A stretch of 64,000 nucleotides of DNA, taken from Candidatus Acidiferrales bacterium. GTDB lineage: Bacteria > Acidobacteriota > Terriglobia > Acidiferrales > UBA7541. The notes beneath the pieces were generated by a model. That model saw only the letters and a list, made by a program, of their open reading frames with translations. It ran no database searches and was not told where the DNA came from. Position 1 is the stretch's first letter, and each line of letters starts with the position of its first letter. Positions 1 to 64,000 of this stretch are shown here, piece after piece. Position numbers and translations under genes: made by a program. The stretch covers positions 9,904 to 73,903 of the forward strand of contig DATGHO010000038.1 in the NCBI GenBank assembly GCA_035307965.1. Direction: 5' to 3'.

Positions 1-155
1 GGGGCGCGGTGGTTTTTGTTCTGACGCTGCTCTGTGGCCACCGCCAGACGCGCGATTCGCTGCTGGGGCACGGAAAGGCCCTCAGCCTGATCAGCCTCTG
101 CGCTCTGATCGCGGTGCTCTCGCTTACACTAGTTGGCTGGTCGCTCACTTACTGA
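1..155 (+). CDS. 3' end of an ORF truncated by the window edge (hydrophobic C-terminus, membrane protein fragment)
   Basis: The frame is open from position 3 to the TGA at 153-155 and reads GAVVFVLTLLCGH...LISLCALIAVLSLTLVGWSLTY. It is absent from the ORF track because no start lies in the window. Confidence 0.3.
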   Translation, partial: GAVVFVLTLLCGHRQTRDSLLGHGKALSLISLCALIAVLSLTLVGWSLTY

Positions 156-185
156 ACAGATGGTCTTTTGCTGAGTAATTGACTG

Positions 186-1262
186 CTAGGGTGCTTCGAT
201 CAAATGTGTCTGATTCTCTGCCCGATTGTCTGATTGTCCATTCAATAGCACACGATTGTCCGCCGCCGAAGCCGCGCCTGCTTGCGTCCAAGCAAAACGC
301 GTCGCCAGCGAGCCAGCCACTGAGGAAGCCGCCGCGATCTTCCTCAGCTTCATGCTTCGTTCTTTGTCGCCGCCGAGCGCCAGCAGCCGCAGAACCAACG
401 GCACCGGCCCCGCGAGCAATCCGCCCAAGCGCGTCAGCCAGCCGCTTCGTCCAGATTTCAGCGGTTTCAGCGCCGGATTCCTGCGCAGCTCGAGGGAAGC
501 GCCAACCGCCGTCTCCGCCAGCGCCGTAGCGATGCCAACGGCGTCCAACGCTGGCGCCTGATGCCCTCGCAATTCGAGTAAAGCTCCCGCCGCAGCCAGT
601 CCGGAAGTAGCAAAATGCGCAGGCAGTATCTTCGCGTTTTGATTCCACACAGGAATCGCCGTCGCGCCCAGCAGAACCCCCGTGTACGTCAGCAAAACCG
701 CCCCGGTGATGGTGGATATGAACTGGCTGGCGCTCTCCAAAATTTTGATGGGCATGGAACTCGAATTTCGGCGCTGCCATGCGCTGAGGAACGCCGCAGC
801 CATTGCGCTGCTCGAAAACGCCACCAATGTCCAGGAGCCAACCGACATGGGGCTCTGAACCTTGAAAACGCGCAGCATGTTCAAAAAACGCGACGGCATT
901 CCCAGGTCGGCGATCAGCAGAGCAGGCGAGATAGTTCCGGCAATCGCCGCCAAATACCGCCCATCCCGAATGAGCCGCTCATCAGCTCCGGTCAATTGAG
1001 CCACGCTCGCCAGTATGGCTGCAGCTCCCGCCGCTCCGCCGCAGAAAAAGTACAGCGGAACTTCCTTAGTCCATTGCGGCTTTTTGAGAATGGGCAGACC
1101 GTAGTAGCCCGTTTCCGGCGGCGCCTGCGGCATCAAAGCAGTGTCTTTAGAAAACGTTGCCAATCCAGTGCGTTGCGCTTCTCGCCGGATCTGCTGCAGC
1201 CGCGCTTCACGCAAATCACGCGCAACGGGCGACTGTTCGAGCCTATCAGGTGCTTTTCTCAT
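186..1262 (-). CDS. NrfD/PsrC-type integral membrane subunit of the formate dehydrogenase complex
   Basis: The protein has multiple hydrophobic helices. Its ATG (1262-1260) overlaps the TGA of the upstream Fe-S subunit (ATGA), indicating an operon. The 25 codons upstream in the track ORF were rejected as an extension. Confidence 0.75.
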   Translation of the reverse strand: MRKAPDRLEQSPVARDLREARLQQIRREAQRTGLATFSKDTALMPQAPPETGYYGLPILKKPQWTKEVPLYFFCGGAAGAAAILASVAQLTGADERLIRDGRYLAAIAGTISPALLIADLGMPSRFLNMLRVFKVQSPMSVGSWTLVAFSSSAMAAAFLSAWQRRNSSSMPIKILESASQFISTITGAVLLTYTGVLLGATAIPVWNQNAKILPAHFATSGLAAAGALLELRGHQAPALDAVGIATALAETAVGASLELRRNPALKPLKSGRSGWLTRLGGLLAGPVPLVLRLLALGGDKERSMKLRKIAAASSVAGSLATRFAWTQAGAASAADNRVLLNGQSDNRAENQTHLIEAP

Positions 1263-2041
1263 CGCTCGCGCCCTCCCCAAAACGCGAGAAATGCGCCCGC
1301 TATAACCAAAGCTCCTGAGACTGCGGCAGAAGTCCATCCCTTGCGCAGGTAAATTGTGGGAACTTCAGGCTGCGGCGGCAGATTGTAGCTGCGCGGATCG
1401 CCGCGCGTGATGAATATCGCGTGAGTTCCGCCAACGCTCGAATCCACTGGGTCATACAAATGCGCGTCGGTGAAGCCCATGCCCTCCAACTCTGCCATTC
1501 GCTCTTGCGCTTTCGCTCGCAAGTCATCAAATTCGCCAAATTTAATGGATTCCGTGGGGCACGCTGTGGCGCACGCGGGTTGCAGCCCTTCCCGCTGACG
1601 GTCATAGCAGAACGTGCATTTGAACGCGCGACCGTCCTCCTCGTCGCGTTCCACCACGCCAAACGGGCACGCCACCACGCAATACGAGCAGCCGTTGCAT
1701 ACATCTGGCTGGATGAAAACGCCGCCGAATTCTGTGCGAACAATTGCGCCCGTCGGGCATGCCTCCAGGCATCCGGCATTTTCGCAATGCTTACAAACAT
1801 CCGAGGAAAAGCCCCACGAAAACGCCTCGGGAGAATTGCCGCCAAGTCCCGGCGTGACGCCATTCTCGACAAATTTCACATGGCGCCAGGTCGCGTGCCC
1901 TAGCGCGCCGGTATTGTCATAGGAATTTCCGCTCCAAACGAAACCGTCGCCGGGGACCTGATTCCATTCCTTGCACGCCACTTCGCAGGCCTTGCAGCCA
2001 ATGCACAGCGTCGAATCCGTCAGAAAGGCGGTTACGCTCAT
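1259..2041 (-). CDS. Formate dehydrogenase iron-sulfur (beta) subunit, 4x[4Fe-4S] ferredoxin type with C-terminal TM anchor
   Basis: The N-terminus reads MSVTAFLTDSTLCIGCKACEVACKEWN and several CxxCxxCxxxCP clusters follow. The tail is hydrophobic (AAVSGALVIAGAFLAFWGG). An ATGA overlap joins it to the alpha subunit stop. Confidence 0.9.
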   Translation of the reverse strand: MSVTAFLTDSTLCIGCKACEVACKEWNQVPGDGFVWSGNSYDNTGALGHATWRHVKFVENGVTPGLGGNSPEAFSWGFSSDVCKHCENAGCLEACPTGAIVRTEFGGVFIQPDVCNGCSYCVVACPFGVVERDEEDGRAFKCTFCYDRQREGLQPACATACPTESIKFGEFDDLRAKAQERMAELEGMGFTDAHLYDPVDSSVGGTHAIFITRGDPRSYNLPPQPEVPTIYLRKGWTSAAVSGALVIAGAFLAFWGGRER

Positions 2042-5000
2042 GATATTTTGCCTTCGGCCGCCTGGCGCTCACTCTTGGCAGCACGGCCCTTGGCTTCCGC
2101 TCGCAGCGGTCCGCGCTGCTTGCCGCGGAATACGTTGCACAGCAGCGCCTTTGTTTCCATGATGCGCACGTTCGGCTCTTCCGACATAGCGATCAAATCG
2201 TTGACCACGTCGCCCTTCACCAAGCCTTTATAGCCCCAATGGTACGGCAGCCCCACTTGATGAACTACTTTCCCGTCTAGATGGATAGGCCGCACGCGTT
2301 CCGTCACCAGCGCGCGCGCATGAATGAAACTTCTCGCGGTGGCCACTGTCGCCCAATCGCCATTCTCGATTTCCAGTTCGCGAGCAAGCTCCGGCGAGAT
2401 CTCGCAGAAAAGTTCCGGCTGCAGCTCTGACAAATGCGCCAAGTAACGCGACATCCCGCCCGCGGTGTGATGCTCGGTGAGCCGATAGGTGGTCAGGACG
2501 AAAGGAAAGCGAGGGTCAGGAGAATTCGCATAAGGATTTTCCGCATTCTCCATTTTTTTTGCCGCGGGATTGACGCCGTACTTCGCATAAAGCTGATTTT
2601 CGACCGGTGTTTCCAACGGCTCATAATGCGTGGGCAGCGGTCCATCTTTCAGTCCGCTGGGAACCCAAATCCACCCAAATCCGTCAGGATGCATGATGAA
2701 CGGCTTGTCGCCTCCAAGCGCGTCATCGCCCTTCGCGTTTTTCGGAGGCCGGTAATCGGGAGCTTTTGTCTTAGTAAAATCGGGAACATCATATCCGGTC
2801 CACTCGTTTTTTTGCCCATCCCACCAAATGAGCTTCTTGCGTTCGCTCCACGGCCGGCCATCGGGACGCGCGGAGGCGCGATTATAGAGAATGCGCCGGT
2901 CGCTCGGCCATGCGAAGCCCCAGCCGTGCCCATAACGGCCTTTCGGTTCCCGCTTGCGGGCCTTATTTTCATTCGGCTTCGGAAAAACACCCGAGTAAAT
3001 CCAGCAGCCGCACGCCGTGGATCCATCCGCTTTCAAATCCTTATAACCGGAGACGAGTTTACGGTCCGCCGTGGTCCAACCGTTTATTTCCTTCAATATC
3101 TCTTCTGCGTCTGGCTCAGCGATTTCGCCTTCGACAGGGTAGTCCCATGTAAGGGCGTTCAATCCCGCGTTGCGCAGCACGGGATGAGCGCGAGCCTTTT
3201 CCTTCAATCGCCGGCCCAAATGGTAAATGAACCATGTTTCGCTGCGTGCTTCGCCGGGCGGCTGGACGGCCTGCTCGTGAAATTGCACCAGGCGTTGCGT
3301 GTTGGTGAAACAGCCGTTCTTTTCCGCATGTCCGGCAGCCGGAAAGAAAAATACCTCGGTGTCGATGTCTTCAGTATGCAGCTCGCCGCGCGAAATCTCC
3401 GGAGAATCCAGCCAGAACGAAGCCGTTTCCGTCTCCACCATATCCCGCACCACCAGCCATTTCAGTTTAGCCAGCGCTTTTCTTTCCAATCCGGAATTCG
3501 GCGCGCCGACCGCCGGGTTCTGTCCCATCACAAAGAGCCCCTCGACTCTGCCCTGATTCATCTCCATCCAATAGCCCTGGTGAGAATGATCGCCGCTCAC
3601 TCGCGGCAGCCAATCAAAGCCGTAATCATTCTCCTTTGTCGCCGCCTCGCCGTAATAGGCTTTCAATAAGCTGACCGCATATTTGTCGAAATTCGACCAC
3701 CAGCCCGCGCTGGTCTTATGCTTGTCCAAATAGTCGTTGAATGAATTCGCATCCGCTTCGAAAAACGGCATCGGCAGGTAACCGGGCAAAATATCGTAGA
3801 GCGTCGGAATGTCCGTCGAGCCTTGAATCGACGCGTGTCCGCGCAACGCCAAAATCCCGCCGCCGGGCCGCCCGATATTGCCAAGCAGCATCTGCAGAAT
3901 TGCTGCGCTGCGAATGATCTGCACTCCGTCGGAATGTTGCGTCCAGCCGACCGCGTAACATATGGCGGCAGTTTTTTCCGGCCCTGACGCCGAGCAGAAT
4001 GTCTGCGCGAGCTGCTCAAAAACTTCCCGCGAAATTCCGCATGCTTGCTCAACCATCTCCGGCGTGTAGCGCGAGAAATGCCGCTTCAACACTTGATACA
4101 CGCAGCGCGGATTTTGCAGCGAGAGATCCGGCGTGTAGATATTTTCTTGCGATTTTTCGCCGCCGCGATCTTTCGCGTGCCCGCCATGTCCTGGTTCAGC
4201 ATCCGATTCCGTGGGCGAATCTTTGTACGACCACGTTTCGACGTTGTATTCCTTCTTTTCCGCGTCCCAGCCCGAAAATACGCCATCCAGATCCTCGGTA
4301 TCTTTGAGATCGTCCCGAAGAATCACCGAGGCGTTCGTGTAATGCAGGACGTATTCGCGAAAGTCGAGATTGTTTTCGAGAACGTAGCGAATCAGCGCGC
4401 CCAGCAGCACAATATCGCTTCCGGCGCGCAGCGGAACCCACATGTCCGCCATCGCTGAAGTGCGCGTAAACCGCGGGTCAACGTGAATGATCTTCGCGCC
4501 CTTGTTTCGCGCTTCGATCACCCATTGGAATCCCACCGGGTGATTCTCGGCCATCGACGAGCCCATAATTAGAATCGCGTCGGAATTCGCGAGGTCTTGC
4601 TGCGCCGTGGTTGCGCCGCCGCGTCCGAAGGAGGTGCCCAGACCGGGCACCGTCGAGCTATGTCATATGCGCGCCTGATTACTGACGCACACCATGCCCA
4701 GGCCAGCGGTGAACAGCTTCTTGATTAAGTAATTTTCTTCGTTGTCGAGAGTTGCGCCGCCAAGATGAGCGATGGCTGTGGTGCTCATCAGCGTGTGACC
4801 ATCCTTCTTCTCGACGAACGTTCGCTCGCGAGACTGCCAGACACGCTCCGCCACCATATCCATCGCTTTTTCCAACGAGATCTCTTCCCATTTTGTCCCG
4901 CGAGGCTGGCGGTACAGCACTTTGGTCGCGCGCTGCGGATGCGTGAGGAGCTCGTAGCTCGCCGCGCCTTTCGGGCACAGATGCCCGCGCGATATGGGAG

Positions 5001-5220
5001 ATTCGGGGTCGCCTTCGATGGAGACGAGCTTTCCGTCGCGGTGAAAAATCAGTTGTCCGCAGCCGACGCCGCAGTACGGGCAAATCGAGCGCGATTTTTG
5101 CGCGCCATGCTTCTTCGTCCGCAGCGATTGCGTTCGCGGACTCATCGCTTCGGGGCCTGTGCCGTCGCCGCCGCTGACCAACTGGCGCAAAAGAGGCCAT
5201 CTTAAAAGTGCGTTTTTCAT
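2038..5220 (-). CDS. fdhA: Formate dehydrogenase alpha subunit (Mo/W-bis-PGD), selenocysteine-containing; 1060 codons with UGA-Sec at 4665-4663
   Basis: Track ORFs 4663..5220 and 2038..4650 share one frame: ...VSNQARI-TGA-HSSTVPGLGTSFGRGG... An N-terminal CxxCxxxC (CPYCGVGCG) Fe-S motif is present. A SECIS-like hairpin lies 11 nt after the UGA. Confidence 0.9.
4633..4651 (-). promoter_or_regulatory. SECIS-like stem-loop for the fdhA UGA
   Basis: The mRNA reads GGUGCCC GGUCU GGGCACC, a perfect 7-bp stem with a 5-nt GGUCU loop. It begins 11 nt 3' of the UGA. Confidence 0.75.
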
Positions 5221-5559
5221 CGGACTCGCCCCTTTGCCGTGGTTAGGACCTGCGCAGCAATCCTAGCGCTTCTAATCCAACTGTCCAATGGCGCGCACCC
5301 TGTAAAACTATTGGAAAAAATGTGTACCCGGGCCAGCCACTAATTTGTTTCGGGCAATCGTGTCACGAGCCAGCGGCAATCGTCAAACGCCCAATTATCC
5401 CCTACCAGTTATTTTGGATGATATTCGGGTTATGCGGGTATTTGCGCGCCTCCGTTCAAACCGCAATATTTCCGCTGAGGCTCAGGTCCGTTCTCGAGCA
5501 TCTTCTAAGCGGCCAGATTGCGCTGAACAGCCAGAACTTTTCAAAGCGACGAACTCGTC

Positions 5560-6169
5560 ATGCGTGGCAAATTTTCCTTCGTTCTCAGCTGGATCTCCCA
5601 ATGGATTCTTTGGCTGGCTTTCGCAAATAACGCGGGCCGGCGAGAGGCACTTATCGGAGCCGTCGCCTCGGCCATTGCTACGCTTGCGGTCGCCGTTTTC
5701 CTCCATCATACGCGCGATCGTTTCATTCTCCGGACTCGTTATCTCTACCAGATTGTTCACGCGCCACAGATTGTCTTTTCAGGCACTTGGATCTTGCTTC
5801 GGGCGATTGCATTGCGTTTGCGAGGACGCAACGTGCCGGGAGGCGTCGCTGCGGTTCGCTTTCGGATTGGCGGAGGCACGCCTTCGTCCCGCGGGCTCAA
5901 AGCAAAATCCATTTGACCTGCGCGACGCGCCCCTCCAATCCACCTGGTGGACGCGGATCGTGGTCGTCTTTGGGATGTTTGGCATTGCGGCGCTGGGATT
6001 GTTCCCGCGCTCTCGCGTGGCCAGCATTTCAAAAGGTCTGGCGGCCATCGTCGCCGCGCCATTGAAACTTCTTCGGCCATTGCAGAGCGGCCGCGTCGGT
6101 GATTACGTCGCGTGGTTTGCCTTCGGCATCGCCGCCTACGGAGGCATTCTGCTCTTCCTGATGCGCTGA
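5560..6169 (+). other. Possible small membrane-protein ORFs or a frameshifted remnant (5560..5916, then about 5960..6169 in another frame)
   Basis: Both pieces translate to hydrophobic helices (SWISQWILWLAF...ATLAVAVFL; VVVFGMFGIAALGLF...DYVAWFAFGIAAYGGILLFLMR). There is no clean single gene model and no recognisable motif. Confidence 0.25.
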
Positions 6170-6319
6170 CTTAGCGGTCTTCCCGTTAGCCGGCCATCAT
6201 CATCTTGCAGGTTCCTTTCTGCGCACACCGCCGAATCGCCAAGCTAACTCGTGCCGACTGCGCCGCATCGAATAGGGGAATCGGCAGGGGATTGCAACGG
6301 CAGTCGCACGGGAGGTTTC

Positions 6320-6916
6320 ATGCGGAACACAAAATGCTGCGCCGTCTGGGTTTGCCAGCTTGCCGTGATGGTTTGCCTTTTTGCTTTTCTTGTGCCGGCG
6401 CGCGCCCAAGCGCAGGCTAAAATCGAGCTTTTCGGCGGCTTTTCCTACGTGCGTGGCGACGTCCGTTCAGTCGAACTGGTGCCTGGGCCACCGCCTGCGT
6501 TCGTCACCCAGCATCCCAATTTGCCCGGCTGGGAATTCTCCGGCGCATACAAATTCTTCCCATTCTTGAGCGGCAATCTCGATTTCGGCGAGCAGTACGG
6601 CAAATTGAATGGCGGCAACGTCCGCCTGAAGACGTATTTATTCGGCCCGCAACTCGCTTTGCCCGGCCCTGTTTCGCCGTTTGTCCACGCGGAATTCGGT
6701 TTCGCCCACCAGTCCGTAGGAACTTTCACAAACACGGCGTTTGTAAGCCCCGGCACCGACACCTCTTTTGCAACTGCCCTCGGCGGAGGTCTGGATATCG
6801 CCGCCGTTCCTTTTTTCGCCATACGCCTGATTCAAATCGATTATTTGAGGACCAGCCTCTATCATCAAACGCAAAGTGAGCCGCGCGTCTCCGCCGGCAT
6901 CGTCTTCCGCTTTTAG
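6320..6916 (+). CDS. Outer-membrane beta-barrel protein (OmpA-like/porin-family small barrel)
   Basis: GGAGG lies 5 nt before the ATG at 6320. The signal peptide is MRNTKCCAVWVCQLAVMVCLFAFLVPARAQA. The sequence shows an alternating beta-strand pattern and a terminal ...GIVFRF aromatic residue. Confidence 0.8.
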   Translation: MRNTKCCAVWVCQLAVMVCLFAFLVPARAQAQAKIELFGGFSYVRGDVRSVELVPGPPPAFVTQHPNLPGWEFSGAYKFFPFLSGNLDFGEQYGKLNGGNVRLKTYLFGPQLALPGPVSPFVHAEFGFAHQSVGTFTNTAFVSPGTDTSFATALGGGLDIAAVPFFAIRLIQIDYLRTSLYHQTQSEPRVSAGIVFRF

Positions 6917-6932
6917 CCGAATGTAACGGCGT

Positions 6933-7274
6933 CTAGGCGTGTACCGCTCCGCGCTCGATCGGCAAGCCCGCGGCGATCCAGTCCGACTTGCCTTCGGCGT
7001 AATCTCTAACGTTTTTGTAGCCCATTTCCGCCAAGTCCTTGGCGGCTTTTTCCGAAGCGTGTCATGTGGGACTGGCGCAATACACCACAATTTCCGCGTC
7101 CTTCTCCGGAGCCAAGTCCGGCGCCATCTCCCGCAGCTTATCGAGCGGCACATTGACCGCTCCCGGCAAATGTCCTTGCTCGTACGCGGCGGGCGCAAGC
7201 GTCTCCAACAGCAGAAAATCGTCTTTGCGCTCCATTTTCCGCTTCAGTTCGTCCCGGCTGATTGTTCCCGTCAT
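6933..7274 (-). CDS. Single-domain rhodanese-like sulfurtransferase with in-frame UGA (candidate selenoprotein, 113 codons, UGA = codon 71)
   Basis: The track ORF 7062..7274 ends ...[10 protein letters not shown] at a TGA. The same frame continues [42 protein letters not shown] to the TAG at 6935-6933. This is the normal C-terminal third of a rhodanese domain. The UGA sits where relatives carry Cys (YCxxxxCxxS). Confidence 0.65.
7028..7045 (-). promoter_or_regulatory. SECIS-like hairpin downstream of the rhodanese UGA
   Basis: The mRNA reads CCGCCAA GGAC UUGGCGG, a perfect 7-bp stem with a G-rich tetraloop. It starts 16 nt after the UGA. Confidence 0.5.
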
Positions 7275-7341
7275 AAAAATTTACCTCTGCTCCTCGGATG
7301 CGCCGCATTCCGCAAAAGTCGCAGTTCCGCGAAGAGGGAAT

Positions 7342-8424
7342 TCAGCGTTGTGGCTGCAAAATCAATTTCTGCACGCGCCAGTTCAGCAACTCTGCCACAA
7401 AAAGCACATTTTCCGAGGGACAGGCGATCTCATGTATCCAGCCAAACTGCTTGAGCTGCTTGCCTGATTCACCCAGCATCCCCAGCACTTTTCCATCGAG
7501 CGTCAGCTTGTAAATTCTTCCCGGATACGCATCCGAGCTATAAAGCACCTGATGGGGAGGCGGCGTAATACAAATCGCCCACGGCGCTCCGGACGCCATT
7601 GTGCCTTTCAACGCCGCAGGATTCGCCGGCATATTGCCAATCGCCGGACGCGCATTCGGCGGCGCGGGCACGTCAATCGTAATCTGGCGCAGAAATTTCC
7701 CGTCGCCGTCGAACACCTGAATTCTCCGATTGCCGCGGTCCGCCACGTAAACCTCGCCGCGCGCATCCACCGCAATACTGTGCGGCGTGTTGAACTTGCC
7801 CGGCCCGGTCCCCGGCTCGCCCCAGAACATCAGCCAGTTGCCATTCTTGTCCACTTTCGCCACGCGCGAATTGATGTAGCCGTCGCTGATGTAAATGTTG
7901 CCCTGCGCGTCCCACGCCACGTCCGTCACTTGCCGGAACATTCCGTCCACCGGCGGCAACGGCGGGTGCAGATGCTTCAGCGGCCCGGTATGTTCGTCCG
8001 CCGCTTCCTGCTTCCGCCCGAAAACCATCACCACGCGTCCTTGCGGATCGAACTTGATGACCATGTCCGATCCTTTGTCGGTAGCCCAAATGTTGTCCTC
8101 GGGATCCACTTTCACCGTATGCGCGAACGACCACGCGTACAAATTATGGCCAATCTCGCGCATGTAATTTCCATGCGCATCGAATTCCAGAAGTTGCGCT
8201 GCCGCCGCGCCGTACGCTGGCCCCGTCGTGTTGCCCCGCGAAAACACGAACACGTCGCCTTTCGAATTCACCGCCACGCCGGAAACTTCGCCGAGGTACA
8301 AATTCGGCGGCAATTTAAGAAAGTTCGGCGCAGAGCGATAGGGAATTTCTGGCGGCAGAGCGTCTTGCGCATAAACAGCCGTCGCGAGAAATGCCAGCAG
8401 CACGAGACAAGCGTAGCGCTTCAT
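7342..8424 (-). CDS. Secreted NHL-repeat / six-bladed beta-propeller protein (peptidyl-alpha-hydroxyglycine lyase-like fold)
   Basis: The signal peptide is MKRYACLVLLAFLATAVYAQ. Repeated blades of the form ...G.V.VAD..N.RI..F... are visible. Confidence 0.75.
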   Translation of the reverse strand: MKRYACLVLLAFLATAVYAQDALPPEIPYRSAPNFLKLPPNLYLGEVSGVAVNSKGDVFVFSRGNTTGPAYGAAAAQLLEFDAHGNYMREIGHNLYAWSFAHTVKVDPEDNIWATDKGSDMVIKFDPQGRVVMVFGRKQEAADEHTGPLKHLHPPLPPVDGMFRQVTDVAWDAQGNIYISDGYINSRVAKVDKNGNWLMFWGEPGTGPGKFNTPHSIAVDARGEVYVADRGNRRIQVFDGDGKFLRQITIDVPAPPNARPAIGNMPANPAALKGTMASGAPWAICITPPPHQVLYSSDAYPGRIYKLTLDGKVLGMLGESGKQLKQFGWIHEIACPSENVLFVAELLNWRVQKLILQPQR

Positions 8425-8487
8425 AAAGTTTCCTCCACGCGAAAAACAATTGCGAAATGTCGCCCTCGAACCCGAAAGTTCAGCGGA

Positions 8488-9759
8488 TTATTTTTTCGCC
8501 GGCATTCCTTGCAGCAGCGCCTCCGCTGCGGCGTGGCCCATTGCTTTGTATCCCGCGTCGCCGGGATGCAAATGATCGCCCGAATCGTCCGCGGGCAAGA
8601 AGCGTTTCGGCTGCGCCGGATCGCGCGTGACTTTGTCGAAGTCAATCACGCCATCGAAGGCGCCGCTGGTGCGTATCCAATGGTTCACGGCTTCGCGCTC
8701 CGCCTCGCCATCCGCCGTTTCGTAGAATGCGCCCTCGAAAGGCGTCAGCGTTGCGCCAAAAACGCGAATGCCATGCGCATGCGCGCGCTCCGCAATTTGC
8801 CGCAGCGCCGCGATGATTTCCTCAGCGCTCACGGCATCTCCCGCGTACTTTCCGCCAAGAATATGCGGCCATCCAATGTCGTTGATTCCTTCGAGAACAA
8901 TCAGGTATTTCACGCCATCCTGCGACAGCACGTCCGCATCAAAACGCGCCAGCGCATTCATCCCAGCCACATCATGCAGCAGTCGGTTGCCGGAAATTCC
9001 TTCGTTCAAAACGCTCAAGGCCGCGCCATTCTTCGCAAACTCATCCGCCAGCACGTCCGGCCAGCGATGATTCGCATCGAGCGTCGAAGCAGCCCCGTCG
9101 GTGATCGAATCGCCCAGCGTGACTACTGCCGCGGTGCGCGCGCTTGCCAGCACTTCAATGCCACTGAGCCAATACCATGAATGCATCGTCCTCGCGGCAG
9201 CCATATTTGTGGTCGCCGTGAAGTTGCCCGCGCTGGAAATGTACGTTGTCTGCCGCGCCAGCGCGTGCCACGTCGCCGGGCCCGTCGCGTTTGGCACGAA
9301 AATGCTTACCGCCACAGCTGTCAGCGGCTTTATATCGAGACGCACCGGATCGCTCATCACCTCAGCGCCCGGCGGAATCACAAATGTTTTTTCGCCGCTG
9401 AACGTCAACTGCCGGTCCGTTCCCGCCACAATCTCCGCGCCCTTGCCCGCGAGCGCGATATGCGCATCGCCAATCTCTACGGGCGCCGTTCCGTACTCAT
9501 TCGACAGCCGTACACGCACCTGTTTGCCGCCGATGCTGACCCGCGCAATCATGCGCACCGTCTGATTATTGAATCCCTCATCCGACTCAGGAATGCCATT
9601 CCCGCCCTCCGGCATTTGCGGTGACGCCGCCCACGTGCCCACCCAATGCTTCGCACTCGTTTGCCTCTGTGCCGCCGCGAAGCCCGGAAGAAGTGCAAAT
9701 ATCACAAAAAATATCGCGAATCGCCCTTGATTCTTTATTGCGCGGAAAGCCGCATCCAT
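8488..9759 (-). CDS. Secreted SGNH/GDSL-family hydrolase
   Basis: A GDSITDG block I motif is present, together with GINDIG and DxxH-like (DHLHP) C-terminal motifs. The start was set at the ATG at 9759, preceded by GGAGG. The signal-like segment is FAIFFVIFALLPGFAAAQ. Confidence 0.8.
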   Translation of the reverse strand: MDAAFRAIKNQGRFAIFFVIFALLPGFAAAQRQTSAKHWVGTWAASPQMPEGGNGIPESDEGFNNQTVRMIARVSIGGKQVRVRLSNEYGTAPVEIGDAHIALAGKGAEIVAGTDRQLTFSGEKTFVIPPGAEVMSDPVRLDIKPLTAVAVSIFVPNATGPATWHALARQTTYISSAGNFTATTNMAAARTMHSWYWLSGIEVLASARTAAVVTLGDSITDGAASTLDANHRWPDVLADEFAKNGAALSVLNEGISGNRLLHDVAGMNALARFDADVLSQDGVKYLIVLEGINDIGWPHILGGKYAGDAVSAEEIIAALRQIAERAHAHGIRVFGATLTPFEGAFYETADGEAEREAVNHWIRTSGAFDGVIDFDKVTRDPAQPKRFLPADDSGDHLHPGDAGYKAMGHAAAEALLQGMPAKK

Positions 9760-9904
9760 AATTGCCTCCAAACTTCGCGAAGTATACACGCACTCGGGAA
9801 ATCCTGGCGCGGCTTTCCGCGCACAGCCTTTCGCTCTATATTCGCCATATCGTTTCAGCACATAGCTTGGCCTCTTTGCCCAACACATGTAAAATTATCA
9901 AGCT

Positions 9905-10777
9905 ATGCCAAGCTCCTGGAAAGGCTTCCTCACTTTTGGGCTGATTTCGCTGCCGATTCGCCTCTCTCCGGCGGCGCGCACCGAGCGCATCAGCTTCAAT
10001 CAGCTTCACAAAGAGTGCCACACGCGACTCAAGCAGCCGCTTTTCTGCCCAACGTGCAACCGCATGGTCGAACGCTCGGAAGTCGAGAAGGGCTACGAAT
10101 ACGAAAAAGGCCAATACGTTCTTTTCACCGAAGAAGAACTGAAAAATGTCGAGCCGGAGTCGGCGCGCAGCATGGAAATTCTGGAATTCGTGAAGCTTGC
10201 GGAGATCGATCCGGTTTATTTCGACGCCTCCTACTACATCGCTCCGGAAGAGGGCGGCGAAAAAGCCTATCGCCTGCTCGCTGAAGCCATGCAGCAAGCC
10301 GGCTACGCGGGCATCGCCAAAGTCAGCATGCACAATCGCGAGAACATCGTCATCATCCGCCCGCGCGAGAACGGCCTCACGCTCCACACCATGTTTTATT
10401 CCAACGAAATTCGCTCCTCCGAGTACGGCGACACGCGCAAAGCCGAAATCAAAGAGCAGGAGCGCACCCTCGCCCGCCAGTTAATCGAAAACCTCTCTGC
10501 CACTTTTGAACCGGACAAGTATCGCGACACGTATCAGGAAAGTTTGCGTTCGCTGGTTGAAGCAAAGACCGCGGGAAGGGAAGTCACCGCCGTTCAACAC
10601 CATGCTGTCGCACCAGTTATCGACTTGATGGCTGCCTTGAAGAAAAGCCTCGAGCAGAAGCCTGCCGCACCGAAAAAGCAACCGGTTCGCGTCGAGTCTC
10701 GCCAGAAAGAAGCCTCCGGAGCGCAGAGCGAGTCAACCGGCCCTCGCATCGTAAAGTCCCGCCGCAAAGCCGGCTAA
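9905..10777 (+). CDS. ku: Ku protein (bacterial non-homologous end joining)
   Basis: The N-terminus MPSSWKGFLTFGLISLPIRL and the core ...YFDASYYIAPE... are typical of bacterial Ku. The C-terminal tail is basic. Confidence 0.9.
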   Translation: MPSSWKGFLTFGLISLPIRLSPAARTERISFNQLHKECHTRLKQPLFCPTCNRMVERSEVEKGYEYEKGQYVLFTEEELKNVEPESARSMEILEFVKLAEIDPVYFDASYYIAPEEGGEKAYRLLAEAMQQAGYAGIAKVSMHNRENIVIIRPRENGLTLHTMFYSNEIRSSEYGDTRKAEIKEQERTLARQLIENLSATFEPDKYRDTYQESLRSLVEAKTAGREVTAVQHHAVAPVIDLMAALKKSLEQKPAAPKKQPVRVESRQKEASGAQSESTGPRIVKSRRKAG

Positions 10778-10804
10778 CCTACGTTCTTGTACAAAATGAA
10801 GTTT

Positions 10805-11974
10805 TTATTGCCGGTCAAACCGCGAACTGCCTATTTCGCTCGAAGACGCCGCATCGCGCGCCGTCAAAACCTGCCAGGTGAACGCCGGGGCATAATCGAG
10901 GACCAATCGGGTCAAATTCATCGTTCCTGCGTGCGCCGCCAGCAGCCGCGAAAACATCATGGGATTCGCCGAGAGCGCGCTCAACAGCCGCCGCCGCAGC
11001 CATCCATGCTTACTCAGCAAAACCAGCAGGCGCGACATCATCCGCGGGAGCTGCATCATTTGCCGATGTTCGTTCGCATATGCACGCAAGTCATTCTTCC
11101 GAAGCGCTTTCGCCAGGCTGATTGCTTGCTGCATTGCCAGCGCGAGACCGTCGCCGGTAACCGCGTCCACGCTGCCCGACGCATCGCCAGTCAGGGCCAC
11201 GTTTTCTCGAAAAACAGCGCGAAGCGACCGCGTCATGCACACTCCGCCCATCTCGCTGCCCACAATCTCGGCGTTCTCCACTTTTTTCGCGACTTCAGGA
11301 AACTTCGCAAGCGCTTCCGCTAGTCGCAGCCGTGGGTTTGCCGTCAGCGCAGCAATGCATATGTCCTGCGCGCCCGTCGGCGTCACATACAGCTCGCAAT
11401 CCTCAGTCCAGTGAACTTCCACGTGTTCTGACCACGGCGCCACGCGATAGTGCCCGCGAAATCCGTACCTCTTCAACCCCGCGAAATCAGCGCCTAGTCC
11501 TGCCCAATTTCGCACTCGCGAATTGTGTCCATCGGCGCCAATCACCCACCGGCTGCGTATCACGCTGCCATTTATGTACACGGTGCCTGATTGCCCGCAC
11601 GTCACGCGCACGCCCCAATTCATCTCGACTCCGGCGCGCCACGCCCGTTGTACTAGGAGCTTATGTAACGTGGTCCTGCGAACACCCCGGCCCCATCCGT
11701 CTGGAAAATCGGCCTGCACTGTCGTTCCATTTTCGGCAAAGCGTATCCCGCGAAACGGCACTCCGTCATTTAGCCCCAGCGTCACACCGAGCTTCCTCAG
11801 CGCCGTCACACCTGCGGGCATCAGTCCTTCCCCGCACGCTTTGTCTAGCGGTGGTTCACCAGGATCCGCTATGCCTACGCGAAAACCTTCTTGTCTCGCC
11901 GCTATCGCCGCTGCCAGCCCCGCAGGCCCGCCCCCTACGACGAAAACATCTGTGTCCAGTCTCCCCCGCTCCAT
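10805..11974 (-). CDS. FAD-dependent oxidoreductase (geranylgeranyl-reductase / flavin monooxygenase family)
   Basis: An N-terminal dinucleotide-binding motif DVFVVGGGPAGLAAA is present. The gene lies 18 nt downstream of the type III PKS on the same strand. Confidence 0.8.
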   Translation of the reverse strand: MERGRLDTDVFVVGGGPAGLAAAIAARQEGFRVGIADPGEPPLDKACGEGLMPAGVTALRKLGVTLGLNDGVPFRGIRFAENGTTVQADFPDGWGRGVRRTTLHKLLVQRAWRAGVEMNWGVRVTCGQSGTVYINGSVIRSRWVIGADGHNSRVRNWAGLGADFAGLKRYGFRGHYRVAPWSEHVEVHWTEDCELYVTPTGAQDICIAALTANPRLRLAEALAKFPEVAKKVENAEIVGSEMGGVCMTRSLRAVFRENVALTGDASGSVDAVTGDGLALAMQQAISLAKALRKNDLRAYANEHRQMMQLPRMMSRLLVLLSKHGWLRRRLLSALSANPMMFSRLLAAHAGTMNLTRLVLDYAPAFTWQVLTARDAASSSEIGSSRFDRQ

Positions 11975-11992
11975 CCTTCTCCCGCTTCCCGC

Positions 11993-13042
11993 TCACCACT
12001 TCAGCAAAATCAATTCTGAGCAGAACCCCGGCCCCATCGCCCCCAATATTCCGTAGCTTCCCGGCTCTGGACGCCGGTTCGCTATCACGTCTTCGAGCAC
12101 CAGCAGCACCGACACCGACGACAAATTCCCAACCTTGGCCAGCGAATCCCACGAAGCTGCGAGTTCATCATTCTTCAAATCGAGCGCGTCCTCCACCGCT
12201 TCGAGCACTTTCGGCCCCCCCGTATGGAACACCCAGCTCGAAATATCTTCGCGCGTCAGCCCCAAATCGCCGAGGAACTGCTTCACATCTCTCCCCAGAT
12301 TTTGCTTCACCACGTCTGGCACGCCCGGTGACAGCACAATCTGAAAGCCTTTCTCCGAAATCTCCCAGCCCATGGTGCGTTCCGTGTCCGGGTAAAATGT
12401 CGAGCGCGTGGCGATAATCTCCGGCCCTTGGAAGTCTCGTTCATCGCCCGTAATGATCACCGCCGCAGCGCCATCGCCAAACAGCCCCGCGGAGATCAAA
12501 TTCGCCATCGACAGATCGTCGCGCTGAATCGTCAGCGAACACAGTTCCACTGCCAGCAGCACCGCCGTCTGTCCCGGAAACGCGCGAACGTAATCCGCGG
12601 CGCGCGCAATTCCCGCCGCGCCCGCCACGCACCCCAGGCCAAAAATCGGATTGCGCTTGATGTTCGGGCACAACCCCAAACGGTTTATAAGTCGCGCATC
12701 CAGCGACGGACTTGCAATTCCCGTCACCGAAACCACATAAATCGCATCCAGTTCTCGCGCCGGAAGCCCGATCGGCTTCAGCGCCGAGGTAATCGCCTCC
12801 TCGCCAATTTCCAACCCCGTCTGAATCCAGGTGTCGTTCGCTTCGCCCCAAGTAGAAAGCCCGTAGTATCCCTCCAGCGGCATCGACATGTAGCGTCCCT
12901 TAACGCTCACGTTCGCGTGCAGCTTGTCCAGCACTTCTGGTTTTTTCAGCCGGTCGCCCCAATATTGCTTCAGAGCGCCCACCAAAACTTCCTGGCTGAA
13001 GTAATTCTTGGGAAACGCGCCAGCAACGCTAGCGATTCTCAT
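11993..13042 (-). CDS. Type III polyketide synthase (chalcone/stilbene synthase family)
   Basis: The protein is 349 aa with a thiolase fold. It carries an active-site Cys context (GLGCVAGAAG) and the C-terminal GPGF signature (GAMGPGFCSE). Confidence 0.85.
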   Translation of the reverse strand: MRIASVAGAFPKNYFSQEVLVGALKQYWGDRLKKPEVLDKLHANVSVKGRYMSMPLEGYYGLSTWGEANDTWIQTGLEIGEEAITSALKPIGLPARELDAIYVVSVTGIASPSLDARLINRLGLCPNIKRNPIFGLGCVAGAAGIARAADYVRAFPGQTAVLLAVELCSLTIQRDDLSMANLISAGLFGDGAAAVIITGDERDFQGPEIIATRSTFYPDTERTMGWEISEKGFQIVLSPGVPDVVKQNLGRDVKQFLGDLGLTREDISSWVFHTGGPKVLEAVEDALDLKNDELAASWDSLAKVGNLSSVSVLLVLEDVIANRRPEPGSYGILGAMGPGFCSELILLKW

Positions 13043-13532
13043 TCGTCACCAATCCTCTCGGTTTTCGAGCGCGATTCGTCATACGGCTCACGCATTCCGC
13101 ATATAACGTCCATTTGCATGAGAACGCCGCCTCGCGTTTTGCTGGTTGCGGTTTTCACCGTTTGCGTTGAACTGCGCCAGCCCGCTTGAACAAAATTCGA
13201 ATATCGGAGTTTCCTTTTGCGATGCCGGTTAGGCCCTTGCGTGTCGCCCCACATTCTTATCCCTCAGCGCCGCTATCGCAAGCAATAATCTTCTGGCGTA
13301 TCCTGCGCCAGTTCCGCCGCCCTCGTCCTTTAAATTCGCGAAAAAGCCGCAGGAAAATGGGGAGTATAATGTCAGATCCCCAGAAAGACACGCTGAATTT
13401 ACTTTGATGCGCGCTTTTGCGGCTTTGTCTTCAAGAAGTGCGCGAAGTCAGCGCGGCTCCGGGAAGCCCTGTTTACCCATGCCGTGAATGTCGGCGTTCA
13501 CGCGGCTTTCGCGCTTTACGTCCCGGCGCTTG

Positions 13533-13973
13533 CTACAACGTTTGTCTTTTCCGTCGCGGGCGTGGCTCTTCACCCACGTCTGTACGAACTTGTTTTTCGT
13601 CGCGGTCTGCCGCTCTTTCCACGCCCTCGATAACTTCAGCTTCGTAATCCTGGCCCTCTTCGGCCAACTCCTTCACGCTTTCCGAATCCGCGTCTTCGAT
13701 ATCTGATAATCCTTCCAGATCGCCCGATTGCCCGGCTTCCAGCGTGCGCTCCGGCTCGCTTTCGGCCACAATTCCGGCGCGGTCGGAATTCAACCCGCGC
13801 GAGAGCCGCGCATTTCGTGCGCGCCTGTTTTTTGCTTCTCTGCGCGAACTCGCAGCCGTTCTTTTCCTCGATGTTTTCTTGGCGCTGGCCTTCTTCTTCG
13901 CCGCCATCCGCGTGCCGCCCTTTTTCTTTCTCTTTATGTTCTTTGCCACGGGAACTTTCTCCTCGACCTTCAA
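13533..13973 (-). CDS. Hypothetical, highly charged protein (Lys/Arg-rich N-half, Asp/Glu-rich C-half)
   Basis: The ORF is 146 aa, with an alternative start at MAAKKK (13907). Composition is low-complexity and no motif was recognised. Confidence 0.4.
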   Translation of the reverse strand: MKVEEKVPVAKNIKRKKKGGTRMAAKKKASAKKTSRKRTAASSRREAKNRRARNARLSRGLNSDRAGIVAESEPERTLEAGQSGDLEGLSDIEDADSESVKELAEEGQDYEAEVIEGVERAADRDEKQVRTDVGEEPRPRRKRQTL

Positions 13974-14026
13974 TTGTGCGCAGCCGGTGTCGTAGCCTCA
14001 AAACTTCACTTGCTGCCAATCTCCCG

Positions 14027-14593
14027 TCAATGCGGATACTCCCGATTGCCAAACGTGAAAACCACCCCCGCCGACAGCCATATGTTGTTCTGATGAGCCT
14101 GCAGAAACGGCGTGCGGTAGTAGTCCACCTCAATCGCCCGCACCGACCAGCGCCGCGTAAACTTCAAATCCAGTCCGCCGCCTGTCCTGAACGAGAACCC
14201 ATTCTCAGAATACTTCTGCCTTATCGACGTCAAATTCAAATCCAGCCGCGAAGCCCCCGCCAAAAATTCCGCAAATGGATTGAACATGCCAAACCTCGAA
14301 CGGTGATAAAACCGCGCGCCAATGTGGTCCCCATACATTCGCGTGTTGCCCTGCGGGATCGAACCGTATTGCCAGTCTCCATCAGCATAAATCTGCAGCC
14401 AATTCGTAACGTTGAGCGCCAACGATCCATATACTCCGTTTGTGTTTGGCCATCCTTGACCCGCCCGAAAATCCGTGAACGCGTACCCTCCGCCCAGTTC
14501 CAGCGTCATTCCTCGCTTTACGCCTGGAGTCTGCGCCGCCGCAGGCGCCGCCATGCACGCCGCCGCGCATACTGCTAACAGCCACCTCAGCAT
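14027..14593 (-). CDS. Outer-membrane beta-barrel protein (small 8-strand-type barrel)
   Basis: The signal peptide is MLRWLLAVCAAACMAAPAAAQ. The sequence shows alternating aromatic/Gly beta-strand patterns and the barrel-type end ...SAGVVFTFGN. Confidence 0.75.
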   Translation of the reverse strand: MLRWLLAVCAAACMAAPAAAQTPGVKRGMTLELGGGYAFTDFRAGQGWPNTNGVYGSLALNVTNWLQIYADGDWQYGSIPQGNTRMYGDHIGARFYHRSRFGMFNPFAEFLAGASRLDLNLTSIRQKYSENGFSFRTGGGLDLKFTRRWSVRAIEVDYYRTPFLQAHQNNIWLSAGVVFTFGNREYPH

Positions 14594-14836
14594 ATCTCAA
14601 CCTTTCCAGCCCAACAGGGCCGTCGCAACAATTCCCCGCAGACGCCATTCTGCGTGAGATCAAGCTGGGTTCCTTCTAGGGTGACAACTTTCCTCCGAAC
14701 TTTCAACCAACTTTCTCAATGAGAGCCTCTTCCCTCATCTTTAGATGCCCGCTGCTTCCCACGCGCTGCGAGAACACCATGCACATTCCCGCCGCGCTCA
14801 GGAACAGAGGTCAAGTGCGGACAATTCGCGGCGGGA

Positions 14837-15001
14837 CTAGTGCAGCAGGGAACTGAACTTCACGCCGAGATAGTACGGCCAGATCACAATGGCGAACACG
14901 CCCTTCCAAAAAGTGAGCTGCAAAAATCCTATCGTGAAAAGCCACGCCGCAAACCACAACCCGCCCACAAATCCGTGCTGCTCGATCTTTATTTTTTCCA
15001 T
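14837..15001 (-). CDS. Small two-helix membrane protein (54 aa)
   Basis: The product is MEKIKIEQHGFVGGLWFAAWLFTIGFLQLTFWKGVFAIVIWPYYLGVKFSSLLH. The upstream part of the track ORF is not protein-like. Confidence 0.45.
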   Translation of the reverse strand: MEKIKIEQHGFVGGLWFAAWLFTIGFLQLTFWKGVFAIVIWPYYLGVKFSSLLH

Positions 15002-15195
15002 GGCGCGCAGTATACGACGATTCTCTAATTTCATCCGATAAAACGGGGTCGCGTGTCTTCCAAGCCCTCCGGTGCGCCGCATTTGAGCAACCCTTTTGCC
15101 ATTCGCGCATCCAAATTTCAGCGACTCAGCAGCGTTTGCAGTCCTGCATTTCGGACCTTTTTTTGACGAACTTGTTTGACCTTGAGGCAAAACCA

Positions 15196-17223
15196 ATGCG
15201 CCGCCGCGCGCTGATCCTGCTCACGATGGCAATGCTCCTCCTCGAGGCCGCTTCTTGCGGAGGCAGCGGCTCGCGTCCTCCAGTTACCGTCACCGTAGCG
15301 GCAAATCCCACCAGCGTTCCCGTGGACGGAACTTCTTTTTTCACCGCTACAGTTGTGAATAGTTCGGATCAGAACGTCACTTGGTCCGTGGTAGGCGGCG
15401 CGGCCAATGGCTCGATCAGCTCCGCCGGAGTTTACACGGCGCCGGCAACCGTTCCGGCGAATCCGCAAGTCACCGTCACCGCGACTCCGCAGGCCAATCC
15501 CTTAACTTCCGGCCAGGCCAGCATTACCATAACGATCAGGGTCGCCGTCTCGCCGCCAAGCGCAAGTGTTCAAACGCTTAGAACCGCGTCTTTCGCCGCC
15601 TCTGTCCAGGGCTCGTCAAATCAGTCGGTCACCTGGGAAGTGAATGGAATCGCGGGCGGCAACAATTCTGTTGGCATCATCAGCGGCAGTGGTCTCTACC
15701 AGGCCCCTGAATCGGTCCCTGCAAACGCTTCCAGCGGCCAAACCATCTCCGTGAGCATCGAAGCCATCCCGCAGGCGAATCCATCCGTCTCCGCATCGGC
15801 CGTAGTCACGGTCACATCGCCCAATCAGCTCGGCGAAAATCTCCCCGTCAAACTCGGCAGTTCCGGCGGCAACATCAACGACGAAGACGCCACCGAATGC
15901 GCCGGTGGCACGCTTGGTTCGCTCGTGGTTCGCGCCGGAACGCAATACATTCTCAGCGACAATCACATCCTTGCCCGCAGTGACGCGGCCAGCCTCGGCG
16001 AAGCCATCATTCAGCCCGGCCTGATTGACACGCCCAGTCCCTGCGTGGCCAGCTCCGGCAGCAACGTCGTCGCTCATCTCTCGCAATTCATCAATATCGA
16101 GCAGCCGAATCCACCAGCCGACGCCGCCATCGCGCAGGTCGTCACCTCGCCTGCCAGCGTGGACTCTGCGGGCACGATCATCGAACTCGGCGACTCCACG
16201 CCCAATGGCATTCCCACCGACGAAGCTCCTGCCAGCACCATTCTTCCGGTTTCGTCGCTCGTGCCCAACAGCACCGCAGTTGCTAAAAGCGGTCGCAGCA
16301 CGGGCCTCACCTGTTCGACCATTGAAGCAGTAAACGTCGACGCATCAGTCCAATATCAGCGCGGGCTGGGCGGCTCCAGCTTCACCGCCCTCTATCACAA
16401 CCAAATCTCCGTGAACGGTGGCACGTTCAGCGCTGCGGGAGACTCCGGCTCGCTCATCGTTTCGCAAGCTGGCGCACAGCCCGTCGCTTTGCTCTACGCC
16501 GGCTCTTCTACTAACACAATTGGCGCGCCGGTCGCCACGGTTCTCGCCAATCTTGCCGACACCAATAACAACACGCCCACTTTTGTCGGGCTGGCCACTC
16601 GCGGCCCAGTTGCCGGCTGCACTTCTGCCGGCGCGGACGCGTTGGGCGCTACCGCATTGCAAACAAATCCCACAAAACCCACTGCCGCAGAAATTGCCAA
16701 AGCCGAAAGTGTAAAAAATCAAAAAGCGCCGCAACTGCTGTCTGATCCTTCCGTGCTGGCAATCGGTGTCGGCCGCAGCCTCGACCGTCCTAATCACGCT
16801 GCCATTGTCGTCTTCGTGCAAAAAGGCGAACCGCTGGTGCGCCCCGTCCCGCCCACTGTTGGCGGCGTGCTTACCCGCGTCGTCGCGACGCCATCGCCAA
16901 ACAAGACTGGCGTTCTCAATCAGCAATCCACCGCCGAACTCCTCAAAAAATCCGGCCTGCCCCAGCGCGCCAATCCCACTCCTGAAGAACTCGCCTCAGC
17001 AACGTCAGTAAAAAATAAATATTCTTCCTCGCTCGTACACCAGCCCGGAATTCTTGGCGTTGGCGTTACTTCCAGCCTCGACAATCCCAGCGACGCGGCC
17101 ATCATCGTTTACGTCGAGACAGGCAAGTCGCATAATCCCATTCCTCTCGAACTTGACGGCGTTCGCGTGCGCGTAAAATACACCGACAAATTTCGCGCCT
17201 ACTCGTGGGGCCGGCGCCTCTAG
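15196..17223 (+). CDS. Secreted protein: N-terminal Ig-like (BIG2-type) repeats plus chymotrypsin-fold (S1/alpha-lytic-like) serine peptidase domain
   Basis: The signal is MRRRALILLTMAMLLLEAASC, a possible lipoprotein Cys. Repeated VTWSV...G.ISSAGVYTAP modules follow. A GDSGS serine motif (AAGDSGSLIV) is present. Confidence 0.7.
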   Translation: MRRRALILLTMAMLLLEAASCGGSGSRPPVTVTVAANPTSVPVDGTSFFTATVVNSSDQNVTWSVVGGAANGSISSAGVYTAPATVPANPQVTVTATPQANPLTSGQASITITIRVAVSPPSASVQTLRTASFAASVQGSSNQSVTWEVNGIAGGNNSVGIISGSGLYQAPESVPANASSGQTISVSIEAIPQANPSVSASAVVTVTSPNQLGENLPVKLGSSGGNINDEDATECAGGTLGSLVVRAGTQYILSDNHILARSDAASLGEAIIQPGLIDTPSPCVASSGSNVVAHLSQFINIEQPNPPADAAIAQVVTSPASVDSAGTIIELGDSTPNGIPTDEAPASTILPVSSLVPNSTAVAKSGRSTGLTCSTIEAVNVDASVQYQRGLGGSSFTALYHNQISVNGGTFSAAGDSGSLIVSQAGAQPVALLYAGSSTNTIGAPVATVLANLADTNNNTPTFVGLATRGPVAGCTSAGADALGATALQTNPTKPTAAEIAKAESVKNQKAPQLLSDPSVLAIGVGRSLDRPNHAAIVVFVQKGEPLVRPVPPTVGGVLTRVVATPSPNKTGVLNQQSTAELLKKSGLPQRANPTPEELASATSVKNKYSSSLVHQPGILGVGVTSSLDNPSDAAIIVYVETGKSHNPIPLELDGVRVRVKYTDKFRAYSWGRRL

Positions 17224-17370
17224 AAATCACCGACGCTTTCTACAGGGCTCTCTGTATTGCCAGCTAGGTGACTCGCGTACACCATTTGTGCCGAGGGTGC
17301 GCGTTTGCCGGAAGACGAAGTTCACTGTGAGAAGTTCGCTGTGATCAGTCCTGAAAGTCCTGAATAAATT

Positions 17371-19455
17371 ATGCCCACCGCAAAAGCTTCCCGAACTTCA
17401 ATGCCGCCGCGCGCCGATTCCGCTCAGCCGCAGCGCCGCGCACCCTCTACCGAGCCGGGCGACGGCCACAACAATAAGCCCTCCGTTCCGCTTGAATCCG
17501 TCATCATCACTGACGACCTCGGTAAGCGCCCTTCACGCCGCCCTCAGTTCGCCGCGGAGAATCGCGTATTGCTCGCGCTGGCGCAGGACATCGCGGATTG
17601 CCCGGAGCGCGTTTTCGACAAACTGGCGCACGGTGCTCTGGAACTTTGCCGCGCCCACTCCGCCGGCTTCACCGTGCTTGATGAGGACACCAATATCTTT
17701 CGGTGGCGCGCCGTTTCCGGACAATGGGCTGCGCATACCGGCGAAGTCGCGTCGGCAAATGTTGCTATTTGCAGTACGCTGCTTGAGCGGCCCGCTGCGC
17801 AACTCTTTCGCCGTCCGGAGCGCCACTTCACCTATCTGGCCGCGATTACCCCTCCTATTGAAGAGGGCCTGCTGGTCCCGTTTTACTCCAAAGGCAAGCT
17901 CGCCGGCGCCCTGTGGGTGTTGGCTCACGACCAGTCGCGGCGCTTCGATGCGGAGGATCTTCGCTTGGTCACTGACCTTGCCGCGTTCGCCGCAGCGGGA
18001 TACCAAATTTTGCGCGCCGCAGAGGCCGATGAGAAGGCTGACGCGGTGCGTTTGCGCAAGGTCAGCACAGAACTGATTCAAGCGGGCGATACAGGCGCCC
18101 TCTACACCAAAATTCTCGACGCCGCCATTGCCGTGATGCGTTCCCAGATGGGCAGCCTGCAGATGCTTTATCCCGAGCGCGGCGAGCTGCGGCTTCTGGC
18201 TTACAAAGGCTTTCATCCCAACTCGGCGAAGTTCTGGGAATGGGTGCGGCCCGCATCCGCCAGCACTTGTGGAATGGCTTTGCAAACTCGCGGGCGGATC
18301 ATTGTGCCGGACGTTGAGAATTGCGCCTTCATGGCCGGCACTGAGGACCTTCACTTCTATCGCAAGTCCGAAATTCGCGCCGTGCAATCCACGCCGCTGA
18401 TTTCCCGCTCCGGCGTTTTGCTGGGCATGATCTCCACTCATTGGAAGCAGCCGCACGATCCTTCGGAGCGCGACCTGCGCTTGCTGGACATCCTCGCGCG
18501 CCAGGCGGCGGACTTCATCGAGCGAACTCGGGCCGAAGCAGCGCTGAAGCGAGCCAACGATAAGCTCGAAGAGCGAGTGCAGGCGCGCACGCGCGAATTG
18601 CAGCAGCAGGTTAGCAAGACGCAGCGCGCCGAGGACGAGCTTCGCGCGGTGACTGCGCGCCTGTTCAAAATTCAGGATGAAGAGCGGCGCTACGTCGCTC
18701 GCGAGCTGCATGCCGGCGCGAGCCAAACGCTGGCGGCGCTGTCCATGAACCTTGGCAGGATCGCGCAAAATGTGGCGCGCCCCGATACACTTTTCGAAGT
18801 GGTGCAGGAATGCAACACTTTGATCGATAATCTGACGCGCGAAATCCGCACTGTTTCGTATCTTCTTCATCCCCCGCTGCTCGAGGATCTGGGCCTCGGC
18901 TTTGCGCTGCGCATTTACGCCCAGGGATTTTCCGAGCGCAGCGGCATTCGCGTCGAGGTCGAAGAAGACGAGAGTCTCGAGCGCCTGCCCAAAGATTCCG
19001 AGATTGCCGTCTTTCGTGTGATTCAGGAGAGCCTCACGAACATCCATCGCCACTCCGGCGCGTCTTCTGCGAAAATTCGCGTCTCTCACAACGATGGCGG
19101 CCTGCAAGTGAAAATCACCGACAATGGCAAAGGCATTTCCGCGGAAAAGCAGCGCGAACTGGCGGCCTCGGCGGAATCCGGCGTGGGCATCCTCGGCATG
19201 CGTGAACGCATTCGCCAGCTTGGCGGGACGTTCGAAATTACCTCGGGCATTCCGGTCGCGGGCGATGGGGTGACCCAGAGCAATACCGCTGCGTTTTCTG
19301 GGGCGTTCTCGCTGAATAGCGCGGCGGCCTCAACCGCTGAGGAGCGGGGCAAGCGGCGCGCCGCGAATCCCGGCACCTGCGTTAGCGTGACGTTGCCGCT
19401 GGCCAACGCCGCCCCTGGCGCACGGGGGGGGGGCAGCAAGCAGGTGAGCCGTTGA
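17371..19455 (+). CDS. GAF-domain sensor histidine kinase (HisKA_3 / NarX-DesK type, HATPase_c)
   Basis: Two GAF-like regions precede a coiled coil. The H-box is RELHAGASQTL and the N/G boxes are LTNIHRHSGA and GVGILGMRERI. No cognate response regulator is adjacent. Confidence 0.85.
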   Translation: MPTAKASRTSMPPRADSAQPQRRAPSTEPGDGHNNKPSVPLESVIITDDLGKRPSRRPQFAAENRVLLALAQDIADCPERVFDKLAHGALELCRAHSAGFTVLDEDTNIFRWRAVSGQWAAHTGEVASANVAICSTLLERPAAQLFRRPERHFTYLAAITPPIEEGLLVPFYSKGKLAGALWVLAHDQSRRFDAEDLRLVTDLAAFAAAGYQILRAAEADEKADAVRLRKVSTELIQAGDTGALYTKILDAAIAVMRSQMGSLQMLYPERGELRLLAYKGFHPNSAKFWEWVRPASASTCGMALQTRGRIIVPDVENCAFMAGTEDLHFYRKSEIRAVQSTPLISRSGVLLGMISTHWKQPHDPSERDLRLLDILARQAADFIERTRAEAALKRANDKLEERVQARTRELQQQVSKTQRAEDELRAVTARLFKIQDEERRYVARELHAGASQTLAALSMNLGRIAQNVARPDTLFEVVQECNTLIDNLTREIRTVSYLLHPPLLEDLGLGFALRIYAQGFSERSGIRVEVEEDESLERLPKDSEIAVFRVIQESLTNIHRHSGASSAKIRVSHNDGGLQVKITDNGKGISAEKQRELAASAESGVGILGMRERIRQLGGTFEITSGIPVAGDGVTQSNTAAFSGAFSLNSAAASTAEERGKRRAANPGTCVSVTLPLANAAPGARGGGSKQVSR

Positions 19456-19523
19456 CGGTGGATTCAGCAAGCCGCTTCGAGTTGTGATTGTGCGATGAGC
19501 GTCAGTTAGCCTCCGATATTCCC

Positions 19524-19648
19524 AGTGTCCGAAAACGGACATTCGCGCTAAAAAAACGGCGAAAAAACTCGATTAGAAATGGCCTCCCTCGTTTGTTTTG
19601 TGTAAGTTGCGTCATGTTCTAATTTCCCATAGAAACTCGATTAGAATT
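19524..19648 (+). repeat. 125-nt intergenic element, copy A (second copy at 57070..57194)
   Basis: Hand alignment with 57070..57194 gives 105/125 identities, no gaps, same orientation. The element contains the GTCCG-aaaa-CGGAC hairpin and ATTAGAA...TTCTAAT...ATTAGAA inverted motifs. Confidence 0.85.
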
Positions 19649-19736
19649 TTTGAGGCGGCGTGAAACGCGAAGCTACGGGTCGCGGATGGTGGCGGGTGAG
19701 TTTGAGAACACTCCGCTCACAATGCGGCGAAAGTTA

Positions 19737-19790
19737 TCGATTAGAAAAATGGAAGTGGCTGAAGAGGAGCGAGTTAGGCGAATTTCTAAT
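19737..19790 (+). repeat. Partial third copy of the tcgATTAGAAA ... TTTCTAAT hairpin module
   Basis: The 8-bp perfect inverted repeat ATTAGAAA (19740-47) / TTTCTAAT (19783-90) has the same arms as copies A and B. Confidence 0.6.
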
Positions 19791-19972
19791 TTTTTGATGC
19801 AGTGGCGAGTGGCTAGTGGCGAGTGACTAGATGGTTTGCGCTCCACAGCTGCGCAAATAGGAAGTCGAGAATCTGCCCGTCTGTTCCATTTTGGGAATTG
19901 AGTGCTGGCGATTGGCGCTGGCTTTGACTGCGGCGCGGGCGGCGAATTGGAGGTGCGTCCTGACATCGGCCA

Positions 19973-20227
19973 GTGGTAGCACGGAGCGGGCGCGGCGGGC
20001 AAGGGAATTGCAGCGAATGGGGAAAAACGATGAGTGAATGGGTGAGCGGGATCGTGCATGGGCGGCGCGCGATTACGCCGGAAACGGCGCTGCGGCTCGG
20101 GCGACTGTTCGGCACCACGGCGGAGTTTTGGGTGAATCTGCAGACGCGTTATGACCTGGAAATGACGCGCGGCCAGCAGGAGAAGAAGGTGGAGCGGGAA
20201 GTGCAGCCATTGCGGACTTTTGGATGA
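19973..20227 (+). pseudogene. Truncated/decayed HigA-family (XRE HTH) antitoxin remnant
   Basis: Only the C-terminal part survives in frame: ...SGIVHGRRAITPETALRLGRLFGTTAEFWVNLQTRYDLE... The usual N-terminal ~40 aa and any higB partner are missing. Upstream sequence is similar only in shifted frames. Confidence 0.6.
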
Positions 20228-20335
20228 ATCGAAAGCGCACGCTGGGTAATCTGCAAGGCTGGAAAAGCGAAAAGCCGCGTTTCCGCGGCCATTGTGCTTC
20301 TCTCAAATTTGCGACTGGCTTGCAGCCGGTGAAGT

Positions 20336-21346
20336 CTAGCGGGTCTTTACTGTCGCGCGCTCGCTCTGCATGGGAAGATGCTTCGGCTGGGAAGATGGAA
20401 GCTCATTTTCTCCGCTGCTGCAGCCAATGGGTTCAGCTGCCTCTAAGAACCCTTCGATGACGTTTTTCAGTCGAGCCAGGGCGCCCAGGGTACGAGCCTT
20501 TTCGAAATCAGACACGAACACGTCTCGGAAAAAGCCTCCTCTTGCGCCCTGTTCTAGCTCTTTTTCTACGCCCATCAGGGCGTCGATGAAGTCGTTCACC
20601 TTTTGCTGCAGAGTCTTTTTTATCTCAGTCCCGAGGCGGGTTTTTCCGTAGACCGAGTCGGCCAGTTCTTTCCGAGCCAAGTCATATATTTCAATGAGGG
20701 GCTTGCCAGGATTCTTGATGACTGTTGTCATGAACTTGGCAGTGACAAAGCGATTTGACAGGTGATTCTGTTTGATGAAAGTTGCGGTCTCAGCTTGCCT
20801 GCGGTGATCGTCAAGTCTTCCCAACTGGTGGGCGATTGTATAGTCCAGTTCCCCCTCGAAGAATTGCTCGCGAAGTTTGGGTGAGAGTCGGACGATTCTC
20901 ATGCGTTCGCGTAGTTGCTCCGCCTTGACCCCCAGTTTTGGCGCGACCTTGCCCCATTCGTCGGGACGGTCCCAAACGCCCAAAGCTTTGAGGCCCGTTT
21001 CTAGTGCAGTGACTTGCTCTTGAAATGTATAGTCGCGTGTTTGCATCATCCGACTGATTTTCCGGACGAGCAAATCGTTCTCGCTTGGCCGAGGAATAAT
21101 AATTGCGCTGAGGGTCTTCAGTCCCCCGGCCTTCGCGGCTCTCCACCTCCGTTCACCATCGAACAGGTCGTAAATAACTCTGCCCCGTTCATTGCCACGG
21201 GCAAACACCTGAATGGGGTCTGTCTGCCCTATCTGGGTAAGATTCTCCGCCAGCGAGTCAATATCGGCGGAATCAAATGTTTTCCTTAGGTTATCCGGGT
21301 CCGGCTGGATGTCCTCGATTGCGATTTCGCGAATGTTTTCTTTCAT
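20336..21346 (-). CDS. ParB/Srx-fold N-terminal domain protein (ParB-like CTPase/nuclease superfamily) with unrelated C-terminal half
   Basis: The N-terminal motif is IEDIQPDPDNLRK and the arginine box is DGERRWRAAK (GxRRxRA). An HTH-like middle segment follows. The gene lies 5 nt downstream of the preceding ORF and the sequence is lower-GC. Confidence 0.75.
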   Translation of the reverse strand: MKENIREIAIEDIQPDPDNLRKTFDSADIDSLAENLTQIGQTDPIQVFARGNERGRVIYDLFDGERRWRAAKAGGLKTLSAIIIPRPSENDLLVRKISRMMQTRDYTFQEQVTALETGLKALGVWDRPDEWGKVAPKLGVKAEQLRERMRIVRLSPKLREQFFEGELDYTIAHQLGRLDDHRRQAETATFIKQNHLSNRFVTAKFMTTVIKNPGKPLIEIYDLARKELADSVYGKTRLGTEIKKTLQQKVNDFIDALMGVEKELEQGARGGFFRDVFVSDFEKARTLGALARLKNVIEGFLEAAEPIGCSSGENELPSSQPKHLPMQSERATVKTR

Positions 21347-21351
21347 GATCT

Positions 21352-22131
21352 CTAAGGTTTCGACCTATCTAATTTTGCCGCGCCCTCACCCAACTCTTTT
21401 GGATCCTTCCCGATTATTTGCTTAAATATCTCATACATTTCGATGAGGTCGGAAAGTTCTTTATTTGCTCTGCGCTGAAGGTCAACATATGCCTTCGTTT
21501 GTTTCGCAAATATACGGAGCCGCCTGTCCTTTGGGTTCGTAAGCTGCTCGAAGTCTCCGAAGGTCATTCCACTATCCATGTTCAGTGCGGCCAGCCGCAG
21601 AGAACGAATTTCAATTGCGTTGTATCGCTCTTCAAATTCCTTCAGTAGCGCTTTGCGGTCAGGCCCTGGTGGAAGGCCCCGGGCATAACTTTCCAATGAC
21701 TTTGCTTGGGCCAGCTGGACGCGCGTCGCAGAACGAGTGCGAGTTCGGAATTCCTTTGACACCGTGTGTTCGATTTGGCCCGCCGCAAAGTAGCCCAGTA
21801 TTGGCGTTCGAAAGCCGTTCACTACTTTTGCGACTAAGTGCCAGCGGATCTCGCGGCCACGCCGATGCCAAATGAATCCCCACCCCTCAAAAGCTCCCTC
21901 AAACATGGCCCTGCATGCCACCCGCACCTTCTCAAATTCCTCATTTGCATGCCGCAGCACTCTTGCATCATACGCGGCGCGTTGCAGCGGGTCTGTTGGT
22001 GGTGGGCCTTCTAAAAGGCGGCCTATTTCTTCGCGGGTAAGGCCGGCCAAATTATTCTGTTCGATAATCTCTTGAACCCGAAGGCAGTACCGCTGGAACA
22101 CTGGGTCGAGAATGAATGAGGGCATGGCCAT
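21352..22131 (-). CDS. Hypothetical protein (about 260-275 aa), first gene of the ParB-like cassette
   Basis: This is a long clean ORF with helical, charged composition. No Walker A or any other motif was recognised. Alternative starts are ATG 22125 and GTG 22179. Confidence 0.6.
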   Translation of the reverse strand: MAMPSFILDPVFQRYCLRVQEIIEQNNLAGLTREEIGRLLEGPPPTDPLQRAAYDARVLRHANEEFEKVRVACRAMFEGAFEGWGFIWHRRGREIRWHLVAKVVNGFRTPILGYFAAGQIEHTVSKEFRTRTRSATRVQLAQAKSLESYARGLPPGPDRKALLKEFEERYNAIEIRSLRLAALNMDSGMTFGDFEQLTNPKDRRLRIFAKQTKAYVDLQRRANKELSDLIEMYEIFKQIIGKDPKELGEGAAKLDRSKP

Positions 22132-22259
22132 ATCTCCGAGAACTGGTGAGTGTATCACGTCCGAGTCCGCGAGGCGCACTATAGTTTATGCGATCATACT
22201 TACGACATGGGTACACATCGTTAAGCCACCAACCGGCTGGAGAGCCTACGCCACTTCGA

Positions 22260-24305
22260 CTACTTCAAGTCGGGAGGCAAGGGGTCGGACCAGATGTAGT
22301 GGGCGAACCAGTTGTAATTTTCCTGGGTGACGGCGCGAAGCTCTTTGGGTTTGGTGATGGGATGGCCGAAGCCGGTGTAGAGGACGAACTTCACGGGGAC
22401 GCCGCGGTCTTGCAGTCCATGATACAGCTCGAAAGAGTCCGGGACCGGGACGCGCGCGTCTTTGCTGCCTTGCTGGATGAGCGTGGGCGTGTGCGCGTGG
22501 TTGATGTAAGTGATGGGCGAAGTTTTTTTGTAAATTTCGGGATCGCTCCAGGGAGTGGCGCGCAAATACTGGCGCGTGAAGGGCGTGATGTCGGTGTTGA
22601 CGTAGTAGGTCATCCAGTCGGAAATGCCGGCGCCGACGGACACGGCGCAGAACTGGTCGCTGTAAGTGGTGATGAACGCGGAAATGTAGCCGCCTTCGCT
22701 CCAGCCCATGGAGCCGACGCGTTTGGGGTCCACGTAGCCCTGCGAAATTAAGTAATTCACGCCGGAAATGACGTCAGCGTAATCTCCTACGCCTAAATTG
22801 CGGACGTTGAGCGAGCGGAATTTTGCGCCGTAGCCAGCGGAGCCGCGATAGTTGGGCTCGAGAATCAAAGCGCCGCGAGCGGCGAAAAGTTCAGTGGGAT
22901 AGTAGCGGTCGGGCGAGCGCGTGGCGCGGCTGGTTCCGGTGGGCCCGCCGTGGATTTCGACGAGCAGAGGATATTTTTTCGAGGGATCGAAATTGGCGGG
23001 CTTGATGAGGATGCCTTCGACGGGCGTGCCATCGCCGGATTTCCAGTGGATGACTTCGCGAGTGGCGAGATGGAATTGCGAATATTGAGCGGAGATGTCG
23101 GTGAGTTTTTTGGGCAAAAAGAAATTTACGGGCGAAGTGTAGATTTCGAAGAAGGCGTTGTCGGCGGCGGCCGTGTAGGCGACGCGGTGGAAGTTGTGAG
23201 TGAAGCTGAAGCCGCCAGCGGCGATTTTGTCGGGCTTGGAGATGCGCGTGACGGCTTCCGTTTGCGGATTCAAGCGGAAGAGATAGGCGTAGGTGCGCTG
23301 CTGGGCTTCGAAATAAATTCCGTCGGGCGACCATTTGATGGCGCGAGCGTCTTCGTCAAAATTGGCGGTGAGGATTTTTGGCGCGCCGCCGGAAGCGGGC
23401 ACAACGTCAATGACGGAATTCGCGTAGAAGAAATATGGGTTGCCGTTAGCGGTGTTGAAGGCAATTTGCGAGCTGTCAGGCGACCAGACGGGATTTTCGC
23501 TGGGCGTGGGAGCGCCGGCGAGTTTTTTGACGGATTTATCGGCGACAGTGAGGACGTAAATATTGGCGGTGCCGAGGTCGGCGAGCGCAGGATCTTTGCT
23601 GGCGGTGAAGGCGATGCGCGTGGAGTCGGGCGACCAGCGAAAATCGCCGACGGTGAAATTTTCGCCGGAGGTGAGGCGCGCGGGCTTGGGAAGTTCGGTG
23701 GCGTTGGGCGAAGGGACGTCAATGAGCCAGAGATGCGTCATGGTGTAATCGTCGCCGATGATTTTGTAGTCGCCGTATTTTTTGACGCGCGCTTTGTGGG
23801 CGTCGGATTCGGGATCAGGAGAAGTGAAGGCGATGTGGCGGCCGTCGGGAGAAAAATCGAAGGAGTCGACGCCGGTTTCGACGTTGGTGATTTGGCGGGC
23901 TTCGCCGCCGGTTGGGGAAATTAAATAGAGCTGCGCGGTATCTTTTTTGGCGTTGGGGAGCGAGGATTCGCGCGAGGAAAGAAAGGCGAGCTGTTGGCCG
24001 TCGGGCGACCAGCGCGGATCGGTGCCGGACTTTGCGCCTTCGGTGAGCGGGAAAGTTTGGCCGGTGGCGATGTTGGCGAGCCAGATTTGCTGGACGAAGG
24101 CGTTTTGGTCCCAGTCGGTGTGCGTGAGTTGGTAGGCGACGAAGCGGCCGTCGGGAGAAATTTGCGGATTGGAGACGGATTTCATGGAGAGCGCTTGCTC
24201 GATGGTAGGCGCGGAGGGCGCTGCGGAGTTGGATTGCGCGAGCGCGGCGCAGGGGAGAAGAAAAATTGCAACAACTAAGGGCGCGATTCGCAGAGCTTTT
24301 TGCAT
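22260..24305 (-). CDS. S9-family serine peptidase (prolyl oligopeptidase / acylaminoacyl peptidase) with N-terminal beta-propeller
   Basis: A signal peptide is followed by TolB/WD40-like repeats (SPDG...). The nucleophile elbow is GWSEGGY. C-terminal Asp/His regions are present. Confidence 0.9.
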   Translation of the reverse strand: MQKALRIAPLVVAIFLLPCAALAQSNSAAPSAPTIEQALSMKSVSNPQISPDGRFVAYQLTHTDWDQNAFVQQIWLANIATGQTFPLTEGAKSGTDPRWSPDGQQLAFLSSRESSLPNAKKDTAQLYLISPTGGEARQITNVETGVDSFDFSPDGRHIAFTSPDPESDAHKARVKKYGDYKIIGDDYTMTHLWLIDVPSPNATELPKPARLTSGENFTVGDFRWSPDSTRIAFTASKDPALADLGTANIYVLTVADKSVKKLAGAPTPSENPVWSPDSSQIAFNTANGNPYFFYANSVIDVVPASGGAPKILTANFDEDARAIKWSPDGIYFEAQQRTYAYLFRLNPQTEAVTRISKPDKIAAGGFSFTHNFHRVAYTAAADNAFFEIYTSPVNFFLPKKLTDISAQYSQFHLATREVIHWKSGDGTPVEGILIKPANFDPSKKYPLLVEIHGGPTGTSRATRSPDRYYPTELFAARGALILEPNYRGSAGYGAKFRSLNVRNLGVGDYADVISGVNYLISQGYVDPKRVGSMGWSEGGYISAFITTYSDQFCAVSVGAGISDWMTYYVNTDITPFTRQYLRATPWSDPEIYKKTSPITYINHAHTPTLIQQGSKDARVPVPDSFELYHGLQDRGVPVKFVLYTGFGHPITKPKELRAVTQENYNWFAHYIWSDPLPPDLK

Positions 24306-24387
24306 GCGGCCTCCAACTTCGGCGTAAAGGATTTGCTACCTATGCGCGGCGGCGCGAGTATACTACGCACTTTGCCGAGGAGAAATC

Positions 24388-26637
24388 ATGAAGAGCTATT
24401 TGCTCAGGTTGTGCGCAGCGGGGATTTTCTTGTGCGGATTTTGCGCTGGAGTGAATGCGCAGGCAGGAGCGGCGCAGACGCCGGCACAAACGCCAGCTCC
24501 GCAAACGCAGGCGGGCGCGAATTTGCAGTTGGTGCCGCAGGCGCGGGAGGTGAAACAAGCTGGGGGAGAGGCGTTTCGCGTGACGCGGCGGACGAGGATT
24601 GTTGTCACGAGGAGTTTTGGGCGGGATTTTGAGGGCGCGCAGATGCTTTCGGACGAGATTGCGCGTTGGACGGGATGGAAGTTGAAAATTGAGGATGCCA
24701 GAGAGATGCCGGGCGGGTCGGACTTCATTTACATTGGCAGCGTGCCGGAGGATTCGAAGCTGCGCACCTCGCTGGTGAACAGCGGGCTGGCGATGCAGAA
24801 CGGATTTGACGCGCAAGGGTACGCGATTCTGGCGGAGCGGCGGCGGATTCTGGTGGGCGGCGCGAGCGAGCAGGGCGCGTTTTACGGAGTGCAAACGCTG
24901 CGGCAGTTGCTGCGGCCTGCGAATAGCCAGAGGGCAGAAGCAGGTTCCTCGGCGACGTCCGCAAAAGCCGCGGCCGGCCTCGGAATGACAAGCTACGTTG
25001 GCGAGTTGGAATGCCCGGCGGTGGCGATTCGCGACTGGCCGGCGATGAAGTGGCGGGGCCTGAGCGTGGACATCAGCCGCGGGCCGGTGCCGACGCTCGA
25101 GTTCATGGAGAAGCAGGTGCGCGTGCTGGCAGGATACAAATTGAACATGTACGCGCTGTATATGGAAGACGTTTTCATGGTGAAAGGGAATCAGATTTTC
25201 GCGCCGCCGGACGCGCTGTCGCCGGAGGAGATCACGCAACTGGTGGACTATGCGAAAAAATATTATGTGACGATTGTGCCGGAGCTGGAGACGTTTGGGC
25301 ATCTGCACAATGTGCTGCGTTACGACTTGTACAGCGATTTGGCGGAGACGCCGCATGGAGCGGTGCTGACGCCGACGCAGCCGGGAACTTACGATTTGCT
25401 GGGGAAATTGATCGCGCAAATGGTGCCGCTGTTTCCCGGGCCGTTTTTTCACATTGGCGCGGATGAAACGTTCGAGCTGGGGCAGGGACAAACGAAACAG
25501 TTGATCGCGCAGGAAGGGCTGGGGCCGGTTTATCTGGCGCATATCGCGAAACTGGACGGCATGATGAAGCCGTATCACAAGACGACCATGTTCTGGGCAG
25601 ACATCGCGGAGAAATTTCCGCAATTGCTGCCAACGCTGCCGAAGGATTTGATTCCGGTGATTTGGACGTACGGCGTTAAGCCGTCGTACGACGCAGATCT
25701 CGAGCCGTTCAAGAATGCCGGATTGCAGATATTTGTTTCGCCGGGAATTGATAACTGGCGGAAGGTGTATCCGGATTTCAATGCGGGATTCATGAACATA
25801 CGGAATTTAACGCGCGACGGGCAGAAATATGGCGCGATAGGGCAATTGAATACGGAATGGAAAGATATGGGCGAAGAGCTGGGAGGAATGGACTGGCCGG
25901 GATTGGTGTTTGGCGCGGCGTGCGCGTGGCAGCCGGGAGAATCTTCCGTGGAGCAATTCGAGGACAGCTACGATTGGGCGTTTTACAGGAATACGGATCA
26001 TACGTTCGAAGACATTTTGAACAAATTGGCGGGGACAAACACGCTGATGGATGGCGCGAAGATGGATGCGACGCAAGTGTCGTACTTCTGGGCGTCGCCA
26101 TTTTCGAAATTGGGCGCGGAGGATGCGGAGAAGGCGGCTCCGGTGGCGCATGAGTTGCGTATCGATGCGGAGCAGGCGTGGGAATCGTTGCTCGAGAATC
26201 GCGCGAAGGCGCGAATGAACGCGGACACGCTGGACGATCTGGTTTTTGCGGCGCAGCGGCTGGATACGCTGGGCATGAAACTGGAATACACGCAGGAGAT
26301 GAGCGAATTGTACTGGAATGCGTACATGGATATGGCGAACGGCAGCGACGTGAGCAACGATTTGCTTGGGATTAGCTCGGTGAATGGGCGTCTGCAGGAT
26401 TTGCGCGAGAAGCTGACGCAATTGCGCGCCATGTACGCGGAGCGCTGGCGCGCGGAGAATCGCGAGACGTGGCTGAGCAACGTGCTGGTGCGCTATGACA
26501 CGCTGGCGGAGGAGGTGCAGGCGAAAATCAATCAGGTGGATGCGCTGCGCGATGATTTTTGGCAGGTGAGGGAATTGCCGCCGCCGGAAAACATGGGATT
26601 TTTTGTGCGCCCGCCGCGGCCCGGCCCGCAGCCGTAA
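24388..26637 (+). CDS. Glycoside hydrolase family 20 beta-N-acetylhexosaminidase-like protein
   Basis: The signal peptide is MKSYLLRLCAAGIFLCGFCAGVNA. The motifs IRDWPAMKWRG and HIGADE (catalytic D-E pair) are present. A long helical C-terminal extension follows. Confidence 0.85.
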   Translation: MKSYLLRLCAAGIFLCGFCAGVNAQAGAAQTPAQTPAPQTQAGANLQLVPQAREVKQAGGEAFRVTRRTRIVVTRSFGRDFEGAQMLSDEIARWTGWKLKIEDAREMPGGSDFIYIGSVPEDSKLRTSLVNSGLAMQNGFDAQGYAILAERRRILVGGASEQGAFYGVQTLRQLLRPANSQRAEAGSSATSAKAAAGLGMTSYVGELECPAVAIRDWPAMKWRGLSVDISRGPVPTLEFMEKQVRVLAGYKLNMYALYMEDVFMVKGNQIFAPPDALSPEEITQLVDYAKKYYVTIVPELETFGHLHNVLRYDLYSDLAETPHGAVLTPTQPGTYDLLGKLIAQMVPLFPGPFFHIGADETFELGQGQTKQLIAQEGLGPVYLAHIAKLDGMMKPYHKTTMFWADIAEKFPQLLPTLPKDLIPVIWTYGVKPSYDADLEPFKNAGLQIFVSPGIDNWRKVYPDFNAGFMNIRNLTRDGQKYGAIGQLNTEWKDMGEELGGMDWPGLVFGAACAWQPGESSVEQFEDSYDWAFYRNTDHTFEDILNKLAGTNTLMDGAKMDATQVSYFWASPFSKLGAEDAEKAAPVAHELRIDAEQAWESLLENRAKARMNADTLDDLVFAAQRLDTLGMKLEYTQEMSELYWNAYMDMANGSDVSNDLLGISSVNGRLQDLREKLTQLRAMYAERWRAENRETWLSNVLVRYDTLAEEVQAKINQVDALRDDFWQVRELPPPENMGFFVRPPRPGPQP
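24938..24992 (+). repeat. REP-like module R1 embedded in frame inside the GH20 CDS
   Basis: The sequence aagcaggttcctcg-[27 nt]-ctcggaatgacaag has the same two 14-nt flanks as the intergenic copy at 27315..27364. Confidence 0.75.
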
Positions 26638-26706
26638 CAAGTGGCAATCAAAAGATGAACTCCTTGCGATTGCCGTTGTAAGCGAACTAGCAATTGTTTG
26701 CTGTCA

Positions 26707-27111
26707 CTATCGCTTCAGTTTGGAAATAAGGAAATCGCGGAGGACGATGGCGCTATTGTGCTCGTTATCACGGGCGCTGTAGAGCAAAGTTACATCGCCG
26801 CGGCGGATGGCTTCGAGGAGCGCGACTAATCCCCCAGGCTCGACTGACCGTCGACCCGAGGGCCCCTTCTGTGCCGCGAAATTTGCGCGAAGTTCGGCGA
26901 GGTAACGGCGACGGAATTCGGGCCAGCGTTCGAGTTTGTGACCGTACCAGACACGCAACCGCTGGCTGGGCGCGACATCTTTGAGCCAGGCGTCGAGGTG
27001 GAGAGATTCTTTTTTGATGCCGCGCGGCCAAAGGCGTTCAACGAGGTAGCGCGAAGAGGAATTCGGGGATTTTTGATGCGGGCGGTCGTAGACGCGGGCG
27101 ACTTCAATCAT
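26707..27111 (-). CDS. DUF488 family protein (short, YeaO-like)
   Basis: The product reads MIEVARVYD...YLVERLWPRG...WLKDVAPSQRLRVWYGH...WPEFRRRYLAEL...TLLYSARD. The start was set at the ATG at 27111. The upstream track extension runs through a REP element. Confidence 0.75.
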   Translation of the reverse strand: MIEVARVYDRPHQKSPNSSSRYLVERLWPRGIKKESLHLDAWLKDVAPSQRLRVWYGHKLERWPEFRRRYLAELRANFAAQKGPSGRRSVEPGGLVALLEAIRRGDVTLLYSARDNEHNSAIVLRDFLISKLKR

Positions 27112-27314
27112 CGAAATGACTCTCAACAAAAGTATAGACGCCGCAGCGCACGCGTCGCAACAATGCTCGAGGTTGAGGAGTTCGCGTGATAATTGTGATA
27201 CGAAGCTTCCGCAGCATTCGGGCCACAAAATGAAGTCCCGTACCGGGGACGTCCGTGGAATCAGCGGCTCCCAAGAGCGGTAGTTCCAGGGGCTAAAGCC
27301 CTTCGACAAGCGAA

Positions 27315-27440
27315 AAGCAGGTTCCTCGTCAGATGCTGGTCGCATCTTCGCTCGGAATGACAAGAAAGACTTAAAGCCGCAGATCTTCGCAACAGCGCCC
27401 CCGACAAAGGGCGCCGGGGCAAGGGAACTTCTGCGCTACA
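27315..27440 (+). repeat. Composite REP-like element (module R1 27315..27364 plus module R2 27373..27440)
   Basis: R1 has conserved flanks around an AGATGC/GCATCT hairpin. R2 reads aaagccGCAGAtcTTCGC...GCGCCCccgacaaaGGGCGC...gaacTTCTGCgctaca, a nested palindrome. Related copies lie at 29194, 60061 and 32844. Confidence 0.8.
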
Positions 27441-27446
27441 GTTAAA

Positions 27447-29006
27447 TCAATTTGAGGTCTGCTGCTCGGCGTATGGCTTGGCGGCGGGTGAAGTTGCCGG
27501 AGCGTGAAGGCCGCGGGCGAAACCTTGCCTGATCAAACTGAATATTGTGCGACGATTTTCAAAGATTGTTTTCACCCACGCGAAGCGGCCCATCTGCGGG
27601 AAATAAATTCCGCGGAAGCATAGACGAGAGATCAAAATATTGATGCGGCAGCCCAAAGGCTTGTCATTGATGGACTGCACGGCCTTTTCGATGGCCTGCG
27701 GACTGTAGCAGTTGAGCCAGCCCTTTCGAACTTCTTCGTGCGCTTCATCGATGCTCATCTTCAGCGGCGTGTGCGCCATGGCAAAAGGTATGAACTCCTG
27801 CCAATGCTTGACGCGCGTAAGGCGTCCGGCGGCTTCCAGACGTTTGTAGAGCGGCGTGGAAGGCAGCGGCGTGAGCAGGCCAAAAATCGGGAGGCCAGGC
27901 GGCCAGGTGCGGATCTGGTTCAAAGTGCGTTCGGCGACGCCGACTGTGTCATTGTCCATGCCGAAAATAAAAGACGTGATGGCATAGACGTTGCGCTGGG
28001 CGAGGCGTTCGAGAACGGCGGCGTATTCCGACGGCTTGTTGAAGCCTTTTTTCACATCGGCGAGATTGGCGGGGTCGATCGATTCCATGCCGATGAAAAT
28101 CCATTTGCCTCCGGAAGCGGCAATCAAATCCACAAGCTCTTCGTCGCGCAACAGATTGGCGCTGATTTGCGCGACCCAATGAACCTGGGCGTTTGCGGCG
28201 ATGATGTCGCGCAGCAGGGATTTGGTGCGTTTGATGTTGATGGCGAAATTATCGTCGATAAAAAAGACGGCGATCTGGCCGCCTTCTTTGCGGGCGCGCG
28301 CTTTGAGCAGGAGGAGTTCGTTGACCACGCTTTCATTGGAGCGAAAGCGGATGGAGTCGCCGAAAAATCCGGTGACGGTGCAGAATTCGCATCCGTAAGG
28401 GCAGCCGCGCCCGGACTCCATGGGAATAATGCGAAAACTTCCCCAGCCATCGCCGATGCGCTTCAGGAACGGATGCAATACCTTCGGCAATAAATTGAAT
28501 TGCTTAAGTTTGATAGTGTCCCAGGGAATTTTCGGATAGGGCTGAAGCGAAGGTTTGCGTTCCTGGCCAAAGGCGTCAACTGGCGCGTAAACCTCTTTGA
28601 GCGCGCCACGGGCGGCGTCTTCGACAATTTTGGGCCAAGTCTCATCGGCTTCGCCGAGCGCGACAGCGTCGGCGTGCTGCGGGCCGCCATCTTTTCCGAG
28701 AGCCTCGTCGGCCATTTCGGTGACGTGAGGACCGCCCATGACGACTTTCGCTCCGGCGGCGCGGACAGCGTCAGCCATACGATAAGCCTTGGCGATCATT
28801 CTGGTCATGGCGCCGATGCCAACGAGGCCGATGTTGTGCTCGCGGACGTAGCGCGCGATGCTTTGCTCGTTCATGGGCTGCGCGTTGCCGTCGATCAGCA
28901 CCACTTCGTGGCCGGGAGGAGTTAATGCTTGTAAGAGGAACATCCAAAGGTGGGGCATAAAATTGCGAGTGACGCCGTTGTCCGGGTTGTACAGTAAGAT
29001 TTTCAT
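27447..29006 (-). CDS. B12-binding-domain radical SAM protein (class B rSAM)
   Basis: The N-terminal Rossmann-like cobalamin domain begins MKILLYNP... and includes GIGAMT. The CxxxCxxC motif is CPYGCEFC. The start was set at the ATG at 29006. Confidence 0.85.
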   Translation of the reverse strand: MKILLYNPDNGVTRNFMPHLWMFLLQALTPPGHEVVLIDGNAQPMNEQSIARYVREHNIGLVGIGAMTRMIAKAYRMADAVRAAGAKVVMGGPHVTEMADEALGKDGGPQHADAVALGEADETWPKIVEDAARGALKEVYAPVDAFGQERKPSLQPYPKIPWDTIKLKQFNLLPKVLHPFLKRIGDGWGSFRIIPMESGRGCPYGCEFCTVTGFFGDSIRFRSNESVVNELLLLKARARKEGGQIAVFFIDDNFAINIKRTKSLLRDIIAANAQVHWVAQISANLLRDEELVDLIAASGGKWIFIGMESIDPANLADVKKGFNKPSEYAAVLERLAQRNVYAITSFIFGMDNDTVGVAERTLNQIRTWPPGLPIFGLLTPLPSTPLYKRLEAAGRLTRVKHWQEFIPFAMAHTPLKMSIDEAHEEVRKGWLNCYSPQAIEKAVQSINDKPLGCRINILISRLCFRGIYFPQMGRFAWVKTIFENRRTIFSLIRQGFARGLHAPATSPAAKPYAEQQTSN

Positions 29007-29170
29007 CGCGGTCCTTAGGGTGGAGCAAAGTGAAACGCAGACGGCGGCAATTATGCCACGGTTAATGATAATCAGAAAATAAAATCGAATTTGCCGTATG
29101 CTGGCGGGCAATTGATTCGATGCGCTGCTGCGGTAAAGGTTTGCCCTGTGCGGGACGAGCGGGCTAGCAG

Positions 29171-29261
29171 AAATCCGAATGACGGGGCACATCAAAAGCC
29201 CCAGATCTTCGCGAAGGGCGCCGCGACAACGAGGGACGGGGACGCGAAGTCTTGCGCTATA
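29171..29261 (+). repeat. REP-like element (R1 3'-flank fragment plus R2 copy)
   Basis: The fragment aaatccgaatgac is followed by aaagccccagatcttcgc...gcgaagtcttgcgctata. The TAG stop of the DUF488 gene (29259-29257) lies inside the element. Confidence 0.7.
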
Positions 29262-29865
29262 CGGACTTTGCCGACGCGGTTTGGTGCGCGGCGCGCTTCC
29301 TGGCGTAGGCGCGAGTGGCGCGATTGGGCGGGTAGGTGACGCGTTTGCCGCGAACGCGGGCGAAAGGCGTGAGCTTGTGAAGATTGCGGCGCGCGGGGGT
29401 CATGATGTGCTCAACGGCATGGCCGCGAACGGTGAGCGCGTCGGCGATGAGCGAGCGATGGCAGCGCCACGGAACGGCCTCGGCGCACATGGTAGCGCAG
29501 AGCTTGGTTTTTGCTAATTTCTCCAGGCGGGCGAGGGCGGCGGCGAATTCGGGAGTTTGCATGTAATCGGCGAAGCCGCGAAAGCTGGAATTCTGCCAGC
29601 CAGTGTTGACGGAATCGGCGCGGGCGCGGCGGAGGCCGCCGAGTTTCGGCAGATGCGTGTAGGCGATGTGCGCGCGTCGCACGGAGGCCGCGAGGGCTTC
29701 GCGGTTGAATTGCGGATTGTGGCGCGAGCGCGGGATGGTGCGAACGTCAACGAGGCACTTGACGCCGTGGGATTTGAGCAGCGCTAGAAATTCGGCGATG
29801 GAATGATTGGAATGGCCGACGGTGAAGATGGGCGGCTTGGCGCGAGGGGCGCGTTTGCGAGTCAC
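29257..29865 (-). CDS. DUF488 family protein (long form)
   Basis: The motifs IFTVGHSN...FLALLK...LVDVR and CAEAVPWRCHRSLIAD are present. The GTG start overlaps the AlkA-like stop (GTGA). Confidence 0.8.
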   Translation of the reverse strand: MTRKRAPRAKPPIFTVGHSNHSIAEFLALLKSHGVKCLVDVRTIPRSRHNPQFNREALAASVRRAHIAYTHLPKLGGLRRARADSVNTGWQNSSFRGFADYMQTPEFAAALARLEKLAKTKLCATMCAEAVPWRCHRSLIADALTVRGHAVEHIMTPARRNLHKLTPFARVRGKRVTYPPNRATRAYARKRAAHQTASAKSV

Positions 29866-30878
29866 AGCAATCCCCGGCTGCGCAGCCCATCGAGCAGGAA
29901 ATGAAAATAGATGAGGCCGGCATAGTTTTTCCAGGGCGCGAGAAGTTTGCGCGTTTTGGCATAGTCGGGGCGAACGCGAAGGCGAAGGTGTTTCTGTAAA
30001 TTGTTCCAGCCGCCGACGTCGTCTCCCGGAAAAATATTGAGGCGGCCCATGCCGCGGAGAAGCGCGTATTCGGCGGACCAGCGGCCGATGCCGCGAATTG
30101 CGGTGAAACTTTCGAGGGCGGTTGCGTCGTCGAGTTCGCGGAATGATTCAAGATTCAACTCGCCGGAAGCGACTGTGCGGCTCAAGTCGAGAATGGCGCG
30201 CTCTTTGTTGCGGCTGTAGCCGAGCGCACGCAGGGAGCCAGTAGAAAGATTGGCGAGGTCCGCAGGGGAAGGGCAGGCCCGCGCTGGCGCGCCCGCATTC
30301 GCTGAGGGAGTTGCAGGGGCAGAGCGGCCGAAGCTCTGTACAAGACGGTTGAGGAGCATAATGCCGACGTTCAGGGAAACCTGCTGGCACGAGATGGCGT
30401 TGAGAAGAGCTTCAAAGATGGTGGGATAGCGGGGAGGTTTGAGTCCGGTGAAGTCAGCGATGAGCTCGCGCAGGGGTTTTTGACTGGCCGCGAACGAATA
30501 AAAGCCGCGAAGGTCGCTGGCGGCGCCGAGCATGCGTTCGAGGGTGGCGCGCAGATAATGATGTAGTTCACGTGTTGCATGAGGGACACGCGCGGTGACG
30601 CTCAGACACGGGCGCGCGACAGAACCGGTTTGCTCGACGGCGACTTCGGCGGTCAGGGCGCCGGTTTTTCCATCGAGCAGAAGTACGCGGCGATAAACAT
30701 GGCCGTCCCAGCGATCGAGGATGTTTTCGGGGCGGCGCCGTAAAGCCCAGACAGTGAGGTCCAGGCGAAAGGGCGGGAGCGGATGAATGGTAAATGAAAG
30801 CGATGGACGCGCAGCTGCGGACGCAACGCGACGAGGAGAAGAGCGTTTTGCTGAGAGATTTCGTGAGCCCTGTGGCAT
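29862..30878 (-). CDS. DNA-3-methyladenine glycosylase II family protein (AlkA-like, HhH-GPD)
   Basis: The HhH-GPD region is ...LRALGYSRNKERAILDL...IRGIGRWSAEYALLRGMGRLNIFPGDDVG. The start was set at the ATG at 30878. The 168-codon upstream extension in the track was rejected. Confidence 0.8.
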   Translation of the reverse strand: MPQGSRNLSAKRSSPRRVASAAARPSLSFTIHPLPPFRLDLTVWALRRRPENILDRWDGHVYRRVLLLDGKTGALTAEVAVEQTGSVARPCLSVTARVPHATRELHHYLRATLERMLGAASDLRGFYSFAASQKPLRELIADFTGLKPPRYPTIFEALLNAISCQQVSLNVGIMLLNRLVQSFGRSAPATPSANAGAPARACPSPADLANLSTGSLRALGYSRNKERAILDLSRTVASGELNLESFRELDDATALESFTAIRGIGRWSAEYALLRGMGRLNIFPGDDVGGWNNLQKHLRLRVRPDYAKTRKLLAPWKNYAGLIYFHFLLDGLRSRGLL

Positions 30879-30972
30879 GTTGTTATCATCTATCGTAAAT
30901 GCGGAAAGATGCAAACGTAGCCGGTGAGCGGCGGTGGCGGCGCCGCAAGTTTTCACAACGAAGGGAGTCACG

Positions 30973-31695
30973 GTGGGCACAATTCCAATGAAGCTGAAGC
31001 AGCGCAGGGAGATTGCCGAAGGAACGATGGGATTCTGGCTGGAGAAGCCTGCGGGATTTGAGTTTAAGGCCGGACAGGCGATGGAAGTGAAGCTGAATGA
31101 TCCACCGGAAACGGATGGGGAGGGGAATTCGCGGGCGTTCTCGATCGCTAGCGCGCCGCACGAGCCGGACATTATGTTCGCGACGCGCATGCGGGATACG
31201 GCGATGAAGCGCAGTTTGAAGAAAATCCCGCTGGGCACGGAATTGGAAGTCGATGGCCCATGGGGCGATCTGAAATTGCACAGCAGGGAGCAACGCCCGG
31301 CGGTGTTTCTTGCGGGAGGGATTGGCATTACGCCGTTCCGCAGCATGGCGCTGGACGCGGCGCAAAACAAATTGGCGCACAAAATCTGGCTCTTCTATTC
31401 CAATCGCCGTCCCGAGGATGCCGCTTTTCTCGACGATTTGATGCGCGCGGAAAAAGAGAATCCCAACTTCAAATTAGTTGCCACCATGACCGAGATGGAT
31501 AAATCGAAGCGGGAGTGGAAAGGGAAGCGCGGATTCGTCGACAAAGCGATGCTCTCGGAAGCAGTGGGTGACTTGAGCGCGCCGATTTTTTACATCGCCG
31601 GGCCGGCGGGCATGCTGAACGCCATGCGCAAGATGCTGCTCGATGCAGGTGTGAACGAGGATGATATTCGCGCCGAGGAGTTCGCCGGATATTAG
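30973..31695 (+). CDS. Ferredoxin-NADP reductase-type FAD/NAD(P)-binding oxidoreductase
   Basis: The FAD motif is RAFSIAS and the NAD(P) motif is FLAGGIGITPF. The start is uncertain (GTG 30973 after AAGGGAG, ATG 30988 or GTG 30934). Confidence 0.8.
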   Translation: MGTIPMKLKQRREIAEGTMGFWLEKPAGFEFKAGQAMEVKLNDPPETDGEGNSRAFSIASAPHEPDIMFATRMRDTAMKRSLKKIPLGTELEVDGPWGDLKLHSREQRPAVFLAGGIGITPFRSMALDAAQNKLAHKIWLFYSNRRPEDAAFLDDLMRAEKENPNFKLVATMTEMDKSKREWKGKRGFVDKAMLSEAVGDLSAPIFYIAGPAGMLNAMRKMLLDAGVNEDDIRAEEFAGY

Positions 31696-31696
31696 A
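31664..31696 (+). repeat. 33-bp direct repeat, copy 1 (3' end of the oxidoreductase CDS including its TAG)
   Basis: The sequence atattcgcgccgaggagttcgccggatattaga is identical to 32134..32166. Confidence 0.95.
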
Positions 31697-31709
31697 GTGA
31701 GGTCGGAAG

Positions 31710-32087
31710 CTATGCTTTGTATTCTCGCTGCCTGGCTTCGTCGAGTTGACCGAGAATTTCTCTTGCCCGGGGAAGGTCCGCTTTGAGAACCGAAACTGCA
31801 AAATGAATCAGCGGGCGGCGTTTCACAAATGCAGAGAAGATCGTGAACTTCGCGAGCATCAAGAACCAAGATGCGGGCTTCGTTTCGAGAGATTCCTTGC
31901 AACTCGAGGGGATGCCGGCAGATTCAAGCGCGGCGAGAATTTGTTCCAGATGTTTCCTCTCGCTGCCTTCCCATGCTGCGACTACAGGGATGGCAAGGGC
32001 TTCTTGTGAAGAGACCAGAGGGATTTGGCAACCACTGCACACTAACACTCCCTGGCGGTACTCCGCTTTGCAGAGTGGGCAGTACAT
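31710..32087 (-). CDS. Small zinc-ribbon plus DUF2007-like protein (125 aa)
   Basis: The N-terminus is MYCPLCKAEYRQGVLVCSGCQIPL (CxxC-x11-CxxC), followed by an alpha/beta domain with ...ESAGIPS... The start was set at the ATG at 32087. Confidence 0.65.
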   Translation of the reverse strand: MYCPLCKAEYRQGVLVCSGCQIPLVSSQEALAIPVVAAWEGSERKHLEQILAALESAGIPSSCKESLETKPASWFLMLAKFTIFSAFVKRRPLIHFAVSVLKADLPRAREILGQLDEARQREYKA

Positions 32088-32133
32088 GATGGAGTTAGAG
32101 TCTATCCGAAAATAACATGCCGAAGGGAAGCGA

Positions 32134-32166
32134 ATATTCGCGCCGAGGAGTTCGCCGGATATTAGA
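32134..32166 (+). repeat. 33-bp direct repeat, copy 2
   Basis: It is identical to 31664..31696. The spacing between copy starts is 470 bp. Confidence 0.95.
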
Positions 32167-32204
32167 ATGGGGAGCGGGCGGGCTAAGGCGCCAGTGGCAC
32201 AGAG

Positions 32205-32840
32205 TTGGAGAGGTGGATTTTGGCGGAGATTACGGCGCTGTTTTTCGATATTGGCGGGGTGCTGCTGACGAACGGCTGGGACCGCACCGAGCGCATGGCC
32301 GCGGCGAAGAAATTCAATCTCGAGTGGAACGATTTCGAGGAGCGGCACGAACTGGTGCTGCACGCTTTCGAAGTGGGCGACATGGAGCTCGAGGAATATC
32401 TGGACCGCGTGATTTTCTATTGCCGGCGCGATTTCACGCGGAAGGAATTCACGGATTTCATCAAGGCGCAGTCGCAGGCTTTGCCAGGAACATTGGATTT
32501 ACTCGCGCGCATCGCGGCGGGGCAACAATACCTGATCAGCTCGCTGAATAATGAATCGCGCGAGATGAACGCGTATCGTATCGAGACATTTCATTTGCGG
32601 GATTATTTCGATGTATTTTTGACTTCGTGCTATCTGGGCGTGCGCAAGCCGGACGCAGCGATTTATCAGGCGGCGTTGAGCATCACCCAGAGGAAAGGTG
32701 AAGAGTGCGTGTTCGTGGATGACCGCGCGTTGAATTTGGAATGCGCGCGGGAATTGGGGATGCGCACGATTCACTTCAAAGACGCCGCGCAACTCGAGAG
32801 AGAGCTGAAGGAACTGAAAGTGGCCATTGCGCCAGCGTAA
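32205..32840 (+). CDS. HAD-superfamily hydrolase (subfamily IA)
   Basis: Motif I is FFDIGGVLL. Later motifs include LNNESRE and VFVDDRALN. The start is uncertain (TTG 32205 or TTG 32220). Confidence 0.8.
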   Translation: MERWILAEITALFFDIGGVLLTNGWDRTERMAAAKKFNLEWNDFEERHELVLHAFEVGDMELEEYLDRVIFYCRRDFTRKEFTDFIKAQSQALPGTLDLLARIAAGQQYLISSLNNESREMNAYRIETFHLRDYFDVFLTSCYLGVRKPDAAIYQAALSITQRKGEECVFVDDRALNLECARELGMRTIHFKDAAQLERELKELKVAIAPA

Positions 32841-32843
32841 ACA

Positions 32844-32884
32844 AAAACCACAGGTCTTCAAAAGGCGAAATTCTGCGCTACAGA
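32844..32884 (+). repeat. Short variant of REP module R2
   Basis: The sequence aaaaaccacaggtcttcaaaaggcgaaattctgcgctaca shares the ...ttctgcgctaca end and the stem arms of R2. Confidence 0.5.
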
Positions 32885-32908
32885 AGTTGAGAAAGGGAGA
32901 CGGAGAAT

Positions 32909-34366
32909 ATGAGCGGGGAAATTGAGCCGCATCTGTTTGTGATATTCGGCGCGACCGGAGATTTAACGGGGCGGAAGATTTTGCCCTCGCTGAACGGGCT
33001 GATTGCGCGGAACGCGCTGGGGCCGAAGAGCGTGATCCTGGGCGTCGGCATGGAGACGCAGTACGACGATGAGAGCTTTCGCGCGAAATGCCGCGACGAT
33101 CTGGCGGGCCAGGGGATTCCGCAAGAGCAGATTGCGCAAACCGTTTCGGACAAGCGCATTTTCTATCAGACGATTGGCAAAGGAACGCCGGAGGATTACA
33201 AAAAGCTGGGCGAACGCATCGAGCAGATCGAAAAAGCAAACGAACTGCCGGGGAATCGCGTTTTTTATTTGGCGCTGCCGCCGAAAGTTTTCCCCATCGC
33301 GATTACGGCGCTGGGGCGCGCTGGGCTGAACAAAAGCAAGGGCTGGACGCGGCTGGTGATCGAGAAGCCGTTTGGGCGCGATTTGGAGTCGGCGCAAGAG
33401 CTCAACCGGGTGGCGCATGAGAATTTTGACGAGCAGCAGATCTACCGAATCGACCACTATTTGGGAAAAGAGACGGTGCAGAATTTGCTGGTGTTTCGAT
33501 TTGCGAATGCGCTATTCGAGCCGCAATGGAATCGCGACAGGATTGAAAGCGTGGAAATCACCGTGGCGGAATGCCTGGGCGTGGAGCACCGCGCGGCGTA
33601 TTACGAAACCGCGGGAGCGCTGCGGGACATGATACAAAATCATTTGACGCAACTGGCCACGCTGGCGGCGATGGAGGTGCCGGAGGCGTTCCGCTCAGAA
33701 TCGATCCGGCGCGAGAAAGTGAAAGTGCTGCATTCGGTGCTGCCTATTCGCATCGAGGACGTGGTGCTGGGGCAATACACAGCGGGAAAAATCGAGGGCA
33801 AGGATGTACCGGGCTATCGGGAAGAGGAGGGAGTCGCGAAGGATTCGCAGATAGAAACGTTCGTGGCGCTGCGGCTGGAAATCGAGAACTGGCGCTGGCA
33901 CGACGTGCCGTTTTTCCTGAGAACCGGGAAGCGGCTGGCGGCGCGTTCCAGTCAAATCGTGGTCAATTTCCGGCGGCCGCCGGTGTGGATTTTCAAGCCG
34001 TTCGATGGGAATACGATTCGCGCGAATTCGCTGGTGATTGCGATTCAGCCAGACGAAGGATTTGATTTGTATTTCGAAATCAAGTCGCCGGGGCAGGGCG
34101 TTAAAATTCAGACCAGCGATTTGCATTTCCGCTACTCGGAGGTGTTCCAGCCGCTGCCGGATGCGTACGAAACGCTGCTGCTGGATATTTTGGAAGGCGA
34201 TATGACGCTGTTTGTCAGCGATGATTGGGTGGAGGCTTCGTGGCGGTTGTACACGCCGCTGCTGAAAAATAAGCCGCGCGTGCTGCCATACGCGGCGGGA
34301 AGCTGGGGACCGGCGGAAGCGGACCAGTTGCTCAGCGATTTGGGGCGGACATGGCAGCAGGCATAA
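32909..34366 (+). CDS. zwf: Glucose-6-phosphate 1-dehydrogenase
   Basis: The motifs [10 protein letters not shown] and RIDHYLGKE are present. The protein is 485 aa. Confidence 0.95.
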
Positions 34367-35109
34367 ATCACGCGGCGCGAGTGTATGCGGATTTGGACGC
34401 GTTGAGCCGCGCAGCTGTTGAAGAATGCGTTCGCGCAGCGAATCAGGCGGCCGGCGCGCGCGGGCGTTGTTTGATTGCCCTTTCCGGCGGGCACACGCCG
34501 GAGCGAGCGTACCGGCTGTGGGCGACGGAATATCGCGAGAAGATGCCGTGGGCGAAGACGCATTTCTTCTGGGGCGATGAGCGGTTTGTTCCGGCAGGCG
34601 ATGCGAAGAGCAATTATCGCATGGCGCAGGGAACGCTTTTCAACAGCGCGCCGGTGCCGGCGGAGAATATTCATCCAATAGAGACGAATTTTGCGACGGC
34701 GGATGATGCGGCACGGGCATACGAAAAAGTGCTGCGGAATTTCATCGACGAAGGCGAGCCGTCGTTTGACGTGATGTTCCTGGGCCTGGGGCCAGAGGGG
34801 CACACCGCGTCGCTTTTCCCGGGGTCTCCGGCGCTTGCAGAGGAAGAAAGATGGGTGGTGGGTGTGCGCGCGCCGGCGGAGCCTCCCGTGAGAATCAGCC
34901 TGACGTTTCCGGTGCTGCGGCGCGCGCGCGAGACGTATTTTCTGGTGGCGGGCGCGGACAAACAGGAAATCATCTCCAAGTTGCGGCGCGAATCGCCGGC
35001 GGAAATCGCGGATCTGCCGGTGGCAATGCTTAAGCCCGAGGGCGAAGTGATTTGGTTTTTGGACCAGGCGGCTGACGGCGCGCATTCACAGAAGAAAAGC
35101 GCCACTTAA
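34351..35109 (+). CDS. pgl: 6-phosphogluconolactonase
   Basis: The motifs LSGGHTP and FWGDERFVP...SNY are present. The gene overlaps the zwf end by 16 nt. Confidence 0.9.
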
Positions 35110-35227
35110 TGCTGTGGCGCGCGTGGGGAACATAATCGGGCGAAATTGCATCTAAGAGATGGCCGATGCAGTCGAATCTATCCGCAGAATTGGTATTGGC
35201 GAGATGGCGGCGTCATGATATATAGGA

Positions 35228-35827
35228 GTGCAGCAAGGAATGAGCGAACAGAATAGCCCAAAACCCCCAAATTTTGCCGCCTCGATAGAGCAGCCACAAC
35301 CTTCTTCCTTTGGACGTGAATTAGCAATCTGGGGCCGCGACGCGGCCATCGCGGTGGGACTGGCCGTGCTCATCATTGTGTTTTTGTACCAGCCCGTACA
35401 GGTGCTGGGAACGAGCATGGCGCCGCTGTTGAGCGATCAGGAGCGGATTTTCATCAACAAATTTGTCTACCGCTTTGAGCCGATTCATCGCGGCGACGTG
35501 GTGGTTTTCTGGTATCCGCGGGATACTTCGCAGTCGTTCATCAAGCGCGTGATTGGATTGCCGGGAGACACAATTCAAATTAAGGCGGGCGAGCTTTACG
35601 TTAACGGCAAACACGTGCCGGAGCCGTATGTGCCGGCGAAATATTTCGATGATTCGAGCTATGGCCCGATTACCATTCCGGCGGACGAATATTTTGTGAT
35701 GGGAGATCACCGCGACAGCTCCAACGACTCGCGGATTTTTGGGCCGGTGGCGCGGAAGTATATTTACGGCAAGGCGGTGTTCGCGTACTGGCCGTTCCGG
35801 GAATTCGGCGAGATTTCCGCGCCGTGA
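35228..35827 (+). CDS. lepB: Signal peptidase I
   Basis: The motifs GTSMAPLL (Ser), KRVIGLPGD (Lys) and GDHRDSSNDSR are present. Confidence 0.9.
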   Translation: MQQGMSEQNSPKPPNFAASIEQPQPSSFGRELAIWGRDAAIAVGLAVLIIVFLYQPVQVLGTSMAPLLSDQERIFINKFVYRFEPIHRGDVVVFWYPRDTSQSFIKRVIGLPGDTIQIKAGELYVNGKHVPEPYVPAKYFDDSSYGPITIPADEYFVMGDHRDSSNDSRIFGPVARKYIYGKAVFAYWPFREFGEISAP

Positions 35828-35893
35828 GTTGGCAAATTCGCCGCCGAAATGAGCAGCAGAACTGGTATAAGATGAGCCGCAACGGAGGACACA

Positions 35894-37114
35894 CTGCAGC
35901 AGCCGCACGAGGGCAGCGCGATACTAGCGCTGGAAGACGGAAGAGTATTTAAGGGGCGCGCGGCGGGCGCCCGTGGCCGCCGTGGCGGCGAAGTCGTTTT
36001 TAATACCAGCCTTACCGGTTACCAGGAAGTTTTCACCGATCCCAGTTATGCAGGCCAGATTGTCTGCCTGACGTATCCCCACATAGGAAATGTTGGCGCG
36101 AACCTCGAGGATGAGGAATCAGCGCATCCGCACATCGAAGGGCTGATTGTGCGCGAATTTGCGCATGTTTCATCGAATTGGCGCGCCAGGGAAACGGCGG
36201 ATGCTTATCTGGAGCGCTACAAGATTCCGGTGATTTGGGACATTGACACGCGCGCGCTGGTGCGGCATTTGCGAATGGCGGGCGCGCTGCGCGGAATTGT
36301 GGCCACAGACGGGAGCGCCGCGGAAAAACTGGTGGAAGAGGCGCGGGCGCTGCCTTCGATGGCGGGACGCGAGCTGGCGAGCGCAGTGACGTGCGCGAAG
36401 GAATATCGCTGGGAGCGCGGATCGATTCCGCTGGCGTCGAGTTTTGCGGCGCATGCGGCGGCGAGCGCAGGCGGCGCCGGACCGCTCTGGCAGGCAGCCG
36501 CAGCGGCGATGGCAAAAAGGGAAGCGGATCCTGGCGTGCGACGCCACAAAGTGGTGGCGTACGATTTTGGGATTAAGCAGAACATTCTGCGGCAACTCGT
36601 GGACCACGGCTGCGATGTGACGGTTGTTCCCGCGGCGACACATGCGGAAGATGTGCTGGCGATGAAGCCGGACGGAGTTTTTCTGTCGAATGGGCCGGGC
36701 GATCCGGAGCCGGTGACGTTCGCGGTGCAAAATATTCGCAGGCTTATGGGGCGCGTGCCGATTTTTGGGATTTGCCTTGGGCATCAGTTGTGCGGACTGG
36801 CGCTCGGCGGAAAGACGTTCAAGCTGAAGTTCGGGCATCACGGATCGAATCATCCGGTTAAGAATTTGCTGAGCGAAAAAGTGGAAATCACCGCGCAGAA
36901 TCACGGTTTTTGCGTGGATCCGGATTCGCTGCCGTCCAGCGAAGTGGAAATTACGCACGTGAATTTGAACGACCACACAAACGAGGGCATGCGGCACAGG
37001 AATTTGCCGATGTTCAGCGTGCAGTATCACCCAGAGGCGTCGCCCGGCCCGCACGACGCCCGCTATTTGTTCGCCCAGTTCACGAAGATGATGGAGGCGA
37101 CTAGGGCTAAGTGA
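35894..37114 (+). CDS. carA: Carbamoyl-phosphate synthase small (glutaminase) subunit; start codon unresolved (CTG 35894 proposed)
   Basis: The conserved N-terminus [12 protein letters not shown]...[37 protein letters not shown] lies upstream of the first canonical start (GTG 36149). GGAGGA lies 4 nt before the CTG at 35894. The GATase motifs GICLGHQ and HPE are present. Confidence 0.85.
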
Positions 37115-37132
37115 CGAGAGCACGTCGACGAT

Positions 37133-40100
37133 ATGAGTAAACGCACTGACATAAAGAAAATCATGATTATCGGGTCGGGGCCGATTGTCATTGGGCAGGC
37201 GTGCGAGTTCGACTACTCCGGCACGCAGGCGTGCAAGGCGCTGCGCGATGAGGGTTACGAAGTGGTGCTGGTGAATTCGAATCCTGCGACGATTATGACC
37301 GATCCGGAAGTCGCCGAGCGCACGTACATCGAGCCGCTGACGACCGGCTATCTCGAAATGATCATTGCGCGCGAACGGCCCGACGCGCTGCTTCCAACCG
37401 TGGGCGGGCAAACCGGATTGAATACTGCGGTGGAATTGGCGGAGAGCGGCATCCTGGGAAAATACGGTGTGAAGCTGATTGGCGCTTCGTTGCGCGCCAT
37501 CAAAGTGGCCGAGGACCGCTTGCAATTTAAAGACGCGTGTCAGCGCGTGGGGCTGGAAGTGCCGGCGTCGGCGGTCGTGAGTGACATCGCGAAAGCGGTG
37601 AAGCTGGCGGACGATCTGGGATATCCGGTGGTGATACGGCCATCGTTCACGCTGGGCGGGACGGGCGGGTCGATCGCGTATAACCGCGAGGAATTCACCG
37701 ACGCGATTGCGCGGGCGCTCGATGCGAGTCCGGTGCACGAGGCGCTGATTGAAGAGTCCGTGCTGGGCTGGAAAGAATTCGAGCTGGAAGTGATGCGCGA
37801 CCATCGCGACAACTTCGTGGTGATTTGCTCGATTGAAAATTTCGACCCCATGGGAATTCACACTGGCGATTCGATTACTGTAGCGCCGGCGCAGACGCTG
37901 ACAGACAAAGAATATCAACGCATGCGCGACGCAGCGGCTGCGGTGATTCGCGAAGTGGGCGTCGAGACGGGCGGGTCGAATATTCAGTTCGCGATTGACC
38001 CGCAAACGGGGCGCATGGTGGTGATCGAGATGAATCCGCGCGTCTCGCGCAGCTCAGCGCTGGCCAGCAAGGCGACAGGCTTTCCCATCGCAAAAATTGC
38101 CGCAAAACTGGCGGTGGGTATGACGCTCGATGAAATTCCGAACGACATCACCAAGAAAACGCCGTCGTGTTTCGAGCCTACGATTGATTATGTGGTGGCG
38201 AAAATTCCCAAATGGCAATTCGAGAAATTCCCCGGCTCGGACACCACGCTGACCACGCAGATGAAATCCGTAGGCGAAGTGATGGCCATTGGCCGGACAT
38301 TTTCGGAGGCGCTGGGGAAGGGCATTCGTTCGCTGGAGCCGCATGCGCCGTGGCGCGCGCCGGCGGAAATTGTGGATGCGGTGTTGCACGAAAAATTGCA
38401 CACGCCCGGGCCGGATCGCATTCACTGGCTGTTGACGGCGTTGCGGCGCGGAATGAAAGTCGAAGAGATAAACGCGCTGACGAAAATCGACCCATGGTTT
38501 TTGCGGCAGATGGAAGACGCCGTCGCCGTGGAAAAAGAAATTGCCGCGACGAACGTGAATTCCGTTTCGAGCGAGCTGCTGAAAAAAGCAAAGCGAAATG
38601 GCGTAAGTGACGAGCAACTGGCCCAGCTTTGGCGAACGTCACCGGAGCAAGTGCGCGCAACGCGGGAAAAGCGCGGTATTCGGCCAGTATTCAAGCGCGT
38701 GGACACGTGCGCGGCGGAATTCGAATCGTTCACGCCGTACATGTATTCGACCTACGAAGAAGAGGATGAAGCGGACACTAGCGCGCGGCGGAAAATCGTG
38801 ATTCTGGGGAGCGGACCAAACCGCATCGGGCAAGGAATTGAGTTCGATTATTGCTGCTGCCACGCAGCGTTTGCGCTGAAGGACGACGGCTACGAAACGG
38901 TGATGGTGAATTGCAATCCGGAGACAGTTTCGACGGATTACGACACGTCCGACCGGCTGTATTTTGAGCCGCTGACGCTCGAAGACGTGCTTTCGGTGAT
39001 CGACCGCGAAAAACCGGAAGGCGTGATCGTGCAATTCGGCGGGCAGACGCCGCTCAATCTAGCGCTGGACTTGAAGCGCAACGGAGCGCCCATTATCGGC
39101 ACCGCGCCGGAGTCGATTGATCTGGCGGAGGACCGCAAGCGGTTCGGCAAACTGCTCGAGGAACTGAAAATTCCGCAGCCCCGCAACGGAACGGCGCTGA
39201 GCCCCGCCGAGGCAGTTAGCGTCGCGAAGGAAATTGGTTTGCCGGTGCTGGTGCGGCCCAGCTACGTGCTGGGCGGGCGCGCCATGGTGATTGCGTTCGA
39301 TTTGAAAACAGTCGAGGAGTGCGCCGCGCAAGCCGTGCGGCTGGGCAGCGGTTCGAGCGCGGAGCGGCCGATTCTTGTGGATCAATTCTTGGAAGAAGCC
39401 ACGGAAGTTGATGTCGACGCGCTGGCGGATGGCAGCGACGTGGTCATCGCGGGAATCATGGAGCACATCGAAGAGGCGGGAATTCATTCGGGAGATTCTT
39501 CCTGCGTGCTGCCTTCCGTGACGCTCAAGCCCGAGGTACTGGGGCGCATTCGCGAATATACGGCCAAGCTGGCGAAGGCGTTGCGCGTGGTGGGCCTGAT
39601 GAACGTGCAATATGCGATTCAGCGCGACACGGTTTACGTGTTGGAAGTGAATCCGCGCGCGTCGCGCACTGTGCCGTACGTGTCGAAAGCTACCGGTGTG
39701 CCGCTGGCGAAAGTGGCGGCGCGTTTGATGACCGGAAAGAAATTGCGCGACATAAAGCTGGCGGTGAATGATTTTGACGGGGTCCCGGAACTGCGCAGCA
39801 AGAATTATTATTGCGTGAAGTCGCCGGTATTTCCGTTCAGCAAATTCCGCGGAGTGGACACCATTTTGGGGCCGGAGATGCGTTCGACGGGCGAAGTGAT
39901 GGGCGTGTCGCCGAATTTCGGGCTGGCGTTCGCGAAGGCGCAACTCGCCGCGGGTCAAAAATTGCCGCTGCAAGGAACAGTGTTCATCAGCGTGAACGAT
40001 CACGACAAAAGATTTTTGCCGGCCTTGGCGAAGGATTTGACGGCGGCAGGTTTGAATTTGATTGCCACACGCGGCACGGCTGCGGCGCTGCGCTCGCTGG

Positions 40101-40420
40101 GCATCGAGGCTGGATCGGTGTACAAGGTGAATGAAGGACGGCCCAACATCGTTGATCTGGTGAAGACCGGGAAGGTCAACTTGATTATCAACACGCCGCT
40201 GGGGCGCGAATCGTTCTATGACGAGAAATCCATACGGCGCGCGGCGGTGCGATACATGATGCCGTGCATCACCACGATTTCGGCGGCGGTGGCCGCGGCG
40301 CGCGGGATTCGCGCCATGTCTGAGGGCACGGGAAATGTGGCCGCGCTGCAGGATTTGCATGCGATGGAAGCAAACGCGAATGCGCCGGCGCCGACGCAGC
40401 GCGTGACTTCGGCAAGCTAG
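37133..40420 (+). CDS. carB: Carbamoyl-phosphate synthase large subunit
   Basis: The protein is 1095 aa with duplicated ATP-grasp halves and an MGS-like C-terminus. The N-terminus [30 protein letters not shown] is typical. Confidence 0.97.
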
Positions 40421-40538
40421 TTATTGCAAGCGCATAAATAGACGATGAATTTTCGGAGAAACCGCCTGCCACGATTTCCGCTCGAGATTCGCTGAACTGC
40501 TATCGCACTCATAGATTATCTTCTGCTAGAATCTCCTC

Positions 40539-41450
40539 ATGAAACTTCGGGGCATCTTTCCTCCGGTAACCACGCCCTTTAAGGCTGACGGCGAAATTGA
40601 TCTGCCGCGCTTGCGGGAAAACATTCGGCGCTACGACCAGACACACGTCGCGGGCTACGTGATGAATGGCTCGACCAGCGAGTCTGTGCTGCTGGGGTGG
40701 GATGAAGTCGAACGGCTATGGGCCACCGCGCGCGAAGCGGCGGCGCCGAACAAAGTGATGATTGCCGGAACCGGCGCGGAAGCCACGGCGGAGACGATTC
40801 GGCACACCAAGCGCGCTGCAGCCCTGGGATTTCAAGCGGCGCTGGTGAGGACGCCGAGCTATTACAAGCCGGCGATGACCTTTGAGGCGGAAGCGGCGCA
40901 TTTTTTTCGCGTGGCGGACGCCTCTCCGATTCCGGTGCTGATTTATTCCGTCCCGGTTTTTACGGGCTACACGGTGGAAGCTCCGCTGGTGGCGAAGCTC
41001 GCGACGCATCCGAATATTGTAGGCATCAAGGACAGTTCCGGAAATGTGCAGCGGATGAAAGACATCGTCGCAGCCGCGCCAAAGGGTTTTAATGCGCTCA
41101 GCGGTTCGGGCCTGACCATGGCCGAGGCAATTGAGGTTGGCGCCGTCGGCGGAATTCTGGCCATTTCCTGCATGATTGCCGAGGCCTGCGTGGATTTGTA
41201 TGAAGCGGCGCGCCGAGGCGAAAAAGAGCATATCGAGCAGATCAAGAAACAATTTATTAACCCCGCTGGAGCGCTGGTCACACGGTTCGGAATCGCGGGG
41301 ATTAAGTTTGCCATGGACCGCCTGGGATATTATGGCGGAGCGCCTCGCGCGCCGCTGCTGCCAGTCAGTGAATCGGCAAAGCTGGAGATCGAGCCCCTCG
41401 TAGCGGCGCTCAGTCCCTCAGTTGCTGCAAGCACGCCGGCCATTCGTTAG
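40539..41450 (+). CDS. Dihydrodipicolinate synthase family class I aldolase (DapA-like; exact substrate unclear)
   Basis: The N-terminus reads GIFPPVTTPF. The Schiff-base Lys context is IVGIKDSSGN. The sequence has GSTSE rather than the canonical GTTGE. Confidence 0.75.
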   Translation: MKLRGIFPPVTTPFKADGEIDLPRLRENIRRYDQTHVAGYVMNGSTSESVLLGWDEVERLWATAREAAAPNKVMIAGTGAEATAETIRHTKRAAALGFQAALVRTPSYYKPAMTFEAEAAHFFRVADASPIPVLIYSVPVFTGYTVEAPLVAKLATHPNIVGIKDSSGNVQRMKDIVAAAPKGFNALSGSGLTMAEAIEVGAVGGILAISCMIAEACVDLYEAARRGEKEHIEQIKKQFINPAGALVTRFGIAGIKFAMDRLGYYGGAPRAPLLPVSESAKLEIEPLVAALSPSVAASTPAIR

Positions 41451-41549
41451 CCTAATTCCTGCGCTGCAACATTTGCCATTTCGCATCTGTTGATTATTCG
41501 CGCGCGCGGGTTGCTGCGACCGAATGCCGCGTGTATCATCACATCCTCC

Positions 41550-43160
41550 ATGGAGTACGACTGTCTCCGCTTCTCTGACATTCCGCACACTTCGAAGCTA
41601 TTCGCTTCATTCGTTGAAGATTTTTCAAAGGTAGAAAAGTTTTACGCGCATCCGCCCGGCGAGGCGGGAGTCCGTGAAGCGGCCGGCAAAATAACTCTGG
41701 ACGCTTCCGTGCGTAGCGCCGTTGCGGAGATTCTGCGCGAACAGAACAGTCGCTTAGGCTCGGGCGCGGAAACCGAGCGGAATATCGAGCGGCTCCGCAA
41801 TGGTGCGGCGGCGATTGTCAGCGGCCAGCAAGTGAGTTTATTCGGCGGGCCGGCGTACAGCTTTTACAAAGCGCTCGACGCGATCGAGTGGGCAAAAAAG
41901 CTTACGCAGGTGGGCACGGACGCGGTGCCGATTTTTTGGATGGCGACCGAGGATCACGACCTCGCGGAAGCGAACCAGGCTTTTTTCAACGAGCGATATG
42001 GAATGGCGCAGCTTGCGGTGCCGCTTGACGAAGCCGTTGCGGGAAGGAGCGTGGGGCGAATTTCGCTGGGAAGCGCGGTTCAGGCGGTCGTTGAACATGC
42101 GGCCGCCCTTCTGCAAGGGCCCGCAGCGAAGGAGATTCGCGACGCGCTCTCCGAATCGTATCGCGCCGAGGAAACATTTGGTTCGGCATTCGGGAAATTC
42201 ATGGCGCGAGTGCTGCAGGGGCGAGGATTGATTTTGCTGGATCCATTGGACAAGCGTTTGCACGAATTGGCGCGCCCTGTCTATCAAAAGGCGATTGAAG
42301 ATTCGAAGGCTATTACCGATGAACTGCTGGCGCGCGGAAAAGAGCTGGGGCGGCATGGTTTTCATGCGCAAGTGAAGGTCACCCAGCAATCCACGCTTCT
42401 TTTTTTGGACGTCGACGGCAAGCGCGACGCAGTGCGCAGGAAAAACGGCGGCTTCATCGCGGGAAATTTGCGGCTCACCGCAGCAGACTTGCTGAAAAAA
42501 GTTGAAAACGAGCCGGAAGCGCTCAGCGCCAGCGTTTTGCTGCGCCCTGTGTTGCAGGATTCGATTTTGCCGACGGCGGCATACATTGGCGGGCCCGCGG
42601 AAGTGGCCTACATGGCGCAGGCGCAAACCGTCTACCAGCGAATTCTCGGACGCATGCCTGCCATTTTGCCGCGCGCGAGCTTTACGCTGATCGAGCCGTC
42701 GGTGGCGCGCGGGTTGAAAAAATATCACCTGGATATTAGCGGCGTTTTCGGCGGCCGGCAACAATTGCGGCGAAAAATGGAGATGCAATACCTTCCGCGC
42801 GGATTGGCGGCGCGTTTTGCGCGTGATGAAAAAACGTTGCGAACAATGTTGAGCAGTTACGGGAAGCCGCTGCAAATTCTCGATAAAAGCCTCGTGGGCG
42901 CGCGCGATACGGCAGAGAAAAAGATGCTGTATCAATTCGAGAAGCTCCGCGGCAAAGCGGGGCGTTCGGAAAATCAGCGCACGGGAGTGCTGGACCGGCA
43001 CGAGTCGGAAATTCGCAGCTCACTTTATCCGCGTCACGGCTTGCAGGAGCGCACGCTCAGCCTGCTGCCGTTTTTGGCGCGTTATGGAATGGATTTGCTG
43101 GATCGGCTGCAATCGGCAACCGATGCGCCGTGCAAAGAGCACCGCCTGATAACGCTATAA
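41550..43160 (+). CDS. bshC: Bacillithiol biosynthesis cysteine-adding enzyme BshC
   Basis: The protein is about 536 aa. The N-terminus MEYDCLRFSDIPHTSKLFASFVEDF...FY is BshC-like, and the motifs IVSGQQV.LFGGP and WMATEDHD are present. Confidence 0.75.
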   Translation: MEYDCLRFSDIPHTSKLFASFVEDFSKVEKFYAHPPGEAGVREAAGKITLDASVRSAVAEILREQNSRLGSGAETERNIERLRNGAAAIVSGQQVSLFGGPAYSFYKALDAIEWAKKLTQVGTDAVPIFWMATEDHDLAEANQAFFNERYGMAQLAVPLDEAVAGRSVGRISLGSAVQAVVEHAAALLQGPAAKEIRDALSESYRAEETFGSAFGKFMARVLQGRGLILLDPLDKRLHELARPVYQKAIEDSKAITDELLARGKELGRHGFHAQVKVTQQSTLLFLDVDGKRDAVRRKNGGFIAGNLRLTAADLLKKVENEPEALSASVLLRPVLQDSILPTAAYIGGPAEVAYMAQAQTVYQRILGRMPAILPRASFTLIEPSVARGLKKYHLDISGVFGGRQQLRRKMEMQYLPRGLAARFARDEKTLRTMLSSYGKPLQILDKSLVGARDTAEKKMLYQFEKLRGKAGRSENQRTGVLDRHESEIRSSLYPRHGLQERTLSLLPFLARYGMDLLDRLQSATDAPCKEHRLITL

Positions 43161-43262
43161 TCGCTCATACTTATGCGAAGGGCGCCCGCCGCGTGCTAAA
43201 ATTGCGCCTTTGCTGCTGCGCTGCACCAGCGGAACAGAACGTCACGCGCGAAGGAATATTCT

Positions 43263-44279
43263 ATGAAGCTTACGCCGGGAAAACTTAAAGGGCTCGAAAA
43301 AGTTTCGACTTCCGCAGGCATTATTGCGGCTGCGGCGATGGACCAGCGCGGCTCGTTGCGAAAAGCGATTGCCAAAGACAAGGGCATTGATCCGCACGCG
43401 GTGACCCCGGAGATGATGTCGGAGTTCAAGCAAGCCGTGGTGCGCGTGCTTACGCCGCATGCCAGCGCGATTTTGCTGGACCCGGAATATGGTTTGCAGC
43501 CTTCGCGGTGGCGCGCGGCGAATGCTGGATTGCTGCTGGCGTACGAAAATAGCGGCTACGACAACACCCGTCCCGGGCGACTACCCGATTTGCTGGAAAA
43601 TTGGTCAGTGCGCCGGTTGAAGCAGGCGGGCGCGGACTGCGTGAAAATTCTGCTGTATTACACGCCCTTTGATCCCGCGGCAATTAACGACATCAAGCAC
43701 GCCTGGGTGGAGCGCATCGGCGCGGAATGCGCTGGCGAAGACTTGCCGCTGTTTGCGGAATTTGTGGGCTACGACGAAGGGATGGATGAGAAGGGGATTG
43801 ATTACGCGCGAAAGAAGCCAGAAGTTGTCACGCGCAGCATGGAGGAATTTTCCAAGCCGCAGTACGGCATCGACGTCTTGAAGGTCGAAGTGCCGGTAAA
43901 TATGGCGTTCGTGGCCGGAGCGCGCTCGTGCAAAGGCGAATCGGCGTATACAAAAGACCAGGCGAAAGATCATTTCCGGCGTGCGGCGGCAGCGGCGAAG
44001 AAGCCTTTCATTTATTTGTCCGCAGGCGTGAGCAACGACACGTTTATAGAAACGCTGGAGCTGGCCGGCGAAGCAAAAGTGAATTTCTCCGGCGTGCTGT
44101 GCGGGCGCGCGACGTGGAAAGATGGCGTGCCGGTGTATGCGAAGCAGGGGCTAAGCGCGTTTCAGGATTGGCTGGCGAATCAAGGCGTGAAGAACATTGA
44201 AAACGTGAATCGCGGCTTGCGCGCGGCTAAGCCGTGGTTCGGCTTCTACGGCGCGGCTGCCGCTTCTGATCTCGCGTGA
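43263..44279 (+). CDS. Tagatose-1,6-bisphosphate aldolase family (class I, LacD-like)
   Basis: The segments [18 protein letters not shown] and ...DVLKVEVP... are typical of LacD-type aldolases. Confidence 0.7.
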
Positions 44280-44289
44280 GCGGCCTAGA

Positions 44290-44724
44290 ATGAAAGAGGG
44301 CGCACGCGAATCACGCAGGCTGGTCCGCGTCATCGAAGTGCAAACGGCCCAGCACACGCAAATGAAAAACATCACCGCAGAAGTCGAAAAAGCGGTAGCC
44401 GCGTCGGAATGCCGCAGCGGGATTTGTTGCGTTTACGTCCCGCACACGACCGCGGGCGTGATAATCAACGAAGGCGATGATCCCGACGTGATGCGCGATA
44501 TCGAAGCGACATTCGACAAATTGGTGCCGCACTCCGGCGCGTATCGCCATGCCGAAGGAAATGCTGATTCGCACATCAAGACGGCGCTCACAGGAAATTC
44601 GGTGACCGTATTCATCGAAAATGGGCGCTTGGCGCTGGGCCGATGGCAGGCGATTTTCTTCTGCGAATTCGACGGGCCGCGTCGGCGCGAGGCCCGCGTG
44701 AAAATTATTCCGGATGCTATATGA
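44290..44724 (+). CDS. yjbQ: YjbQ/UPF0047 family (secondary thiamine-phosphate synthase) protein
   Basis: The motifs [21 protein letters not shown] and NADSHIK are present. Confidence 0.85.
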
Positions 44725-45884
44725 ACGCTGCTGAGCACACACGAAGCGCAAACGCAAAGGTCGGAATTTACGTGCAGGTGCCGTTCTGCCAAGCGAAGTG
44801 CACGTATTGCAACTTCCATACGGGCGTGTTTTCGCGGAGCCTTTATTCGCCATATGTCGATGCGGTCTGCTGTGAAATTCGCGGCTCGCGCGCGCTGCCG
44901 AATGCGATGGCCGATACGGTTTACATTGGTGGTGGAACGCCAAGCCTGCTGAATCCTGCGGACGTGGCGCGCATTTTGGCGGCGATCCGCGATGTTTACG
45001 GAGCCGCGTGGGAAGAAGTCACGCTGGAGGCGGATCCCGAAACAATTACGCCGCAGAACGCGCAAGTGTGGCGAAATGCGGGAGTGAATCGCATCAGCAT
45101 GGGCGTGCAGTCGTTTTGCGATGAAGAATTGCGCGCCGCCGGAAGAATGCATCGCCGGGACGATGTTTATCGCGCTGTCGCGACGCTTCGCAGCGCGGGA
45201 TTCAACAATCTCAGCATGGATTTGATCGCCGGGCTGCCCTATCAGACGCCCCAAAGTTGGCGATCGTCGCTTGCGGAGTTGATGCACATCGCGCCACAGC
45301 ATGTTTCAATTTATTTGCTGGAAGTGGACGAAGGCAGCCGTCTCGGAAAGGAAATTTTGCGCGGCGGCGCGAAATATAGCGCGGCGAAGGTGCCAAGCGA
45401 TGACGAAATGGCGGATTTCTACGAGGAGGCTTGCGACGCGTTACGCGGCGCAGGCTACGAACATTACGAGATCTCCAACTGGGCGCTGCCGGGTCGCGCG
45501 TCGAAACACAATCTGAAATACTGGCGTCGCGAGACATATTTGGGATTTGGCGCGGGGGCGCATTCGTTCGATGGCGTGAAGCGCTGGTCGAATTTGCACG
45601 ATCCCGCTGCGTACGCGAAGGCAATCGCGGAGGGGCGCTCAACCGTGGATTCCGAAGAGTTGGTCACTTCCGCGCAGGCGCTCGACGAGGAATTCTTTCT
45701 GGGGCTGCGCGAACTGGCAGGAATTGATTTGGCGCGCATTGGGCGCGAACACGTGGCCGAGCTGTCACCGCGCATCGCAAAATTGCTGGACGAGGGCTTA
45801 CTCGAACGCGAAGGCAATCGCATTCGGCTGAATCCGGCGAAACTGGCCATTTCGAACGAAGTTTTTGTGGAGCTGCTCGGCTAA
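44721..45884 (+). CDS. hemW: Radical SAM heme chaperone HemW (HemN-like, oxygen-independent coproporphyrinogen oxidase family)
   Basis: The motif is [17 protein letters not shown] (CxxxCxxC). An ATGA overlap joins it to the yjbQ stop. Confidence 0.85.
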
Positions 45885-45904
45885 CACAGCAGGCGAGAGG
45901 CAAA

Positions 45905-46990
45905 ATGTACGACGAAAAAAACTCGAATGGGCAAGGCGAGGCGACGGTGGATCTGCGCAGCGATACGGTGACGCGTCCCACGCCTGCCATGCGCCGCGCC
46001 ATGGCTGAGGCCGAAGTTGGCGACGATGTTTACGGCGAAGACCCCACCATCAATCGCCTGCAAGCACGCGCGGCGGAAATCTTCGGACGCGAGGCGGCGC
46101 TGTTTGTGCCGAGCGGCTCGATGGGAAATTTGATCGCCATCAAAACTTGGACGCGTTCGGGCTTGGAAGTGATTTGCGAGCAGCGCGCGCACGTCAATCA
46201 GTACGAACTGGCCTCCATGTCCGCGCTCGCGGGATGTTTTCCGCGTCCTGCCTTCGCGCAGGATGGAATTTTGACCTGGCCGCTCGTTGAGTCGCTCATT
46301 CGCGCAAAAAATCCAAACTATTCGCAGACCGGTTTGGTCACGCTGGAAAACACGCACAACATGGCGGGCGGTACGATTTATCCGCTGCCTGTTGCGGAAG
46401 AAATTTGCGACCGCTCGCACCAGGCGGGCCTGCCGGTGCATCTGGACGGCGCGCGGATTTTCAACGCTTCTGTTGCCACGGGAAAAACGGTGAACGAACT
46501 CACGCGAAAATTTGATTCGGTGATGTTCTGCCTGTCGAAAGGCCTGGGCGCGCCGGTGGGTTCGATGCTGGTTGGCTCGCGCGAATTCATCGAAAAAGCG
46601 CACGTCCATCGCAAAATGCTGGGCGGCGGGATGCGCCAGGCCGGCGTGCTCGCGGCAGCGGGACTGATCGCGCTCGAGGAAACGCCGAAAATTCTGCATC
46701 GCGACCATGAGAACGCCAAATATCTCGCGGAAGGGCTGGCGAAAATCCCCGGCGTTGCGGTCGATCCAAAGAAAGTTGTGACCAACATTGTGATTTTCGA
46801 CGTGCGCGAAACGGGCAAGACCGGCGCGGAGATTTCCGCCGAGTTGGGCAAGCGCAACGTGCTGGCCGGCGCCACCGATAAATTTCTGGTGCGCATGGTC
46901 ACGCATTACGATGTAGACCGCGCAAAAATTGATCGCGCGATCGCGGCGCTCAGTGAAATTTGCCGCGCCGCGGAGCGCACGCACGCTTGA
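45905..46990 (+). CDS. ltaE: Low-specificity L-threonine aldolase
   Basis: The motifs [11 protein letters not shown] and [10 protein letters not shown] are present. The PLP-Lys region is [12 protein letters not shown]. Confidence 0.85.
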
Positions 46991-47022
46991 GACATAAATC
47001 GAGTTTTTTATTGTGAGGTGAT

Positions 47023-48189
47023 GTGGATCTCTCGCTGACAGACGAGCAGCAGCACCTTCGGCGAACGGTGCGGGAATTTGCCGAAGGCGAAATCGCTCCG
47101 CACGTGATGGAGTGGGATGAGGCTTCCAAATTTCCGCAGGAAATCATTCCGCAGCTTGGGGAACTCGGGCTACTTGGCGTTATCTTTCCTGAAAAATACG
47201 GCGGCGCGGGGCTGGGATACCTGGAATACTCGATTGTGATTGAAGAATTGTCGCGCGTGGACGGTTCCGTGGGCCTGATTGTCGCGGCCCATAATTCGCT
47301 GTGCTCGAACCACATTTACAAATTTGGGACGGAGGCGCAGAAGCAGAAGTATCTGACGCCGCTCGCGCAGGGGAAAAAACTTGGCTGCTGGTCGCTGACT
47401 GAGCCGGGCGCGGGCTCCGACGCGGGTGGAACGCGCACAGTCGCTGTGAAAGACGGCGGCGGGTGGGTGCTGAACGGCGCGAAGACTTTCACCACCAATG
47501 GCCACTATGCGGACGTGTGCGTGGGAATGGCGGTCACCGACGCGGCGAAAAAGCAGCACGGCATTTCGGCGTTCATCATTGAAAAGGGAACGCCGGGATT
47601 TCGGCCCGGGAAGAAAGAAAACAAGCTGGGAATGCGCGCGAGCGATACTTCGGAGGTGATTTTCAGCGATTGCCGTGTGCCCGCCGAAAATCTTCTTGGC
47701 GCGGAGGGCGAAGGATTCATCAACAGCCTGCAAGTGCTCGACGGCGGAAGAATTTCCATTGCGTCGCTGGCGCTGGGCATGGCGCAGGGGGCGTATGAAG
47801 CCGCCGTGAAATACGCGAAGCAACGAAAGCAGTTCGGCAGAGAGATCAGCGAATTTCAGGCCATTCAATTCAAGCTCGCGGACATGGCTACGGAAATTGA
47901 AGCGGCGCGGCTGCTCGTCTGGGAAGCGGCGTACCTGGCGGATCGTCCGTTGCGCGATGGCGGGAGTGGCGTGCGCTTTACGCGCGAAGCGAGCATGGCG
48001 AAACTTTTCGCTTCGGAAACGGCGGTGCGCGTCGCCGACCAGGCCGTGCAGATTTTTGGCGGCTACGGCTTCGTGAAGGATTATCCCGCGGAAAAATATT
48101 ATCGCGACGTGAAACTGTGCACCATCGGCGAAGGAACCAGCGAAATTCAGCGCCTGGTGATTGCGCGTCAGCTTTTGGGAAAAGGTTAG
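47023..48189 (+). CDS. Acyl-CoA dehydrogenase (short/branched-chain type)
   Basis: The gene has a GTG start. The motifs [13 protein letters not shown] and [18 protein letters not shown] are present. The catalytic Glu lies in [11 protein letters not shown]. Confidence 0.9.
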
Positions 48190-48198
48190 CCGCACGCG

Positions 48199-49200
48199 AT
48201 GCCGGTTTCGTCATCACCTCCCGCTACAGTTTTGACACCCGAAACGATTGAGCAGTGGGCGGAACAGGTGCGCGCAGGAGACGTTCGCGCCATTTCCCGC
48301 GCCATGACGGAAATCGAAAACCGTTCGCCGAACGCCAAACATCTGCTGCAAAAACTTTTCCCGCATACCGGAAAATCGTATTGCATCGGCGTCACCGGCG
48401 CTCCGGGAACGGGGAAAAGCACGCTGGTTGACCGCATGGCCGCTTATTATCGCGCGCAAAAGCAAACGGTCGGCGTGATTGCCGTTGATCCGTCGAGCCC
48501 GTTCACCGGCGGCGCGATTTTGGGCGACCGCATTCGCATGCAAGGGCACGCGTCGGATAGCGGCGTATTCATTCGCTCCATGGCCACGCGCGGCTCGCTC
48601 GGTGGATTGTCGCAGGCGGCGAGTGACGCTGCGTTGTTGCTCGATGCCGCGGGCAAAAAGTACGTTTTGATTGAAACCGTCGGCGTTGGCCAGGGCGAAG
48701 TGGAAATTGCGCGCCTCGCCGATTGCACGCTGGTGGTTCTGGTGCCGGGAATGGGCGACGATGTGCAGAATCTGAAAGCTGGAGTGATGGAAATCGCGGA
48801 TGTTTTCGTGCTGAATAAAGCGGATCGCGAGGGCGCGGACCGTTTCGAGCAGCAATTGCGCGCAATTTTGCAGCTTGTTCCAGAACGTGATGGATGGAAG
48901 CCGCCCATTGTGCTGACGGTTGCCACGGACAATAAAGGAATCGAGGAACTGGCGCGGCAGATCGAGCGATTTCGCGCGCATTTTGCGGAGCGCCGCGGCG
49001 GAAACGCAAGAGAAAATGCCTTATGGAAGGAGCGCATCATCAATTTGCTCAGGGAGCAACTGACGCAGAGGGTTGTGGATAGCGTGGTTAGAGACGGAAG
49101 CCTGGAGCGTTTTGCGGAGGAAGTCACGAGCCGCCATCGCGATCCATATTCCGTGGTTACGGAAATTATGAAAAAAACTGGCTCGGAGGTTTCTCATTGA
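48199..49200 (+). CDS. meaB: Methylmalonyl-CoA mutase-associated G3E GTPase MeaB/ArgK
   Basis: The P-loop is GVTGAPGTGKST. The motifs ETVGVGQ and NKADR are present. Confidence 0.9.
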   Translation: MPVSSSPPATVLTPETIEQWAEQVRAGDVRAISRAMTEIENRSPNAKHLLQKLFPHTGKSYCIGVTGAPGTGKSTLVDRMAAYYRAQKQTVGVIAVDPSSPFTGGAILGDRIRMQGHASDSGVFIRSMATRGSLGGLSQAASDAALLLDAAGKKYVLIETVGVGQGEVEIARLADCTLVVLVPGMGDDVQNLKAGVMEIADVFVLNKADREGADRFEQQLRAILQLVPERDGWKPPIVLTVATDNKGIEELARQIERFRAHFAERRGGNARENALWKERIINLLREQLTQRVVDSVVRDGSLERFAEEVTSRHRDPYSVVTEIMKKTGSEVSH

Positions 49201-50036
49201 GATTCGGTGATTTGGAATTCATCGTCTTGACGGACGGCACGCTGCGGCTGGACGGCGGCGCGATGTTCGGCGTGGTGCCCAAACCGATGTGGGAGAAAAA
49301 GGCGCGCGCCGATGAGCGCAATCGCATTGTGCTGGCCATGAATTGCCTGCTGATTCGCGCGGCAGGTAAAACAATTTTGGTGGAAACCGGCGCGGGCGAT
49401 AAATGGGACGCGAAGCGCCGCGATATTTATGCGTTTGAAGGCTCGCCCAGACTGCCCGAACAATTGGCGCAGCACGGTGTGAAGCCGCAAGATGTGGACA
49501 TCGTTATCAACACGCATTTGCATTTCGACCACTGCGGATGGGATACGCGGCTGGTGGACGGAAAGGCGCGGCCAACCTTTCCGAATGCAAAATATGTTGT
49601 CCAGCGAAAAGACTTCGAGCACGCCAGGAATCCAACCGAACGCGACCGCGCCAGCTTTATGTTGGATAATTACACGCCGGTTGAAGAGGCGCGTCAGTGG
49701 GAGTTGTTGGACGGAGAAAAGCAAATCGTCGCGGGCGTCAGCGTTTTTCCGGCGCCGGGGCACACTCATGCGATGCAATGCGTGAAATTGGAAAGTGGCG
49801 GAAAGACAGCAATTTTTCTCGCCGACCTGATACCGACCACAGCGCATCTGCCGCTCGCCTGGATTATGGGTTTCGATTTATTTCCGCTGACCACGCTTGA
49901 AAACAAAAAGAAACTTTTACCGCAAATTGCCCAGCGCAACTGGCTGGCGCTTTTCGCGCATGATACGAAGGTGCGCGCCGCATATTTGCGCGAGCGCGAC
50001 GACGCGTTCGAAGCAGAGCCGGTCACCATTGATTAA
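49197..50036 (+). CDS. MBL-fold metallo-hydrolase
   Basis: The motif is THLHFDHCGW (HxHxDH). The TTG start overlaps the meaB stop, and GGAGG lies 7 nt upstream. Confidence 0.8.
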   Translation: MRFGDLEFIVLTDGTLRLDGGAMFGVVPKPMWEKKARADERNRIVLAMNCLLIRAAGKTILVETGAGDKWDAKRRDIYAFEGSPRLPEQLAQHGVKPQDVDIVINTHLHFDHCGWDTRLVDGKARPTFPNAKYVVQRKDFEHARNPTERDRASFMLDNYTPVEEARQWELLDGEKQIVAGVSVFPAPGHTHAMQCVKLESGGKTAIFLADLIPTTAHLPLAWIMGFDLFPLTTLENKKKLLPQIAQRNWLALFAHDTKVRAAYLRERDDAFEAEPVTID

Positions 50037-50063
50037 TTTCGAGCCGAACCCAATCAAATCTAT

Positions 50064-50978
50064 TTGCGAGGCGAATCAGTGAAAAAGCAGAAGAGCGCCC
50101 GAAATGGTAACGCAAAAACGCGGGCCAAAATTGGAATCATCGGCGGCAGCGGCCTTTACACAATGGCCGGGCTTGCGGACGCACGTGAAGTTCGCGTGCG
50201 CACGCCATTCGGCGAGCCGTCGGACGCCTTCATGCTCGGCACGCTAGAAGGCCAGCGCGTCGCCTTCCTTGCGCGGCACGCGCGCGGCCATCGCATTTCG
50301 CCTAGCGAAATCAATTATCGCGCGAATATTTTCGCGATGAAATCTCTCGGCGTGGAGCAAATTTTATCCGTGAGCGCCGTGGGCTCTCTCCGCGAAGATT
50401 TGCATCCTCTGGAATTTTTGATTGTGGACCAGTTTTTCGACCGCACGCGCGGTCGCATCGCAACTTTCTTCAGTGATGGAATCGTCGCGCACGTGGGATT
50501 CGACAAGCCGACGTGTCCCCGCCTTTCGCAAAAAATCGCGCGCGCTTGCGAACGCACCGGCGTCCCCGTTCACCAGCGGGGGACTTACGTCTGCATGGAA
50601 GGCCCGCAATTTTCCACACTCGCCGAATCGAATGCGTACCGCAAAATGGGTTTTGACGTTATCGGCATGACCAATTTGACCGAAGCGAAGCTCGCGCGCG
50701 AGGCGGAGATTTGCTACGCATCCATCGCCATGATCACGGACTACGATTGCTGGCATCCAGGACACGATTCCGTTTCCGTTCCGGACATCATCAACAATCT
50801 CAACAAAAACACCGCGAACGTCCAGAAAGTGCTTCGCGAGACGCTGCGCGCTCTTGGTCCTGCCGCAGGATGTAAATGCAGTTCCGCGTTGGCGCACGCG
50901 ATTCTGACCGGCCGAAAAATGATTCCTGCGGCCACCAAGCGCCGCCTTGGCCCGCTCATCTCAAAATATATTTCCTGA
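50064..50978 (+). CDS. mtnP: S-methyl-5'-thioadenosine phosphorylase
   Basis: The motifs IGIIGGSGLY, FLARHG and MTNLTEAKLAREAEICY are present. The start is TTG 50064 or GTG 50079. Confidence 0.85.
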   Translation: MRGESVKKQKSARNGNAKTRAKIGIIGGSGLYTMAGLADAREVRVRTPFGEPSDAFMLGTLEGQRVAFLARHARGHRISPSEINYRANIFAMKSLGVEQILSVSAVGSLREDLHPLEFLIVDQFFDRTRGRIATFFSDGIVAHVGFDKPTCPRLSQKIARACERTGVPVHQRGTYVCMEGPQFSTLAESNAYRKMGFDVIGMTNLTEAKLAREAEICYASIAMITDYDCWHPGHDSVSVPDIINNLNKNTANVQKVLRETLRALGPAAGCKCSSALAHAILTGRKMIPAATKRRLGPLISKYIS

Positions 50979-50994
50979 ACAGGAGAACTCGCTC

Positions 50995-51903
50995 ATGTCC
51001 TTGCTCGTGGTCGGTTCGGTTGCGTTCGACGCTCTGCAAACTCCGTTTGGAAGCGCCGATCGCACTATTGGCGGCGCGGCGACGTATTTTTCGCTGGCGG
51101 CGAGCTTGCTCGCTTCGGTGCGGCTGGTCGCTGTTGTTGGCGATGACTTTGGCGCGCAGGAAGAGGCCGTTTTTCATGGGCGCAAAATTGATTTGCGCGG
51201 CCTCGAGCGCGCCCCCGGGAAAAGCTTCTTCTGGTCGGGCCAGTACAGCGACGATCTGCGCACCCGCAAGACGCTCGCGACGGAACTGAATGTGTTCGCG
51301 ACGTTTCAGCCAAAGCTACCGCAGGCTTATCGCGATTCCGAATTTGTTTTTTTGGGAAACATTGACCCGGCGCTGCAACGGCACGTCCTCAGCCAAATGC
51401 GCCGAAAACCGAAACTCGTTGCGCTCGACACCATGAATTATTGGATCGCCGGAACGCCGAAAGAACTGGCCAAGACGCTGCGCCTGATTGACGCGCTGCT
51501 CATCAACGATGAAGAAGCCGTGCAGCTCGCCGGCGAGCACAACTTGCTGCGCGCGGTCCGAAGAATTTTCAGCATGGGCCCAAAGGCCATCGTCGTAAAG
51601 CGCGGCGAGTATGGCGCGATGCTATTTCATCGCGACGCGATTCTGGCCGTTCCTGCGTATCCGCTCGAAAATGTGCACGATCCCACCGGCGCGGGAGACA
51701 GCTTCGCCGGCGGATTCATGGGCTACATTGCGCGAAGCAAGAAGACCGATCACTCTTCGCTGCGCCGCGCCATGGTCTACGGCTCCGTATTGGGCAGCTT
51801 CGCCGTTGAAAAGCTGGGCGTCGAACGCCTCTGCACGATTACAAAACGCGAAGTGGAAACGCGCGCCCGCGCCCTGGTTCGCATGACCAACATCCGCGTG
51901 TGA
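50995..51903 (+). CDS. PfkB-family carbohydrate/nucleoside kinase
   Basis: AGGAG precedes the ATG at 50995. The C-terminal motif is DPTGAGDSFAGGF. Confidence 0.85.
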   Translation: MSLLVVGSVAFDALQTPFGSADRTIGGAATYFSLAASLLASVRLVAVVGDDFGAQEEAVFHGRKIDLRGLERAPGKSFFWSGQYSDDLRTRKTLATELNVFATFQPKLPQAYRDSEFVFLGNIDPALQRHVLSQMRRKPKLVALDTMNYWIAGTPKELAKTLRLIDALLINDEEAVQLAGEHNLLRAVRRIFSMGPKAIVVKRGEYGAMLFHRDAILAVPAYPLENVHDPTGAGDSFAGGFMGYIARSKKTDHSSLRRAMVYGSVLGSFAVEKLGVERLCTITKREVETRARALVRMTNIRV

Positions 51904-52057
51904 GCAAGTGTGGCGCTTCATTCGGGAAGGGAATCGCTCTTCCTTCGGCGATCTGCATCCTCACGAGAGCCCGCACCGCATAGTGAACTAATCGGATGCG
52001 TTCGATTTTCTCCCGCTAGACTCGCTCGACGTTTTTTCCTATCCTCAGTTTTGGCAC

Positions 52058-53044
52058 ATGCCCATTGCTGTTAAGCCGCCGCCTCTCGAATCCGGAAACG
52101 CTGTGCGCATTATTGCTCCTGCGAGCCCTGTGGACGAGGAGGCTCTGCGCCGCGGCTGCATGGAACTCGATCGATTGGGCTTTCAGAGCAAGTGGGATCC
52201 GCGCGTGTTGGCGCGTCAGGGATATTTTGCCGGCTCGGCGGAGGAGCGGCTCGCCAAACTCCTGATGGCGCTCGACGAGAATTCGTCACAGGCGGTTTTT
52301 TGCGCGCGCGGCGGTTACGGCTCAGGATATTTGCTGGAACATTTGGAGCCGCGCCGCCTCAAAACTCCCAAAGCGCTGGTCGGCTTCAGCGACATCACCC
52401 TGCTTCAGCTTTTTTTGTGGCGCAAAAAGCGCTGGGTGACTTTTTACGGGCCTATGGTCGCGGCAGGACTGGATAAAGGCGCGAACGCGACCGGCGGCTA
52501 CGACCCGGAGTCGTTCCAGCAGGCATTGATGCAGGCCAATCATGGCTGGAAAGTGGACCTTCGCGGCGAAACGCTTTTTTTTGGGCAGGCGGAAGGCATT
52601 TTGTTGGGAGGATGCCTCACTCTGGTCGAGGCCACTTTGGGCACGCCCTGGGAAATTCAAACCGCTGGAACGATTTTGCTACTCGAGGATTGTGGAATGA
52701 AACCTTATCAAGTGGACCGCGCGCTCATTCACTTGCGCCAGGCGGGAAAATTCAAAGGCGTGCGCGCCGTTGTGCTCGGCGAATATCCGCAATGCGATGC
52801 TCCAACCGGCAGCCCGACGGTGCGCGAAGTTTTCGAGCGCCTTCTCGGCCCGCTGAAAATTCCCGTAGTGTGGGGCGCGCCTGTCGGCCACACGCCGCGC
52901 GCTATGCTGACCGTGCCGCTGGGCATCCGAGCCAGGCTCGTGGCGCAGGGTAGCGGCCGACTGGAAATTTTGGAAGCGGCATGCAGCTCCGCTGAAATTA
53001 CCATTCCGAGCAGCAAAAAAGGAAAACCAAAACGCCACTCCTAA
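52058..53044 (+). CDS. ldcA: LD-carboxypeptidase (muramoyltetrapeptide carboxypeptidase, S66)
   Basis: The nucleophile context is GFSDITLL. The motifs LEDCGMKPYQVDR and a C-terminal GH.P follow. Confidence 0.85.
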   Translation: MPIAVKPPPLESGNAVRIIAPASPVDEEALRRGCMELDRLGFQSKWDPRVLARQGYFAGSAEERLAKLLMALDENSSQAVFCARGGYGSGYLLEHLEPRRLKTPKALVGFSDITLLQLFLWRKKRWVTFYGPMVAAGLDKGANATGGYDPESFQQALMQANHGWKVDLRGETLFFGQAEGILLGGCLTLVEATLGTPWEIQTAGTILLLEDCGMKPYQVDRALIHLRQAGKFKGVRAVVLGEYPQCDAPTGSPTVREVFERLLGPLKIPVVWGAPVGHTPRAMLTVPLGIRARLVAQGSGRLEILEAACSSAEITIPSSKKGKPKRHS

Positions 53045-53061
53045 AACAATCTCTCGATCGC

Positions 53062-54471
53062 ATTCATCTTCTCGGCGTTGGCGGCGCGGCTATGGCTCCG
53101 CTCGCAGGAATGCTGAAGGAGCGCGGCTATACGGTCTCCGGCTCCGATACGAATGTGTATCCGCCCGCCTCGACGTTGCTCTCGTCGCTTCACATTTCCT
53201 GGAGCGAAGGTTTTCGCGCGGAAAATTTAAGGCCGCAGCCGGATTTAATCGTTGTCGGAAACGCCATTTCGCGCGGCAACGCCGAGTTGGAGGCGGCGCT
53301 CGACGCGAAAATTCCGTACTGGTCTATGCCGCAAGCATTGCAGGAATTGTTTTTGCCCGGCCATACATCCATTGTGGTCGCCGGTACCCACGGCAAAACC
53401 ACCACCACCGCGATGCTGGCGTGGATTTTGCACGTCGCCGGCAGGAAGCCTGATTTCTTGGTTGGCGGCGTCGTCCCGAATTTCGGCGAGCGCAGCTATG
53501 GATTGGGGGGCGGGGAAGAATTTGTGCTCGAAGGCGATGAGTACGACTCCGCCTATTTTGACAAGCAGCCAAAATTTCTGCATTACTTTCCCGATGAATT
53601 GATTCTCACTTCGCTCGAATTCGACCATGCGGATATCTACGAAAATCTCGCGGCGATTGAATTGCAATTCCAGCGCTTGGTCAATCTGGTCCCACGGCGC
53701 GGAAAGATTTTCATCTGGGGCGAATCTGAGAATCTTGCCGCCTGCGCAAAAAAAGCATTTTGTCCCGTGGAAACTTATGGCCTCACGCCTCAAATGGACT
53801 GGCACGCCGGAGACATCGAATGGCGCGACGGCATGACCCATTTCCGCGTGGCCCATCGCGGCAGGGAAGTCGCGCGCATTCGCATTCCTGCCGCAGGCCG
53901 TCACAACGTCATGAACGCGCTTGCCTGTGTCGCGCTTGCTTTCGGACGCGGCGTCGACCGCGAAGCCATCGAAGAGGCGCTTGCGGAATTTCAGAATGTG
54001 CGCCGCCGCATGGAAATCAAAGGTGATGTGAACGGCATTCTCGTCGTCGAGGATTTCGCGCATCATCCCACGGCCATTCGCATGACGATTGAAGCCTCGC
54101 GCTCGCTGTGGCCCAGGCGCCGCTTGTGGGCCGCGTTCGAGCCTCGCTCAAATACCATGCGCCGCCGCATTTTCGCCGAAGCCCTGGCCGAATCGCTCGC
54201 TTTGGCCGACGCCGCGTTGCTAGGCCCGGTGAATCGCGCGCAACTGCTCTCCGACGAAGAGCGCCTCGATCCGCAGCACGTGGTGGCGGCGATCCGCGCG
54301 AAAGGCAAAACTGCTGAAGCCTTTGCATCCGCGGCCGAAATCAACGAATATCTCTCCGGCAAATTGCAGCCCGGCGACGTTGTGCTGGTCATGTCCAACG
54401 GCAGCTTCGACGGCCTTTCATCGCTGCTGACGCAAACTTTGCAAAGCCGAACCGCTGTTCACAAATCATGA
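53062..54471 (+). CDS. mpl: UDP-N-acetylmuramate:L-alanyl-gamma-D-glutamyl-meso-DAP ligase (Mpl); start codon unresolved
   Basis: The segment RIHLLGVGGAAMAPLAGMLKERGYTVSGSDTNVYPPASTLL and the motif GTHGKTTT match the Mpl pattern. The first canonical start (ATG 53092) falls inside the N-terminal GxGG nucleotide-binding motif. Only an ATT (53062) is available upstream. Confidence 0.85.
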   Translation: MHLLGVGGAAMAPLAGMLKERGYTVSGSDTNVYPPASTLLSSLHISWSEGFRAENLRPQPDLIVVGNAISRGNAELEAALDAKIPYWSMPQALQELFLPGHTSIVVAGTHGKTTTTAMLAWILHVAGRKPDFLVGGVVPNFGERSYGLGGGEEFVLEGDEYDSAYFDKQPKFLHYFPDELILTSLEFDHADIYENLAAIELQFQRLVNLVPRRGKIFIWGESENLAACAKKAFCPVETYGLTPQMDWHAGDIEWRDGMTHFRVAHRGREVARIRIPAAGRHNVMNALACVALAFGRGVDREAIEEALAEFQNVRRRMEIKGDVNGILVVEDFAHHPTAIRMTIEASRSLWPRRRLWAAFEPRSNTMRRRIFAEALAESLALADAALLGPVNRAQLLSDEERLDPQHVVAAIRAKGKTAEAFASAAEINEYLSGKLQPGDVVLVMSNGSFDGLSSLLTQTLQSRTAVHKS

Positions 54472-56291
54472 CTCTGCCGAAAACTAAAATGCAAACCCGC
54501 TCACTCCGATTTGTTCTGGTTGTCCTCTTCCCGACGCTCGCGTTCGCAAGTAATGCCAGCGCTACAATTCGCTACACGATTTCGCTCGCGCAGCCCGGCC
54601 GGCACATTTTTCACGTGACTATGCAGGTGCCCAACGCCGGCCGCGATTTGATAGTTGCCATGCCTGCATGGAACGCCACTTACGACATTCGTGATTTTGC
54701 CTATCGCGTCACCGACGTCACCGCAACCAGCAATGGCAGCGCGGCCGCAAATTCGAACCTGCACATTGAAAAGCTCGATAAGCAAACCTGGCGAATTTCG
54801 AACGCCAACGCTGATTCGCCGGAAAATCTCGGCAGCGCGACCATTCAATACGACGATTATTGGGACGATCCCGGCCCATTCTCCTCGCAGCTCAATTCGC
54901 ATCACGCTTTTCTCAATCTCGCCGAAGTCCTTTTCTACATTCCCTCGCGCCGCGCGGAAGAATCCGAGGTGACCTACACAAATTTGCCGGCGAACTGGCG
55001 CGTCGCTGAAGAATTGCCGGCTGACAACTTGGCAAACACTTTTTCGGCGAGCAGTTACGACACGTTAGTCGACGCGCCCGCGGAAATCGGCATGTTTCAG
55101 GAATTTCGTTTCAACGCAGGAAGCGCCAGTTACCGCGTCGTGGTCGATGGCAAAAATTGGGGCGAAAGCGACCTGCGCAGCTCGCTCGAAAAAATCGTCA
55201 CCTACGAAACCGGCATGATGCGCGACGTGCCATACAACGAGTACACCTTCTTCTTTCACTTCGGCCCGTTTTCAGAAGCGGGCGGCGGCGGAATGGAGCA
55301 CTCCTATTGCACGGCAATTGCCGTGCCTTCCGGCGACGTTGCGCCAAGCGTCGCGGCGCACGAATTTTTTCATTTGTGGAACGTCAAGCGCATCCGCCCG
55401 CAAACTTTGCAGCCCGTCGATTACACCAAAGAAATGTGGACGCGCGCGCTATGGTTCGCCGAAGGCGTCACCAGCACTTACGCCTCGTTCACCATGGTGC
55501 GCACGGGCCTGTGGTCGCGCGAACAGTTTTACAGCGACCTCGCGCGACAATTCACCACCCTGGAAATGCGTCCCGCGCATCTCTGGCAAAGCGCGGAAGA
55601 ATCCAGCCTCGACACCTGGCTCGACAAATACGATTATTACGACGAGCCGCAGGTCAGCATTTCGTATTACAACAAGGGCCAGATTCTCGGCGTGATGCTC
55701 GATCTCGCCATTCGTGACGCCACCGACAATCGCAAATCTCTCGATGACGTTATGCGCGCCATGGACCGCGATTACGCGCAGCGCGGCAAATTTTACGACG
55801 ACAGCAAAGGCGTCGAGCAGGAAGTCGAAAAAGTTTCCGGCCGCAGCTTCAAAGATTTTTTCGCGGATTACGTCGCCGGAACAAAAGAAATTCCATACGA
55901 CAAATTTCTGAACGCCGCCGGCTTGCAAACACAAGCCCAGCCGCGCCAAATCGCGGCGCTCGGCTTCCAGGTTTCGCGCGGAATCGGCCAGCCGCCGCAA
56001 ATTTCCTCGGTCGAACCCGGCAGCGGCGCGGAAAAAGCTGGCGTAAAACCCGGCGACGTTATTTTGCAGTTCGAAGGCCAGCCGTTTGGCCGCGCCGCCA
56101 TGCGCTTCCTGTTCCAGCATTCTCCCGGCGAGACGGTCACGCTTCGCGTCCAGCGCAACGGCGCGGAAAAGGAATTTTCGTTTCCGCTGGCGCAGCAAAC
56201 TGTGCAGACCTACTCCATTTCCGAAATTCCCAATGCCAGCGCCCGCCAGAAGCGCATTCGCGAAGGCATGCTCCGAGGAACCACCAATTAA
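54468..56291 (+). CDS. M61-family metallopeptidase (glycyl aminopeptidase-like) with C-terminal PDZ domain
   Basis: A signal peptide is present. The zinc motif is HEFFHLWN (HExxH). The PDZ-like segment is GAEKAGVKPGDVIL. An ATGA overlap joins it to the mpl stop. Confidence 0.85.
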   Translation: MTLPKTKMQTRSLRFVLVVLFPTLAFASNASATIRYTISLAQPGRHIFHVTMQVPNAGRDLIVAMPAWNATYDIRDFAYRVTDVTATSNGSAAANSNLHIEKLDKQTWRISNANADSPENLGSATIQYDDYWDDPGPFSSQLNSHHAFLNLAEVLFYIPSRRAEESEVTYTNLPANWRVAEELPADNLANTFSASSYDTLVDAPAEIGMFQEFRFNAGSASYRVVVDGKNWGESDLRSSLEKIVTYETGMMRDVPYNEYTFFFHFGPFSEAGGGGMEHSYCTAIAVPSGDVAPSVAAHEFFHLWNVKRIRPQTLQPVDYTKEMWTRALWFAEGVTSTYASFTMVRTGLWSREQFYSDLARQFTTLEMRPAHLWQSAEESSLDTWLDKYDYYDEPQVSISYYNKGQILGVMLDLAIRDATDNRKSLDDVMRAMDRDYAQRGKFYDDSKGVEQEVEKVSGRSFKDFFADYVAGTKEIPYDKFLNAAGLQTQAQPRQIAALGFQVSRGIGQPPQISSVEPGSGAEKAGVKPGDVILQFEGQPFGRAAMRFLFQHSPGETVTLRVQRNGAEKEFSFPLAQQTVQTYSISEIPNASARQKRIREGMLRGTTN

Positions 56292-56360
56292 CTCGCGCCC
56301 TTCCCGCGTCGCCGCGCAATTTTCTGAACGCAGCGCCCATCCTGCGTTATCTTCGTCTCC

Positions 56361-57065
56361 ATGATTCGCACTTTCGTCGGCGCCGCGTTTCTCACGCTGT
56401 TCATCCTCATTGTCGGCTTGCCGGTCATCGGCTACTCGCTGCTCACCGGCACCAGCGACGTTCTATACCGCTGGGGGCGGTGGGGCATCGGCGCCGCGAT
56501 GCGCTTGGCCGGCGTGCGCGTGCGCGCTGAAGGTTTAGAGAACATTCCCAGCGGCGTATGCGTCTTCGCCGCGAATCACGTCAGCAATTTGGATCCTCCC
56601 GCCGCGCTCATCGGAATTCCGCGTCGCATTTCCTACCTCGCGAAGCAGGAAATCTTCAAAGTTCCCGTGGTGCGCACCGCGCTGCGCCTCGGAAAAATCG
56701 TTCCCGTAGATCGCGCCAACGCCGAAGCCGCCATTTCCAGCATCGACCATGCGGTCGGCATTCTGCTCGAAGGAATTTCGTTTTTTGTTTTTCCCGAAGG
56801 CCATCGCAGCAGAGATGGACGCCTCCTGCCCTTCAAAAAAGGCACATTCGTGATGGCCATTCAGGCGGGCGTGCCCGTCGTGCCGGTCTCGATTCTCGGC
56901 AGCCGCGAACGCATGCCCAAAGGCAGGCTCTCGATTGTCCCGGGCGAGATTCTTCTGCGCTTCGGCGCGCCCATCGACAGCACGCGCTTCACGGTTGACC
57001 AGCGCGACGAACTCCTCGAGCAAGTCCAAGCCGCCGTCGCCGCCGGCCTGCAAACCCCGGGCTGA
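56361..57065 (+). CDS. plsC: 1-acyl-sn-glycerol-3-phosphate acyltransferase
   Basis: An N-terminal TM segment is present. The HxxxxD motif is NHVSNLD and the FPEGHRS motif follows. Confidence 0.9.
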   Translation: MIRTFVGAAFLTLFILIVGLPVIGYSLLTGTSDVLYRWGRWGIGAAMRLAGVRVRAEGLENIPSGVCVFAANHVSNLDPPAALIGIPRRISYLAKQEIFKVPVVRTALRLGKIVPVDRANAEAAISSIDHAVGILLEGISFFVFPEGHRSRDGRLLPFKKGTFVMAIQAGVPVVPVSILGSRERMPKGRLSIVPGEILLRFGAPIDSTRFTVDQRDELLEQVQAAVAAGLQTPG

Positions 57066-57069
57066 AATG

Positions 57070-57194
57070 AGTGTCCGGAAACGGACGTTTGCTCGAAAAA
57101 AATGTCGAAAAAACTCGATTAGAATTGGCATCGACCGTTTGTTTTCAATGAGTTGGCTCAATTTCTAATTTCCCATAGAAACTCGATTAGAATT
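57070..57194 (+). repeat. 125-nt intergenic element, copy B
   Basis: It shares 105/125 identities with 19524..19648 in the same orientation. It starts 4 nt after the plsC stop. Confidence 0.85.
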
Positions 57195-57214
57195 CCTTTC
57201 CGTAAGAGTCATAA

Positions 57215-57234
57215 GGGCCAAAAGTGGCCCTTTT
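57215..57234 (+). terminator. Rho-independent terminator candidate (plus strand)
   Basis: The structure is GGGCCA-aaag-TGGCCC followed by TTTT. Confidence 0.55.
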
Positions 57235-57243
57235 GCCGTCCAT

Positions 57244-57270
57244 AAAATGCAAAAGCCGCCCGAGGCGGCC
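57244..57270 (-). terminator. Rho-independent terminator candidate (minus strand)
   Basis: On the minus strand the structure is GGCCGCC-tcg-GGCGGC followed by TTTTGCATTTTA. The nearest upstream minus-strand CDS ends about 450 nt away. Confidence 0.5.
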
Positions 57271-57722
57271 TTGCGGTTCTGCTGCGCCGAATTGTCTGGC
57301 TGGCCCTCCAGCCGAGGACTCATGTATACCGGGGAGTTAACTAAAAGTCAAGGAAAAATCGGGGAAGCGGGCAGGCCAATTCTGAAATTTTGGGCAAAAC
57401 GACCAGGTCATTCCTGTGGACGTTCCACAGGGGCCAGAAATGGCACTCTCGAAGGCAGTTGCAAGTGACCGGGAGACAGTGGTCAGTGGTCAGAAAAGGC
57501 GAGTACATCGCGCACAAGGCGGCGCGATGAGGAAGGAATACTTCGGGACAGAACATTATGTCGCGGTTAAAACCGCGACCCACAAGGCGCGGCTCGCCAC
57601 AAGGAGGCGCCGACAGGGAACAGAACGAACGGCGACGCTCGTTGCGGGGAGCTGAAGCTCAGCCTTCCTAGAAAAGCCGCAGAGTTGCAAGAGGCGCGCC
57701 TCGGCGCGAACTCTCCGGCCAC

Positions 57723-58076
57723 TTAGCACCCGCCCCCAAGCAGATTCTTGATAAGGCTTGCTAGCGCTATCTTCAGCGCCTCAAGAGTAAGCGCGCCCGT
57801 CTTCTGAATGACGATTTCTTTCGCTTTAATCCACAACTTATCGTTGCGAGCCGAGTCTAGAAACTAGTGACCTTCGTAGGTGAGCCGAAGTACATGGAAA
57901 TCTGGTGAACCGGGTGCAAATTTTGCCTCGATGAGTCCGGCGTCTCGCGCCTGCAGAGCGTTGTAATACAGTTCCTCTGGGTTGCGGTGCGGTATTTTGA
58001 CTTGACAGCCTTCGAGGGATGGCGATTTCTCGACCTCTAAGAGGATCTCGCGGATTAGGTCCATGTCGCGTTTCAT
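57723..58076 (-). pseudogene. DUF2513-like protein interrupted by an in-frame TAG (codon 71 of 117)
   Basis: The product reads MKRDMDLIREILLEVEKS...LRLTYEGH-TAG-FLDSARNDKLWIKAKEIV...LIKNLLGGGC. The stop sits where relatives, as I recall them, have Glu (EGHEFLD). Confidence 0.6.
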
Positions 58077-58096
58077 GCGGCTTTCCTCATGTCGTC

Positions 58097-59773
58097 TCAG
58101 CGGCGGCGTTTTGTACGTCGGCGGGGCTTGCGGCGTTCCTCGGGTGGAACTCCCAAGACGAACTGTTCGGGTTGCGGGGTTTCGGCGCGGGGAGCGCGGC
58201 GGAAGGTGACGTTGCTCATGTGCGGGTAGTCGATGCCTTTGCCTTCGAGAAGTTCGGCGATAGTGAGAATTTGCAGGCGTGGGTAGTGCAGGTCTTCAGA
58301 GCCGCGTTTGCCCCAGGGCGATTTGTAGATTCCGGCAGCGGCGGCTTCGGTGCGCATGGGTTTGGTGGCGTCTTCGAGGGTGATGAGGACGCTGATTTCG
58401 GCTTTTTCGCGTTCGATGACGCCGCGCAGATCGCGGACATGCGTGACGTTGACGTGGCCGGATTTCACGGAGAGGATAATTTGTTTGGTCGCGCCGCCTT
58501 CGCCCTCGTCGTGAAAGTAAAGGCGGCCATCGATGCCCTGATCGCTGCCTTTGCGCTGCTCGGCTCGGCGCGCGCCGACAAGGCCGAGCGCCCACCATTG
58601 AAATTGGTACGGATCGTCTTTGGCGAGTTGTTCGGCATCGGGAAGCGCGGTTGGCTCGCCGATGACTTTGTAGGTTTCCTTCACGGCCTCGCCGAATGCG
58701 TCGCGAAGACGGCTCTTGATGAGGCCGATGGCGAGATGCGTGATGTCTATGCCGATCCAGTTGCGATTGAGGCGCTGCGCGACGGCGATGGTTGTGCCGC
58801 AGCCGCAGAACGGGTCGAGAACCGTGTCGCCTTCGTTGCTACTCGATTTGATTATGCGTTCGAGTAGGGTTTCGGGCTTCTGAGTTGGATAGCCGAGCCG
58901 TTCTTGGGCGCGAGAGTTTATTGGGTCAATGTCCGTCCAGACGTTTCCCATTAGCACGCCGGCCATTTTGTCCAAGTATCTTTTCAATCGTGGCCGCTTT
59001 TTTTTCGAGTCCGGGTACCAGATTAGGCCATCTGCGTCGAGTTGGGCCATCGTTTCGCGCGAGTAGCGCCATCCGAATGGCGGCGGTGCATGCCCCTTCC
59101 ATGTGTACGTCATGTTTGGTCTCGGCTTCGGACTGGTCATGTTATCTAAGGTGTAGCGTCTCCCATCTGGATCGCGAAACCGGTATTTATCCTCGATATA
59201 TTCATCGCTGTGAGGCAGGTGTTGTGGATTCCAGGTGAAGCCTTCCGTTTTCGAATAGTGAAGCAGGACATCAGCGACCGGACTCCACCGCTTTGCGTCG
59301 CTGTGCGTTCCCGTACGTCTCCAAGTAATGTCGGCCCTAAAATTCTCCGGTCTGAAAATAGCGTCCATGAGCAGCTTCAAATAGTGGCTGGCCGTGGGAT
59401 CGCAGTGCAGGTAGATGCTGCCGGTGGATTTTAGGGCGCGATGAAGTTCGACGAGGCGCGGGGCCATCATGGTGAGATAGGCGAGCATGTCGTTGGTGCC
59501 GAGGAAGCGGCGGAACGCTTGCATGACGTCGGAGACGCGACCGGCGCGTTCGACGATTTCTTCGTACATGCCGGCGGAGAGCGTGTTCCATTCCCAGGTG
59601 TCTTCGAAGGCTTTGAATTGGGCGGCGGCGCCGGTGCCGTCCTTTTCGGCGAAGAGGACGTTGTAATCCTGATTGCTCTTGAAGGGCGGATCGAGATAGA
59701 CGAGATCGACGGATTCGTCTTTGATGTAACGGCGGAGAACGTCGAGGTTGTCGCCGTAATAGAGTTGGTTCAT
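58097..59773 (-). CDS. Beta-class DNA methyltransferase (N6-adenine type predicted) fused to a C-terminal Mrr-like PD-(D/E)xK-fold domain
   Basis: Motif IV is LDPPF near the N-terminus. [14 protein letters not shown] and motif I ([11 protein letters not shown]) lie about 285 aa later. The C-terminus reads [13 protein letters not shown]...[21 protein letters not shown]...VLITLED. Confidence 0.85.
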
Positions 59774-59917
59774 GTTTTGACCGCGCTCACCGCGCGTGGA
59801 GCGGATTATATAGAAAAAATGGAGATGTGCGACTGGTGATTAGTGGCGAATTGAGCAACGAATACTTTGCGCGGGTGTAGCGCGCAAAAGGAAGGGATCA
59901 TTTGTGGCTGCGTTTTC

Positions 59918-60310
59918 GGCACGGCTGAAGCCGTGCCCTTACGAAAGCGAGGCGTTTCGTGGTGCGCGAGGCGGAACGCGACTCTGGGGAGTCGCGCGGG
60001 CGCGGCAAGCCAGCGCCCCTACGAAGGCCACGGCAGGTTCCTCGTCCGACTGCGAAGGGCAAAAGCCGCAGATTCGCAGGAGGCGCCCCGACAAAGGGCG
60101 CCGAGGGCAAGCGATTCTGCGCTACAACGGCAAAGACACACAGCCGTGCGAAACACCGGAAGGTTGGGAAGGCAGAAACAAGCAGCTGGGCGAAGCAACG
60201 CTGGTGATCGGGCGCGTCAGGTGGCAAAGCGGCGTCGAGTTCCGGCTGCGCAGGAGTCGGCGAGGCGGACCGCCGCACTCCAAAAATGCGCAGGCTAACG
60301 CTTGCGGGCG
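59918..60310. repeat. Mosaic block of REP-like modules upstream of higB
   Basis: The block contains the GGCACGGCtgaaGCCGTGCC hairpin. It also holds R3 (59966..60026), the R1 5' flank (60032..60044), R2 (60061..60126) and the ggcaaagcggcgtcgagttccggctgcgc module (60223..60251). A gctaacgcttgc 12-mer lies at 60294..60305. Confidence 0.75.
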
Positions 60311-60328
60311 TGTGACCTATAAGTTACA

Positions 60329-60667
60329 ATGCAGAACGTGATCGAGGTTCGCCACTATGTCACACGCGCTGGAAAGGACGTGTTTGATGAGTGGCTCTCC
60401 GAACTTCATGACGCTCGCACACAGGCTAAGATTGCAGCTCGAATCAACCGTCTTGCTTGTGGGAACTTTGGCGACTGCAAGGCGCTGCGCCGCGGTTTGT
60501 GCGAGTTGCGAATCGATTGGGGGCCTGGGTATCGAGTCTATTACGCGATTGTAGGCAGGGTTTGCGTATTGCTGCTCTGCGGAGGCGACAAGCGAAGGCA
60601 GTCGTCTGACATAGACCGCGCGTTAGCGTACCTCGAAGACTATCGCGAAAGGACTGGAAGCAAATGA
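60329..60667 (+). CDS. higB: Type II toxin-antitoxin toxin, RelE/ParE superfamily (HigB-like addiction module killer)
   Basis: The protein is 112 aa. The segment ...FGDCKALRRGLCELRIDWGPGYRVYYAIVGRVCVLLLCGGDKRRQSSDI is typical. A 4-nt overlap joins it to the antitoxin. Confidence 0.85.
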   Translation: MQNVIEVRHYVTRAGKDVFDEWLSELHDARTQAKIAARINRLACGNFGDCKALRRGLCELRIDWGPGYRVYYAIVGRVCVLLLCGGDKRRQSSDIDRALAYLEDYRERTGSK

Positions 60668-60963
60668 AACGTAAAATCAGCGAATCCCACCACGAAGCCA
60701 TAGTTCGGCGGCTCAAAAAAGACCCGGAATTTGCCGCCGAGTACCTCAGAGCAACGTTGGAAGATGAAAACGAGCCGCGCGTTCTGCTGATTGCCTTGCG
60801 GCAGCTCGCCGAGGCGCAAGGCATCGCCAAAGTGGCAAGGGCGGCTGGCATCCAGCGGGAGAGCCTCTATCGAGCGCTGTCGCCGCGAGGGAACCCGCGT
60901 CTATCTACATTGGTCGCGGTCACGAAGGCAATCGGACTGAAGCTTACGGTCGAAGCAGCTTAG
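60664..60963 (+). CDS. higA: Addiction-module antidote protein (HigA-family HTH antitoxin)
   Basis: The protein is 99 aa. The motifs DPEFAAEYL and the HTH segment GIAKVARAAGIQRESLYRALSPRGNPRLSTL are present. Confidence 0.85.
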   Translation: MKRKISESHHEAIVRRLKKDPEFAAEYLRATLEDENEPRVLLIALRQLAEAQGIAKVARAAGIQRESLYRALSPRGNPRLSTLVAVTKAIGLKLTVEAA

Positions 60964-61011
60964 CCATCCGCCGTTCTAGAAGCTAGAGGTTGGAAGCTGG
61001 AGGCTGGAAAA

Positions 61012-61204
61012 CCGAGCGCAGCTTCAGAACAAGTTTTGCGCTACAAGGGCAAAGCGGCGTCGAGCTCCGGCTGCGCCGGAAGCCGCGAGGCGGAACGCGA
61101 CTCTGGGGTTCGCGCGGGCGCGGCAAGCCAGCGCCCCTACGAAGACAACACAAGTGCCTCGTCGTCCCGATGAAAGTAATCGGGACTCGCTCGGAATGAC
61201 AACG
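61012..61204. repeat. Mosaic block of REP-like modules downstream of higA
   Basis: It contains the R2 3' end (..ttttgcgctaca), ggcaaagcggcgtcgagctccggctgcgc (61048..61077), R3 (61085..61144) and R1 with a GTCCCGAT/ATCGGGAC hairpin (61151..61203). Confidence 0.75.
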
Positions 61205-62230
61205 CTAACGCTTGCCCGTGCGGAGGCGGGCTAGTTCTTTTTCCAGGGCGCGGATGGCGGATTGCAGTTCGGGGAGGCGGCGGTAGACGCCGGTAGCGCG
61301 CAGCCAAATTTTGTTTTCGAAGGCGGGCGAGCCGGAATAGACCGCGCCTTCCGGCACGTCGTGCGAAACGGCGCTTTGCGCGGTCAGCACGGCGCCATCG
61401 CCAATATGAAGGTGTCCCGCTGCGGCGGACTGTCCCGCCATAATGACGCGATTGCCGATGATGGAAGAGCCGGCGAGGCCCACTTGGCCGCACAGCAGCG
61501 TGTCTTCGCCGACTTTGCAGGCGTGCCCGACCTGCACGAGATTGTCAATTTTCGCGCCGCGAGCGATGCGCGTTTCGCCGACGGTGGCGCGATCGATGGC
61601 GCTGTTGGCCTGAATCTCGACGTCGTCTTCGATCACTGTGACGCCGGCCTGCTGCATTTTGTGCCAGCGGCCATTTTTTTCGCGCGCGAAGCCGAAGCCG
61701 TCGCTGCCGATGACCACGCCATTTTGCAGAATCACGCGATTGCCGACGCGGCAATGTTCACGGACGGCGACGTGGCTATGCGCGAAAAAATCGTCGCCGA
61801 TGCGCGCGCCGCGATAAATGGTGACAAAACTGTGCAGCACGGCGCGGCTGCCGATGGTGACGTCATCGTCTATAAAGCAAAACGGCCCGATGTGCGCGTC
61901 CGGCGGCACTACGGCCGTTTTTGCGATCACAGCGCTCGGATGAATGCCGGGTTCATAGCGCGGCGGCTGGTAGAAAAGTTCAATGGCGTAGGCAAACGCG
62001 AGATAAGGATCGTCGGCGCGCAGCATGGGCAGGGGAATGCCTTCCTCTTTGTGGTTGACGATGATGGCGGAGGCGCGCGTCTTGTTGGCGTCGGCGCGAT
62101 AGCGGCGATTCGAGAGAAAGGTGAGCTGGCCGGGCTGCGCGTCCTCGATTCCCGCGACGCCGGTAATCTCGACATTCGCGTCGCCATCAATTTCGCATTT
62201 CAGCCGCGCGGCAACTTCTTGAAGTTTCAT
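61205..62230 (-). CDS. lpxD: UDP-3-O-(3-hydroxyacyl)glucosamine N-acyltransferase
   Basis: The N-terminus is MKLQEVAARL...ITGVAGIEDAQPGQLTFLSN. Left-handed beta-helix hexapeptide repeats follow. GGAGG precedes the ATG at 62230. Confidence 0.9.
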   Translation of the reverse strand: MKLQEVAARLKCEIDGDANVEITGVAGIEDAQPGQLTFLSNRRYRADANKTRASAIIVNHKEEGIPLPMLRADDPYLAFAYAIELFYQPPRYEPGIHPSAVIAKTAVVPPDAHIGPFCFIDDDVTIGSRAVLHSFVTIYRGARIGDDFFAHSHVAVREHCRVGNRVILQNGVVIGSDGFGFAREKNGRWHKMQQAGVTVIEDDVEIQANSAIDRATVGETRIARGAKIDNLVQVGHACKVGEDTLLCGQVGLAGSSIIGNRVIMAGQSAAAGHLHIGDGAVLTAQSAVSHDVPEGAVYSGSPAFENKIWLRATGVYRRLPELQSAIRALEKELARLRTGKR

Positions 62231-62373
62231 GGATTCGCCTCCGCATTGCACGATTGCAGGCCGCAGCAAATCACGGCCATGGAAATGTATACCACGGGGC
62301 GCGATTCAGGCCATGTTCCGAAAATGTCGCGACAATGTTCAGACAATAGCGATGCTGCTGGAAAGAAGGCAGA

Positions 62374-62865
62374 TTATTCGTCGAAAAGTTTCGGTTGCGA
62401 TGAGGACGCGGCTGCCGCGGGTTGGCGACGGCTAATTCCCACCACGCCCAGCACTTTCACTTCGCTGAGCGCGGTGCGCGGAATGAAAATCCACAGCGTG
62501 TTGCCGTGAAGATCGGGAGGCGTAAGCCGCAGGCCGTGATTGGCGATTTCCACCAGATTGTTGGCCACGATTCCTTCGATGGAATCCTTGTCGCGAAAGA
62601 GGCAGCGCACCCAAAGGCCTTCCAATTTTGGCCGGCTCAGAAAAGTCTTGCGTTCGGCGGGCTGGTGATTGGTGAATTCGCGCACGAAATGGATGCTCTT
62701 GATTTTTGACATTTCCAGGGTCAGGTATTCTCCGTCAGTCGTGAGGATTTCTACGGTCTCAGAAGCACCTAGCGCGCTAGGATTCAAATACGCCTGGACG
62801 CGCGTACCGTCGATCCGGAGGATCACGGCCTTCTTGTGAGTTGCTGTTGTAGTTGATCTTTTCAA
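62374..62865 (-). CDS. Hypothetical protein (163 aa)
   Basis: This is a clean ORF with balanced composition. No motif was recognised. Confidence 0.5.
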   Translation of the reverse strand: MKRSTTTATHKKAVILRIDGTRVQAYLNPSALGASETVEILTTDGEYLTLEMSKIKSIHFVREFTNHQPAERKTFLSRPKLEGLWVRCLFRDKDSIEGIVANNLVEIANHGLRLTPPDLHGNTLWIFIPRTALSEVKVLGVVGISRRQPAAAASSSQPKLFDE

Positions 62866-63101
62866 TGGCTGGCGCCTCGCCCGCGGACCAGGTTGTTGGC
62901 AAATTGAAATGCCCGGGTTTTACGGCCCGGCTGGTCTCGTGTTCCGAGCGGACATTCCATATGCTCGTCCATCGGACATATCACGTGCTGACTATAGTCC
63001 GCAACTTTCCATTTGCCGACGAATTAATAAAGCTGCTAGACTGTGCGCATTTGTTGCTCACCGGCACACACGCTGCACGTCGGCGAAAAGGGGAGTCCTC
63101 A

Positions 63102-64000
63102 ATGAAAGCAATCGGCGTGATTTTCGGATCTTTGACGTTGGGGCTTGCTTGTTTTCTCGTTCTCGCGCCTTCCCAGGTGAAATCGCAGAATTCTCGCTCG
63201 CCGGAGGTAGGCCGGGATGTGCACCATGATGTCTCGCTTCCGCTTCGCGAATTGTACGGCAGCGTGGAAGGCATAGAGCATCGGGTCATTCCTCTGAGGC
63301 ACCCGTTCCCGGTGAAGGCAATTTCCAACCAGGCGGACCCCATACTGCAGACCGTGCAAATTGCGCCTCTCGCCGCAATTACCCCAGGACTGAATTTCGA
63401 CGGCGTGGGCGTGGGTTTGGGCACTTTCTCTGATTGCTGCGCTCCACCGGATACCAACGCCACCGTGGGCACAACGCAGGTGGTCGAGTGGGTAAACTTG
63501 TCCTTCGCCGTATTCGACAAAGCTACGGGGGGCCTCATTTCGGGTCCGAAGGCGGGCAACGCCATCTGGTCGGGCTTTGGCGGCCAGTGCGAAGCGCACA
63601 ATGATGGCGACCCGATTGCGCAGTACGACAAAGCGGCAGGCCGCTGGGTGCTGGCCCAGCCTGTATTCGAAAGTCCGTACGCGTACTGCGTCGCAGTGTC
63701 AACTACCTCGGACGCGACCGGTTCGTACAACCGCTATGAATTCTCGATGCCGAATTTCCCTGATTATCCGAAGCTGGGCGTGTGGGCGGACGGATATTAC
63801 GCTTCGTTTAACATTTTCAACGGGAACTCGTTCGCAGGGGCGCGCGCATGTGCATTTGATCGCAGTGCGATGCTCGCTGGCTCTTCCGCGACACAGATCT
63901 GTTTTCAGGAAAGCTCGAGTGTCGCTAGCCTCTTGCCTTCCGACCTCGATGGCTCAACTGCCCCGCCGAGCGGCGAACCGGACTTTTTCCTGAATTTCGG
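63102..64000 (+). CDS. Secreted hypothetical protein, 3'-truncated by the window edge
   Basis: AAGGGGAG precedes the ATG at 63102. The signal peptide is MKAIGVIFGSLTLGLACFLVLAPSQV. The frame stays open to position 64000. It is absent from the track because no stop lies in the window. Confidence 0.65.
   Translation, partial: MKAIGVIFGSLTLGLACFLVLAPSQVKSQNSRSPEVGRDVHHDVSLPLRELYGSVEGIEHRVIPLRHPFPVKAISNQADPILQTVQIAPLAAITPGLNFDGVGVGLGTFSDCCAPPDTNATVGTTQVVEWVNLSFAVFDKATGGLISGPKAGNAIWSGFGGQCEAHNDGDPIAQYDKAAGRWVLAQPVFESPYAYCVAVSTTSDATGSYNRYEFSMPNFPDYPKLGVWADGYYASFNIFNGNSFAGARACAFDRSAMLAGSSATQICFQESSSVASLLPSDLDGSTAPPSGEPDFFLNF

Follow-up and report, generated by a model that had tools for sequence, protein, structure and literature searches.

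The rhodanese gene described here lies on the minus strand of the window, the whole 64-kb stretch of DNA that was analyzed. When translated from its ATG, the gene gives 70 sense codons that end in ...VVYCASPT and run into a TGA, and, as the initial annotation had it, the frame stays open past this triplet for 42 further codons before a TAG is reached. A purine-rich stretch, GAGGAGCAGAGG, precedes the ATG by 9 nt and may serve as its Shine-Dalgarno sequence. Next to the gene, the window encodes an NHL-repeat protein and one ORF without family assignment. The window also contains bshC. The coordinates of the gene, of the elements discussed below, and of the second Sec-encoding gene of the window are collected in Table 1.

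Table 1. Features of the rhodanese locus and of the neighboring fdhA region, in positions of the window.
Feature	Position	Strand	Description
Predicted selenoprotein CDS, single-domain rhodanese	6933..7274	minus	113 codons, Met1-Ala113, putative Sec71, stop TAG 6935-6933; from translation
Apparent ORF of 70 codons, with TGA	7274..7062	minus	opened by ATG 7274-7272, closed by TGA 7064-7062; from translation
In-frame UGA, putative Sec71	7062..7064	minus	at the second Cys of the C-x4-C motif of the family; TGA in 30/32 close loci, TGC in L004 and L005
Tail, 42 sense codons 3' of the UGA	6936..7061	minus	encodes a helix, a strand, and a second helix, with which the rhodanese fold is complete
Codon TGC of catalytic Cys66	7077..7079	minus	invariant in the homologue alignment; aligned with the active-site Cys of PspE and of other solved rhodaneses
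Purine-rich, Shine-Dalgarno-like stretch GAGGAGCAGAGG	7284..7295	minus	read from the sequence
bSECIS-like hairpin CCGCCAA-GGAC-UUGGCGG	7028..7045	minus	5' arm 7045-7039, loop GGAC 7038-7035, 3' arm 7034-7028
Block of suppressed synonymous variation, codons 76-83	7026..7049	minus	contains the hairpin
fdhA Sec codon and SECIS hairpin GGUGCCC-GGUCU-GGGCACC	4633..4665	minus	context, outside the rhodanese gene
Operon of three proteins	5220..189	minus	formate-dehydrogenase-type molybdopterin oxidoreductase, 4Fe-4S subunit, NrfD-like membrane subunit

The Sec gene fdhA, which had been reported to lie 1.7 kb away, was found at about that distance from the rhodanese gene. Its in-frame UGA (4665-4663, in the context ...NQARI-U-HSSTVPGLGTSFGRGGAT) is flanked on both sides by the Molybdop_Fe4S4, Molybdopterin, and Molydop_binding domains and is followed by a hairpin of its own with a GGUCU loop. 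This UGA and its SECIS hairpin indicate that the host decodes UGA as Sec. No selA, selB, selC, or selD gene was found in the window, of which 46 long ORFs were scanned against Pfam, and ARAGORN detected no tRNA, hence no tRNA-Sec, in the same stretch, so that the Sec machinery of this organism is one that we infer rather than see. TGA is also the commonest ordinary stop of the window, where it closes 18 of the 42 long ORFs, and the GC content is 58%; both observations point to the standard code, and an alternative genetic code, in which TGA would be an ordinary sense codon, was rejected on account of the frequent use of TGA as a stop.

To place the gene among its relatives, we used a DNA scan that covered one genome per species with a single protein as query; it found 44 loci, 32 of which are close to the window gene. 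The same codon is TGA in 30 of these 32 close loci, each from the genome of another species, and it is followed in frame by a conserved tail of 41-42 codons; the remaining two loci, L004 and L005, carry TGC at codon 71. The close loci come mostly from Acidobacteriota and represent Ca. Acidiferrales, Pyrinomonadaceae, Blastocatellia, and Terracidiphilus, with one bin labeled Chthoniobacterales. Over 26 full-length Sec genes, dN/dS was 0.073 in the tail (codons 72-112; dS about 1.4) and 0.109 in the head (codons 1-70; dS about 1.7). Such a value for the tail, at saturated synonymous divergence, implies that these codons are translated and held by purifying selection, which excludes a pseudogene or a true stop; as judged both from dN/dS and from the completion of the domain described below, what lies 3' of the UGA is conserved at the protein level.

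These data bear directly on the reading in which the TGA is a real stop, the gene being either a pseudogene or a truly truncated 70-residue protein and the downstream frame a decaying remnant. This reading would agree with the products of 69-70 residues that gene callers and NCBI annotate for many relatives, and the 70-residue fragment by itself scores 43 bits against PF00581, although its match ends at profile position 70. However, across the 26 genes the tail is conserved like the head, with the low dN/dS and the saturated synonymous divergence given above, 30 loci have the TGA at one and the same codon, and the resulting product would end within the active-site loop, devoid of two helices and one strand. 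Homologues that genuinely end at the UGA, which the initial annotation had named as the observation that would overturn its proposal, were not seen: in the 30 other loci, conservation extends in frame over the 41-42 codons past the UGA (dN/dS 0.07). The comparative data effectively refute the truncation, which we rejected and to which we attach almost no probability.

The two TGC loci are nested among the Sec forms and retain the hairpin that follows the codon, which points to recent Sec-to-Cys changes (TGA to TGC). A different arrangement is found at L048, on a contig of 3.09 Mb, where two paralogues stand in tandem, first a Cys form and then a Sec form (CMSPI-TGA-SAS); the Cys form of this pair resembles P0044, a protein from a Rubrobacteraceae MAG.

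At the protein level, the search of a large protein collection returned 824 relatives. Among the best 120 clusters of these 824, the column of the UGA holds Cys in 88, while 21 are proteins of 69-70 residues that terminate exactly at ...YC-x4 and four, all JGI proteins (P0001, P0003, P0004, and P0008), have Trp. The DNA behind one of the "Trp" proteins was checked (L049) and the codon proved to be TGA, so that its Trp is a gene-calling artefact. Several of the 69-70-residue entries are listed at NCBI as "rhodanese-like domain-containing protein" from Ca. Acidoferrales/Acidiferrales and Verrucomicrobiae MAGs. One 70-residue entry, P0009, is 100% identical to the fragment encoded in the window. 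No full-length version of the window gene was present among the protein matches of any source, and its close relatives of NCBI origin are all truncated to 69-70 residues, so the gene escapes current annotation rules, as had been predicted from the behavior of standard gene callers. An exhaustive profile search showed that single-domain rhodaneses with a C-x4-C motif make up a group that is both very large and diverse, with the second Cys present in most of the representatives that were read; no Sec-annotated relative emerged from the exhaustive representative search, whose matches were mostly multi-domain rhodanese proteins.

With TGA at codon 71 in 30 loci, TGC in L004 and L005, and Cys in 88 of the best 120 clusters, the gene and its homologues form a Sec/Cys pair, and codon 71 of the homologues was either TGA or a Cys codon when checked. 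The alignment thus bears out the proposal that the UGA replaces the second Cys of a YCxxxxCxxS pattern. It also weighs on the idea that the UGA is read through without selenium, whether through reassignment to Trp or Gly, through suppression by a near-cognate tRNA, or through insertion of Cys, with the hairpin merely stimulating the event. The four JGI calls with W at the codon speak for this idea, but the residue aligned in the homologues is Cys and neither Trp nor Gly. Against it also stand the standard code suggested by the stop usage and GC content of the window, the classical Sec gene fdhA in the same window, and the hairpin described below, whose position and G-containing loop match what is typical of bacterial SECIS elements. 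We regard decoding of this UGA without selenium as highly improbable.

The codons that follow the TGA had been proposed to encode the C-terminal part of a rhodanese. Indeed, the 113-residue read-through product scores 63.5 bits against PF00581, well over the gathering threshold of 22.2 bits, and fills the profile end to end (positions 2-101 of 102). Since only the 113-residue product covers the whole rhodanese domain, read-through is required for a complete PF00581 match. Clear matches to the PspE/GlpE models of NCBIfam were obtained as well, and the product is probably a cytoplasmic single-domain rhodanese, with an expected mass of about 12.3 kDa.

An AF2 model was made on P0002, a natural Cys orthologue 68% identical to the window protein. 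It adopts the complete rhodanese fold, with a pLDDT of 90, and superimposes onto PDB 6mxv with a TM score of 0.83; BH2092 (PDB 3NHV/3O3W) is also among its near structures. The region from the active site onward contains a strand (residues 62-65), a loop (66-72), a helix (73-83), a second strand (89-92), and a second helix (95-101). By this model and the alignment to PspE, Cys66 is the first residue of the loop after strand 62-65, as expected for the catalytic residue of a rhodanese fold, and the position of U71 is at the end of the loop, immediately before helix 73-83. Compared with solved rhodaneses of the PspE/GlpE type, the active-site loop is two residues longer and carries the two-cysteine pattern Y-C-x4-C-x-x-S; it is also free of the basic residues typical of thiosulfate sulfurtransferases. 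The loop departs from the HC(X)5R motif of the Cdc25/Acr2 type: the residue before the Cys is Tyr, and at position +6 the Sec clade has His (as in the window protein) or Asn but in no case Arg.

The hairpin downstream of the UGA was found in the sequence as it had been described, with seven perfect base pairs; it starts 16 nt past the UGA and its loop begins 23 nt past it. Taken from one sequence, it is only mildly unusual: the fold of the 71-nt segment is unremarkable (z-score -0.34), a perfect 7-bp hairpin at that position arises in 0.6% of shuffles, and of all the TGA triplets of the window, 1.2% have a comparable hairpin downstream. It becomes convincing by comparison across loci. Every one of the 31 Sec sequences can form a G+C-rich stem of 5-7 bp between nucleotides +18 and +39 from the UGA; 94.5% of the alignment cells pair, vs 24-74% if the partner column is shifted by 1-3 positions, and RNAalifold recovers the same stem core. 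At pair 21-36, 22 sequences have C-G, 5 have U-G, and 4 have U-A, with zero mismatches among the 31, and the outer pair 18-39 occurs as C-G, U-A, and G-C; the evidence of covariation consists of these two variable pairs, among related sequences. In the lineage of the window gene (the window, L001, and L002), the two outer pairs are lost and two inner A-U pairs are gained with a shift of register, so the stem still has 7 bp. The loop varies by lineage, being GGAC, GGAU, or GGAG in some and CGUGAAUU in others, and its opening nucleotides are G (GGAC) or CG (CGUGAAUU). A bulged U is not apparent.

The stem lies in the 8-codon window of lowest synonymous variation of the whole gene (codons 76-83, permutation p<1e-5), with a normalised synonymous codon entropy of 0.245 vs 0.788 for the rest. 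Its codons are nearly frozen, with GCC for Ala in 26 of 26 genes, CGT in 23 of 24, and GCG in 22 of 25, whereas Ala codons elsewhere use all four synonyms and the Ala, Arg, and Leu codons outside the block vary freely. Across the aligned genes, this pattern demonstrates a constraint on the hairpin block at the level of the RNA.

A coding origin of the hairpin was weighed against these data. The stem could be a by-product of the conserved A-A-R/K-E/D-L-A peptide, or an element of mRNA stability, instead of a SECIS; the peptide is conserved, Ala codons (GCN) are self-complementary by nature, and the near Cys forms L004 and L005 retain the hairpin. However, coding for the peptide would leave free the synonymous sites that are nearly frozen in the stem codons. 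Moreover, the hairpin is absent from the distant Cys homologues L045-L048 despite their similar peptides (AARELTA, AVRELAE, AAKLLAD, and EARELED), a control set composed of the distant homologues with retrievable DNA and from which P0023 and P0015 were left out. In the tandem pair of L048, the stem is missing from the Cys paralogue and present in its Sec neighbor, where the register is unchanged and A-U takes the place of the C-G that others have at the outer pair. On the strength of the frozen synonymous sites and of the absence in Cys homologues, the coding by-product was rejected, and a hairpin that is no SECIS seems to us very unlikely.

A SECIS is the reading that agrees with the conserved stem-loop shortly 3' of the UGA, its small G-containing apical loop, the covariation, and the synonymous trough. 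Its position and loop fall within the range known for bacterial SECIS elements, as given by the E. coli fdhF element and by the bSECIS search models. Rfam gave no match in the window at gathering thresholds; since the fdhA element was missed as well, this negative result is uninformative for SECIS elements.

The recurrence of TGA at one codon, the selection on the tail, the conserved hairpin, the Cys counterparts, the neighboring fdhA, and the use of TGA as the usual stop converge on a genuine selenoprotein gene. We put at roughly 85% the probability that it encodes a 113-residue single-domain rhodanese selenoprotein in which UGA71 is recoded as Sec, a reading that rests on sequence comparison. 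The interpretation offered by the initial annotation is thereby supported, by comparative evidence that far exceeds chance. In the mechanism that we propose, the stem-loop located within the coding sequence 16 nt downstream of UGA71 would act as a bacterial SECIS and bring SelB·GTP·Sec-tRNA(Sec) to a ribosome that has paused on this codon; Sec71 would be inserted, and translation would then run through the 42 remaining codons to the TAG. The involvement of SelB and the incorporation of selenium are inferred.

The part played by U71 in catalysis is more speculative. Cys66 and U71 might form a chalcogen pair, one member of which would accept sulfane sulfur or another chalcogen or metalloid, and the other member would then attack to give an intramolecular selenenylsulfide. 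The low pKa of selenium and its good leaving-group character would allow this bond to be formed and reduced faster than that of a Cys-Cys pair, and a quicker turnover of a persulfide-relay or redox cycle could follow. Two observations may be counted in favor of such pairing: Cys66 and the residue at the second position are both strictly conserved in the family, and the best NCBIfam match of the product is the rhodanese domain of TsoB, a match made at the level of the domain.

The genomic context offers little functional guidance, as it is mostly not conserved: neighbor clustering across the loci revealed no broadly conserved operon around the rhodanese gene. One recurrent neighbor was found in Pyrinomonadaceae, where an ArsM-family methyltransferase gene starts about 9 nt downstream of the rhodanese stop in L016, L019, L021, and L022, and an ArsM-like gene is nearby in L015 and L029. 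Against NF040538 and NF008823, the ArsM-like neighbor reaches 348 and 193 bits, respectively, in each case under the cut-off. In the other loci, the rhodanese gene is a unit of its own.

This neighbor introduces a variant in which the protein is a selenoprotein but no sulfurtransferase, C-x4-U being instead the site of a metalloid oxyanion (arsenate or selenite) reductase or of a redox partner of an ArsM-like enzyme. Besides the juxtaposed gene, such a function would suit the active-site loop, which is longer than in thiosulfate sulfurtransferases and without their basic residues, and TsoB offers a parallel by coupling U-x4-U with a DsbD-like redox module (PMC13188914). On the other hand, the ArsM neighbor occurs in only 6 of the 32 loci, all of one subclade, and not in the window; the Arg of HC(X)5R is missing, with His at position +6; and no ars regulator or transporter was seen. 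We hold this function to be unlikely, though well short of implausible. A metalloid reductase of this kind would use a thiol/selenol-to-selenenylsulfide cycle, as do rhodanese folds of the Cdc25/Acr2 type.

A related and equally tentative idea is that C-x4-U could be a redox-active selenenylsulfide center and not a persulfide carrier, the rhodanese fold then serving as a reductase or relay that stands alone and depends on a selenol. The substrate of such a center might be arsenate, selenite, or, in Pyrinomonadaceae, the catalytic disulfide of the ArsM-like enzyme encoded next to it. If true, the fold would have a catalytic role not described so far, one that is widespread among the Acidobacteriota of soil and missed by current annotation.

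The selenoprotein reading corrects a systematic annotation error, as at least 21 of the best 120 protein clusters are cut in the middle of the active site and a few others bear a false Trp. It also adds a predicted selenoprotein to soil Acidobacteriota (Acidiferrales, Pyrinomonadaceae, and Blastocatellia); in an early comparative survey from 2006, this phylum had just three selenoprotein families. The family also provides a natural experiment, with Sec at the second, non-canonical Cys of a two-cysteine loop and with both Cys orthologues and tandem Cys/Sec paralogues for comparison; because natural Cys and Sec counterparts exist, the role of the second cysteine can be tested in a very large and uncharacterized subgroup of rhodaneses.

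No new principle is involved, as Sec rhodaneses have been predicted for twenty years. Sec-containing rhodanese-like proteins appear in predictions since 2005 (PMC1088965, PMC1976440, PMC2398784), and a 2026 review catalogues five forms of them (PMC13188914): form 1 with the motif UxxS (PF00581, WP_010941598.1), form 2 with UxxG (PF00581), form 3 with CxU (NF041203), form 4 with UxxG (PF00581), and form 5, TsoB, with UxxxxU (NF045694). Such predictions are mentioned in the initial annotation; the novelty is lower than it implied, since these proteins are an established predicted class that includes a U-x4-U member. The window protein passes none of the NCBIfam selenoprotein models.

Of the five forms, TsoB shares with the window protein a rhodanese domain with Sec and the i/i+5 spacing in the presumed active-site loop, a likeness at the level of the motif. 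Its model is the best NCBIfam match of the 113-residue product (57 bits, E 8e-16, profile positions 46-160), and TsoB is described as joining the U-x4-U motif to a DsbD-like redox fusion (Haft & Tolstoy 2025, as cited in PMC13188914). The two proteins nevertheless differ in architecture: the TsoB model spans 572 profile positions with the DsbD-like fusion and two Sec, whereas the window protein is a stand-alone protein of 113 residues with Cys first and Sec second. The window product is accordingly placed outside TsoB, with 57 bits vs a cut-off of 805, a match confined to the rhodanese part, and a single UGA.

Form 3, the LYCAU type, is likewise a single-domain rhodanese that keeps its catalytic Cys and carries Sec downstream in the loop. 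Its Sec is at +2, whereas that of the window protein is at +5, and its SECIS sequence is different; the score to NF041203 is 44.5 bits vs a cut-off of 115, and the motif reads C-A-S-P-T-U, not C-x-U. At L046, a Sec rhodanese of the CxU type (TYCT-TGA) adjoins a Cys homologue of the window family, which indicates that the two families are distinct. Forms 2 and 4 (UxxG; COG0607 and cd01449) are also predicted Sec rhodanese folds, found through Sec/Cys pairs and bSECIS elements, and the reviews report no biochemical characterization for them (PMC1088965, PMC2398784, PMC13188914). By motif, their Sec takes the place of the catalytic Cys, whereas that of the window protein takes the place of the second, family-specific Cys; the catalytic position here is an invariant Cys, and the context of the Sec is U-H-A-S. 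Read as UxxS, this context and the PF00581 match recall form 1, which was compared by its description only and may be the same form.

Among proteins of known structure, BH2092 of Bacillus halodurans (PDB 3NHV, 3O3W) has the same fold, a similar size, and an extended two-Cys loop (YCWGPACNGAT vs YCASPTUHAS). It differs in having Cys in place of Sec and no SECIS, and it is a structural-genomics entry for which we found no assigned function. Closer Cys counterparts are the orthologues P0002/L004 and L005, which are 65-70% identical to the window protein. As for the RNA element, the hairpin of the rhodanese gene resembles the SECIS of fdhA, of the E. coli fdhF type, in being a stem-loop within the coding sequence, shortly 3' of the UGA, with a G-containing loop (GGAC vs GGUCU in fdhA); the distance from the UGA to the loop is 23 nt in the rhodanese gene vs 18 nt in fdhA. 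In this field, another Sec site in the same domain is taken to define a separate subfamily (PMC9312934). The window protein, whose Sec site differs within the same domain, would on this basis most likely be one more form of the already predicted class of Sec rhodaneses and not a class of its own, with the comparison to form 1 made by motif only. As far as sequence comparison can tell, the gene is a real and so far unannotated soil-bacterial branch of this predicted selenoprotein class.

Two kinds of sequence depart from TGA at the Sec codon of the rhodanese family. In one close relative (locus L050), an Arg codon takes the place of the Sec codon, and the SECIS hairpin is intact; the sequence comes from one 871-bp metagenome contig, so that the Arg codon may be genuine, may mark a copy that has been inactivated, or may stem from a sequencing error. 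The other kind, the Cys forms of loci L004 and L005, is nested among Sec forms and keeps a SECIS-like hairpin behind the Cys codon, which suggests a recent Sec-to-Cys conversion. In the JGI gene calls P0001, P0003, P0004, and P0008, the Sec codon is rendered as Trp, so that the predicted proteins have full length but an incorrect residue; in L049, where the DNA was checked, the codon is TGA.

Features of the window and of homologous loci
Feature	Source	Coordinates	Strand	Detail
Close relative with Arg at the Sec codon	L050	141-479		AGA; protein P0005
Cys orthologues	L004, L005	codon 71, about 3211-3213		TGC
Tandem rhodanese pair, Cys copy and Sec paralogue	L048	3001-3351 and 3448-3804		3.09-Mb contig
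CxU / LYCAU-like Sec rhodanese	L046	about 4420-4768	-	TYCT-TGA-PNEG...
ArsM-family SAM methyltransferase	L016	3349-4509		same in L019, L021, L022; nearby in L015, L029
221-aa ORF, rhodanese neighbour	window	6251-6913	+
360-aa NHL-repeat beta-propeller protein, rhodanese neighbour	window	7345-8424	-
Formate-dehydrogenase-type molybdopterin oxidoreductase operon	window	189-5220	-	in-frame UGA at 4663-4665; hairpin about 4633-4651
bshC homologue (bacillithiol biosynthesis)	window	41490-43157	+
Two DUF488 genes flanking a B12-binding radical SAM enzyme, and HhH-GPD protein	window	26710-31382	-

The immediate neighbours of the window rhodanese gene, the NHL-repeat protein and an ORF with no match in Pfam and NCBIfam searches, are common only to the closest Acidiferrales loci (L001 and L002). 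In a Pyrinomonadaceae subclade (L016, L019, L021, and L022), the ArsM-family gene starts about 9 nt past the Sec-rhodanese stop and is followed by genes for a fatty-acid hydroxylase and a GT2 glycosyltransferase. The ArsM-family protein reaches 348 bits against the arsinothricin-type ArsM model and 193 bits against the one for arsenite methyltransferase; neither score passes the cut-off.

Elsewhere in the window, the UGA of the formate-dehydrogenase-type gene lies in the context NQARI-U-HSST, with a GGUCU loop in its SECIS, and genes for a 4Fe-4S subunit and an NrfD-like membrane subunit follow. ORF callers break this oxidoreductase at the UGA into pieces of 185 and 870 aa. The presence of a bshC homologue suggests bacillithiol as the low-molecular-weight thiol of the organism and as a candidate acceptor for the rhodanese. 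The HhH-GPD (base-excision-type) protein adjoining the DUF488/radical SAM cluster has 506 aa.

Cys and Sec rhodaneses also occur side by side. The Cys copy of the L048 tandem pair belongs to the same family as the window Sec-rhodanese and is similar to a Rubrobacteraceae MAG protein; its Sec paralogue carries the motif CMSPI-TGA-SAS, and the hairpin is found in the Sec copy only. The gene caller cut this Sec copy into two ORFs of 73 and 32 aa, and the L046 Sec rhodanese was called as a 69-aa fragment. The latter is of the separate CxU / LYCAU-like type (NF041203), with Sec two residues after the catalytic Cys; it has a hairpin of its own and shares its contig with a Cys member of the window rhodanese family.

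Follow-up and report, generated by a model that had tools for sequence, protein, structure and literature searches.

Two 125-nt segments of the window (the whole 64-kb stretch of DNA analysed here), located on the plus strand at 19524–19648 (copy A) and 57070–57194 (copy B), are members of a lineage-restricted non-coding repeat family with about 50 members per genome in soil Acidobacteria. With a probability of roughly 0.5, we consider the family to represent a new, family-restricted class of modular, non-autonomous non-coding repeat cassette of variable intergenic hot spots. The host assembly is an Acidobacteriota MAG of the order 'Ca. Acidiferrales' (3.68 Mb, 41 contigs, 57% GC, 87% complete). 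As an earlier note on this DNA had reported, the two segments align without gaps at 105 of 125 positions, copy A starting 68 nt past the stop of the kinase gene (ORF 17371–19455) and copy B 4 nt past the TGA (57063–57065) of plsC; the match amounts to 84% identity, with E ~5e-33 against the whole genome. That note had described the two segments as marking two islets; they turned out to be no private pair but two of 12 full-length copies (110–142 bits in an nhmmer search with a profile built from the best copies) and of some 50 modules in the 3.68-Mb assembly. The same profile search returned 20 related modules above 50 bits and about 50 at E < 0.01, dispersed across more than 15 contigs. Copy A, which with 141.6 bits is the best of the family, and copy B (135.2 bits) both belong to the 'AACT' subfamily, as judged by alignment.

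The anatomy of the element was derived from full-length alignments of 20 and 39 copies and from a core alignment of 154 distinct cores, with column entropies calculated over 104 cores. From 5' to 3', it contains a hairpin (GTGTCCG-AAAA-CGGACAT), two A-runs phased about one helical turn apart, a left repeat, a spacer, an inverted box (TTCTAATT), a short subfamily-specific stretch and a right repeat, in agreement with the previously described arrangement tcgATTAGAA ... TTCTAAT ... tcgATTAGAA. The spacer has a fixed length of 38/39 nt, and its TTTGTTTT and AGTT(A/G) (AGTTR) blocks are nearly invariant, with hypervariable, near-random patches of 13 nt before and 8 nt after these conserved blocks. 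The left repeat consists of four variable nucleotides plus CGATTAGAA, and the right repeat copies it, the four variable bases included: the four bases before the left CGATTAG are identical to those before the right one in 88–95% of 104 elements, with all four bases used at these positions, mutual information of up to 1.59 bits and different flanks in different subfamilies (AACT, CTTG, TCCG, TCAG, TTAT and ATTTG among them). The flank identity thus defines a direct repeat of 13–17 nt that evolves in concert within each element. No other strong covariation was seen in the core, and this one links equal rather than complementary bases; among the 104 cores, mutual information gave no sign that the two hypervariable patches pair with each other or that the 4-nt flank pairs with the end of the spacer. 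A mini-ORF in the core (ATG...TTTGTTTTGTGTAA) was rejected, as its frame is broken between the length classes.

In copy A, the 5' hairpin lies at 19525–19542 (compensatory changes in 35 copies; MFE and centroid folds), the left direct repeat (AACT plus CGATTAGAA) at 19566–19578, the TTTGTTTT block between the hypervariable patches at 19592–19599 (column entropies), the inverted TTCTAATT, which pairs with the right-hand ATTAGAA (G.T/A.C counts and centroid fold), at 19617–19624, and the right direct repeat (AACT plus CGATTAGAA) at 19634–19646, both repeats being delimited by flank identity and mutual information. The corresponding parts of copy B, all likewise on the plus strand, are the hairpin GTGTCCG-GAAA-CGGACGT (57071–57088; pair counts and folding), the left (57112–57124) and right (57180–57192) direct repeats, again AACT plus CGATTAGAA (sequence and flank identity), and the inverted TTCTAATT (57163–57170; sequence and pair counts); the hairpin noted earlier is accordingly GTCCG-AAAA-CGGAC in copy A and GTCCG-GAAA-CGGAC in copy B. 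The family also includes truncated and tandem copies, among them a shorter module type with the left repeat and the inverted box and without the right repeat, which often stands in tandem and in the same orientation beside a full copy and is also found upstream of other copies. The partial third module mentioned in the earlier note is real and of this shorter type: it reads GTTAT-CGATTAGAA, 37 nt, TTCTAATT at 19730–19791 on the plus strand (CGATTAGAA at 19738–19746, TTCTAATT at 19784–19791), in tandem with copy A. A heptamer array (GTGGCGA GTGGCTA GTGGCGA GTGACTA) at 19802–19829 is a frequent companion of the element, with similar arrays by other copies. Heptamer tandem arrays of the GTGGCGA, GTGACGA, GTGGTCA or GCTGGAG types were seen beside the element in several genomes, including one at ~57470–57495 of the window, one 3' of the kinase gene in G019 (L167), the closest relative, and one in G044 (L174). 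In long intergenic regions of two other genomes, TCGATTAGA motifs of the same repeat family occur together with heptamer arrays. One truncated copy (L018, contig C40:3476–3606 of this genome, G000) lies 170 nt upstream of an ORF whose N-terminus is presumably similar to that of a zinc-ribbon transposase of the IS1595 type.

The most widely shared part of the element is an 80-nt core, CGATTAGAA - 38/39 nt - TTCTAATT - 9–14 nt - CGATTAGAA (the exact pattern ends with CGATTAG), which occurs 25 times in this genome and in 21 of 24 genomes of the genus, with 3–35 copies each; the reversed pattern, used as a control, gave no match in the same genus genomes. Among 301 evenly sampled genomes of the class, the core pattern was confined to the window's own family: it was found in all five genomes of the own genus and, with 1–4 copies each, in a few genomes of two sister genera (approximately 4 of 11 in g16 and 3 of 7 in g17), and was absent from 250 genomes of twelve other families. 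A species-wide scan located the core on at least 113 contigs, nearly all of them labelled Acidobacteriota or Acidiferrales. Rfam gave no match at gathering thresholds within the 64-kb window, and only chance-level matches at E up to 10 in the region 56900–57700. An inspection of neighbouring genes revealed that the copies in this genome are intergenic: eight of the 12 full-length copies follow a same-strand gene at a distance of 0–76 nt, the upstream gene is divergent for the other four and for about half of all modules, around half of the modules lie between convergent gene ends, and some core-only copies are found 20–60 nt upstream of gene starts.

The earlier note had called the element structured, which holds for its two short hairpins but not for the element as a whole, as the minimum free energy of the complete sequence was no better than that of shuffled sequences on either strand (z −0.1 to −1.25). 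The RNAalifold consensus contained a sole short helix, formed by the inverted box and the right repeat. Compensatory changes, suggested earlier as a check on the hairpins, were found in the 5' hairpin (TA to GC, CG to TA and GC to AT among 35 copies), but complementary covariation was seen nowhere else in the element. Among the non-Watson-Crick pairs of the 5' hairpin in these 35 copies, G.T outnumbered A.C by 50 to 3 (30 to 3 if the terminal pair, a G.T in the consensus, is left aside), and the same bias was seen for the inverted box when paired with the right repeat (49 G.T, 8 A.C) or the left repeat (22 G.T, 5 A.C). Since a G.T pair turns into an A.C mismatch when the complementary strand is read, pairing matters on the plus strand, be it as RNA or as single-stranded DNA. 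These counts, which are our main evidence on this point and fit either nucleic acid, suggest that the element acts in single-stranded form. The best-conserved blocks of the element are unpaired. The separation of conserved blocks by hypervariable patches devoid of complementary covariation and the lack of an overall fold argue for recognition of sequence rather than of an RNA fold.

On the opposite strand, beyond the 3' end of many copies, we found a unit composed of a promoter, a 5' hairpin and a terminator. Its promoter is strongly conserved (CCTTGACTT-TTAGTTAACTCT..GGTATACA, with TTGACT-N17/18-TATACA), and seven of the nine genome-wide sites with the pattern TTGAMN-N2-5-GTTAAC are promoters of such units. 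Among 27 sequences, the 5' hairpin is usually CGGCTGG-loop-CCAGCCG, with compensatory CG/UG/UA/CG variants, and the terminator GCCGC(C/G) shows swaps between CG and GC and is followed by a long T tail (TTTTCGCTTTTTATGCGC). The promoter is better conserved than the predicted transcript of ~75–100 nt, whose variable middle often contains AGGAGAAGUGCA. In the window, the candidate small-RNA gene of copy B was identified by scan and alignment at 57235–57362 on the minus strand (−35 TTGACT at 57352–57347, −10 TATACA at 57328–57323, 5' hairpin CGGCTGG..CCAGCCG, terminator at 57272–57252 plus T tail). It combines a predicted promoter, a defined terminator and hairpins kept by compensatory change, which are the features looked for in a small-RNA gene. 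A weak remnant of such a unit (17.2 bits with nhmmer) lies on the minus strand 605 nt beyond copy A, at 20262–20334, with a terminator hairpin at 20273–20290 found by the terminator scan. On the plus strand after copy B, a hairpin GGGCC-AAAAGT-GGCCC followed by TTTTG (57215–57235) was seen in the sequence as a possible but weak terminator, which the terminator scan did not report.

The genome contains 13 copies of the small-RNA family (further members are located at, for example, G000 C40:67112–67234, C18:24280–24400 and C25:62573–62694), and for 11 of these an element follows directly past the 3' end. On contigs of other species, all 17 units lie on the 3' side of the element in convergent orientation, many of them within 1–30 nt, so that the tail-to-tail pairing was found in 28 of 30 cases combined. 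This fixed convergent placement on the 3' side makes the element and the small-RNA gene a tail-to-tail cassette. The candidate small-RNA gene family, which has no counterpart in Rfam, appears well defined, with an unusually conserved predicted promoter.

The position of the element relative to conserved genes was analysed by comparing eight full-length copies with five related, non-independent genomes of the same genus. For seven of the eight, the 5' flank was conserved while at least 1.5 kb of 3' flank was without a counterpart in the five genomes; these seven are copies A and B and five of the six others, for which 1.5-kb flanks were searched, matches were counted at an E of 1e-35 or better and counterparts were found for the hairpin-side flank only. 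The eighth copy, on contig 7 (C7), is part of a 440-nt insert between conserved convergent genes that are separated by a spacer of 30 nt in G019; at this site, G044 and G009 have equally oriented cores that belong to other subfamilies, and an unrelated gene is present in a fourth species. A control region without a copy (30001–50000) was ~97% colinear with the closest relative. At about 100 loci in other species, the nearest ORF was also shorter on the 3' side (median of 169 aa versus 323 aa on the 5' side). All full-length copies tested thus have one orientation at a transition from conserved genes to variable DNA. Random scatter with no link to variable regions, the outcome that the earlier note had set against its proposal, is therefore not what this subfamily shows, given its conserved 5' flanks, its non-conserved 3' flanks and the colinear control.

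Both islets of the window differ between close relatives. Islet A (19404–22261) reaches from the 3' end of the kinase gene to the next conserved gene, colinearity with G019 ending at 19403 and resuming at 22262; at this site, G019 (90% identity) has 4.6 kb of different DNA with a CTTG-type core, heptamer arrays, a small-RNA unit and a PadR-type gene. Islet B (57067–61220, 4.15 kb) extends from plsC to the next conserved gene, which is convergent. In four relatives plsC is separated from this gene by ~50–70 nt and other relatives have other inserts; the closest relative has a small-RNA unit without an element after plsC, followed by different genes. A run of ten G (19423–19432) is present in the last codons of the kinase gene, ~20 nt past the end of homology (19403), and the C-terminus of the kinase differs from that of the closest relative; the run could be a slippage-prone sequence or an assembly problem. 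Placement at an edge, as claimed for the two segments in the earlier note, is therefore a property of the full-length subfamily, where it comes with a fixed polarity (seven of eight tested), but not of every member. A core-only copy on contig 14 (C14:62422–62494) is 98% identical to its counterpart in G019 (C117:129780–129852, L177), the hypervariable patches and a 60-nt upstream module included, while the adjoining gene is 82–94% identical, and here the variable DNA lies on the 5' side of the copy. This suggests that the contig 14 copy is under purifying selection and that some members may have a host function, and the polarity is not universal. Another orthologous pair of cores was less conserved than its flanks. 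The orientation of the copies was not significantly associated with GC skew or gene strand, and in this genome the skew is itself no guide to gene strand.

The element shares with MITEs its small size, non-coding nature, multiple copies and presence/absence polymorphism. However, no terminal inverted repeats were found in the 20- and 39-copy alignments, the 5' end GTGTCCG... being unrelated to the 3' end ...CGATTAGAATT, and no target-site duplication was seen when the C7 insert was compared with the empty site in G019, where the whole spacer differs. The direct repeats inside the element belong to its own sequence. Pairs of occupied and empty sites with sharp boundaries were not found, spacers being replaced rather than simply interrupted, and a nested insertion with a long target duplication was rejected, as none of 31 genomes contained an 'empty' form with the hairpin and a single repeat. 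An apparently separate MITE-like family, bounded by inverted ends (GGTCCGTTGAATTTTGACTGCTATTGTCACGATTA...AATTCAAATGGACC) and located next to ~110 nt of conserved sequence (CCCACTTTCCCACCGCTTCGG...), was noticed at ~67.2–67.4 kb of C34 in this genome, with similar sequences near C33:71.7, C2:92.7, C1:196.3 and C14:62.6 kb. An identical sequence near contig ends of C37 and C39, close to ribosomal RNA-like sequence, reads TTGTCAAAATAACGT-CGATTAGA-TTCTGGCTTA-CGATTAGAAATGGG; a TTGTCA box precedes its two CGATTAGA motifs, which are spaced by 18 nt, and the 9-mer of the element may here be employed in a promoter region.

The features of BOX elements and of BIME/ERIC mosaics that we compare here are established knowledge. 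BOX of Streptococcus pneumoniae and the BIME/ERIC mosaics of enterobacteria are, as is our element, non-coding, ~100–150 nt long and present in tens of dispersed intergenic copies; they likewise consist of combinable modules, are lineage-restricted, contain local hairpins, often lie at the 3' ends of genes and have no enzyme of their own (PMC3184786, PMC2817692). The element differs from them in not being palindromic overall, in its two direct and one inverted 9-mer repeats with concerted 4-nt flanks, in its fixed tail-to-tail pairing with a small-RNA gene and in its polar position at the edges of variable DNA. An assignment to ERIC-like sequences was rejected because no palindrome extends over the whole length (z −0.1 to −1.25, two local hairpins), and one to REP/BIME because the element, instead of being a GC-rich palindrome of 20–40 nt, is 125 nt long, with AT-rich boxes and without a GTAG or CGTC tag. 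Genes for RAYT proteins (PF01797) are present in 28 of 31 genus genomes, some of them in islets 3' of copies, but a link to Y1/RAYT was discarded, each RAYT gene being flanked by its own GTAG-type REPs. The element shares with REP/RAYT and with non-autonomous elements derived from IS200/IS605 the absence of terminal inverted repeats and target duplications as well as one-strand hairpins near both ends; unlike in these systems, its two hairpins are unrelated in sequence and no conserved flanking tetranucleotide was seen. The genus contains separate REP/RAYT systems: RAYT-type Y1 transposase genes of 173–199 aa were observed on C23 (L201:2215–2766) and C9 (L202:2348–2899) and in relatives (L197, L194), with their own REP types on either side (e.g. 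TGTAGGGCCCGATCGG... and CCCACCCTTCGCAGAG...GGATGGGG).

Integron attC sites (123–126-nt VCRs in Vibrio) are similar in size, in their layout of core, inverse core and core and in their association with small accessory genes including HigBA-type pairs, whereas the copies of our element are dispersed over contigs rather than arrayed. An identity with attC was rejected since the boxes are TTCTAAT/ATTAGAA and not RYYYAAC/GTTRRRY, the 39-nt spacer lacks complementary covariation and the element does not form a long imperfect palindrome. The ssr9 module, which is part of the IS110-family element ISPpu9 in Pseudomonas putida, also combines a small-RNA gene that has its own promoter with short repeated boxes, and is multi-copy, partly detached from the transposase gene and found in repeat-rich intergenic DNA (PMC12288879). 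Its boxes are the ends of the IS110 element, and the transposase circularises the module (PMC12288879). The likeness lies in the small-RNA gene and the repeated boxes, the difference in that the present genome is without an IS110 gene. A link to IS110 and its bridge RNA was rejected, as this genome has no DEDD (IS110) match and the 12 of 31 genus genomes with matches show no correlation; in relatives, an IS110 gene is adjacent to the element at one of eight loci. Among 65 ORFs on the 3' side, no protein family was enriched (Pfam assignments were miscellaneous), recombinases and transposases included, and no matching or inverted second copy was found at the far ends of islets A and B.

A role of the element as RNA was considered, in which the plus strand would either form a structure of the 3'-UTR or read-through type, with an effect on the stability or the end of the upstream transcript, or act as an antisense partner or insulator of the convergent small-RNA gene. 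The G.U pairs kept and the A.C mismatches avoided by both hairpins on the plus strand fit this possibility as well as they fit single-stranded DNA, a point against the DNA module; the eight full-length copies 0–76 nt after a same-strand gene and the hairpin with TTTTG after copy B agree with it, and the tail-to-tail layout would make any read-through antisense to the small RNA. We nevertheless regard this explanation as rather unlikely, because the element has no promoter or terminator consensus of its own, the upstream gene is divergent at four of 12 full-length copies and about half of the modules, the overall fold is no better than that of shuffles, complementary covariation is limited to the 5' hairpin, the best-conserved blocks are unpaired, and Rfam has no match for the element. 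The possibility that the element itself is a stand-alone small-RNA gene, one of three raised in the earlier note, is weak, given that scans found neither promoter nor terminator and that covariation was seen in the 5' hairpin only. The data do not separate the three: a mobile repeat is favoured by the subfamilies, by the tandem and truncated copies and by the presence or absence at orthologous sites, although terminal inverted repeats, a visible target duplication and a partner enzyme were all missing, and a recombination hot spot fits the polarity, although neither a recombinase nor a second site was found.

Such a hot spot might be a landing pad, i.e. a site-specific recombination site that captures accessory DNA at its 3' end, which would explain the variable DNA on that side. 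The fixed polarity of seven of the eight tested full-length copies (the eighth being an insert), the different cargo at the same site in different species, the tandem modules in the same orientation and an order of repeat, inverted repeat and repeat that recalls the core, inverse core and core of integron cassettes are compatible with it, but there is no recombinase gene enriched nearby, the far ends of islets A and B have no matching site, the boxes deviate from the attC consensus without a long imperfect palindrome, a core-only copy has the opposite polarity, and homologous recombination in the flanking core genes explains the replacement of islets equally well; we therefore judge it distinctly unlikely. 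Improbable to a similar degree is a cis-regulatory sequence, spread by duplication and kept by selection, to which a host protein would bind at operator, promoter or nucleoid-associated sites. Although invariant boxes at fixed spacing and roughly helical phase with free sequence between them, the phased A-runs, the orthologous copy conserved above its coding flanks and the core-only copies 20–60 nt upstream of gene starts would be expected of such a sequence, orientation and distance to gene starts are inconsistent, about half of the modules have convergent genes on their two sides, the boxes conform to no sigma-70 geometry across the length classes, 4-nt flanks that differ between subfamilies would call for several paralogous binding proteins, and close relatives show a high turnover of copies. 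Promoters of the sigma-70, Bacteroidota, sigma-54 and ECF types were all rejected, as on neither strand did any fit the conserved boxes across the spacer classes.

We thus favour, on the grounds of comparative sequence data, the non-autonomous repeat cassette named at the outset. It is a composite of the element and the convergent candidate small-RNA gene, which ends at or near the right repeat, and occupies intergenic hot spots. Its hairpin end is turned towards the conserved gene, and beyond its 3' end comes variable DNA with other repeat modules, heptamer arrays and small accessory genes, those for toxin-antitoxin pairs included. The multi-copy, lineage-restricted distribution with subfamilies, the tandem and truncated copies, the replacement at orthologous sites with flanking genes 90% identical and the invariant boxes point to a repeat that is copied or exchanged, and the element may accordingly be a non-autonomous DNA module that moves in this manner between hot-spot sites. 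Its hairpins and the three CGATTAGAA/TTCTAAT boxes are candidate recognition sites, which a putative enzyme would read on one strand; judging by the one-strand hairpins and the concerted repeats, its ends or boxes may be recognised in single-stranded form, possibly as DNA rather than RNA. Given the polarity and the fixed small-RNA partner, movement or selection would seem to act on the whole cassette and not on the 125-nt piece alone. A more specific proposal, which would give the cassette a part in bringing in accessory DNA and which we hold to be distinctly unlikely, is that the element and the small-RNA gene form the terminal module of an undescribed kind of mobile islet with one end, or of an integration hot spot, where the strand-specific hairpin end would dock by a core gene, the other side would carry or capture DNA of any length and the concerted 13-nt repeats would mark the start and stop of copying or strand exchange.

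The Acidobacteria in question are abundant, uncultured soil bacteria that are known almost only from metagenome bins, and the element is a practical marker in their genomes for the distinction between core and accessory DNA, and of help in explaining contig breaks and in finding defence and toxin-antitoxin islets. Its direct repeats with concerted flanks and its one-strand hairpins fit none of the usual schemes, i.e. inverted-repeat transposons, REP/RAYT or attC. Should the polarity stem from a mechanism and not from history, an unfamiliar way of moving or capturing DNA would be indicated.

Follow-up and report, generated by a model that had tools for sequence, protein, structure and literature searches.

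A rare two-gene module that couples an orphan ParB-like protein to a previously unannotated, co-diverging partner protein

The whole 64-kb stretch of DNA analysed here, which we call the window, carries a compact, 1.9-kb unit of two genes, one for an orphan ParB-like protein and one, directly upstream, for a partner protein that, judged by sequence searches, is a member of a previously unannotated family. The partner gene lies directly upstream of the family ParB-like gene at every locus with enough upstream sequence among ~50 metagenomic or genomic loci. On our best reading, the pair is a rare variant of a known arrangement, in which a ParB and its co-factor together control the DNA of mobile elements. 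The specific form of this reading, a nucleotide-gated ParB clamp acting with a dedicated DNA-binding co-factor as in KorB-KorA or BisD-BisC, is tentative, and we give it a probability of roughly 40%. The features of the locus are as follows:

20273..20290 (-), terminator-like hairpin, GGCCGCGGAAACGCGGCT then TTTCGCTTTT, 46 nt past the stop codon of the ParB-like gene
20336..21346 (-), orphan ParB-family gene, 336 aa plus stop
20432..20749 (-), family-specific C-terminal domain of the ParB-like protein, approximately residues 200-305, followed by a variable tail
20750..20950 (-), ParB-type helix-turn-helix (HTH) DNA-binding domain, residues 133-199 (Pfam PF17762), aligning to the HTH of the Spo0J, ParB and Noc structures
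21035..21064 (-), divergent Box III, K-I-S98-R99-M-M-Q102-T103-R-D, standing in for the canonical (L/I)ENxQRxDL
21092..21340 (-), ParB_N (ParB/Srx NTP-binding) domain, residues 3-85 (Pfam PF02195), holding Box I (PDPxNLR) and the C-motif (GQTDPIQVF)
21146..21157 (-), Box II P-motif, G64-E65-R66-R67, family-invariant
21352..22125 (-), partner gene, 257 aa plus stop (the mechanical ORF reaches GTG at 22179), with a winged-helix-like N-domain, a basic TRTRS linker and a helical C-half
21721..21756 (-), basic linker of the partner, KEFRTRTRSATR, containing T128 and near-invariant R129
21790..22125 (-), partner N-domain, residues 1-112, topology a1-b1-a2-a3(31 aa)-b2-b3-b4, winged-helix-like
22134..22137 (-), Shine-Dalgarno GGAG, read from the sequence, 8 nt 5' of the ATG at 22125
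22149..22157 (-), putative extended -10-like promoter element TGaTACACT, read from the sequence, ~25 nt 5' of the partner start codon

The original prediction had described two closely spaced genes in a cassette of lowered GC content, and both layout and composition bear this out. The pair consists of two minus-strand ORFs, 20336-21346(-) of 336 aa and 21352-22179(-) of 275 aa, separated by 5 nt. The true start of the upstream gene is probably M19 at nt 22125, giving a protein of 257 aa, because this ATG has GGAG 8 nt before it, is the start shared by all homologues and agrees with the NCBI annotation of 257 aa; purine-rich boxes occupy the equivalent position in relatives. GC content of the cassette is 52.8% against a window mean of 57.9% (sd 1.5%), the lowest of any 1.8-kb stretch in the 64 kb and a value as low as that of just 0.6% of such stretches, and GC3 is 54-60% in the pair versus 71-74% in the flanking genes. 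The three lines whose GC had been counted by hand came to 45.0%, 38.3% and 60.0% when computed, the last having been given as 58%. The cassette is flanked on one side by an S9 peptidase gene and on the other by a HigA remnant, the decayed toxin-antitoxin (TA) gene that had been noted there, in which TIGR02607 is matched over its C-terminal half only. The two genes form an operon acquired by horizontal transfer, and their composition is foreign.

From its sequence, the operon appears to be served by an extended -10 promoter of its own and by a terminator-like hairpin. TGnTAnnnT elements occur at a comparable distance upstream in the tier-1 relatives L002, L004, L011 and L079, and farther upstream in L075; a -35/-10 consensus scan did not pick out the TGaTACACT element at 22149..22157. 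The hairpin at 20273..20290 is at most suggestive of a terminator, the count of such sites in the region being not above that in shuffles. An Rfam search (E<=1) over 19300-22400 returned no structured RNA. A possible link to a B12/radical-SAM gene at 27447-29195 in the window was rejected, since that gene and the radical-SAM-like genes beside tier-2 pairs are not homologous.

The downstream protein had been predicted to have an intact ParB N-terminal signature and arginine box, followed by an HTH-like segment and a C-terminal half unlike that of canonical ParB, and each part of this description was upheld. PF02195 scored 52.9 bits (gathering cut-off 26.3, E=4e-14), which places the protein in the ParB/Srx superfamily, and the motifs IEDIQPDPDNLRK and DGERRWRAAK were both located in its 336 aa. 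PF17762 also scored above its cut-off (25.1 bits, cut-off 22.6, E=1.9e-5). Over the N-domain and HTH, the solved structures closest to it in sequence were 6SDK (2.4e-12), 6T1F (1.8e-11) and Noc 7NFU (5e-8). No further Pfam domain was returned at E<=1, KorB and KorB_C included. An NCBIfam scan returned only Noc, parB_part, PRTRC_parB and RepB models, with TIGR00180 at 52.1 bits (trusted cut-off 58.45) and TIGR04285 (Noc) at 59.6 bits (cut-off 315), both below threshold. PF23552, the canonical ParB C-terminal domain that goes with PF02195 and PF17762 in generic ParB hits, was listed only for hits outside the family; it was absent from the window protein and from 13 C-terminal segments, and the C-terminal domain had no sequence relatives in Pfam or the PDB. 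A Walker-A-like string in that domain, ADSVYGKT, was set aside as chance, its Gly being unconserved in relatives. Its domains group the ParB-like protein with KorB, BisD, Noc, VirB and other orphan ParBs that act as DNA-binding switches.

Alignment of 38 distinct family members with the Bsu and Ccr ParB proteins showed that the nucleotide pocket is partly conserved and partly rebuilt. GxxR and ENxxR contribute the residues that form the CTP pocket (PMC12409273). The DGERRWRA string, which carries the GxxR phosphate-binding motif, is invariant (38/38), and its GERRWRA is identical in Caulobacter ParB. In Box III, all 38 members align a gap to the E-N dipeptide, and the replacement S-R-x-M-Q-T-R is itself invariant. 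This deletion of ENxxR had escaped the first reading of the sequence. With this box deleted, canonical CTP hydrolysis by the ParB-like protein is doubtful. Nucleotide specificity is not predictable from sequence or AF3, according to a recent survey of orphan ParBs (10.1101/2025.10.10.680097). The ParA-binding motif [LIFV]G[KR]G[LIFV], as defined there, was found in 0 of 46 family ParB-likes, and the window protein begins directly with ParB_N.

The partner had been described as lacking a Walker A motif and as unrecognisable, and database searches agree with this. Pfam, NCBIfam and PADLOC gave no match and the sole PHROG match had E=0.23; a PDB profile search gave noise only (E>0.8), and HMMER against 1.84 billion representatives retrieved only ~10 true clusters and no annotated relative. 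We found no Walker A motif, enzymatic motif or transmembrane segment in the protein, which is basic (pI 9.6). An AF2 model of its N-domain (m245843567ce8) was confident, with pLDDT 93.6 and pTM 0.86. Foldseek gave weak winged-helix proteins as its top matches (MepR, MarR and PurR, all E>1), with nothing below E=0.4 in PDB or BFVD. The full-length model (pLDDT 72) was uninformative in Foldseek against the PDB, where helical matches dominated; its C-half looks like long helices resembling a coiled coil, and the linker has low pLDDT. T128 in this linker is the sole invariant residue across the whole partner family (34 diverse members), R129 is near-invariant, and residues 113-160 have a net charge of +5. 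N-domain topology and charge are the basis on which we regard the partner as a putative DNA-binding protein.

The census of the family ties the two genes together. Co-occurrence was counted for members whose upstream sequence ran to 700 nt or more, as a same-strand gene of 230-280 aa ending -94 to +50 nt from the ParB-like start; the original prediction had called for the pair to recur elsewhere, and it was present at every testable locus. Intergenic gaps ranged from -94 to +50 nt, with many overlaps of -4 or -1. All of the upstream genes unite in one family by iterated HMM, and the HMM matches nothing else among 4759 ORFs. Conversely, loci reached via the partner always carry the ParB-like gene downstream, and the census contained no orphan copy of either gene. 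The ParB-like family is sharply bounded, with full-length members above 290 bits, contig-end fragments above ~138 bits and generic ParBs at 110 bits or less. Pairwise identities of the two proteins are correlated (r=0.94), a value reached by none of 2000 Mantel permutations, and the partner evolves faster, with a mean identity of 27% versus 41% for the ParB-like protein. Synteny and co-divergence lead us to infer that the two proteins physically interact.

The pair is rare, 5.8 billion proteins containing ~90 ParB clusters when grouped at 90% identity, and is confined to uncultured bacteria of soil, peat and sediment. It is patchily distributed over at least three phyla, in MAGs of Acidobacteriota, Dehalococcoidales and Deltaproteobacteria. 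By tblastn the pair, the family-specific C-terminal domain of its ParB-like protein included, was absent from 72,556 plasmids and 50,697 phages, and a scan of IMG/VR with the tier-1 partner alignment found no viral relatives. No Rep, ParA, ParR or TubR-type homology was detected in the partner, which thus did not prove to be the known plasmid or prophage replication or partition factor whose discovery was to count against the original prediction. The claim that this is not a parAB pair likewise held, with no Walker A motif in the upstream protein and no ORF with the deviant Walker A KGGxGK[ST] of parA in the flanks of any family locus, to ~6-8 kb where the contig allows.

Under the clamp-plus-co-factor reading, the ParB-like protein would form a dimer and, as a clamp gated by nucleotide, load at a particular DNA site; with ENxxR gone, its nucleotide turnover would probably be slow or nil. 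The partner would bind DNA, the clamp or both, possibly via the family-specific C-terminal domain of the ParB-like protein, and may capture or read out the clamp, by analogy with KorA or TrbA, which lock KorB, and with BisC, which works with BisD. Such a module would control transcription or silence DNA rather than drive segregation through ParA. Against this reading, neighbourhoods differ almost everywhere and offer no consistent regulatory target, and searches for a loading site found no palindrome shared across loci within 400 nt of the module, no excess of codon-aware synonymous-site conservation inside the genes, no shared flank 10-mers above shuffles, and no canonical parS within 2 mismatches in the 64-kb window.

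BisD-BisC of ICEclc is close to the pair in design. BisD has a ParB N-part and an all-helical C-domain of unknown origin and needs its partner BisC, and the gene pair is widespread on ICEs (PMC12409273). As in the window pair, a ParB N-domain and HTH are joined to a C-terminal domain without known relatives, the obligate partner gene is adjacent and encodes a putative DNA-binding dimer, ParA has no role, and the DNA is horizontally mobile (PMC12409273). This is a likeness of design by published description and not homology, as no BisD or BisC sequence homology was detected at the Pfam/NCBIfam level. BisD, of 550 aa with a 70-aa linker, retains the ENxxR (E136-N137-E-L-R140) that is deleted from the window protein; BisC is distantly like FlhC, of a transcription co-activator pair, whereas the window partner is winged-helix-like with added helices (PMC12409273). 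BisDC also has a conserved ICE backbone, bisS sites and a defined regulon, in contrast to the variable neighbourhood of the window pair, for which no site was found (PMC12409273); no ICE backbone gene was present at any examined locus.

The logic proposed for the window pair is that of KorB of RK2, a CTP-dependent sliding clamp that is captured by small DNA-bound KorA or TrbA and acts on transcription (PMC11790492, PMC13584720). Pfam and NCBIfam searches of both window proteins gave no homology to KorA, KorB_C or BisC. KorB sits in korA-incC-korB with a ParA (IncC) and serves partition too, whereas the window pair has no adjacent ParA or small HTH gene; KorA is a ~100-aa HTH repressor, compared with a partner of 257 aa; and KorB is plasmid-borne, whereas the window pair is absent from the plasmid collection. 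From Spo0J and Noc the window protein differs in having no ENxxR, ParA peptide or parA gene, and in its C-terminal domain. Orphan ParBs are common and tied to mobile elements, and their Box III is often divergent (10.1101/2025.10.10.680097; PMC12704722). The window protein shares with those surveyed by Kaljevic et al. 2025 a position outside parAB, the lack of a ParA-binding motif, a divergent Box III and signs of horizontal transfer. The classes described there rest on domain fusions and nucleotide specificity, and the main text of the survey makes no mention of coiled-coil, winged-helix or Acidobacteria (10.1101/2025.10.10.680097).

Neighbourhoods vary at almost every locus, with no conserved set of neighbouring target genes. 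TA genes lie near the pair in the window and at L002 and L005, the last of which also has a DUF1156 methylase and an SNF2 helicase (DISARM-like). L082 and L086 have a GHKL HATPase_c_3 neighbour, and L224 has AAA_15/SMC_N neighbours. On the contig carrying P0172, which encodes a C5 methylase, NotI and Vsr, the pair lies between two integrases, and an AlpA excisionase-type gene is present. Among 136 neighbouring proteins the most recurrent Pfam families were DNA methylases, as raw recurrence with no genomic background.

Such neighbours bear on an alternative, anti-phage or anti-plasmid defence or exclusion, in which a clamp on invading DNA and a coiled-coil partner would silence it, sequester it or recruit neighbouring effectors. 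Recurring defence- and mobilome-type genes (TA, restriction-modification, integrase and GHKL, with DNA methylases foremost) favour it, as do patchy cross-phylum spread, foreign GC and the placing, in variable regions, of autonomous units made up of an apparent promoter and the two genes. However, this neighbour enrichment is raw recurrence not set against genomic background, and several loci lie amid housekeeping genes (L004 by scpAB, L008 by hrcA-grpE-dnaK, and L224, which tmk adjoins). Moreover, PADLOC (PADLOC-DB 2.0, 5027 models, E<=1) matched 0 families for either protein, and neither has a nuclease, NADase, pore or other effector domain or a transmembrane segment. Defence or exclusion of this kind is, on balance, unlikely. 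Of the two-component defence or maintenance module first proposed, the defence part draws its support from recurring TA, restriction-modification, GHKL and integrase neighbours only, with no recognisable effector in either protein. The accompanying analogy to restriction-like NTPases or nucleases of the DUF262/GmrSD type is not borne out, as the ParB HTH is kept and neither protein matches DUF262, HNH/DUF1524, a nuclease or PADLOC.

Exclusion could also be stand-alone and effector-less: a clamp lacking ENxxR would load irreversibly on incoming DNA, and the partner would polymerise or bridge, so that the DNA is silenced or sequestered uncut. This would amount to a new defence principle made from segregation parts, and we consider it improbable.

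A TA or addiction-like role, in which the ParB-fold NTP-binding protein would inhibit growth and the upstream winged-helix protein would neutralise it and autoregulate in the manner of AbiEi/AbiEii, has a precedent in ToxB, a ParB-CTPase fold acting as an ATPase toxin with an immunity protein (10.64898/2026.05.05.722872). ToxB does not bind DNA, however, whereas the window protein retains the ParB HTH (10.64898/2026.05.05.722872). The short gaps or overlaps between the two genes, the promoter that they apparently have to themselves, the adjoining TA genes and the faster evolution of the upstream partner would fit such a role; the size of both proteins, large for type II TA, the lack of orphan copies in the census and the absence of a Pfam match to AbiE or any other TA family would not, and we think it quite improbable.

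We hold much the same view of ParA-independent maintenance or organisation, whereby the pair would tether or position an excised island or chromosomal region (Noc-like, or by hitch-hiking) with the partner as anchor. Neither an NTPase motor nor a ParA-binding motif is present, no match was found in the plasmid, phage or IMG/VR collections, most loci have no integrase or replication gene in the available sequence, searches for a parS-like site came up empty, hydrophobic transmembrane-like segments are missing from both proteins, and the Noc model falls far below its cut-off. These points stand against the facts that segregation is the best-known role of the ParB family, that at one locus the pair has an integrase on either side and an AlpA excisionase-type gene, and that a coiled-coil partner is compatible with a scaffold. 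Chance adjacency or decay of non-functional genes, to which the decayed neighbouring higA might point, is refuted by the census, given two intact ORFs, ~50 loci in at least three phyla, invariant motifs and co-divergence.

If the clamp-plus-co-factor reading is right, its interest lies in the design. It is now clear that the work of ParB-family CTP switches extends beyond DNA segregation. To our knowledge, a defined protein co-factor is known for few of them (KorB with KorA or TrbA, and BisD with BisC), and the module would be a third such case, independent of these two, in which both the partner fold and the C-terminal domain are new and the nucleotide pocket is naturally ENxxR-less, in an autonomous unit that moves between phyla and is located where defence and addiction genes accumulate. 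Its rarity and confinement to uncultured bacteria limit its weight; as a minimal cloneable system it would serve to study how partners capture ParB clamps and how a clamp behaves without the hydrolysis motif.

In the AspA-ParB-ParA system of Sulfolobus pNOB8 the gene for a ParB-like adaptor likewise has one for a winged-helix protein directly upstream, but the likeness ends with gene order: the system includes a ParA motor and a 93-aa AspA and is carried by an archaeal plasmid. The HARE-HTH protein encoded upstream of the pair in L012 and L083 was considered as a relative of the partner and rejected (hhalign probability 0.1%). It is one of two kinds of further DNA-binding protein, the other being MerR (L226), whose genes lie directly upstream of the pair in some sub-clades.

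The two-gene cassette proposed in the original prediction is present as claimed, with both genes on the minus strand, a 5-nt gap between them and a decayed toxin–antitoxin (TA) gene beside them:

19973-20227, plus strand: truncated higA antitoxin gene downstream of the cassette, covering TIGR02607 profile positions 36-79 (of 81)
20336-21346, minus strand: ParB-like gene, 336-aa ORF
21352-22179, minus strand: partner ORF, 275 aa as a mechanical ORF

Translation of the partner almost certainly begins with the ATG at 22125, yielding 257 aa, because a GGAG lies 8 nt upstream, all homologues start there and the NCBI annotation is 257 aa. Both strings reported for the ParB-like protein, IEDIQPDPDNLRK and DGERRWRAAK, are in the 336-aa sequence, the partner indeed lacks a Walker A motif, and the GC values counted by hand were essentially right on recount. 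At 52.8% GC the cassette is the lowest 1.8-kb stretch in the window (mean 57.9%, sd 1.5%), and its GC3 is 54-60%, versus 71-74% in its neighbours, the histidine-kinase, S9-peptidase and GH20 genes. The HigA remnant keeps only the C-terminal half of TIGR02607; its N-terminal half was not found in any frame at the remnant, and no higB was found with it.

Loci were gathered by exact look-up and by scans of species-representative genomes and JGI metagenomes. The ParB-like family is sharply bounded, with ~89 clusters (90% identity) at E≤1e-42 in a search with the ParB-like protein, after which the next matches drop to 1e-13 and are generic ParBs carrying PF23552. With the family HMM, full-length members score >290 bits and contig-end fragments ~138 bits or more, and other ParBs reach at most 110 bits. 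Wherever the upstream sequence extends to 700 nt or more (~40 loci), the ParB-like gene is preceded without exception by an ORF of 230-280 aa on its own strand, ending between -94 and +50 nt relative to its start, with many overlaps of 1 or 4 nt; contig ends show partial copies. By divergence the partners form three tiers: tier 1 shares 59-100% identity with the window partner, tier 2 was found by profile (e.g. hhalign probability 98.8% at locus L005), and tier 3 needs two rounds of profile iteration to join. Besides recovering copies from outside its training set in L088 and L110, and fragments in L100, L104 and L114, the iterated profile matches nothing else in the 4759 ORFs collected over all loci. 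Partner sequences evolve faster (mean identity 27% versus 41% for the ParB-like protein), and pairwise identities of the two proteins correlate at r=0.94 (30 distinct pairs; reached in 0 of 2000 Mantel permutations), so the pair is inherited and diverging as a unit.

An extended -10-like element, TGaTACACT, lies ~25 nt upstream of the partner start codon, and equivalent TGnTAnnnT elements occur at a similar distance in L002, L004, L011 and L079 and farther upstream in L075, within otherwise unrelated upstream regions. The stop codon of the ParB-like gene is followed, 46 nt on, by a hairpin with a T-rich tail. A predicted promoter and two genes thus make up the conserved unit.

The ParB-like protein matches ParB_N (4e-14, residues 3-85) and HTH_ParB (1.9e-5, residues 133-199) above the Pfam gathering scores, and falls under the NCBIfam cut-offs for ParB (52.1 versus 58.45) and Noc (59.6 versus 315). 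Residues 200-305 form a conserved, family-specific domain that has no Pfam or PDB relative. A string within it, ADSVYGKT (20627-20650, residues 233-240), conforms to [AG]xxxxGK[ST], a loose Walker A pattern, by chance, since most relatives have Ala in place of the Gly. In an alignment of 38 distinct members to B. subtilis Spo0J (6SDK) and Caulobacter ParB (6T1F), Box I reads PDPxNLR versus the canonical PNPxQPR, with the Arg retained, the C-motif reads GQ(T/L/M)D(P/E)I versus G(I/V)LQP, and Box II, DGERRWRA, is invariant. In place of the canonical Box III, (L/I)ENxQRxDL, members have (K/R)(K/R)(I/V/T)(S/A)-R-x-(M/L)-Q-(T/S)-x; the alignment opens a two-residue gap opposite E-N, and S98, R99 and Q102 do not vary across the 56 sequences of the family alignment. 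In B. subtilis and Caulobacter ParB, mutants indicate that the Glu and Asn of ENxxR are needed for hydrolysis and N-gate engagement. Because both residues are missing here, nucleotide hydrolysis by the ParB-like protein is expected from its sequence to be slow or absent. The CTP pocket is said to be formed by GxxR and ENxxR (PMC12409273). According to Kaljevic et al. (10.1101/2025.10.10.680097), a divergent Box III is frequent in orphan ParBs, and nucleotide specificity is not predictable from sequence or AF3.

The partner has no match in Pfam, NCBIfam or PADLOC, and its sole PHROG match has E=0.23. In the full-length AF2 model (pLDDT 72), ORF residues 25-128 exceed 90 and are followed by long helices; modelled alone with a deeper alignment, the N-domain reaches pLDDT 93.6 and pTM 0.86. 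The predicted topology, a1-b1-a2-a3-b2-b3-b4, has winged-helix order with an unusually long third helix (31 residues). Foldseek returned nothing significant for the N-domain in PDB or BFVD, the best weak matches being the winged-helix regulators MepR, MarR and PurR, all at E>1. After the domain comes a basic linker, KEFRTRTRSATR, containing T128, the only invariant residue of the whole partner family, and the adjoining, near-invariant R129. The protein is basic (pI 9.6), and its sequence has no transmembrane segment or catalytic motif.

The pair is a real, mobile and autonomous orphan-ParB operon with an obligate partner. The category is already known: mobile DNA carries orphan ParB-CTPase-fold proteins, and some of them have co-factors. 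In Pfam, NCBIfam, PHROGs, PADLOC, PDB and full-text searches of papers, we found no description of the partner family, the ParB-like C-terminal domain, the invariant ENxxR-less Box III or the strict two-gene unit. A ParA-binding motif is absent from all 46 ParB-like members, and no locus flank examined holds an ORF with a deviant Walker A. The broader claim of the original prediction, a two-component module not described before and distinct from parAB, holds up. Besides the ParB-type nucleotide pocket, neither protein has a recognisable enzymatic domain; the ParB-like protein carries the ParB HTH, and the partner a winged-helix-like N-domain and basic linker. Two working models come closest: KorB with KorA or TrbA, in which the partner locks the clamp and transcription is repressed (PMC11790492, PMC13584720), and BisD with BisC, in which a protein with a ParB N-part and novel helical C-domain activates transcription jointly with its partner (PMC12409273). 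On these models we tentatively favour, at a probability of roughly 0.4, a reading in which the ParB-like protein would be a nucleotide-gated clamp and the partner its dedicated DNA-binding co-factor, the output being an effect on transcription or DNA accessibility.

The family occurs in only 3 of 185,579 species-representative genomes (two Acidobacteriota, one Dehalococcoidales), with further members in Deltaproteobacteria MAGs and in peat, soil and sediment metagenomes. Tblastn with the partner and the ParB-like C-terminal domain matched none of 72,556 plasmids or 50,697 phages, and IMG/VR holds no member of either family. Gene neighbourhoods vary between loci, and only the pair is universally conserved:

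Defence- or mobilome-like: Phd/ParE, PemK and PIN TA genes; DUF1156 methylase with SNF2 helicase; AAA_15/SMC_N; the pair flanked by integrase, C5 methylase, NotI and Vsr on its upstream side and by AlpA and another integrase on its downstream side; GHKL HATPase_c_3 together with radical-SAM-like genes
Housekeeping: scpAB; tmk; hrcA-grpE-dnaK

DNA methylases are the most recurrent families among 136 neighbour proteins (22 loci). Beside such neighbours, a defence or exclusion module is the next reading, though an unlikely one, and the analogy to DUF262/GmrSD systems drawn in the original prediction found no support. An addiction or TA-like module is more doubtful still: the ParB-fold toxin ToxB is a precedent, but it has no HTH (10.64898/2026.05.05.722872). 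We give similarly little weight to ParA-independent tethering or organisation. Canonical parS is absent from the window, and searches for cis sites found no palindromes common to pair loci, no stretch of excess synonymous-site conservation, no flank k-mers above shuffles and no Rfam match.

In some sub-clades a third gene lies directly upstream, encoding a conserved unknown, a MerR or a coiled-coil HARE-HTH protein. The HARE-HTH coiled-coil protein (235-249 aa; Dehalococcoidales-type loci, L012 4375-5082 and L083 760-1509) is on the same strand directly upstream of the partner, and was ruled out as a partner homologue (hhalign probability 0.1%). In a tier-3 locus (L226 7408-7998; L227 6708-7298) only 2 nt separate the end of a MerR_1 regulator gene from the partner gene, and HTH_3, PDDEXK_1 and three unknowns come ahead of the regulator. 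Tier-2 loci (L008 7005-8105, L082 6985-10184, L086 7012-10202, L088 2530-5160, L089 466-3118) have further conserved neighbours in common: a weak B12-binding/radical-SAM-like protein of 366-542 aa (identity 29-54% between sub-clades, 83-86% within), a 522-aa GHKL (HATPase_c_3) ATPase on the opposite strand in L082 and L086, and, immediately upstream in L082 and L086-L089, a conserved unknown (336-424 aa). In that sub-clade they may be further parts of a larger system. The window's own radical SAM gene, in a minus-strand cluster at 26707-31382 (DUF488, B12-binding radical SAM, second DUF488, 506-aa HhH-GPD protein), is unrelated to the radical-SAM-like genes of tier-2 loci. Ser/Thr protein kinase genes, which also match PADLOC PD-T4-6 kinase models, adjoin the pair in 2 of 7 distinct tier-1 loci (L001 4355-7621, L011 7126-8373), perhaps by coincidence, since Acidobacteriota are rich in kinases. 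L001 also has a Cas1 gene and a 954-aa protein that faintly matches DNA_pol_B_2, both 1-6 kb downstream of its pair (10871-16509), which may be a casposon-like element. In the window, a ~125-nt dispersed repeat (19524-19648 and 57070-57194; copies 84% identical) is possibly a non-coding element, small and mobile or REP-like; each copy carries the 14-mer TTCTAATCGAGTTT twice at a spacing of 68 nt, and its four exact matches in the window are reached in 0 of 100 shuffles.

What the first reader, a model, noticed from the sequence alone, without database searches (positions are those of the whole stretch)
31664..32166. Single-gene insertion flanked by a perfect 33-bp direct duplication of a gene's 3' end
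The last 33 nt of the ferredoxin-reductase-type gene, including its TAG (atattcgcgccgaggagttcgccggatattaga, 31664..31696), recur perfectly at 32134..32166. The 437 bp between the copies carry exactly one gene on the opposite strand, a 125-aa zinc-ribbon/DUF2007-like protein (31710..32087). The geometry is that of an insertion into the 3' end of the oxidoreductase gene, with duplication of the target so that the host ORF stays intact. A 33-bp duplication is long for a transposase target-site duplication. It resembles an att-core duplication or a recombination-mediated cassette capture, yet no integrase, transposase or inverted termini are visible.
Basis: seen in the sequence. Interest (0 to 1): 0.6.

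Follow-up and report, generated by a model that had tools for sequence, protein, structure and literature searches.

The report
Gene insertion with 33-bp target duplication
A 437-base piece of DNA carrying one small zinc-ribbon gene was inserted right after the stop codon of a reductase gene in this soil acidobacterium, and the last 33 bases of that gene were copied on the far side; this is a real example of the rare, mechanistically unexplained 'insertion with long target duplication', not a jumping gene with its own enzyme.

Summary
The 33-mer at 31664-31696 recurs perfectly at 32134-32166. These are its only two copies in the 3.68-Mb MAG (Acidobacteriota, 'Acidiferrales'-type). Between them lie 437 bp with one gene, 31710-32087 (-).

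Relatives show the empty site. The closest is a soil contig about 90% identical on both flanks. It has one 33-mer (31/33), then the sequence that follows copy 2, then the HAD gene. At least six species of the genus look the same. So this is an insertion in this lineage with a 33-bp target duplication that keeps the reductase ORF intact.

It is not an att or integrase cassette. It has no recombinase, no terminal inverted repeats, no second copy, and no shared ends with other inserts.

The same footprint occurs at other loci of this genome, with unrelated inserts and different repeat lengths (39 and 56 nt, with a 31-nt mosaic case). One has an exact empty site in a 94-95% identical relative.

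Orthologues of the small gene (56-64% identity) in four other lineages all lie 1.85 kb away, between AlkA and DUF488.

This matches the published 'insertion with long target duplication' (Furuta 2010), so far reported for restriction-modification genes. The likely cause is host break-repair or template-switch synthesis; Ku and LigD are present.

The scan noted similar footprints in other genomes (e1-4006973, e1-689914).

The parts
29862..29865 (-). Site A, empty in this genome: the AlkA-like stop and the DUF488 start overlap (GTGA). In four other lineages the orthologue of the small gene sits exactly here.
30934..31695 (+). FNR-type oxidoreductase gene (NAD_binding_1 / FAD_binding_6). This is the target gene; it is intact, and its last 10 codons plus stop lie in repeat copy 1. 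Public gene calls start 13 codons later (240 aa).
31664..31696 (+). Direct repeat copy 1 (33 nt): the functional 3' end of the FNR gene, its TAG, and one further base.
31697..32133 (.). Inserted DNA, 437 bp, GC 0.53 against 0.58 for the window. It is unique in the genome, has no terminal inverted repeats, and is absent from the closest relatives.
31710..32087 (-). Small gene, 125 aa: an N-terminal CxxC...CxxC zinc ribbon followed by a beta-alpha-beta-beta-alpha domain (DUF2007/PII-like, weak). It is convergent with FNR, with 13 nt between the two stop codons.
32088..32109 (-). About 22 nt upstream of the small gene's ATG, conserved with the site-A orthologues. It includes a -10-like TAGACT box (32099-32104). 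This is the only flank that travels with the ORF.
32130..32141 (.). A 12-nt perfect palindrome, GCGA|ATATTCGC, created across the right junction (insert end / repeat copy 2).
32134..32166 (+). Direct repeat copy 2 (33 nt), non-coding. It is followed by ATGGGG..., the ancestral sequence downstream of the FNR stop in relatives.
32205..32840 (+). HAD-family hydrolase gene. In empty-site relatives it starts 16-92 nt after the FNR stop. Here it is pushed 509 nt away by the insert.
9935..10462 (+). One of two Ku genes of the genome (C38:19838-20365). With three LigD polymerase-domain genes elsewhere, it shows that an end-joining apparatus is present.

Best explanation
In the recent ancestry of this MAG, a 437-bp piece of DNA was inserted immediately after the stop codon of the FNR-type gene. 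It carries a complete small gene with about 22 nt of its own upstream region. The event was recombinase-independent and illegitimate, and it also re-copied the last 33 nt of the target, so both sides of the insert carry that sequence. This is a case of 'insertion with long target duplication'. The duplication is why the reductase ORF survived, which is probably why this event was kept. The most likely way such a footprint arises is DNA synthesis during repair of a break or restart of a fork. Either a staggered break is filled in on both ends and a loose fragment is ligated between them (Ku/LigD end joining), or a nascent strand switches to another template, copies the small gene, and returns 33 nt behind its point of departure. 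The small gene itself is an old resident of this chromosomal neighbourhood in the genus, normally lying between AlkA and DUF488, 1.85 kb away. It probably reached its present place from there or from a relative's homologous region. Shown: the insertion, the duplication, the empty sites, the absence of mobility functions, and the recurrence of the footprint with unrelated inserts. Inferred: the enzymology and the source of the fragment.
For: Empty site:
- The soil contig Ga0556618_0038283 (L159) is about 90% identical to the window over 28633-31712 and 88.6% over 32134-32273.
- It has one copy of the 33-mer (31/33), followed directly by ATGGGGCGGGCG..., the flank of copy 2. It has no small gene at either site.
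- G013, G024, G017, G002, G021 and G019 have FNR stop, TAGAAT(G/T)G, then the HAD start 16-92 nt later.

Not a mobile element:
- The 33-mer and the insert are unique in the genome.
- There are no inverted repeats at the insert ends.
- The only ORF has no mobility domain.
- The nearest tyrosine recombinase is 33 kb away.

A general process:
- At C21 77888/78083 a 156-bp non-coding insert lies between perfect 39-nt copies of a gene's 3' end. G019, 94-95% identical on both flanks, has the exact empty site with one 39-mer.
- At C3 183040/183630 a single 149-aa gene lies between copies (56 nt perfect, about 90 nt imperfect) of a conserved upstream motif. That motif is single-copy in 7 relatives.
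- At C21 88646/88835 the new DNA is a mosaic of about 101 nt REP-like sequence plus a 31-nt copy of sequence lying 57 nt away, joined at a CAG microhomology. This pattern points to templated synthesis.
- Repeat lengths differ (31, 33, 39, 56) and insert ends share nothing.

Other support:
- Another clade (G004, G007) carries an older, decayed copy of the FNR 3' end (11 nt exact, about 20/28) at the right edge of a different insert at this same site.
- The genome has 2 Ku and 3 LigD-polymerase genes.
- Capture of DNA fragments in chromosomal breaks by bacterial NHEJ has been shown experimentally (PMC6379672).
- The footprint class is in print: 46-47-bp and longer duplications, some overlapping a gene's 3' end, with no mobility gene (PMC2853133).
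Against: - No donor sequence for the 437 bp was found, so junction microhomologies cannot be read and the repair pathway stays inferred.
- Published NHEJ capture experiments do not report duplications of tens of bases (one search found no mention of duplication or fill-in).
- A break staggered by 33-56 nt is not a known common lesion.
- The small gene landed only 1.85 kb from where its orthologues sit. A random capture model does not explain this, yet the two closest relatives (L159, G019) lack the gene at both sites.
- Reads could not be inspected. Integration in the chromosome, as opposed to a 470-bp circle threaded into the contig by the assembler, therefore rests on the assembly alone.
Confidence: 0.55

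Rival explanations
1. Campbell-type integration. A small circle carrying the gene plus a copy of the FNR 3' end integrated by RecA-dependent single crossover within the 33-bp homology. This gave two repeat copies, and the unit can pop out and re-enter the same way, making a recombinase-less homology cassette.
For: The verified flanking repeats (33, 39, 56 nt), like the 31-nt mosaic repeat, are at or above the roughly 25-30 bp needed for efficient RecA pairing (the threshold is my own knowledge). The C3 repeat has a perfect 56-nt core with mismatches on both sides, as hybrid repeats would. Furuta 2010 propose release and re-invasion using such repeats.
Against: It does not explain how a circle holding both the gene and the target's 3' end arose in the first place. 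No second site or second genome carries this unit. Sharply bounded direct repeats grade continuously down to 18-25 nt. The mosaic case, with non-adjacent copies, does not fit a crossover.
Confidence: 0.13
2. Local reshuffling by tandem duplication and loss. An ancestor had DUF488-small-AlkA-FNR-HAD. The segment small-AlkA-FNR was duplicated in tandem. The first small copy and the second AlkA-FNR copy were then deleted, and the 33-mer is the stub of the lost second FNR.
For: All four orthologues of the small gene lie between AlkA and DUF488 on the same strand, 1.85 kb from the present site. The 46 nt upstream of the gene is about as long as the AlkA-small spacer in those genomes. The model predicts exactly the order FNR-small-(FNR 3' stub)-HAD.
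Against: It needs three events, one of them a near-precise removal that restores the ancestral overlapping stop/start at site A. The closest relatives (L159, G019) have no small gene at site A. The flanks of the insert show no similarity to the AlkA 3' end or the DUF488 5' end. It cannot explain the 39-nt and 56-nt cases, whose inserts have no nearby source.
Confidence: 0.1
3. Site-specific integration. The 33-mer is an att core and the small-gene unit is the remnant of, or is mobilised in trans by, an integrase-bearing element.
For: The repeat length is typical of att cores, and the target is the 3' end of a gene, as for many integrative elements. The genome has 11 tyrosine-recombinase hits.
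Against: There is no integrase within 33 kb, no second copy of the 33-mer or of the unit, and no relative with the same unit at this site. Unrelated inserts show the same footprint with other sequences and lengths. The true att case in this genome (tRNA-Asp, 51 nt in three copies) has its integrase adjacent.
Confidence: 0.04
4. Assembly effect. The chromosome has the empty site, and the assembler threaded a separate molecule or strain variant sharing the 33-mer into the contig.
For: The source is a metagenome-assembled genome of 41 contigs. Reads could not be examined. No other assembly holds this small protein (one contig).
Against: Both junction sequences must exist in reads for any assembler to emit them, so at the least a molecule joining 33-mer to insert to 33-mer exists. 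A decayed duplicate of the FNR 3' end at the same site in an independent assembly (G004) cannot be an assembly loop. Several such loci lie in well-assembled contigs of 117-192 kb.
Confidence: 0.07

Closest known systems
Insertion with long target duplication (Nobusato et al. 2000, not read; Furuta et al. 2010, PMC2853133, read)
   Same: An insert of gene size lies between direct repeats longer than 30 bp. The repeats align to a single copy in a related genome and are unique in the genome. There is no integrase, transposase or other mobile element. In published cases the repeat can overlap the 3' end of a gene (46 bp, 15 bp of it in HI0105), and repeat lengths vary from case to case.
   Different: Published cases carry restriction-modification genes, and the authors suspect the cargo's own DNA cutting as the cause. 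Here the cargo is a small zinc-ribbon protein, and two sister events carry no gene at all. This points to a host process rather than a cargo-encoded one. The host is an uncultured acidobacterium, not a known naturally competent pathogen.
NHEJ capture of DNA fragments in chromosomal breaks (Dupuy et al. 2019, Sinorhizobium meliloti, PMC6379672)
   Same: Insertion of unrelated DNA is recombinase- and homology-independent. The host encodes several Ku and LigD proteins.
   Different: The experiments used I-SceI breaks with 4-nt overhangs and do not report flanking duplications of tens of bases. No experiment exists for this organism.
att-site duplication by tyrosine integrases (for example the tRNA-Asp element of this same genome, C2 35.6-39.9 kb)
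   Same: Direct repeats of 30-50 nt that rebuild the 3' end of the target gene.
   Different: The integrase is adjacent and the target is a tRNA. At the FNR site there is no recombinase, and the footprint recurs with unrelated sequences.
IS1634-type insertion sequences with long, variable target duplications (IS4 family; mentioned in PMC2266710)
   Same: Variable and unusually long direct repeats of the target.
   Different: Those are transposase-bearing elements with defined inverted ends and many copies. The inserts here have neither.

Membership tests
Insertion with long target duplication (Furuta 2010 criteria) | Insert present in one genome and absent in a related genome with collinear flanks | tested here: met
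   L159 is about 90% identical on both sides and lacks the 437 bp. Six species of the genus also lack it.
Insertion with long target duplication (Furuta 2010 criteria) | Flanking direct repeats longer than 30 bp, both aligning to one copy in the empty genome | tested here: met
   33/33 between the two copies. There is a single copy in L159 (31/33) and in G019 (31/33).
Insertion with long target duplication (Furuta 2010 criteria) | No mobility gene or other mobile element in or next to the insert; repeat not a dispersed repeat | tested here: met
   The single ORF has no mobility domain. The 33-mer and the insert are unique. The nearest integrase is 33 kb away.
Insertion with long target duplication (Furuta 2010 criteria) | Cargo is a restriction-modification system (a screening criterion of the paper, not a mechanistic requirement) | tested here: not met
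   The cargo is a 125-aa zinc-ribbon plus DUF2007-like protein.
Integrase-mediated integrative element (att core) | Tyrosine or serine recombinase encoded in or beside the element | tested here: not met
   ORF list and Pfam scan of the neighbourhood. PF00589 hits in the genome, the nearest at C38:75441.
Integrase-mediated integrative element (att core) | Same element found at the same att sequence in other genomes, or as further copies | tested here: not met
   No other copy in 401 genomes of the family, in metagenome contigs, or in the protein collection.
DDE transposon / IS / MITE | Terminal inverted repeats, and a short target duplication of fixed length | tested here: not met
   No inverted repeat at the insert ends. 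The duplication is 33 nt here and 31, 39 and 56 nt at the sister loci.
DDE transposon / IS / MITE | Multiple copies in the genome | tested here: not met
   Single copy.
DUF2007 (PF09413) for the small protein | Pfam score at or above the gathering threshold | tested here: not met
   14.3 bits, E 0.046, cut-off 25.7. Four of 12 homologues hit, best E 0.0027.
DUF2007 (PF09413) for the small protein | Ferredoxin-like beta-alpha-beta fold like the solved family member | tested here: inconclusive
   The AF2 model has pLDDT 85.5 with a beta-alpha-beta-beta-alpha domain. The best PDB match is 2hfv at probability 0.91 but E 0.07 and TM 0.37-0.47.

The most novel reading that the evidence does not exclude
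This acidobacterial lineage, and perhaps soil Acidobacteriota at large, has a host-encoded way of pasting arbitrary DNA, whether genes or non-coding pieces, into the chromosome with target duplications of 20-60 nt or more. The resulting repeat-flanked units can then leave and re-enter by plain homologous recombination. That would make 'insertion with long target duplication' a general route of gene gain independent of any mobile-element enzyme, and would explain the unexplained footprints published for restriction-modification genes.
Probability: 0.12. Interest if true: 0.75.

Novelty: new member of a known kind. Interest (0 to 1): 0.4.

Why it matters
Insertions with long target duplications have been in print since 2000, but only for restriction-modification genes. 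Their mechanism has never been shown, and it was attributed to the cargo's own nuclease. Here the same footprint surrounds a harmless small gene and, elsewhere in the same genome, gene-less DNA. That moves suspicion from the cargo to the host's repair or replication machinery. It also offers several clean filled/empty site pairs on which a mechanism can be tested. Finally, it shows how a gene can be added inside the end of a coding sequence without damaging it, and how a small gene can change place within a conserved neighbourhood.

Tried and rejected
1. Imported tract hypothesis. G000 and G019 drop to 71-87% identity over about 30150-31650, ending at the insertion site. I therefore considered a one-step, homology-facilitated import of a foreign AlkA-FNR-small tract. 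This was rejected: contig L159 shares G000's allele across the tract (about 90%) and has the empty site. G019 is therefore the recombinant, and the tract is unrelated to the insertion.
2. Search for a donor of the 437 bp, and of the 156-, 158- and 534-bp sister inserts, in the genome. None was found, apart from a 71% paralogue of the 149-aa gene and REP-like pieces.
3. Homology between the insert's outer flanks (13 nt and about 24 nt) and the surroundings of the site-A orthologues, or the inserts of other species at site B. Nothing was found beyond the 22 nt upstream of the ATG.
4. Shared terminal motifs among the four inserts. None.
5. dif/Xer-like dyad symmetry in the 33-mer, checked by eye. 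There are only 6/7-nt terminal arms, and the sequence is simply the conserved coding end DIRAEEFAGY*.
6. Sigma-70 promoter and intrinsic terminator scans of 31500-32300. Nothing found.
7. Read mapping.
8. Partial census against 293 kb of G019. About 55 indels were seen; clean ones have junction overlaps of 3-12 nt and one has 39 nt. The polarity of the short-overlap events was not resolved, since they may be deletions in G019.

Full report
**Observation.** The window reads ATATTCGCGCCGAGGAGTTCGCCGGATATTAGA at 31664-31696 and again, without a mismatch, at 32134-32166.
- Copy 1 is the end of the FNR-type ORF 30934-31695 (NAD_binding_1, E 2e-21), including its TAG.
- The 437 bp between the copies hold one credible gene, 31710-32087 on the minus strand.
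- The window is C38:9904-73903 of a 41-contig, 3.68-Mb, 87%-complete MAG.
- Allowing up to three mismatches, the 33-mer has only these two copies in the MAG. The insert has no other copy.
- Titles of related records and names given by public sources place the organism in Acidobacteriota ('Candidatus Acidiferrales'/'Acidoferrales').

**Empty sites.** The order DUF488-AlkA-FNR-HAD-zwf is conserved through the genus.
- In G013, G024, G017, G002, G021 and G019 the FNR stop is followed by TAGAAT(G/T)G, and the HAD start lies 16-92 nt further on.
- The best comparator came from a search with the FNR protein. It is JGI contig Ga0556618_0038283 (L159), 89.7% identical to the window over 28633-31712 and 88.6% over 32134-32273.
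- L159 has one 33-mer (31/33), directly followed by ATGGGGCGGGCG..., the sequence that follows copy 2 in the window.
- So copy 2 with its right flank is the ancestral end of the locus, copy 1 with its left flank is the ancestral gene, and the 437 bp plus one 33-mer are extra in this lineage.

**A false lead.** G000 and G019 are 90-96% identical on both sides but only 71-87% over about 30150-31650. That tract ends at the insertion site, which suggested a single import of foreign DNA. L159 shares G000's allele throughout that tract and has the empty site. G019 is therefore the recombinant, and the tract has nothing to do with the insertion.

**The cargo.** The 125-aa protein has an invariant CPLC...C..C zinc ribbon and a second domain predicted with confidence (pLDDT 85.5) as beta-alpha-beta-beta-alpha.
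- Pfam DUF2007 is below threshold.
- The best solved-structure match is 2hfv (probability 0.91, E 0.07).
- Its function is unknown. A small regulatory or ligand-binding protein is a guess from the fold.
- Homologues occur in 23 of 401 genomes of the family, often as neighbouring paralogues.
- The four closest homologues (56-64% identity, mutually equidistant) are in G021, G005, G244 and soil contig Ga0126371_10000024.
- All four lie between the AlkA 3' end and the DUF488 5' end, on the same strand as here, while their FNR/HAD junction is empty where the contig reaches it (G021 and the soil contig).
- In this MAG that 'site A' is empty, with the usual overlapping stop/start. It is also empty in L159 and G019.
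- Filled site-A alleles are scattered over the genus tree.
- Similarity between this copy and the site-A copies covers the ORF and about 22 nt upstream, including a TAnACT box, and nothing more.
- The gene is thus an old, patchily kept resident of this neighbourhood that here sits 1.85 kb from its usual place. A random landing within 2 kb of that place has a chance of about one in a thousand by my arithmetic. That suggests either a local source or tethering of incoming homologous DNA, but no trace of either was found.

**Not a mobile element.**
- There is no recombinase or transposase in or near the insert. The nearest tyrosine recombinase is 33 kb away.
- There are no terminal inverted repeats.
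- There is no second copy.
- For contrast, the same genome holds a textbook att case. The 3' end of tRNA-Asp, 51 nt, is present three times at C2 35588/38133/39907, with an integrase gene directly beside the tRNA.

**The same footprint elsewhere.** I scanned the whole MAG for exact direct repeats within 6 kb and kept those with sharp borders. This turned up further cases.
- C21 77888/78083: 156 bp of non-coding DNA lies between perfect 39-nt copies of the last 12 codons of a gene. G019, 94-95% identical on both flanks, has the exact empty site with one identical 39-mer, and more distant species also lack the insert.
- C3 183040/183630: one 149-aa secreted-protein gene lies between copies (56 nt perfect, about 90 nt imperfect) of a conserved motif upstream of an ABC-ATPase gene. 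Seven relatives have one motif and no such gene.
- C21 88646/88835: compared with G019, the extra DNA is about 101 nt of REP-like sequence followed by a 31-nt copy of sequence that lies 57 nt to the left, joined at a CAG microhomology. Three outgroups have a single copy.
- At the FNR site itself, the G004/G007 clade carries a decayed second copy of the FNR 3' end (GGATATTAGAA exact, about 20/28 overall) at the right edge of a different, REP-like insert. It is followed by the native spacer.
- The inserts share no sequence or termini, and the repeat lengths differ.
- A partial comparison with 293 kb of G019 shows many indels, with junction overlaps from 3 to 39 nt.

**Mechanism.**
- A fixed-length, enzyme-specific footprint is excluded by the variety of lengths and cargos.
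- The mosaic case shows that nearby sequence can be copied into the new joint. That is the mark of templated synthesis rather than of a simple cut.
- The genome has two Ku and three LigD-polymerase genes. Bacterial NHEJ has been shown to capture foreign fragments in chromosomal breaks (PMC6379672).
- I therefore favour repair or restart synthesis: fill-in of a staggered break with ligation of a captured fragment, or a template switch that returns 33 nt behind its departure point.
- The 12-nt palindrome GCGA|ATATTCGC at the right junction would fit a snap-back step, but it rests on 4 nt only.
- This part is inference. No donor sequence is available to read junction microhomologies.
- The rivals are RecA crossover of a circle, tandem duplication with losses, an att site, and an assembler loop. 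They are weighed in the Rival explanations section.

**What is known.** Furuta et al. 2010 (PMC2853133), following Nobusato et al. 2000 (not read), define 'insertion with long target duplication'.
- Gene-sized inserts are flanked by direct repeats longer than 30 bp that match one copy in a related genome.
- The repeats are unique in the genome, with no other mobile element present.
- Examples include 46-bp repeats overlapping a gene's 3' end.
- They found it for restriction-modification genes of all types, mostly in naturally competent bacteria. They suspected DNA breakage by the cargo and had no mechanism.
- The present case meets their structural criteria but carries a different cargo, and sister events carry none. 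That argues for a host process.
- Earlier notes of this scan describe similar footprints in other genomes. e1-4006973 reports 26-160-bp duplications around small HNH/RHH units in gut Oscillospiraceae; its later check named the two papers. e1-689914 reports a REP-type insert with a 20-24-bp duplication in another soil acidobacterium. I did not test those.

**Likely consequence (inferred).** In empty-site relatives FNR and HAD-zwf-pgl are 16-92 nt apart and probably co-transcribed. Here a convergent gene and 509 nt separate them, which may uncouple the reductase from the pentose-phosphate genes.

**Verdict.** The att/cassette mechanism is not supported. This is a new member of a known but unexplained class. 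Its value lies mainly in several clean filled/empty pairs in one lineage that has end-joining genes.

**Limits.** No donor was found, and the census was only partial.

Noticed in passing
G000 contig C21 77888-78121 (outside the window; L075 2389-2622): A 156-bp non-coding insert lies between perfect 39-nt copies of the last 12 codons of gene 78081-79082 (-), and the stop codon is rebuilt at the junction. G019 has the exact empty site with one identical 39-mer. Part of the insert (about nt 102-146) resembles a short element found at many loci in relatives.
   Followed up: yes
G000 contig C3 183040-183685 (L073 2541-3186): A single 149-aa secreted-protein gene (183169-183618, -) lies between copies (56 nt perfect, about 90 nt imperfect) of a conserved upstream motif, TTGCGCGGATTGTGAA...TGTCAATACGCAA, of an ABC-ATPase gene. 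Seven relatives have one motif and no such gene. A 71% DNA paralogue lies at C7:8798-9073.
   Followed up: yes
G000 contig C21 88646-88865 (L076): A mosaic insertion upstream of an aminotransferase gene. It consists of about 101 nt of REP-like DNA plus a 31-nt copy of the gene's start region lying 57 nt away, joined at a CAG microhomology. Outgroups have a 14-nt spacer.
   Followed up: yes
G000 contig C38 136707-137782 (outside the window; L074): A 301-aa gene is flanked by identical 35-nt terminator-like hairpins. The gene is present at this place in some species of the genus and absent in others. The hairpin may belong to a repeat family.
   Followed up: partly
G000 contig C2 35556-39960 (L077 2057-6460): The 3' end of tRNA-Asp (51 nt) is present three times, 2.5 and 1.8 kb apart, with a tyrosine integrase gene directly after the tRNA. 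This is a classical integrative element, possibly two in tandem.
   Followed up: partly
window 30150-31650 compared with G019 (L102, L105) and L159: G019 carries a divergent allele (71-87% identity) of the AlkA 5' part and the whole FNR gene, while its flanks are 90-96% identical. This is a homologous-recombination import in G019, with contig breaks inside FNR in that assembly.
   Followed up: yes
L022 (G004), L025 (G007), L021 (G008), L024 (G015), between FNR and HAD: These four species have 218-641 bp of REP/MITE-like repeats right after the FNR stop. G004 keeps a decayed second copy of the FNR 3' end at the right edge, and G007 keeps a shorter trace. The site is a repeated target of insertions.
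   Followed up: partly
L017 (G009), between FNR and HAD: A 520-bp spacer is made of about 2.5 tandem copies of a unit of roughly 150 bp.
   Followed up: no
L022 (G004): The AlkA-like gene is missing in G004, and DUF488 lies next to FNR.
   Followed up: no
G000 contig C6 21694 and 22897; loci L032, L043 and others: Paralogues of the small zinc-ribbon protein often lie in twos or threes near each other. Two in this genome share an identical 36-nt start (MFCPVCKYEFR).
   Followed up: no
window 32088-32109 (-) and the same place in L004, L005, L027, L046: There is no Shine-Dalgarno sequence upstream of the small gene. A conserved TAnACT box ends 11 nt before the ATG, which suggests a leaderless or nearly leaderless transcript.
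   Followed up: no
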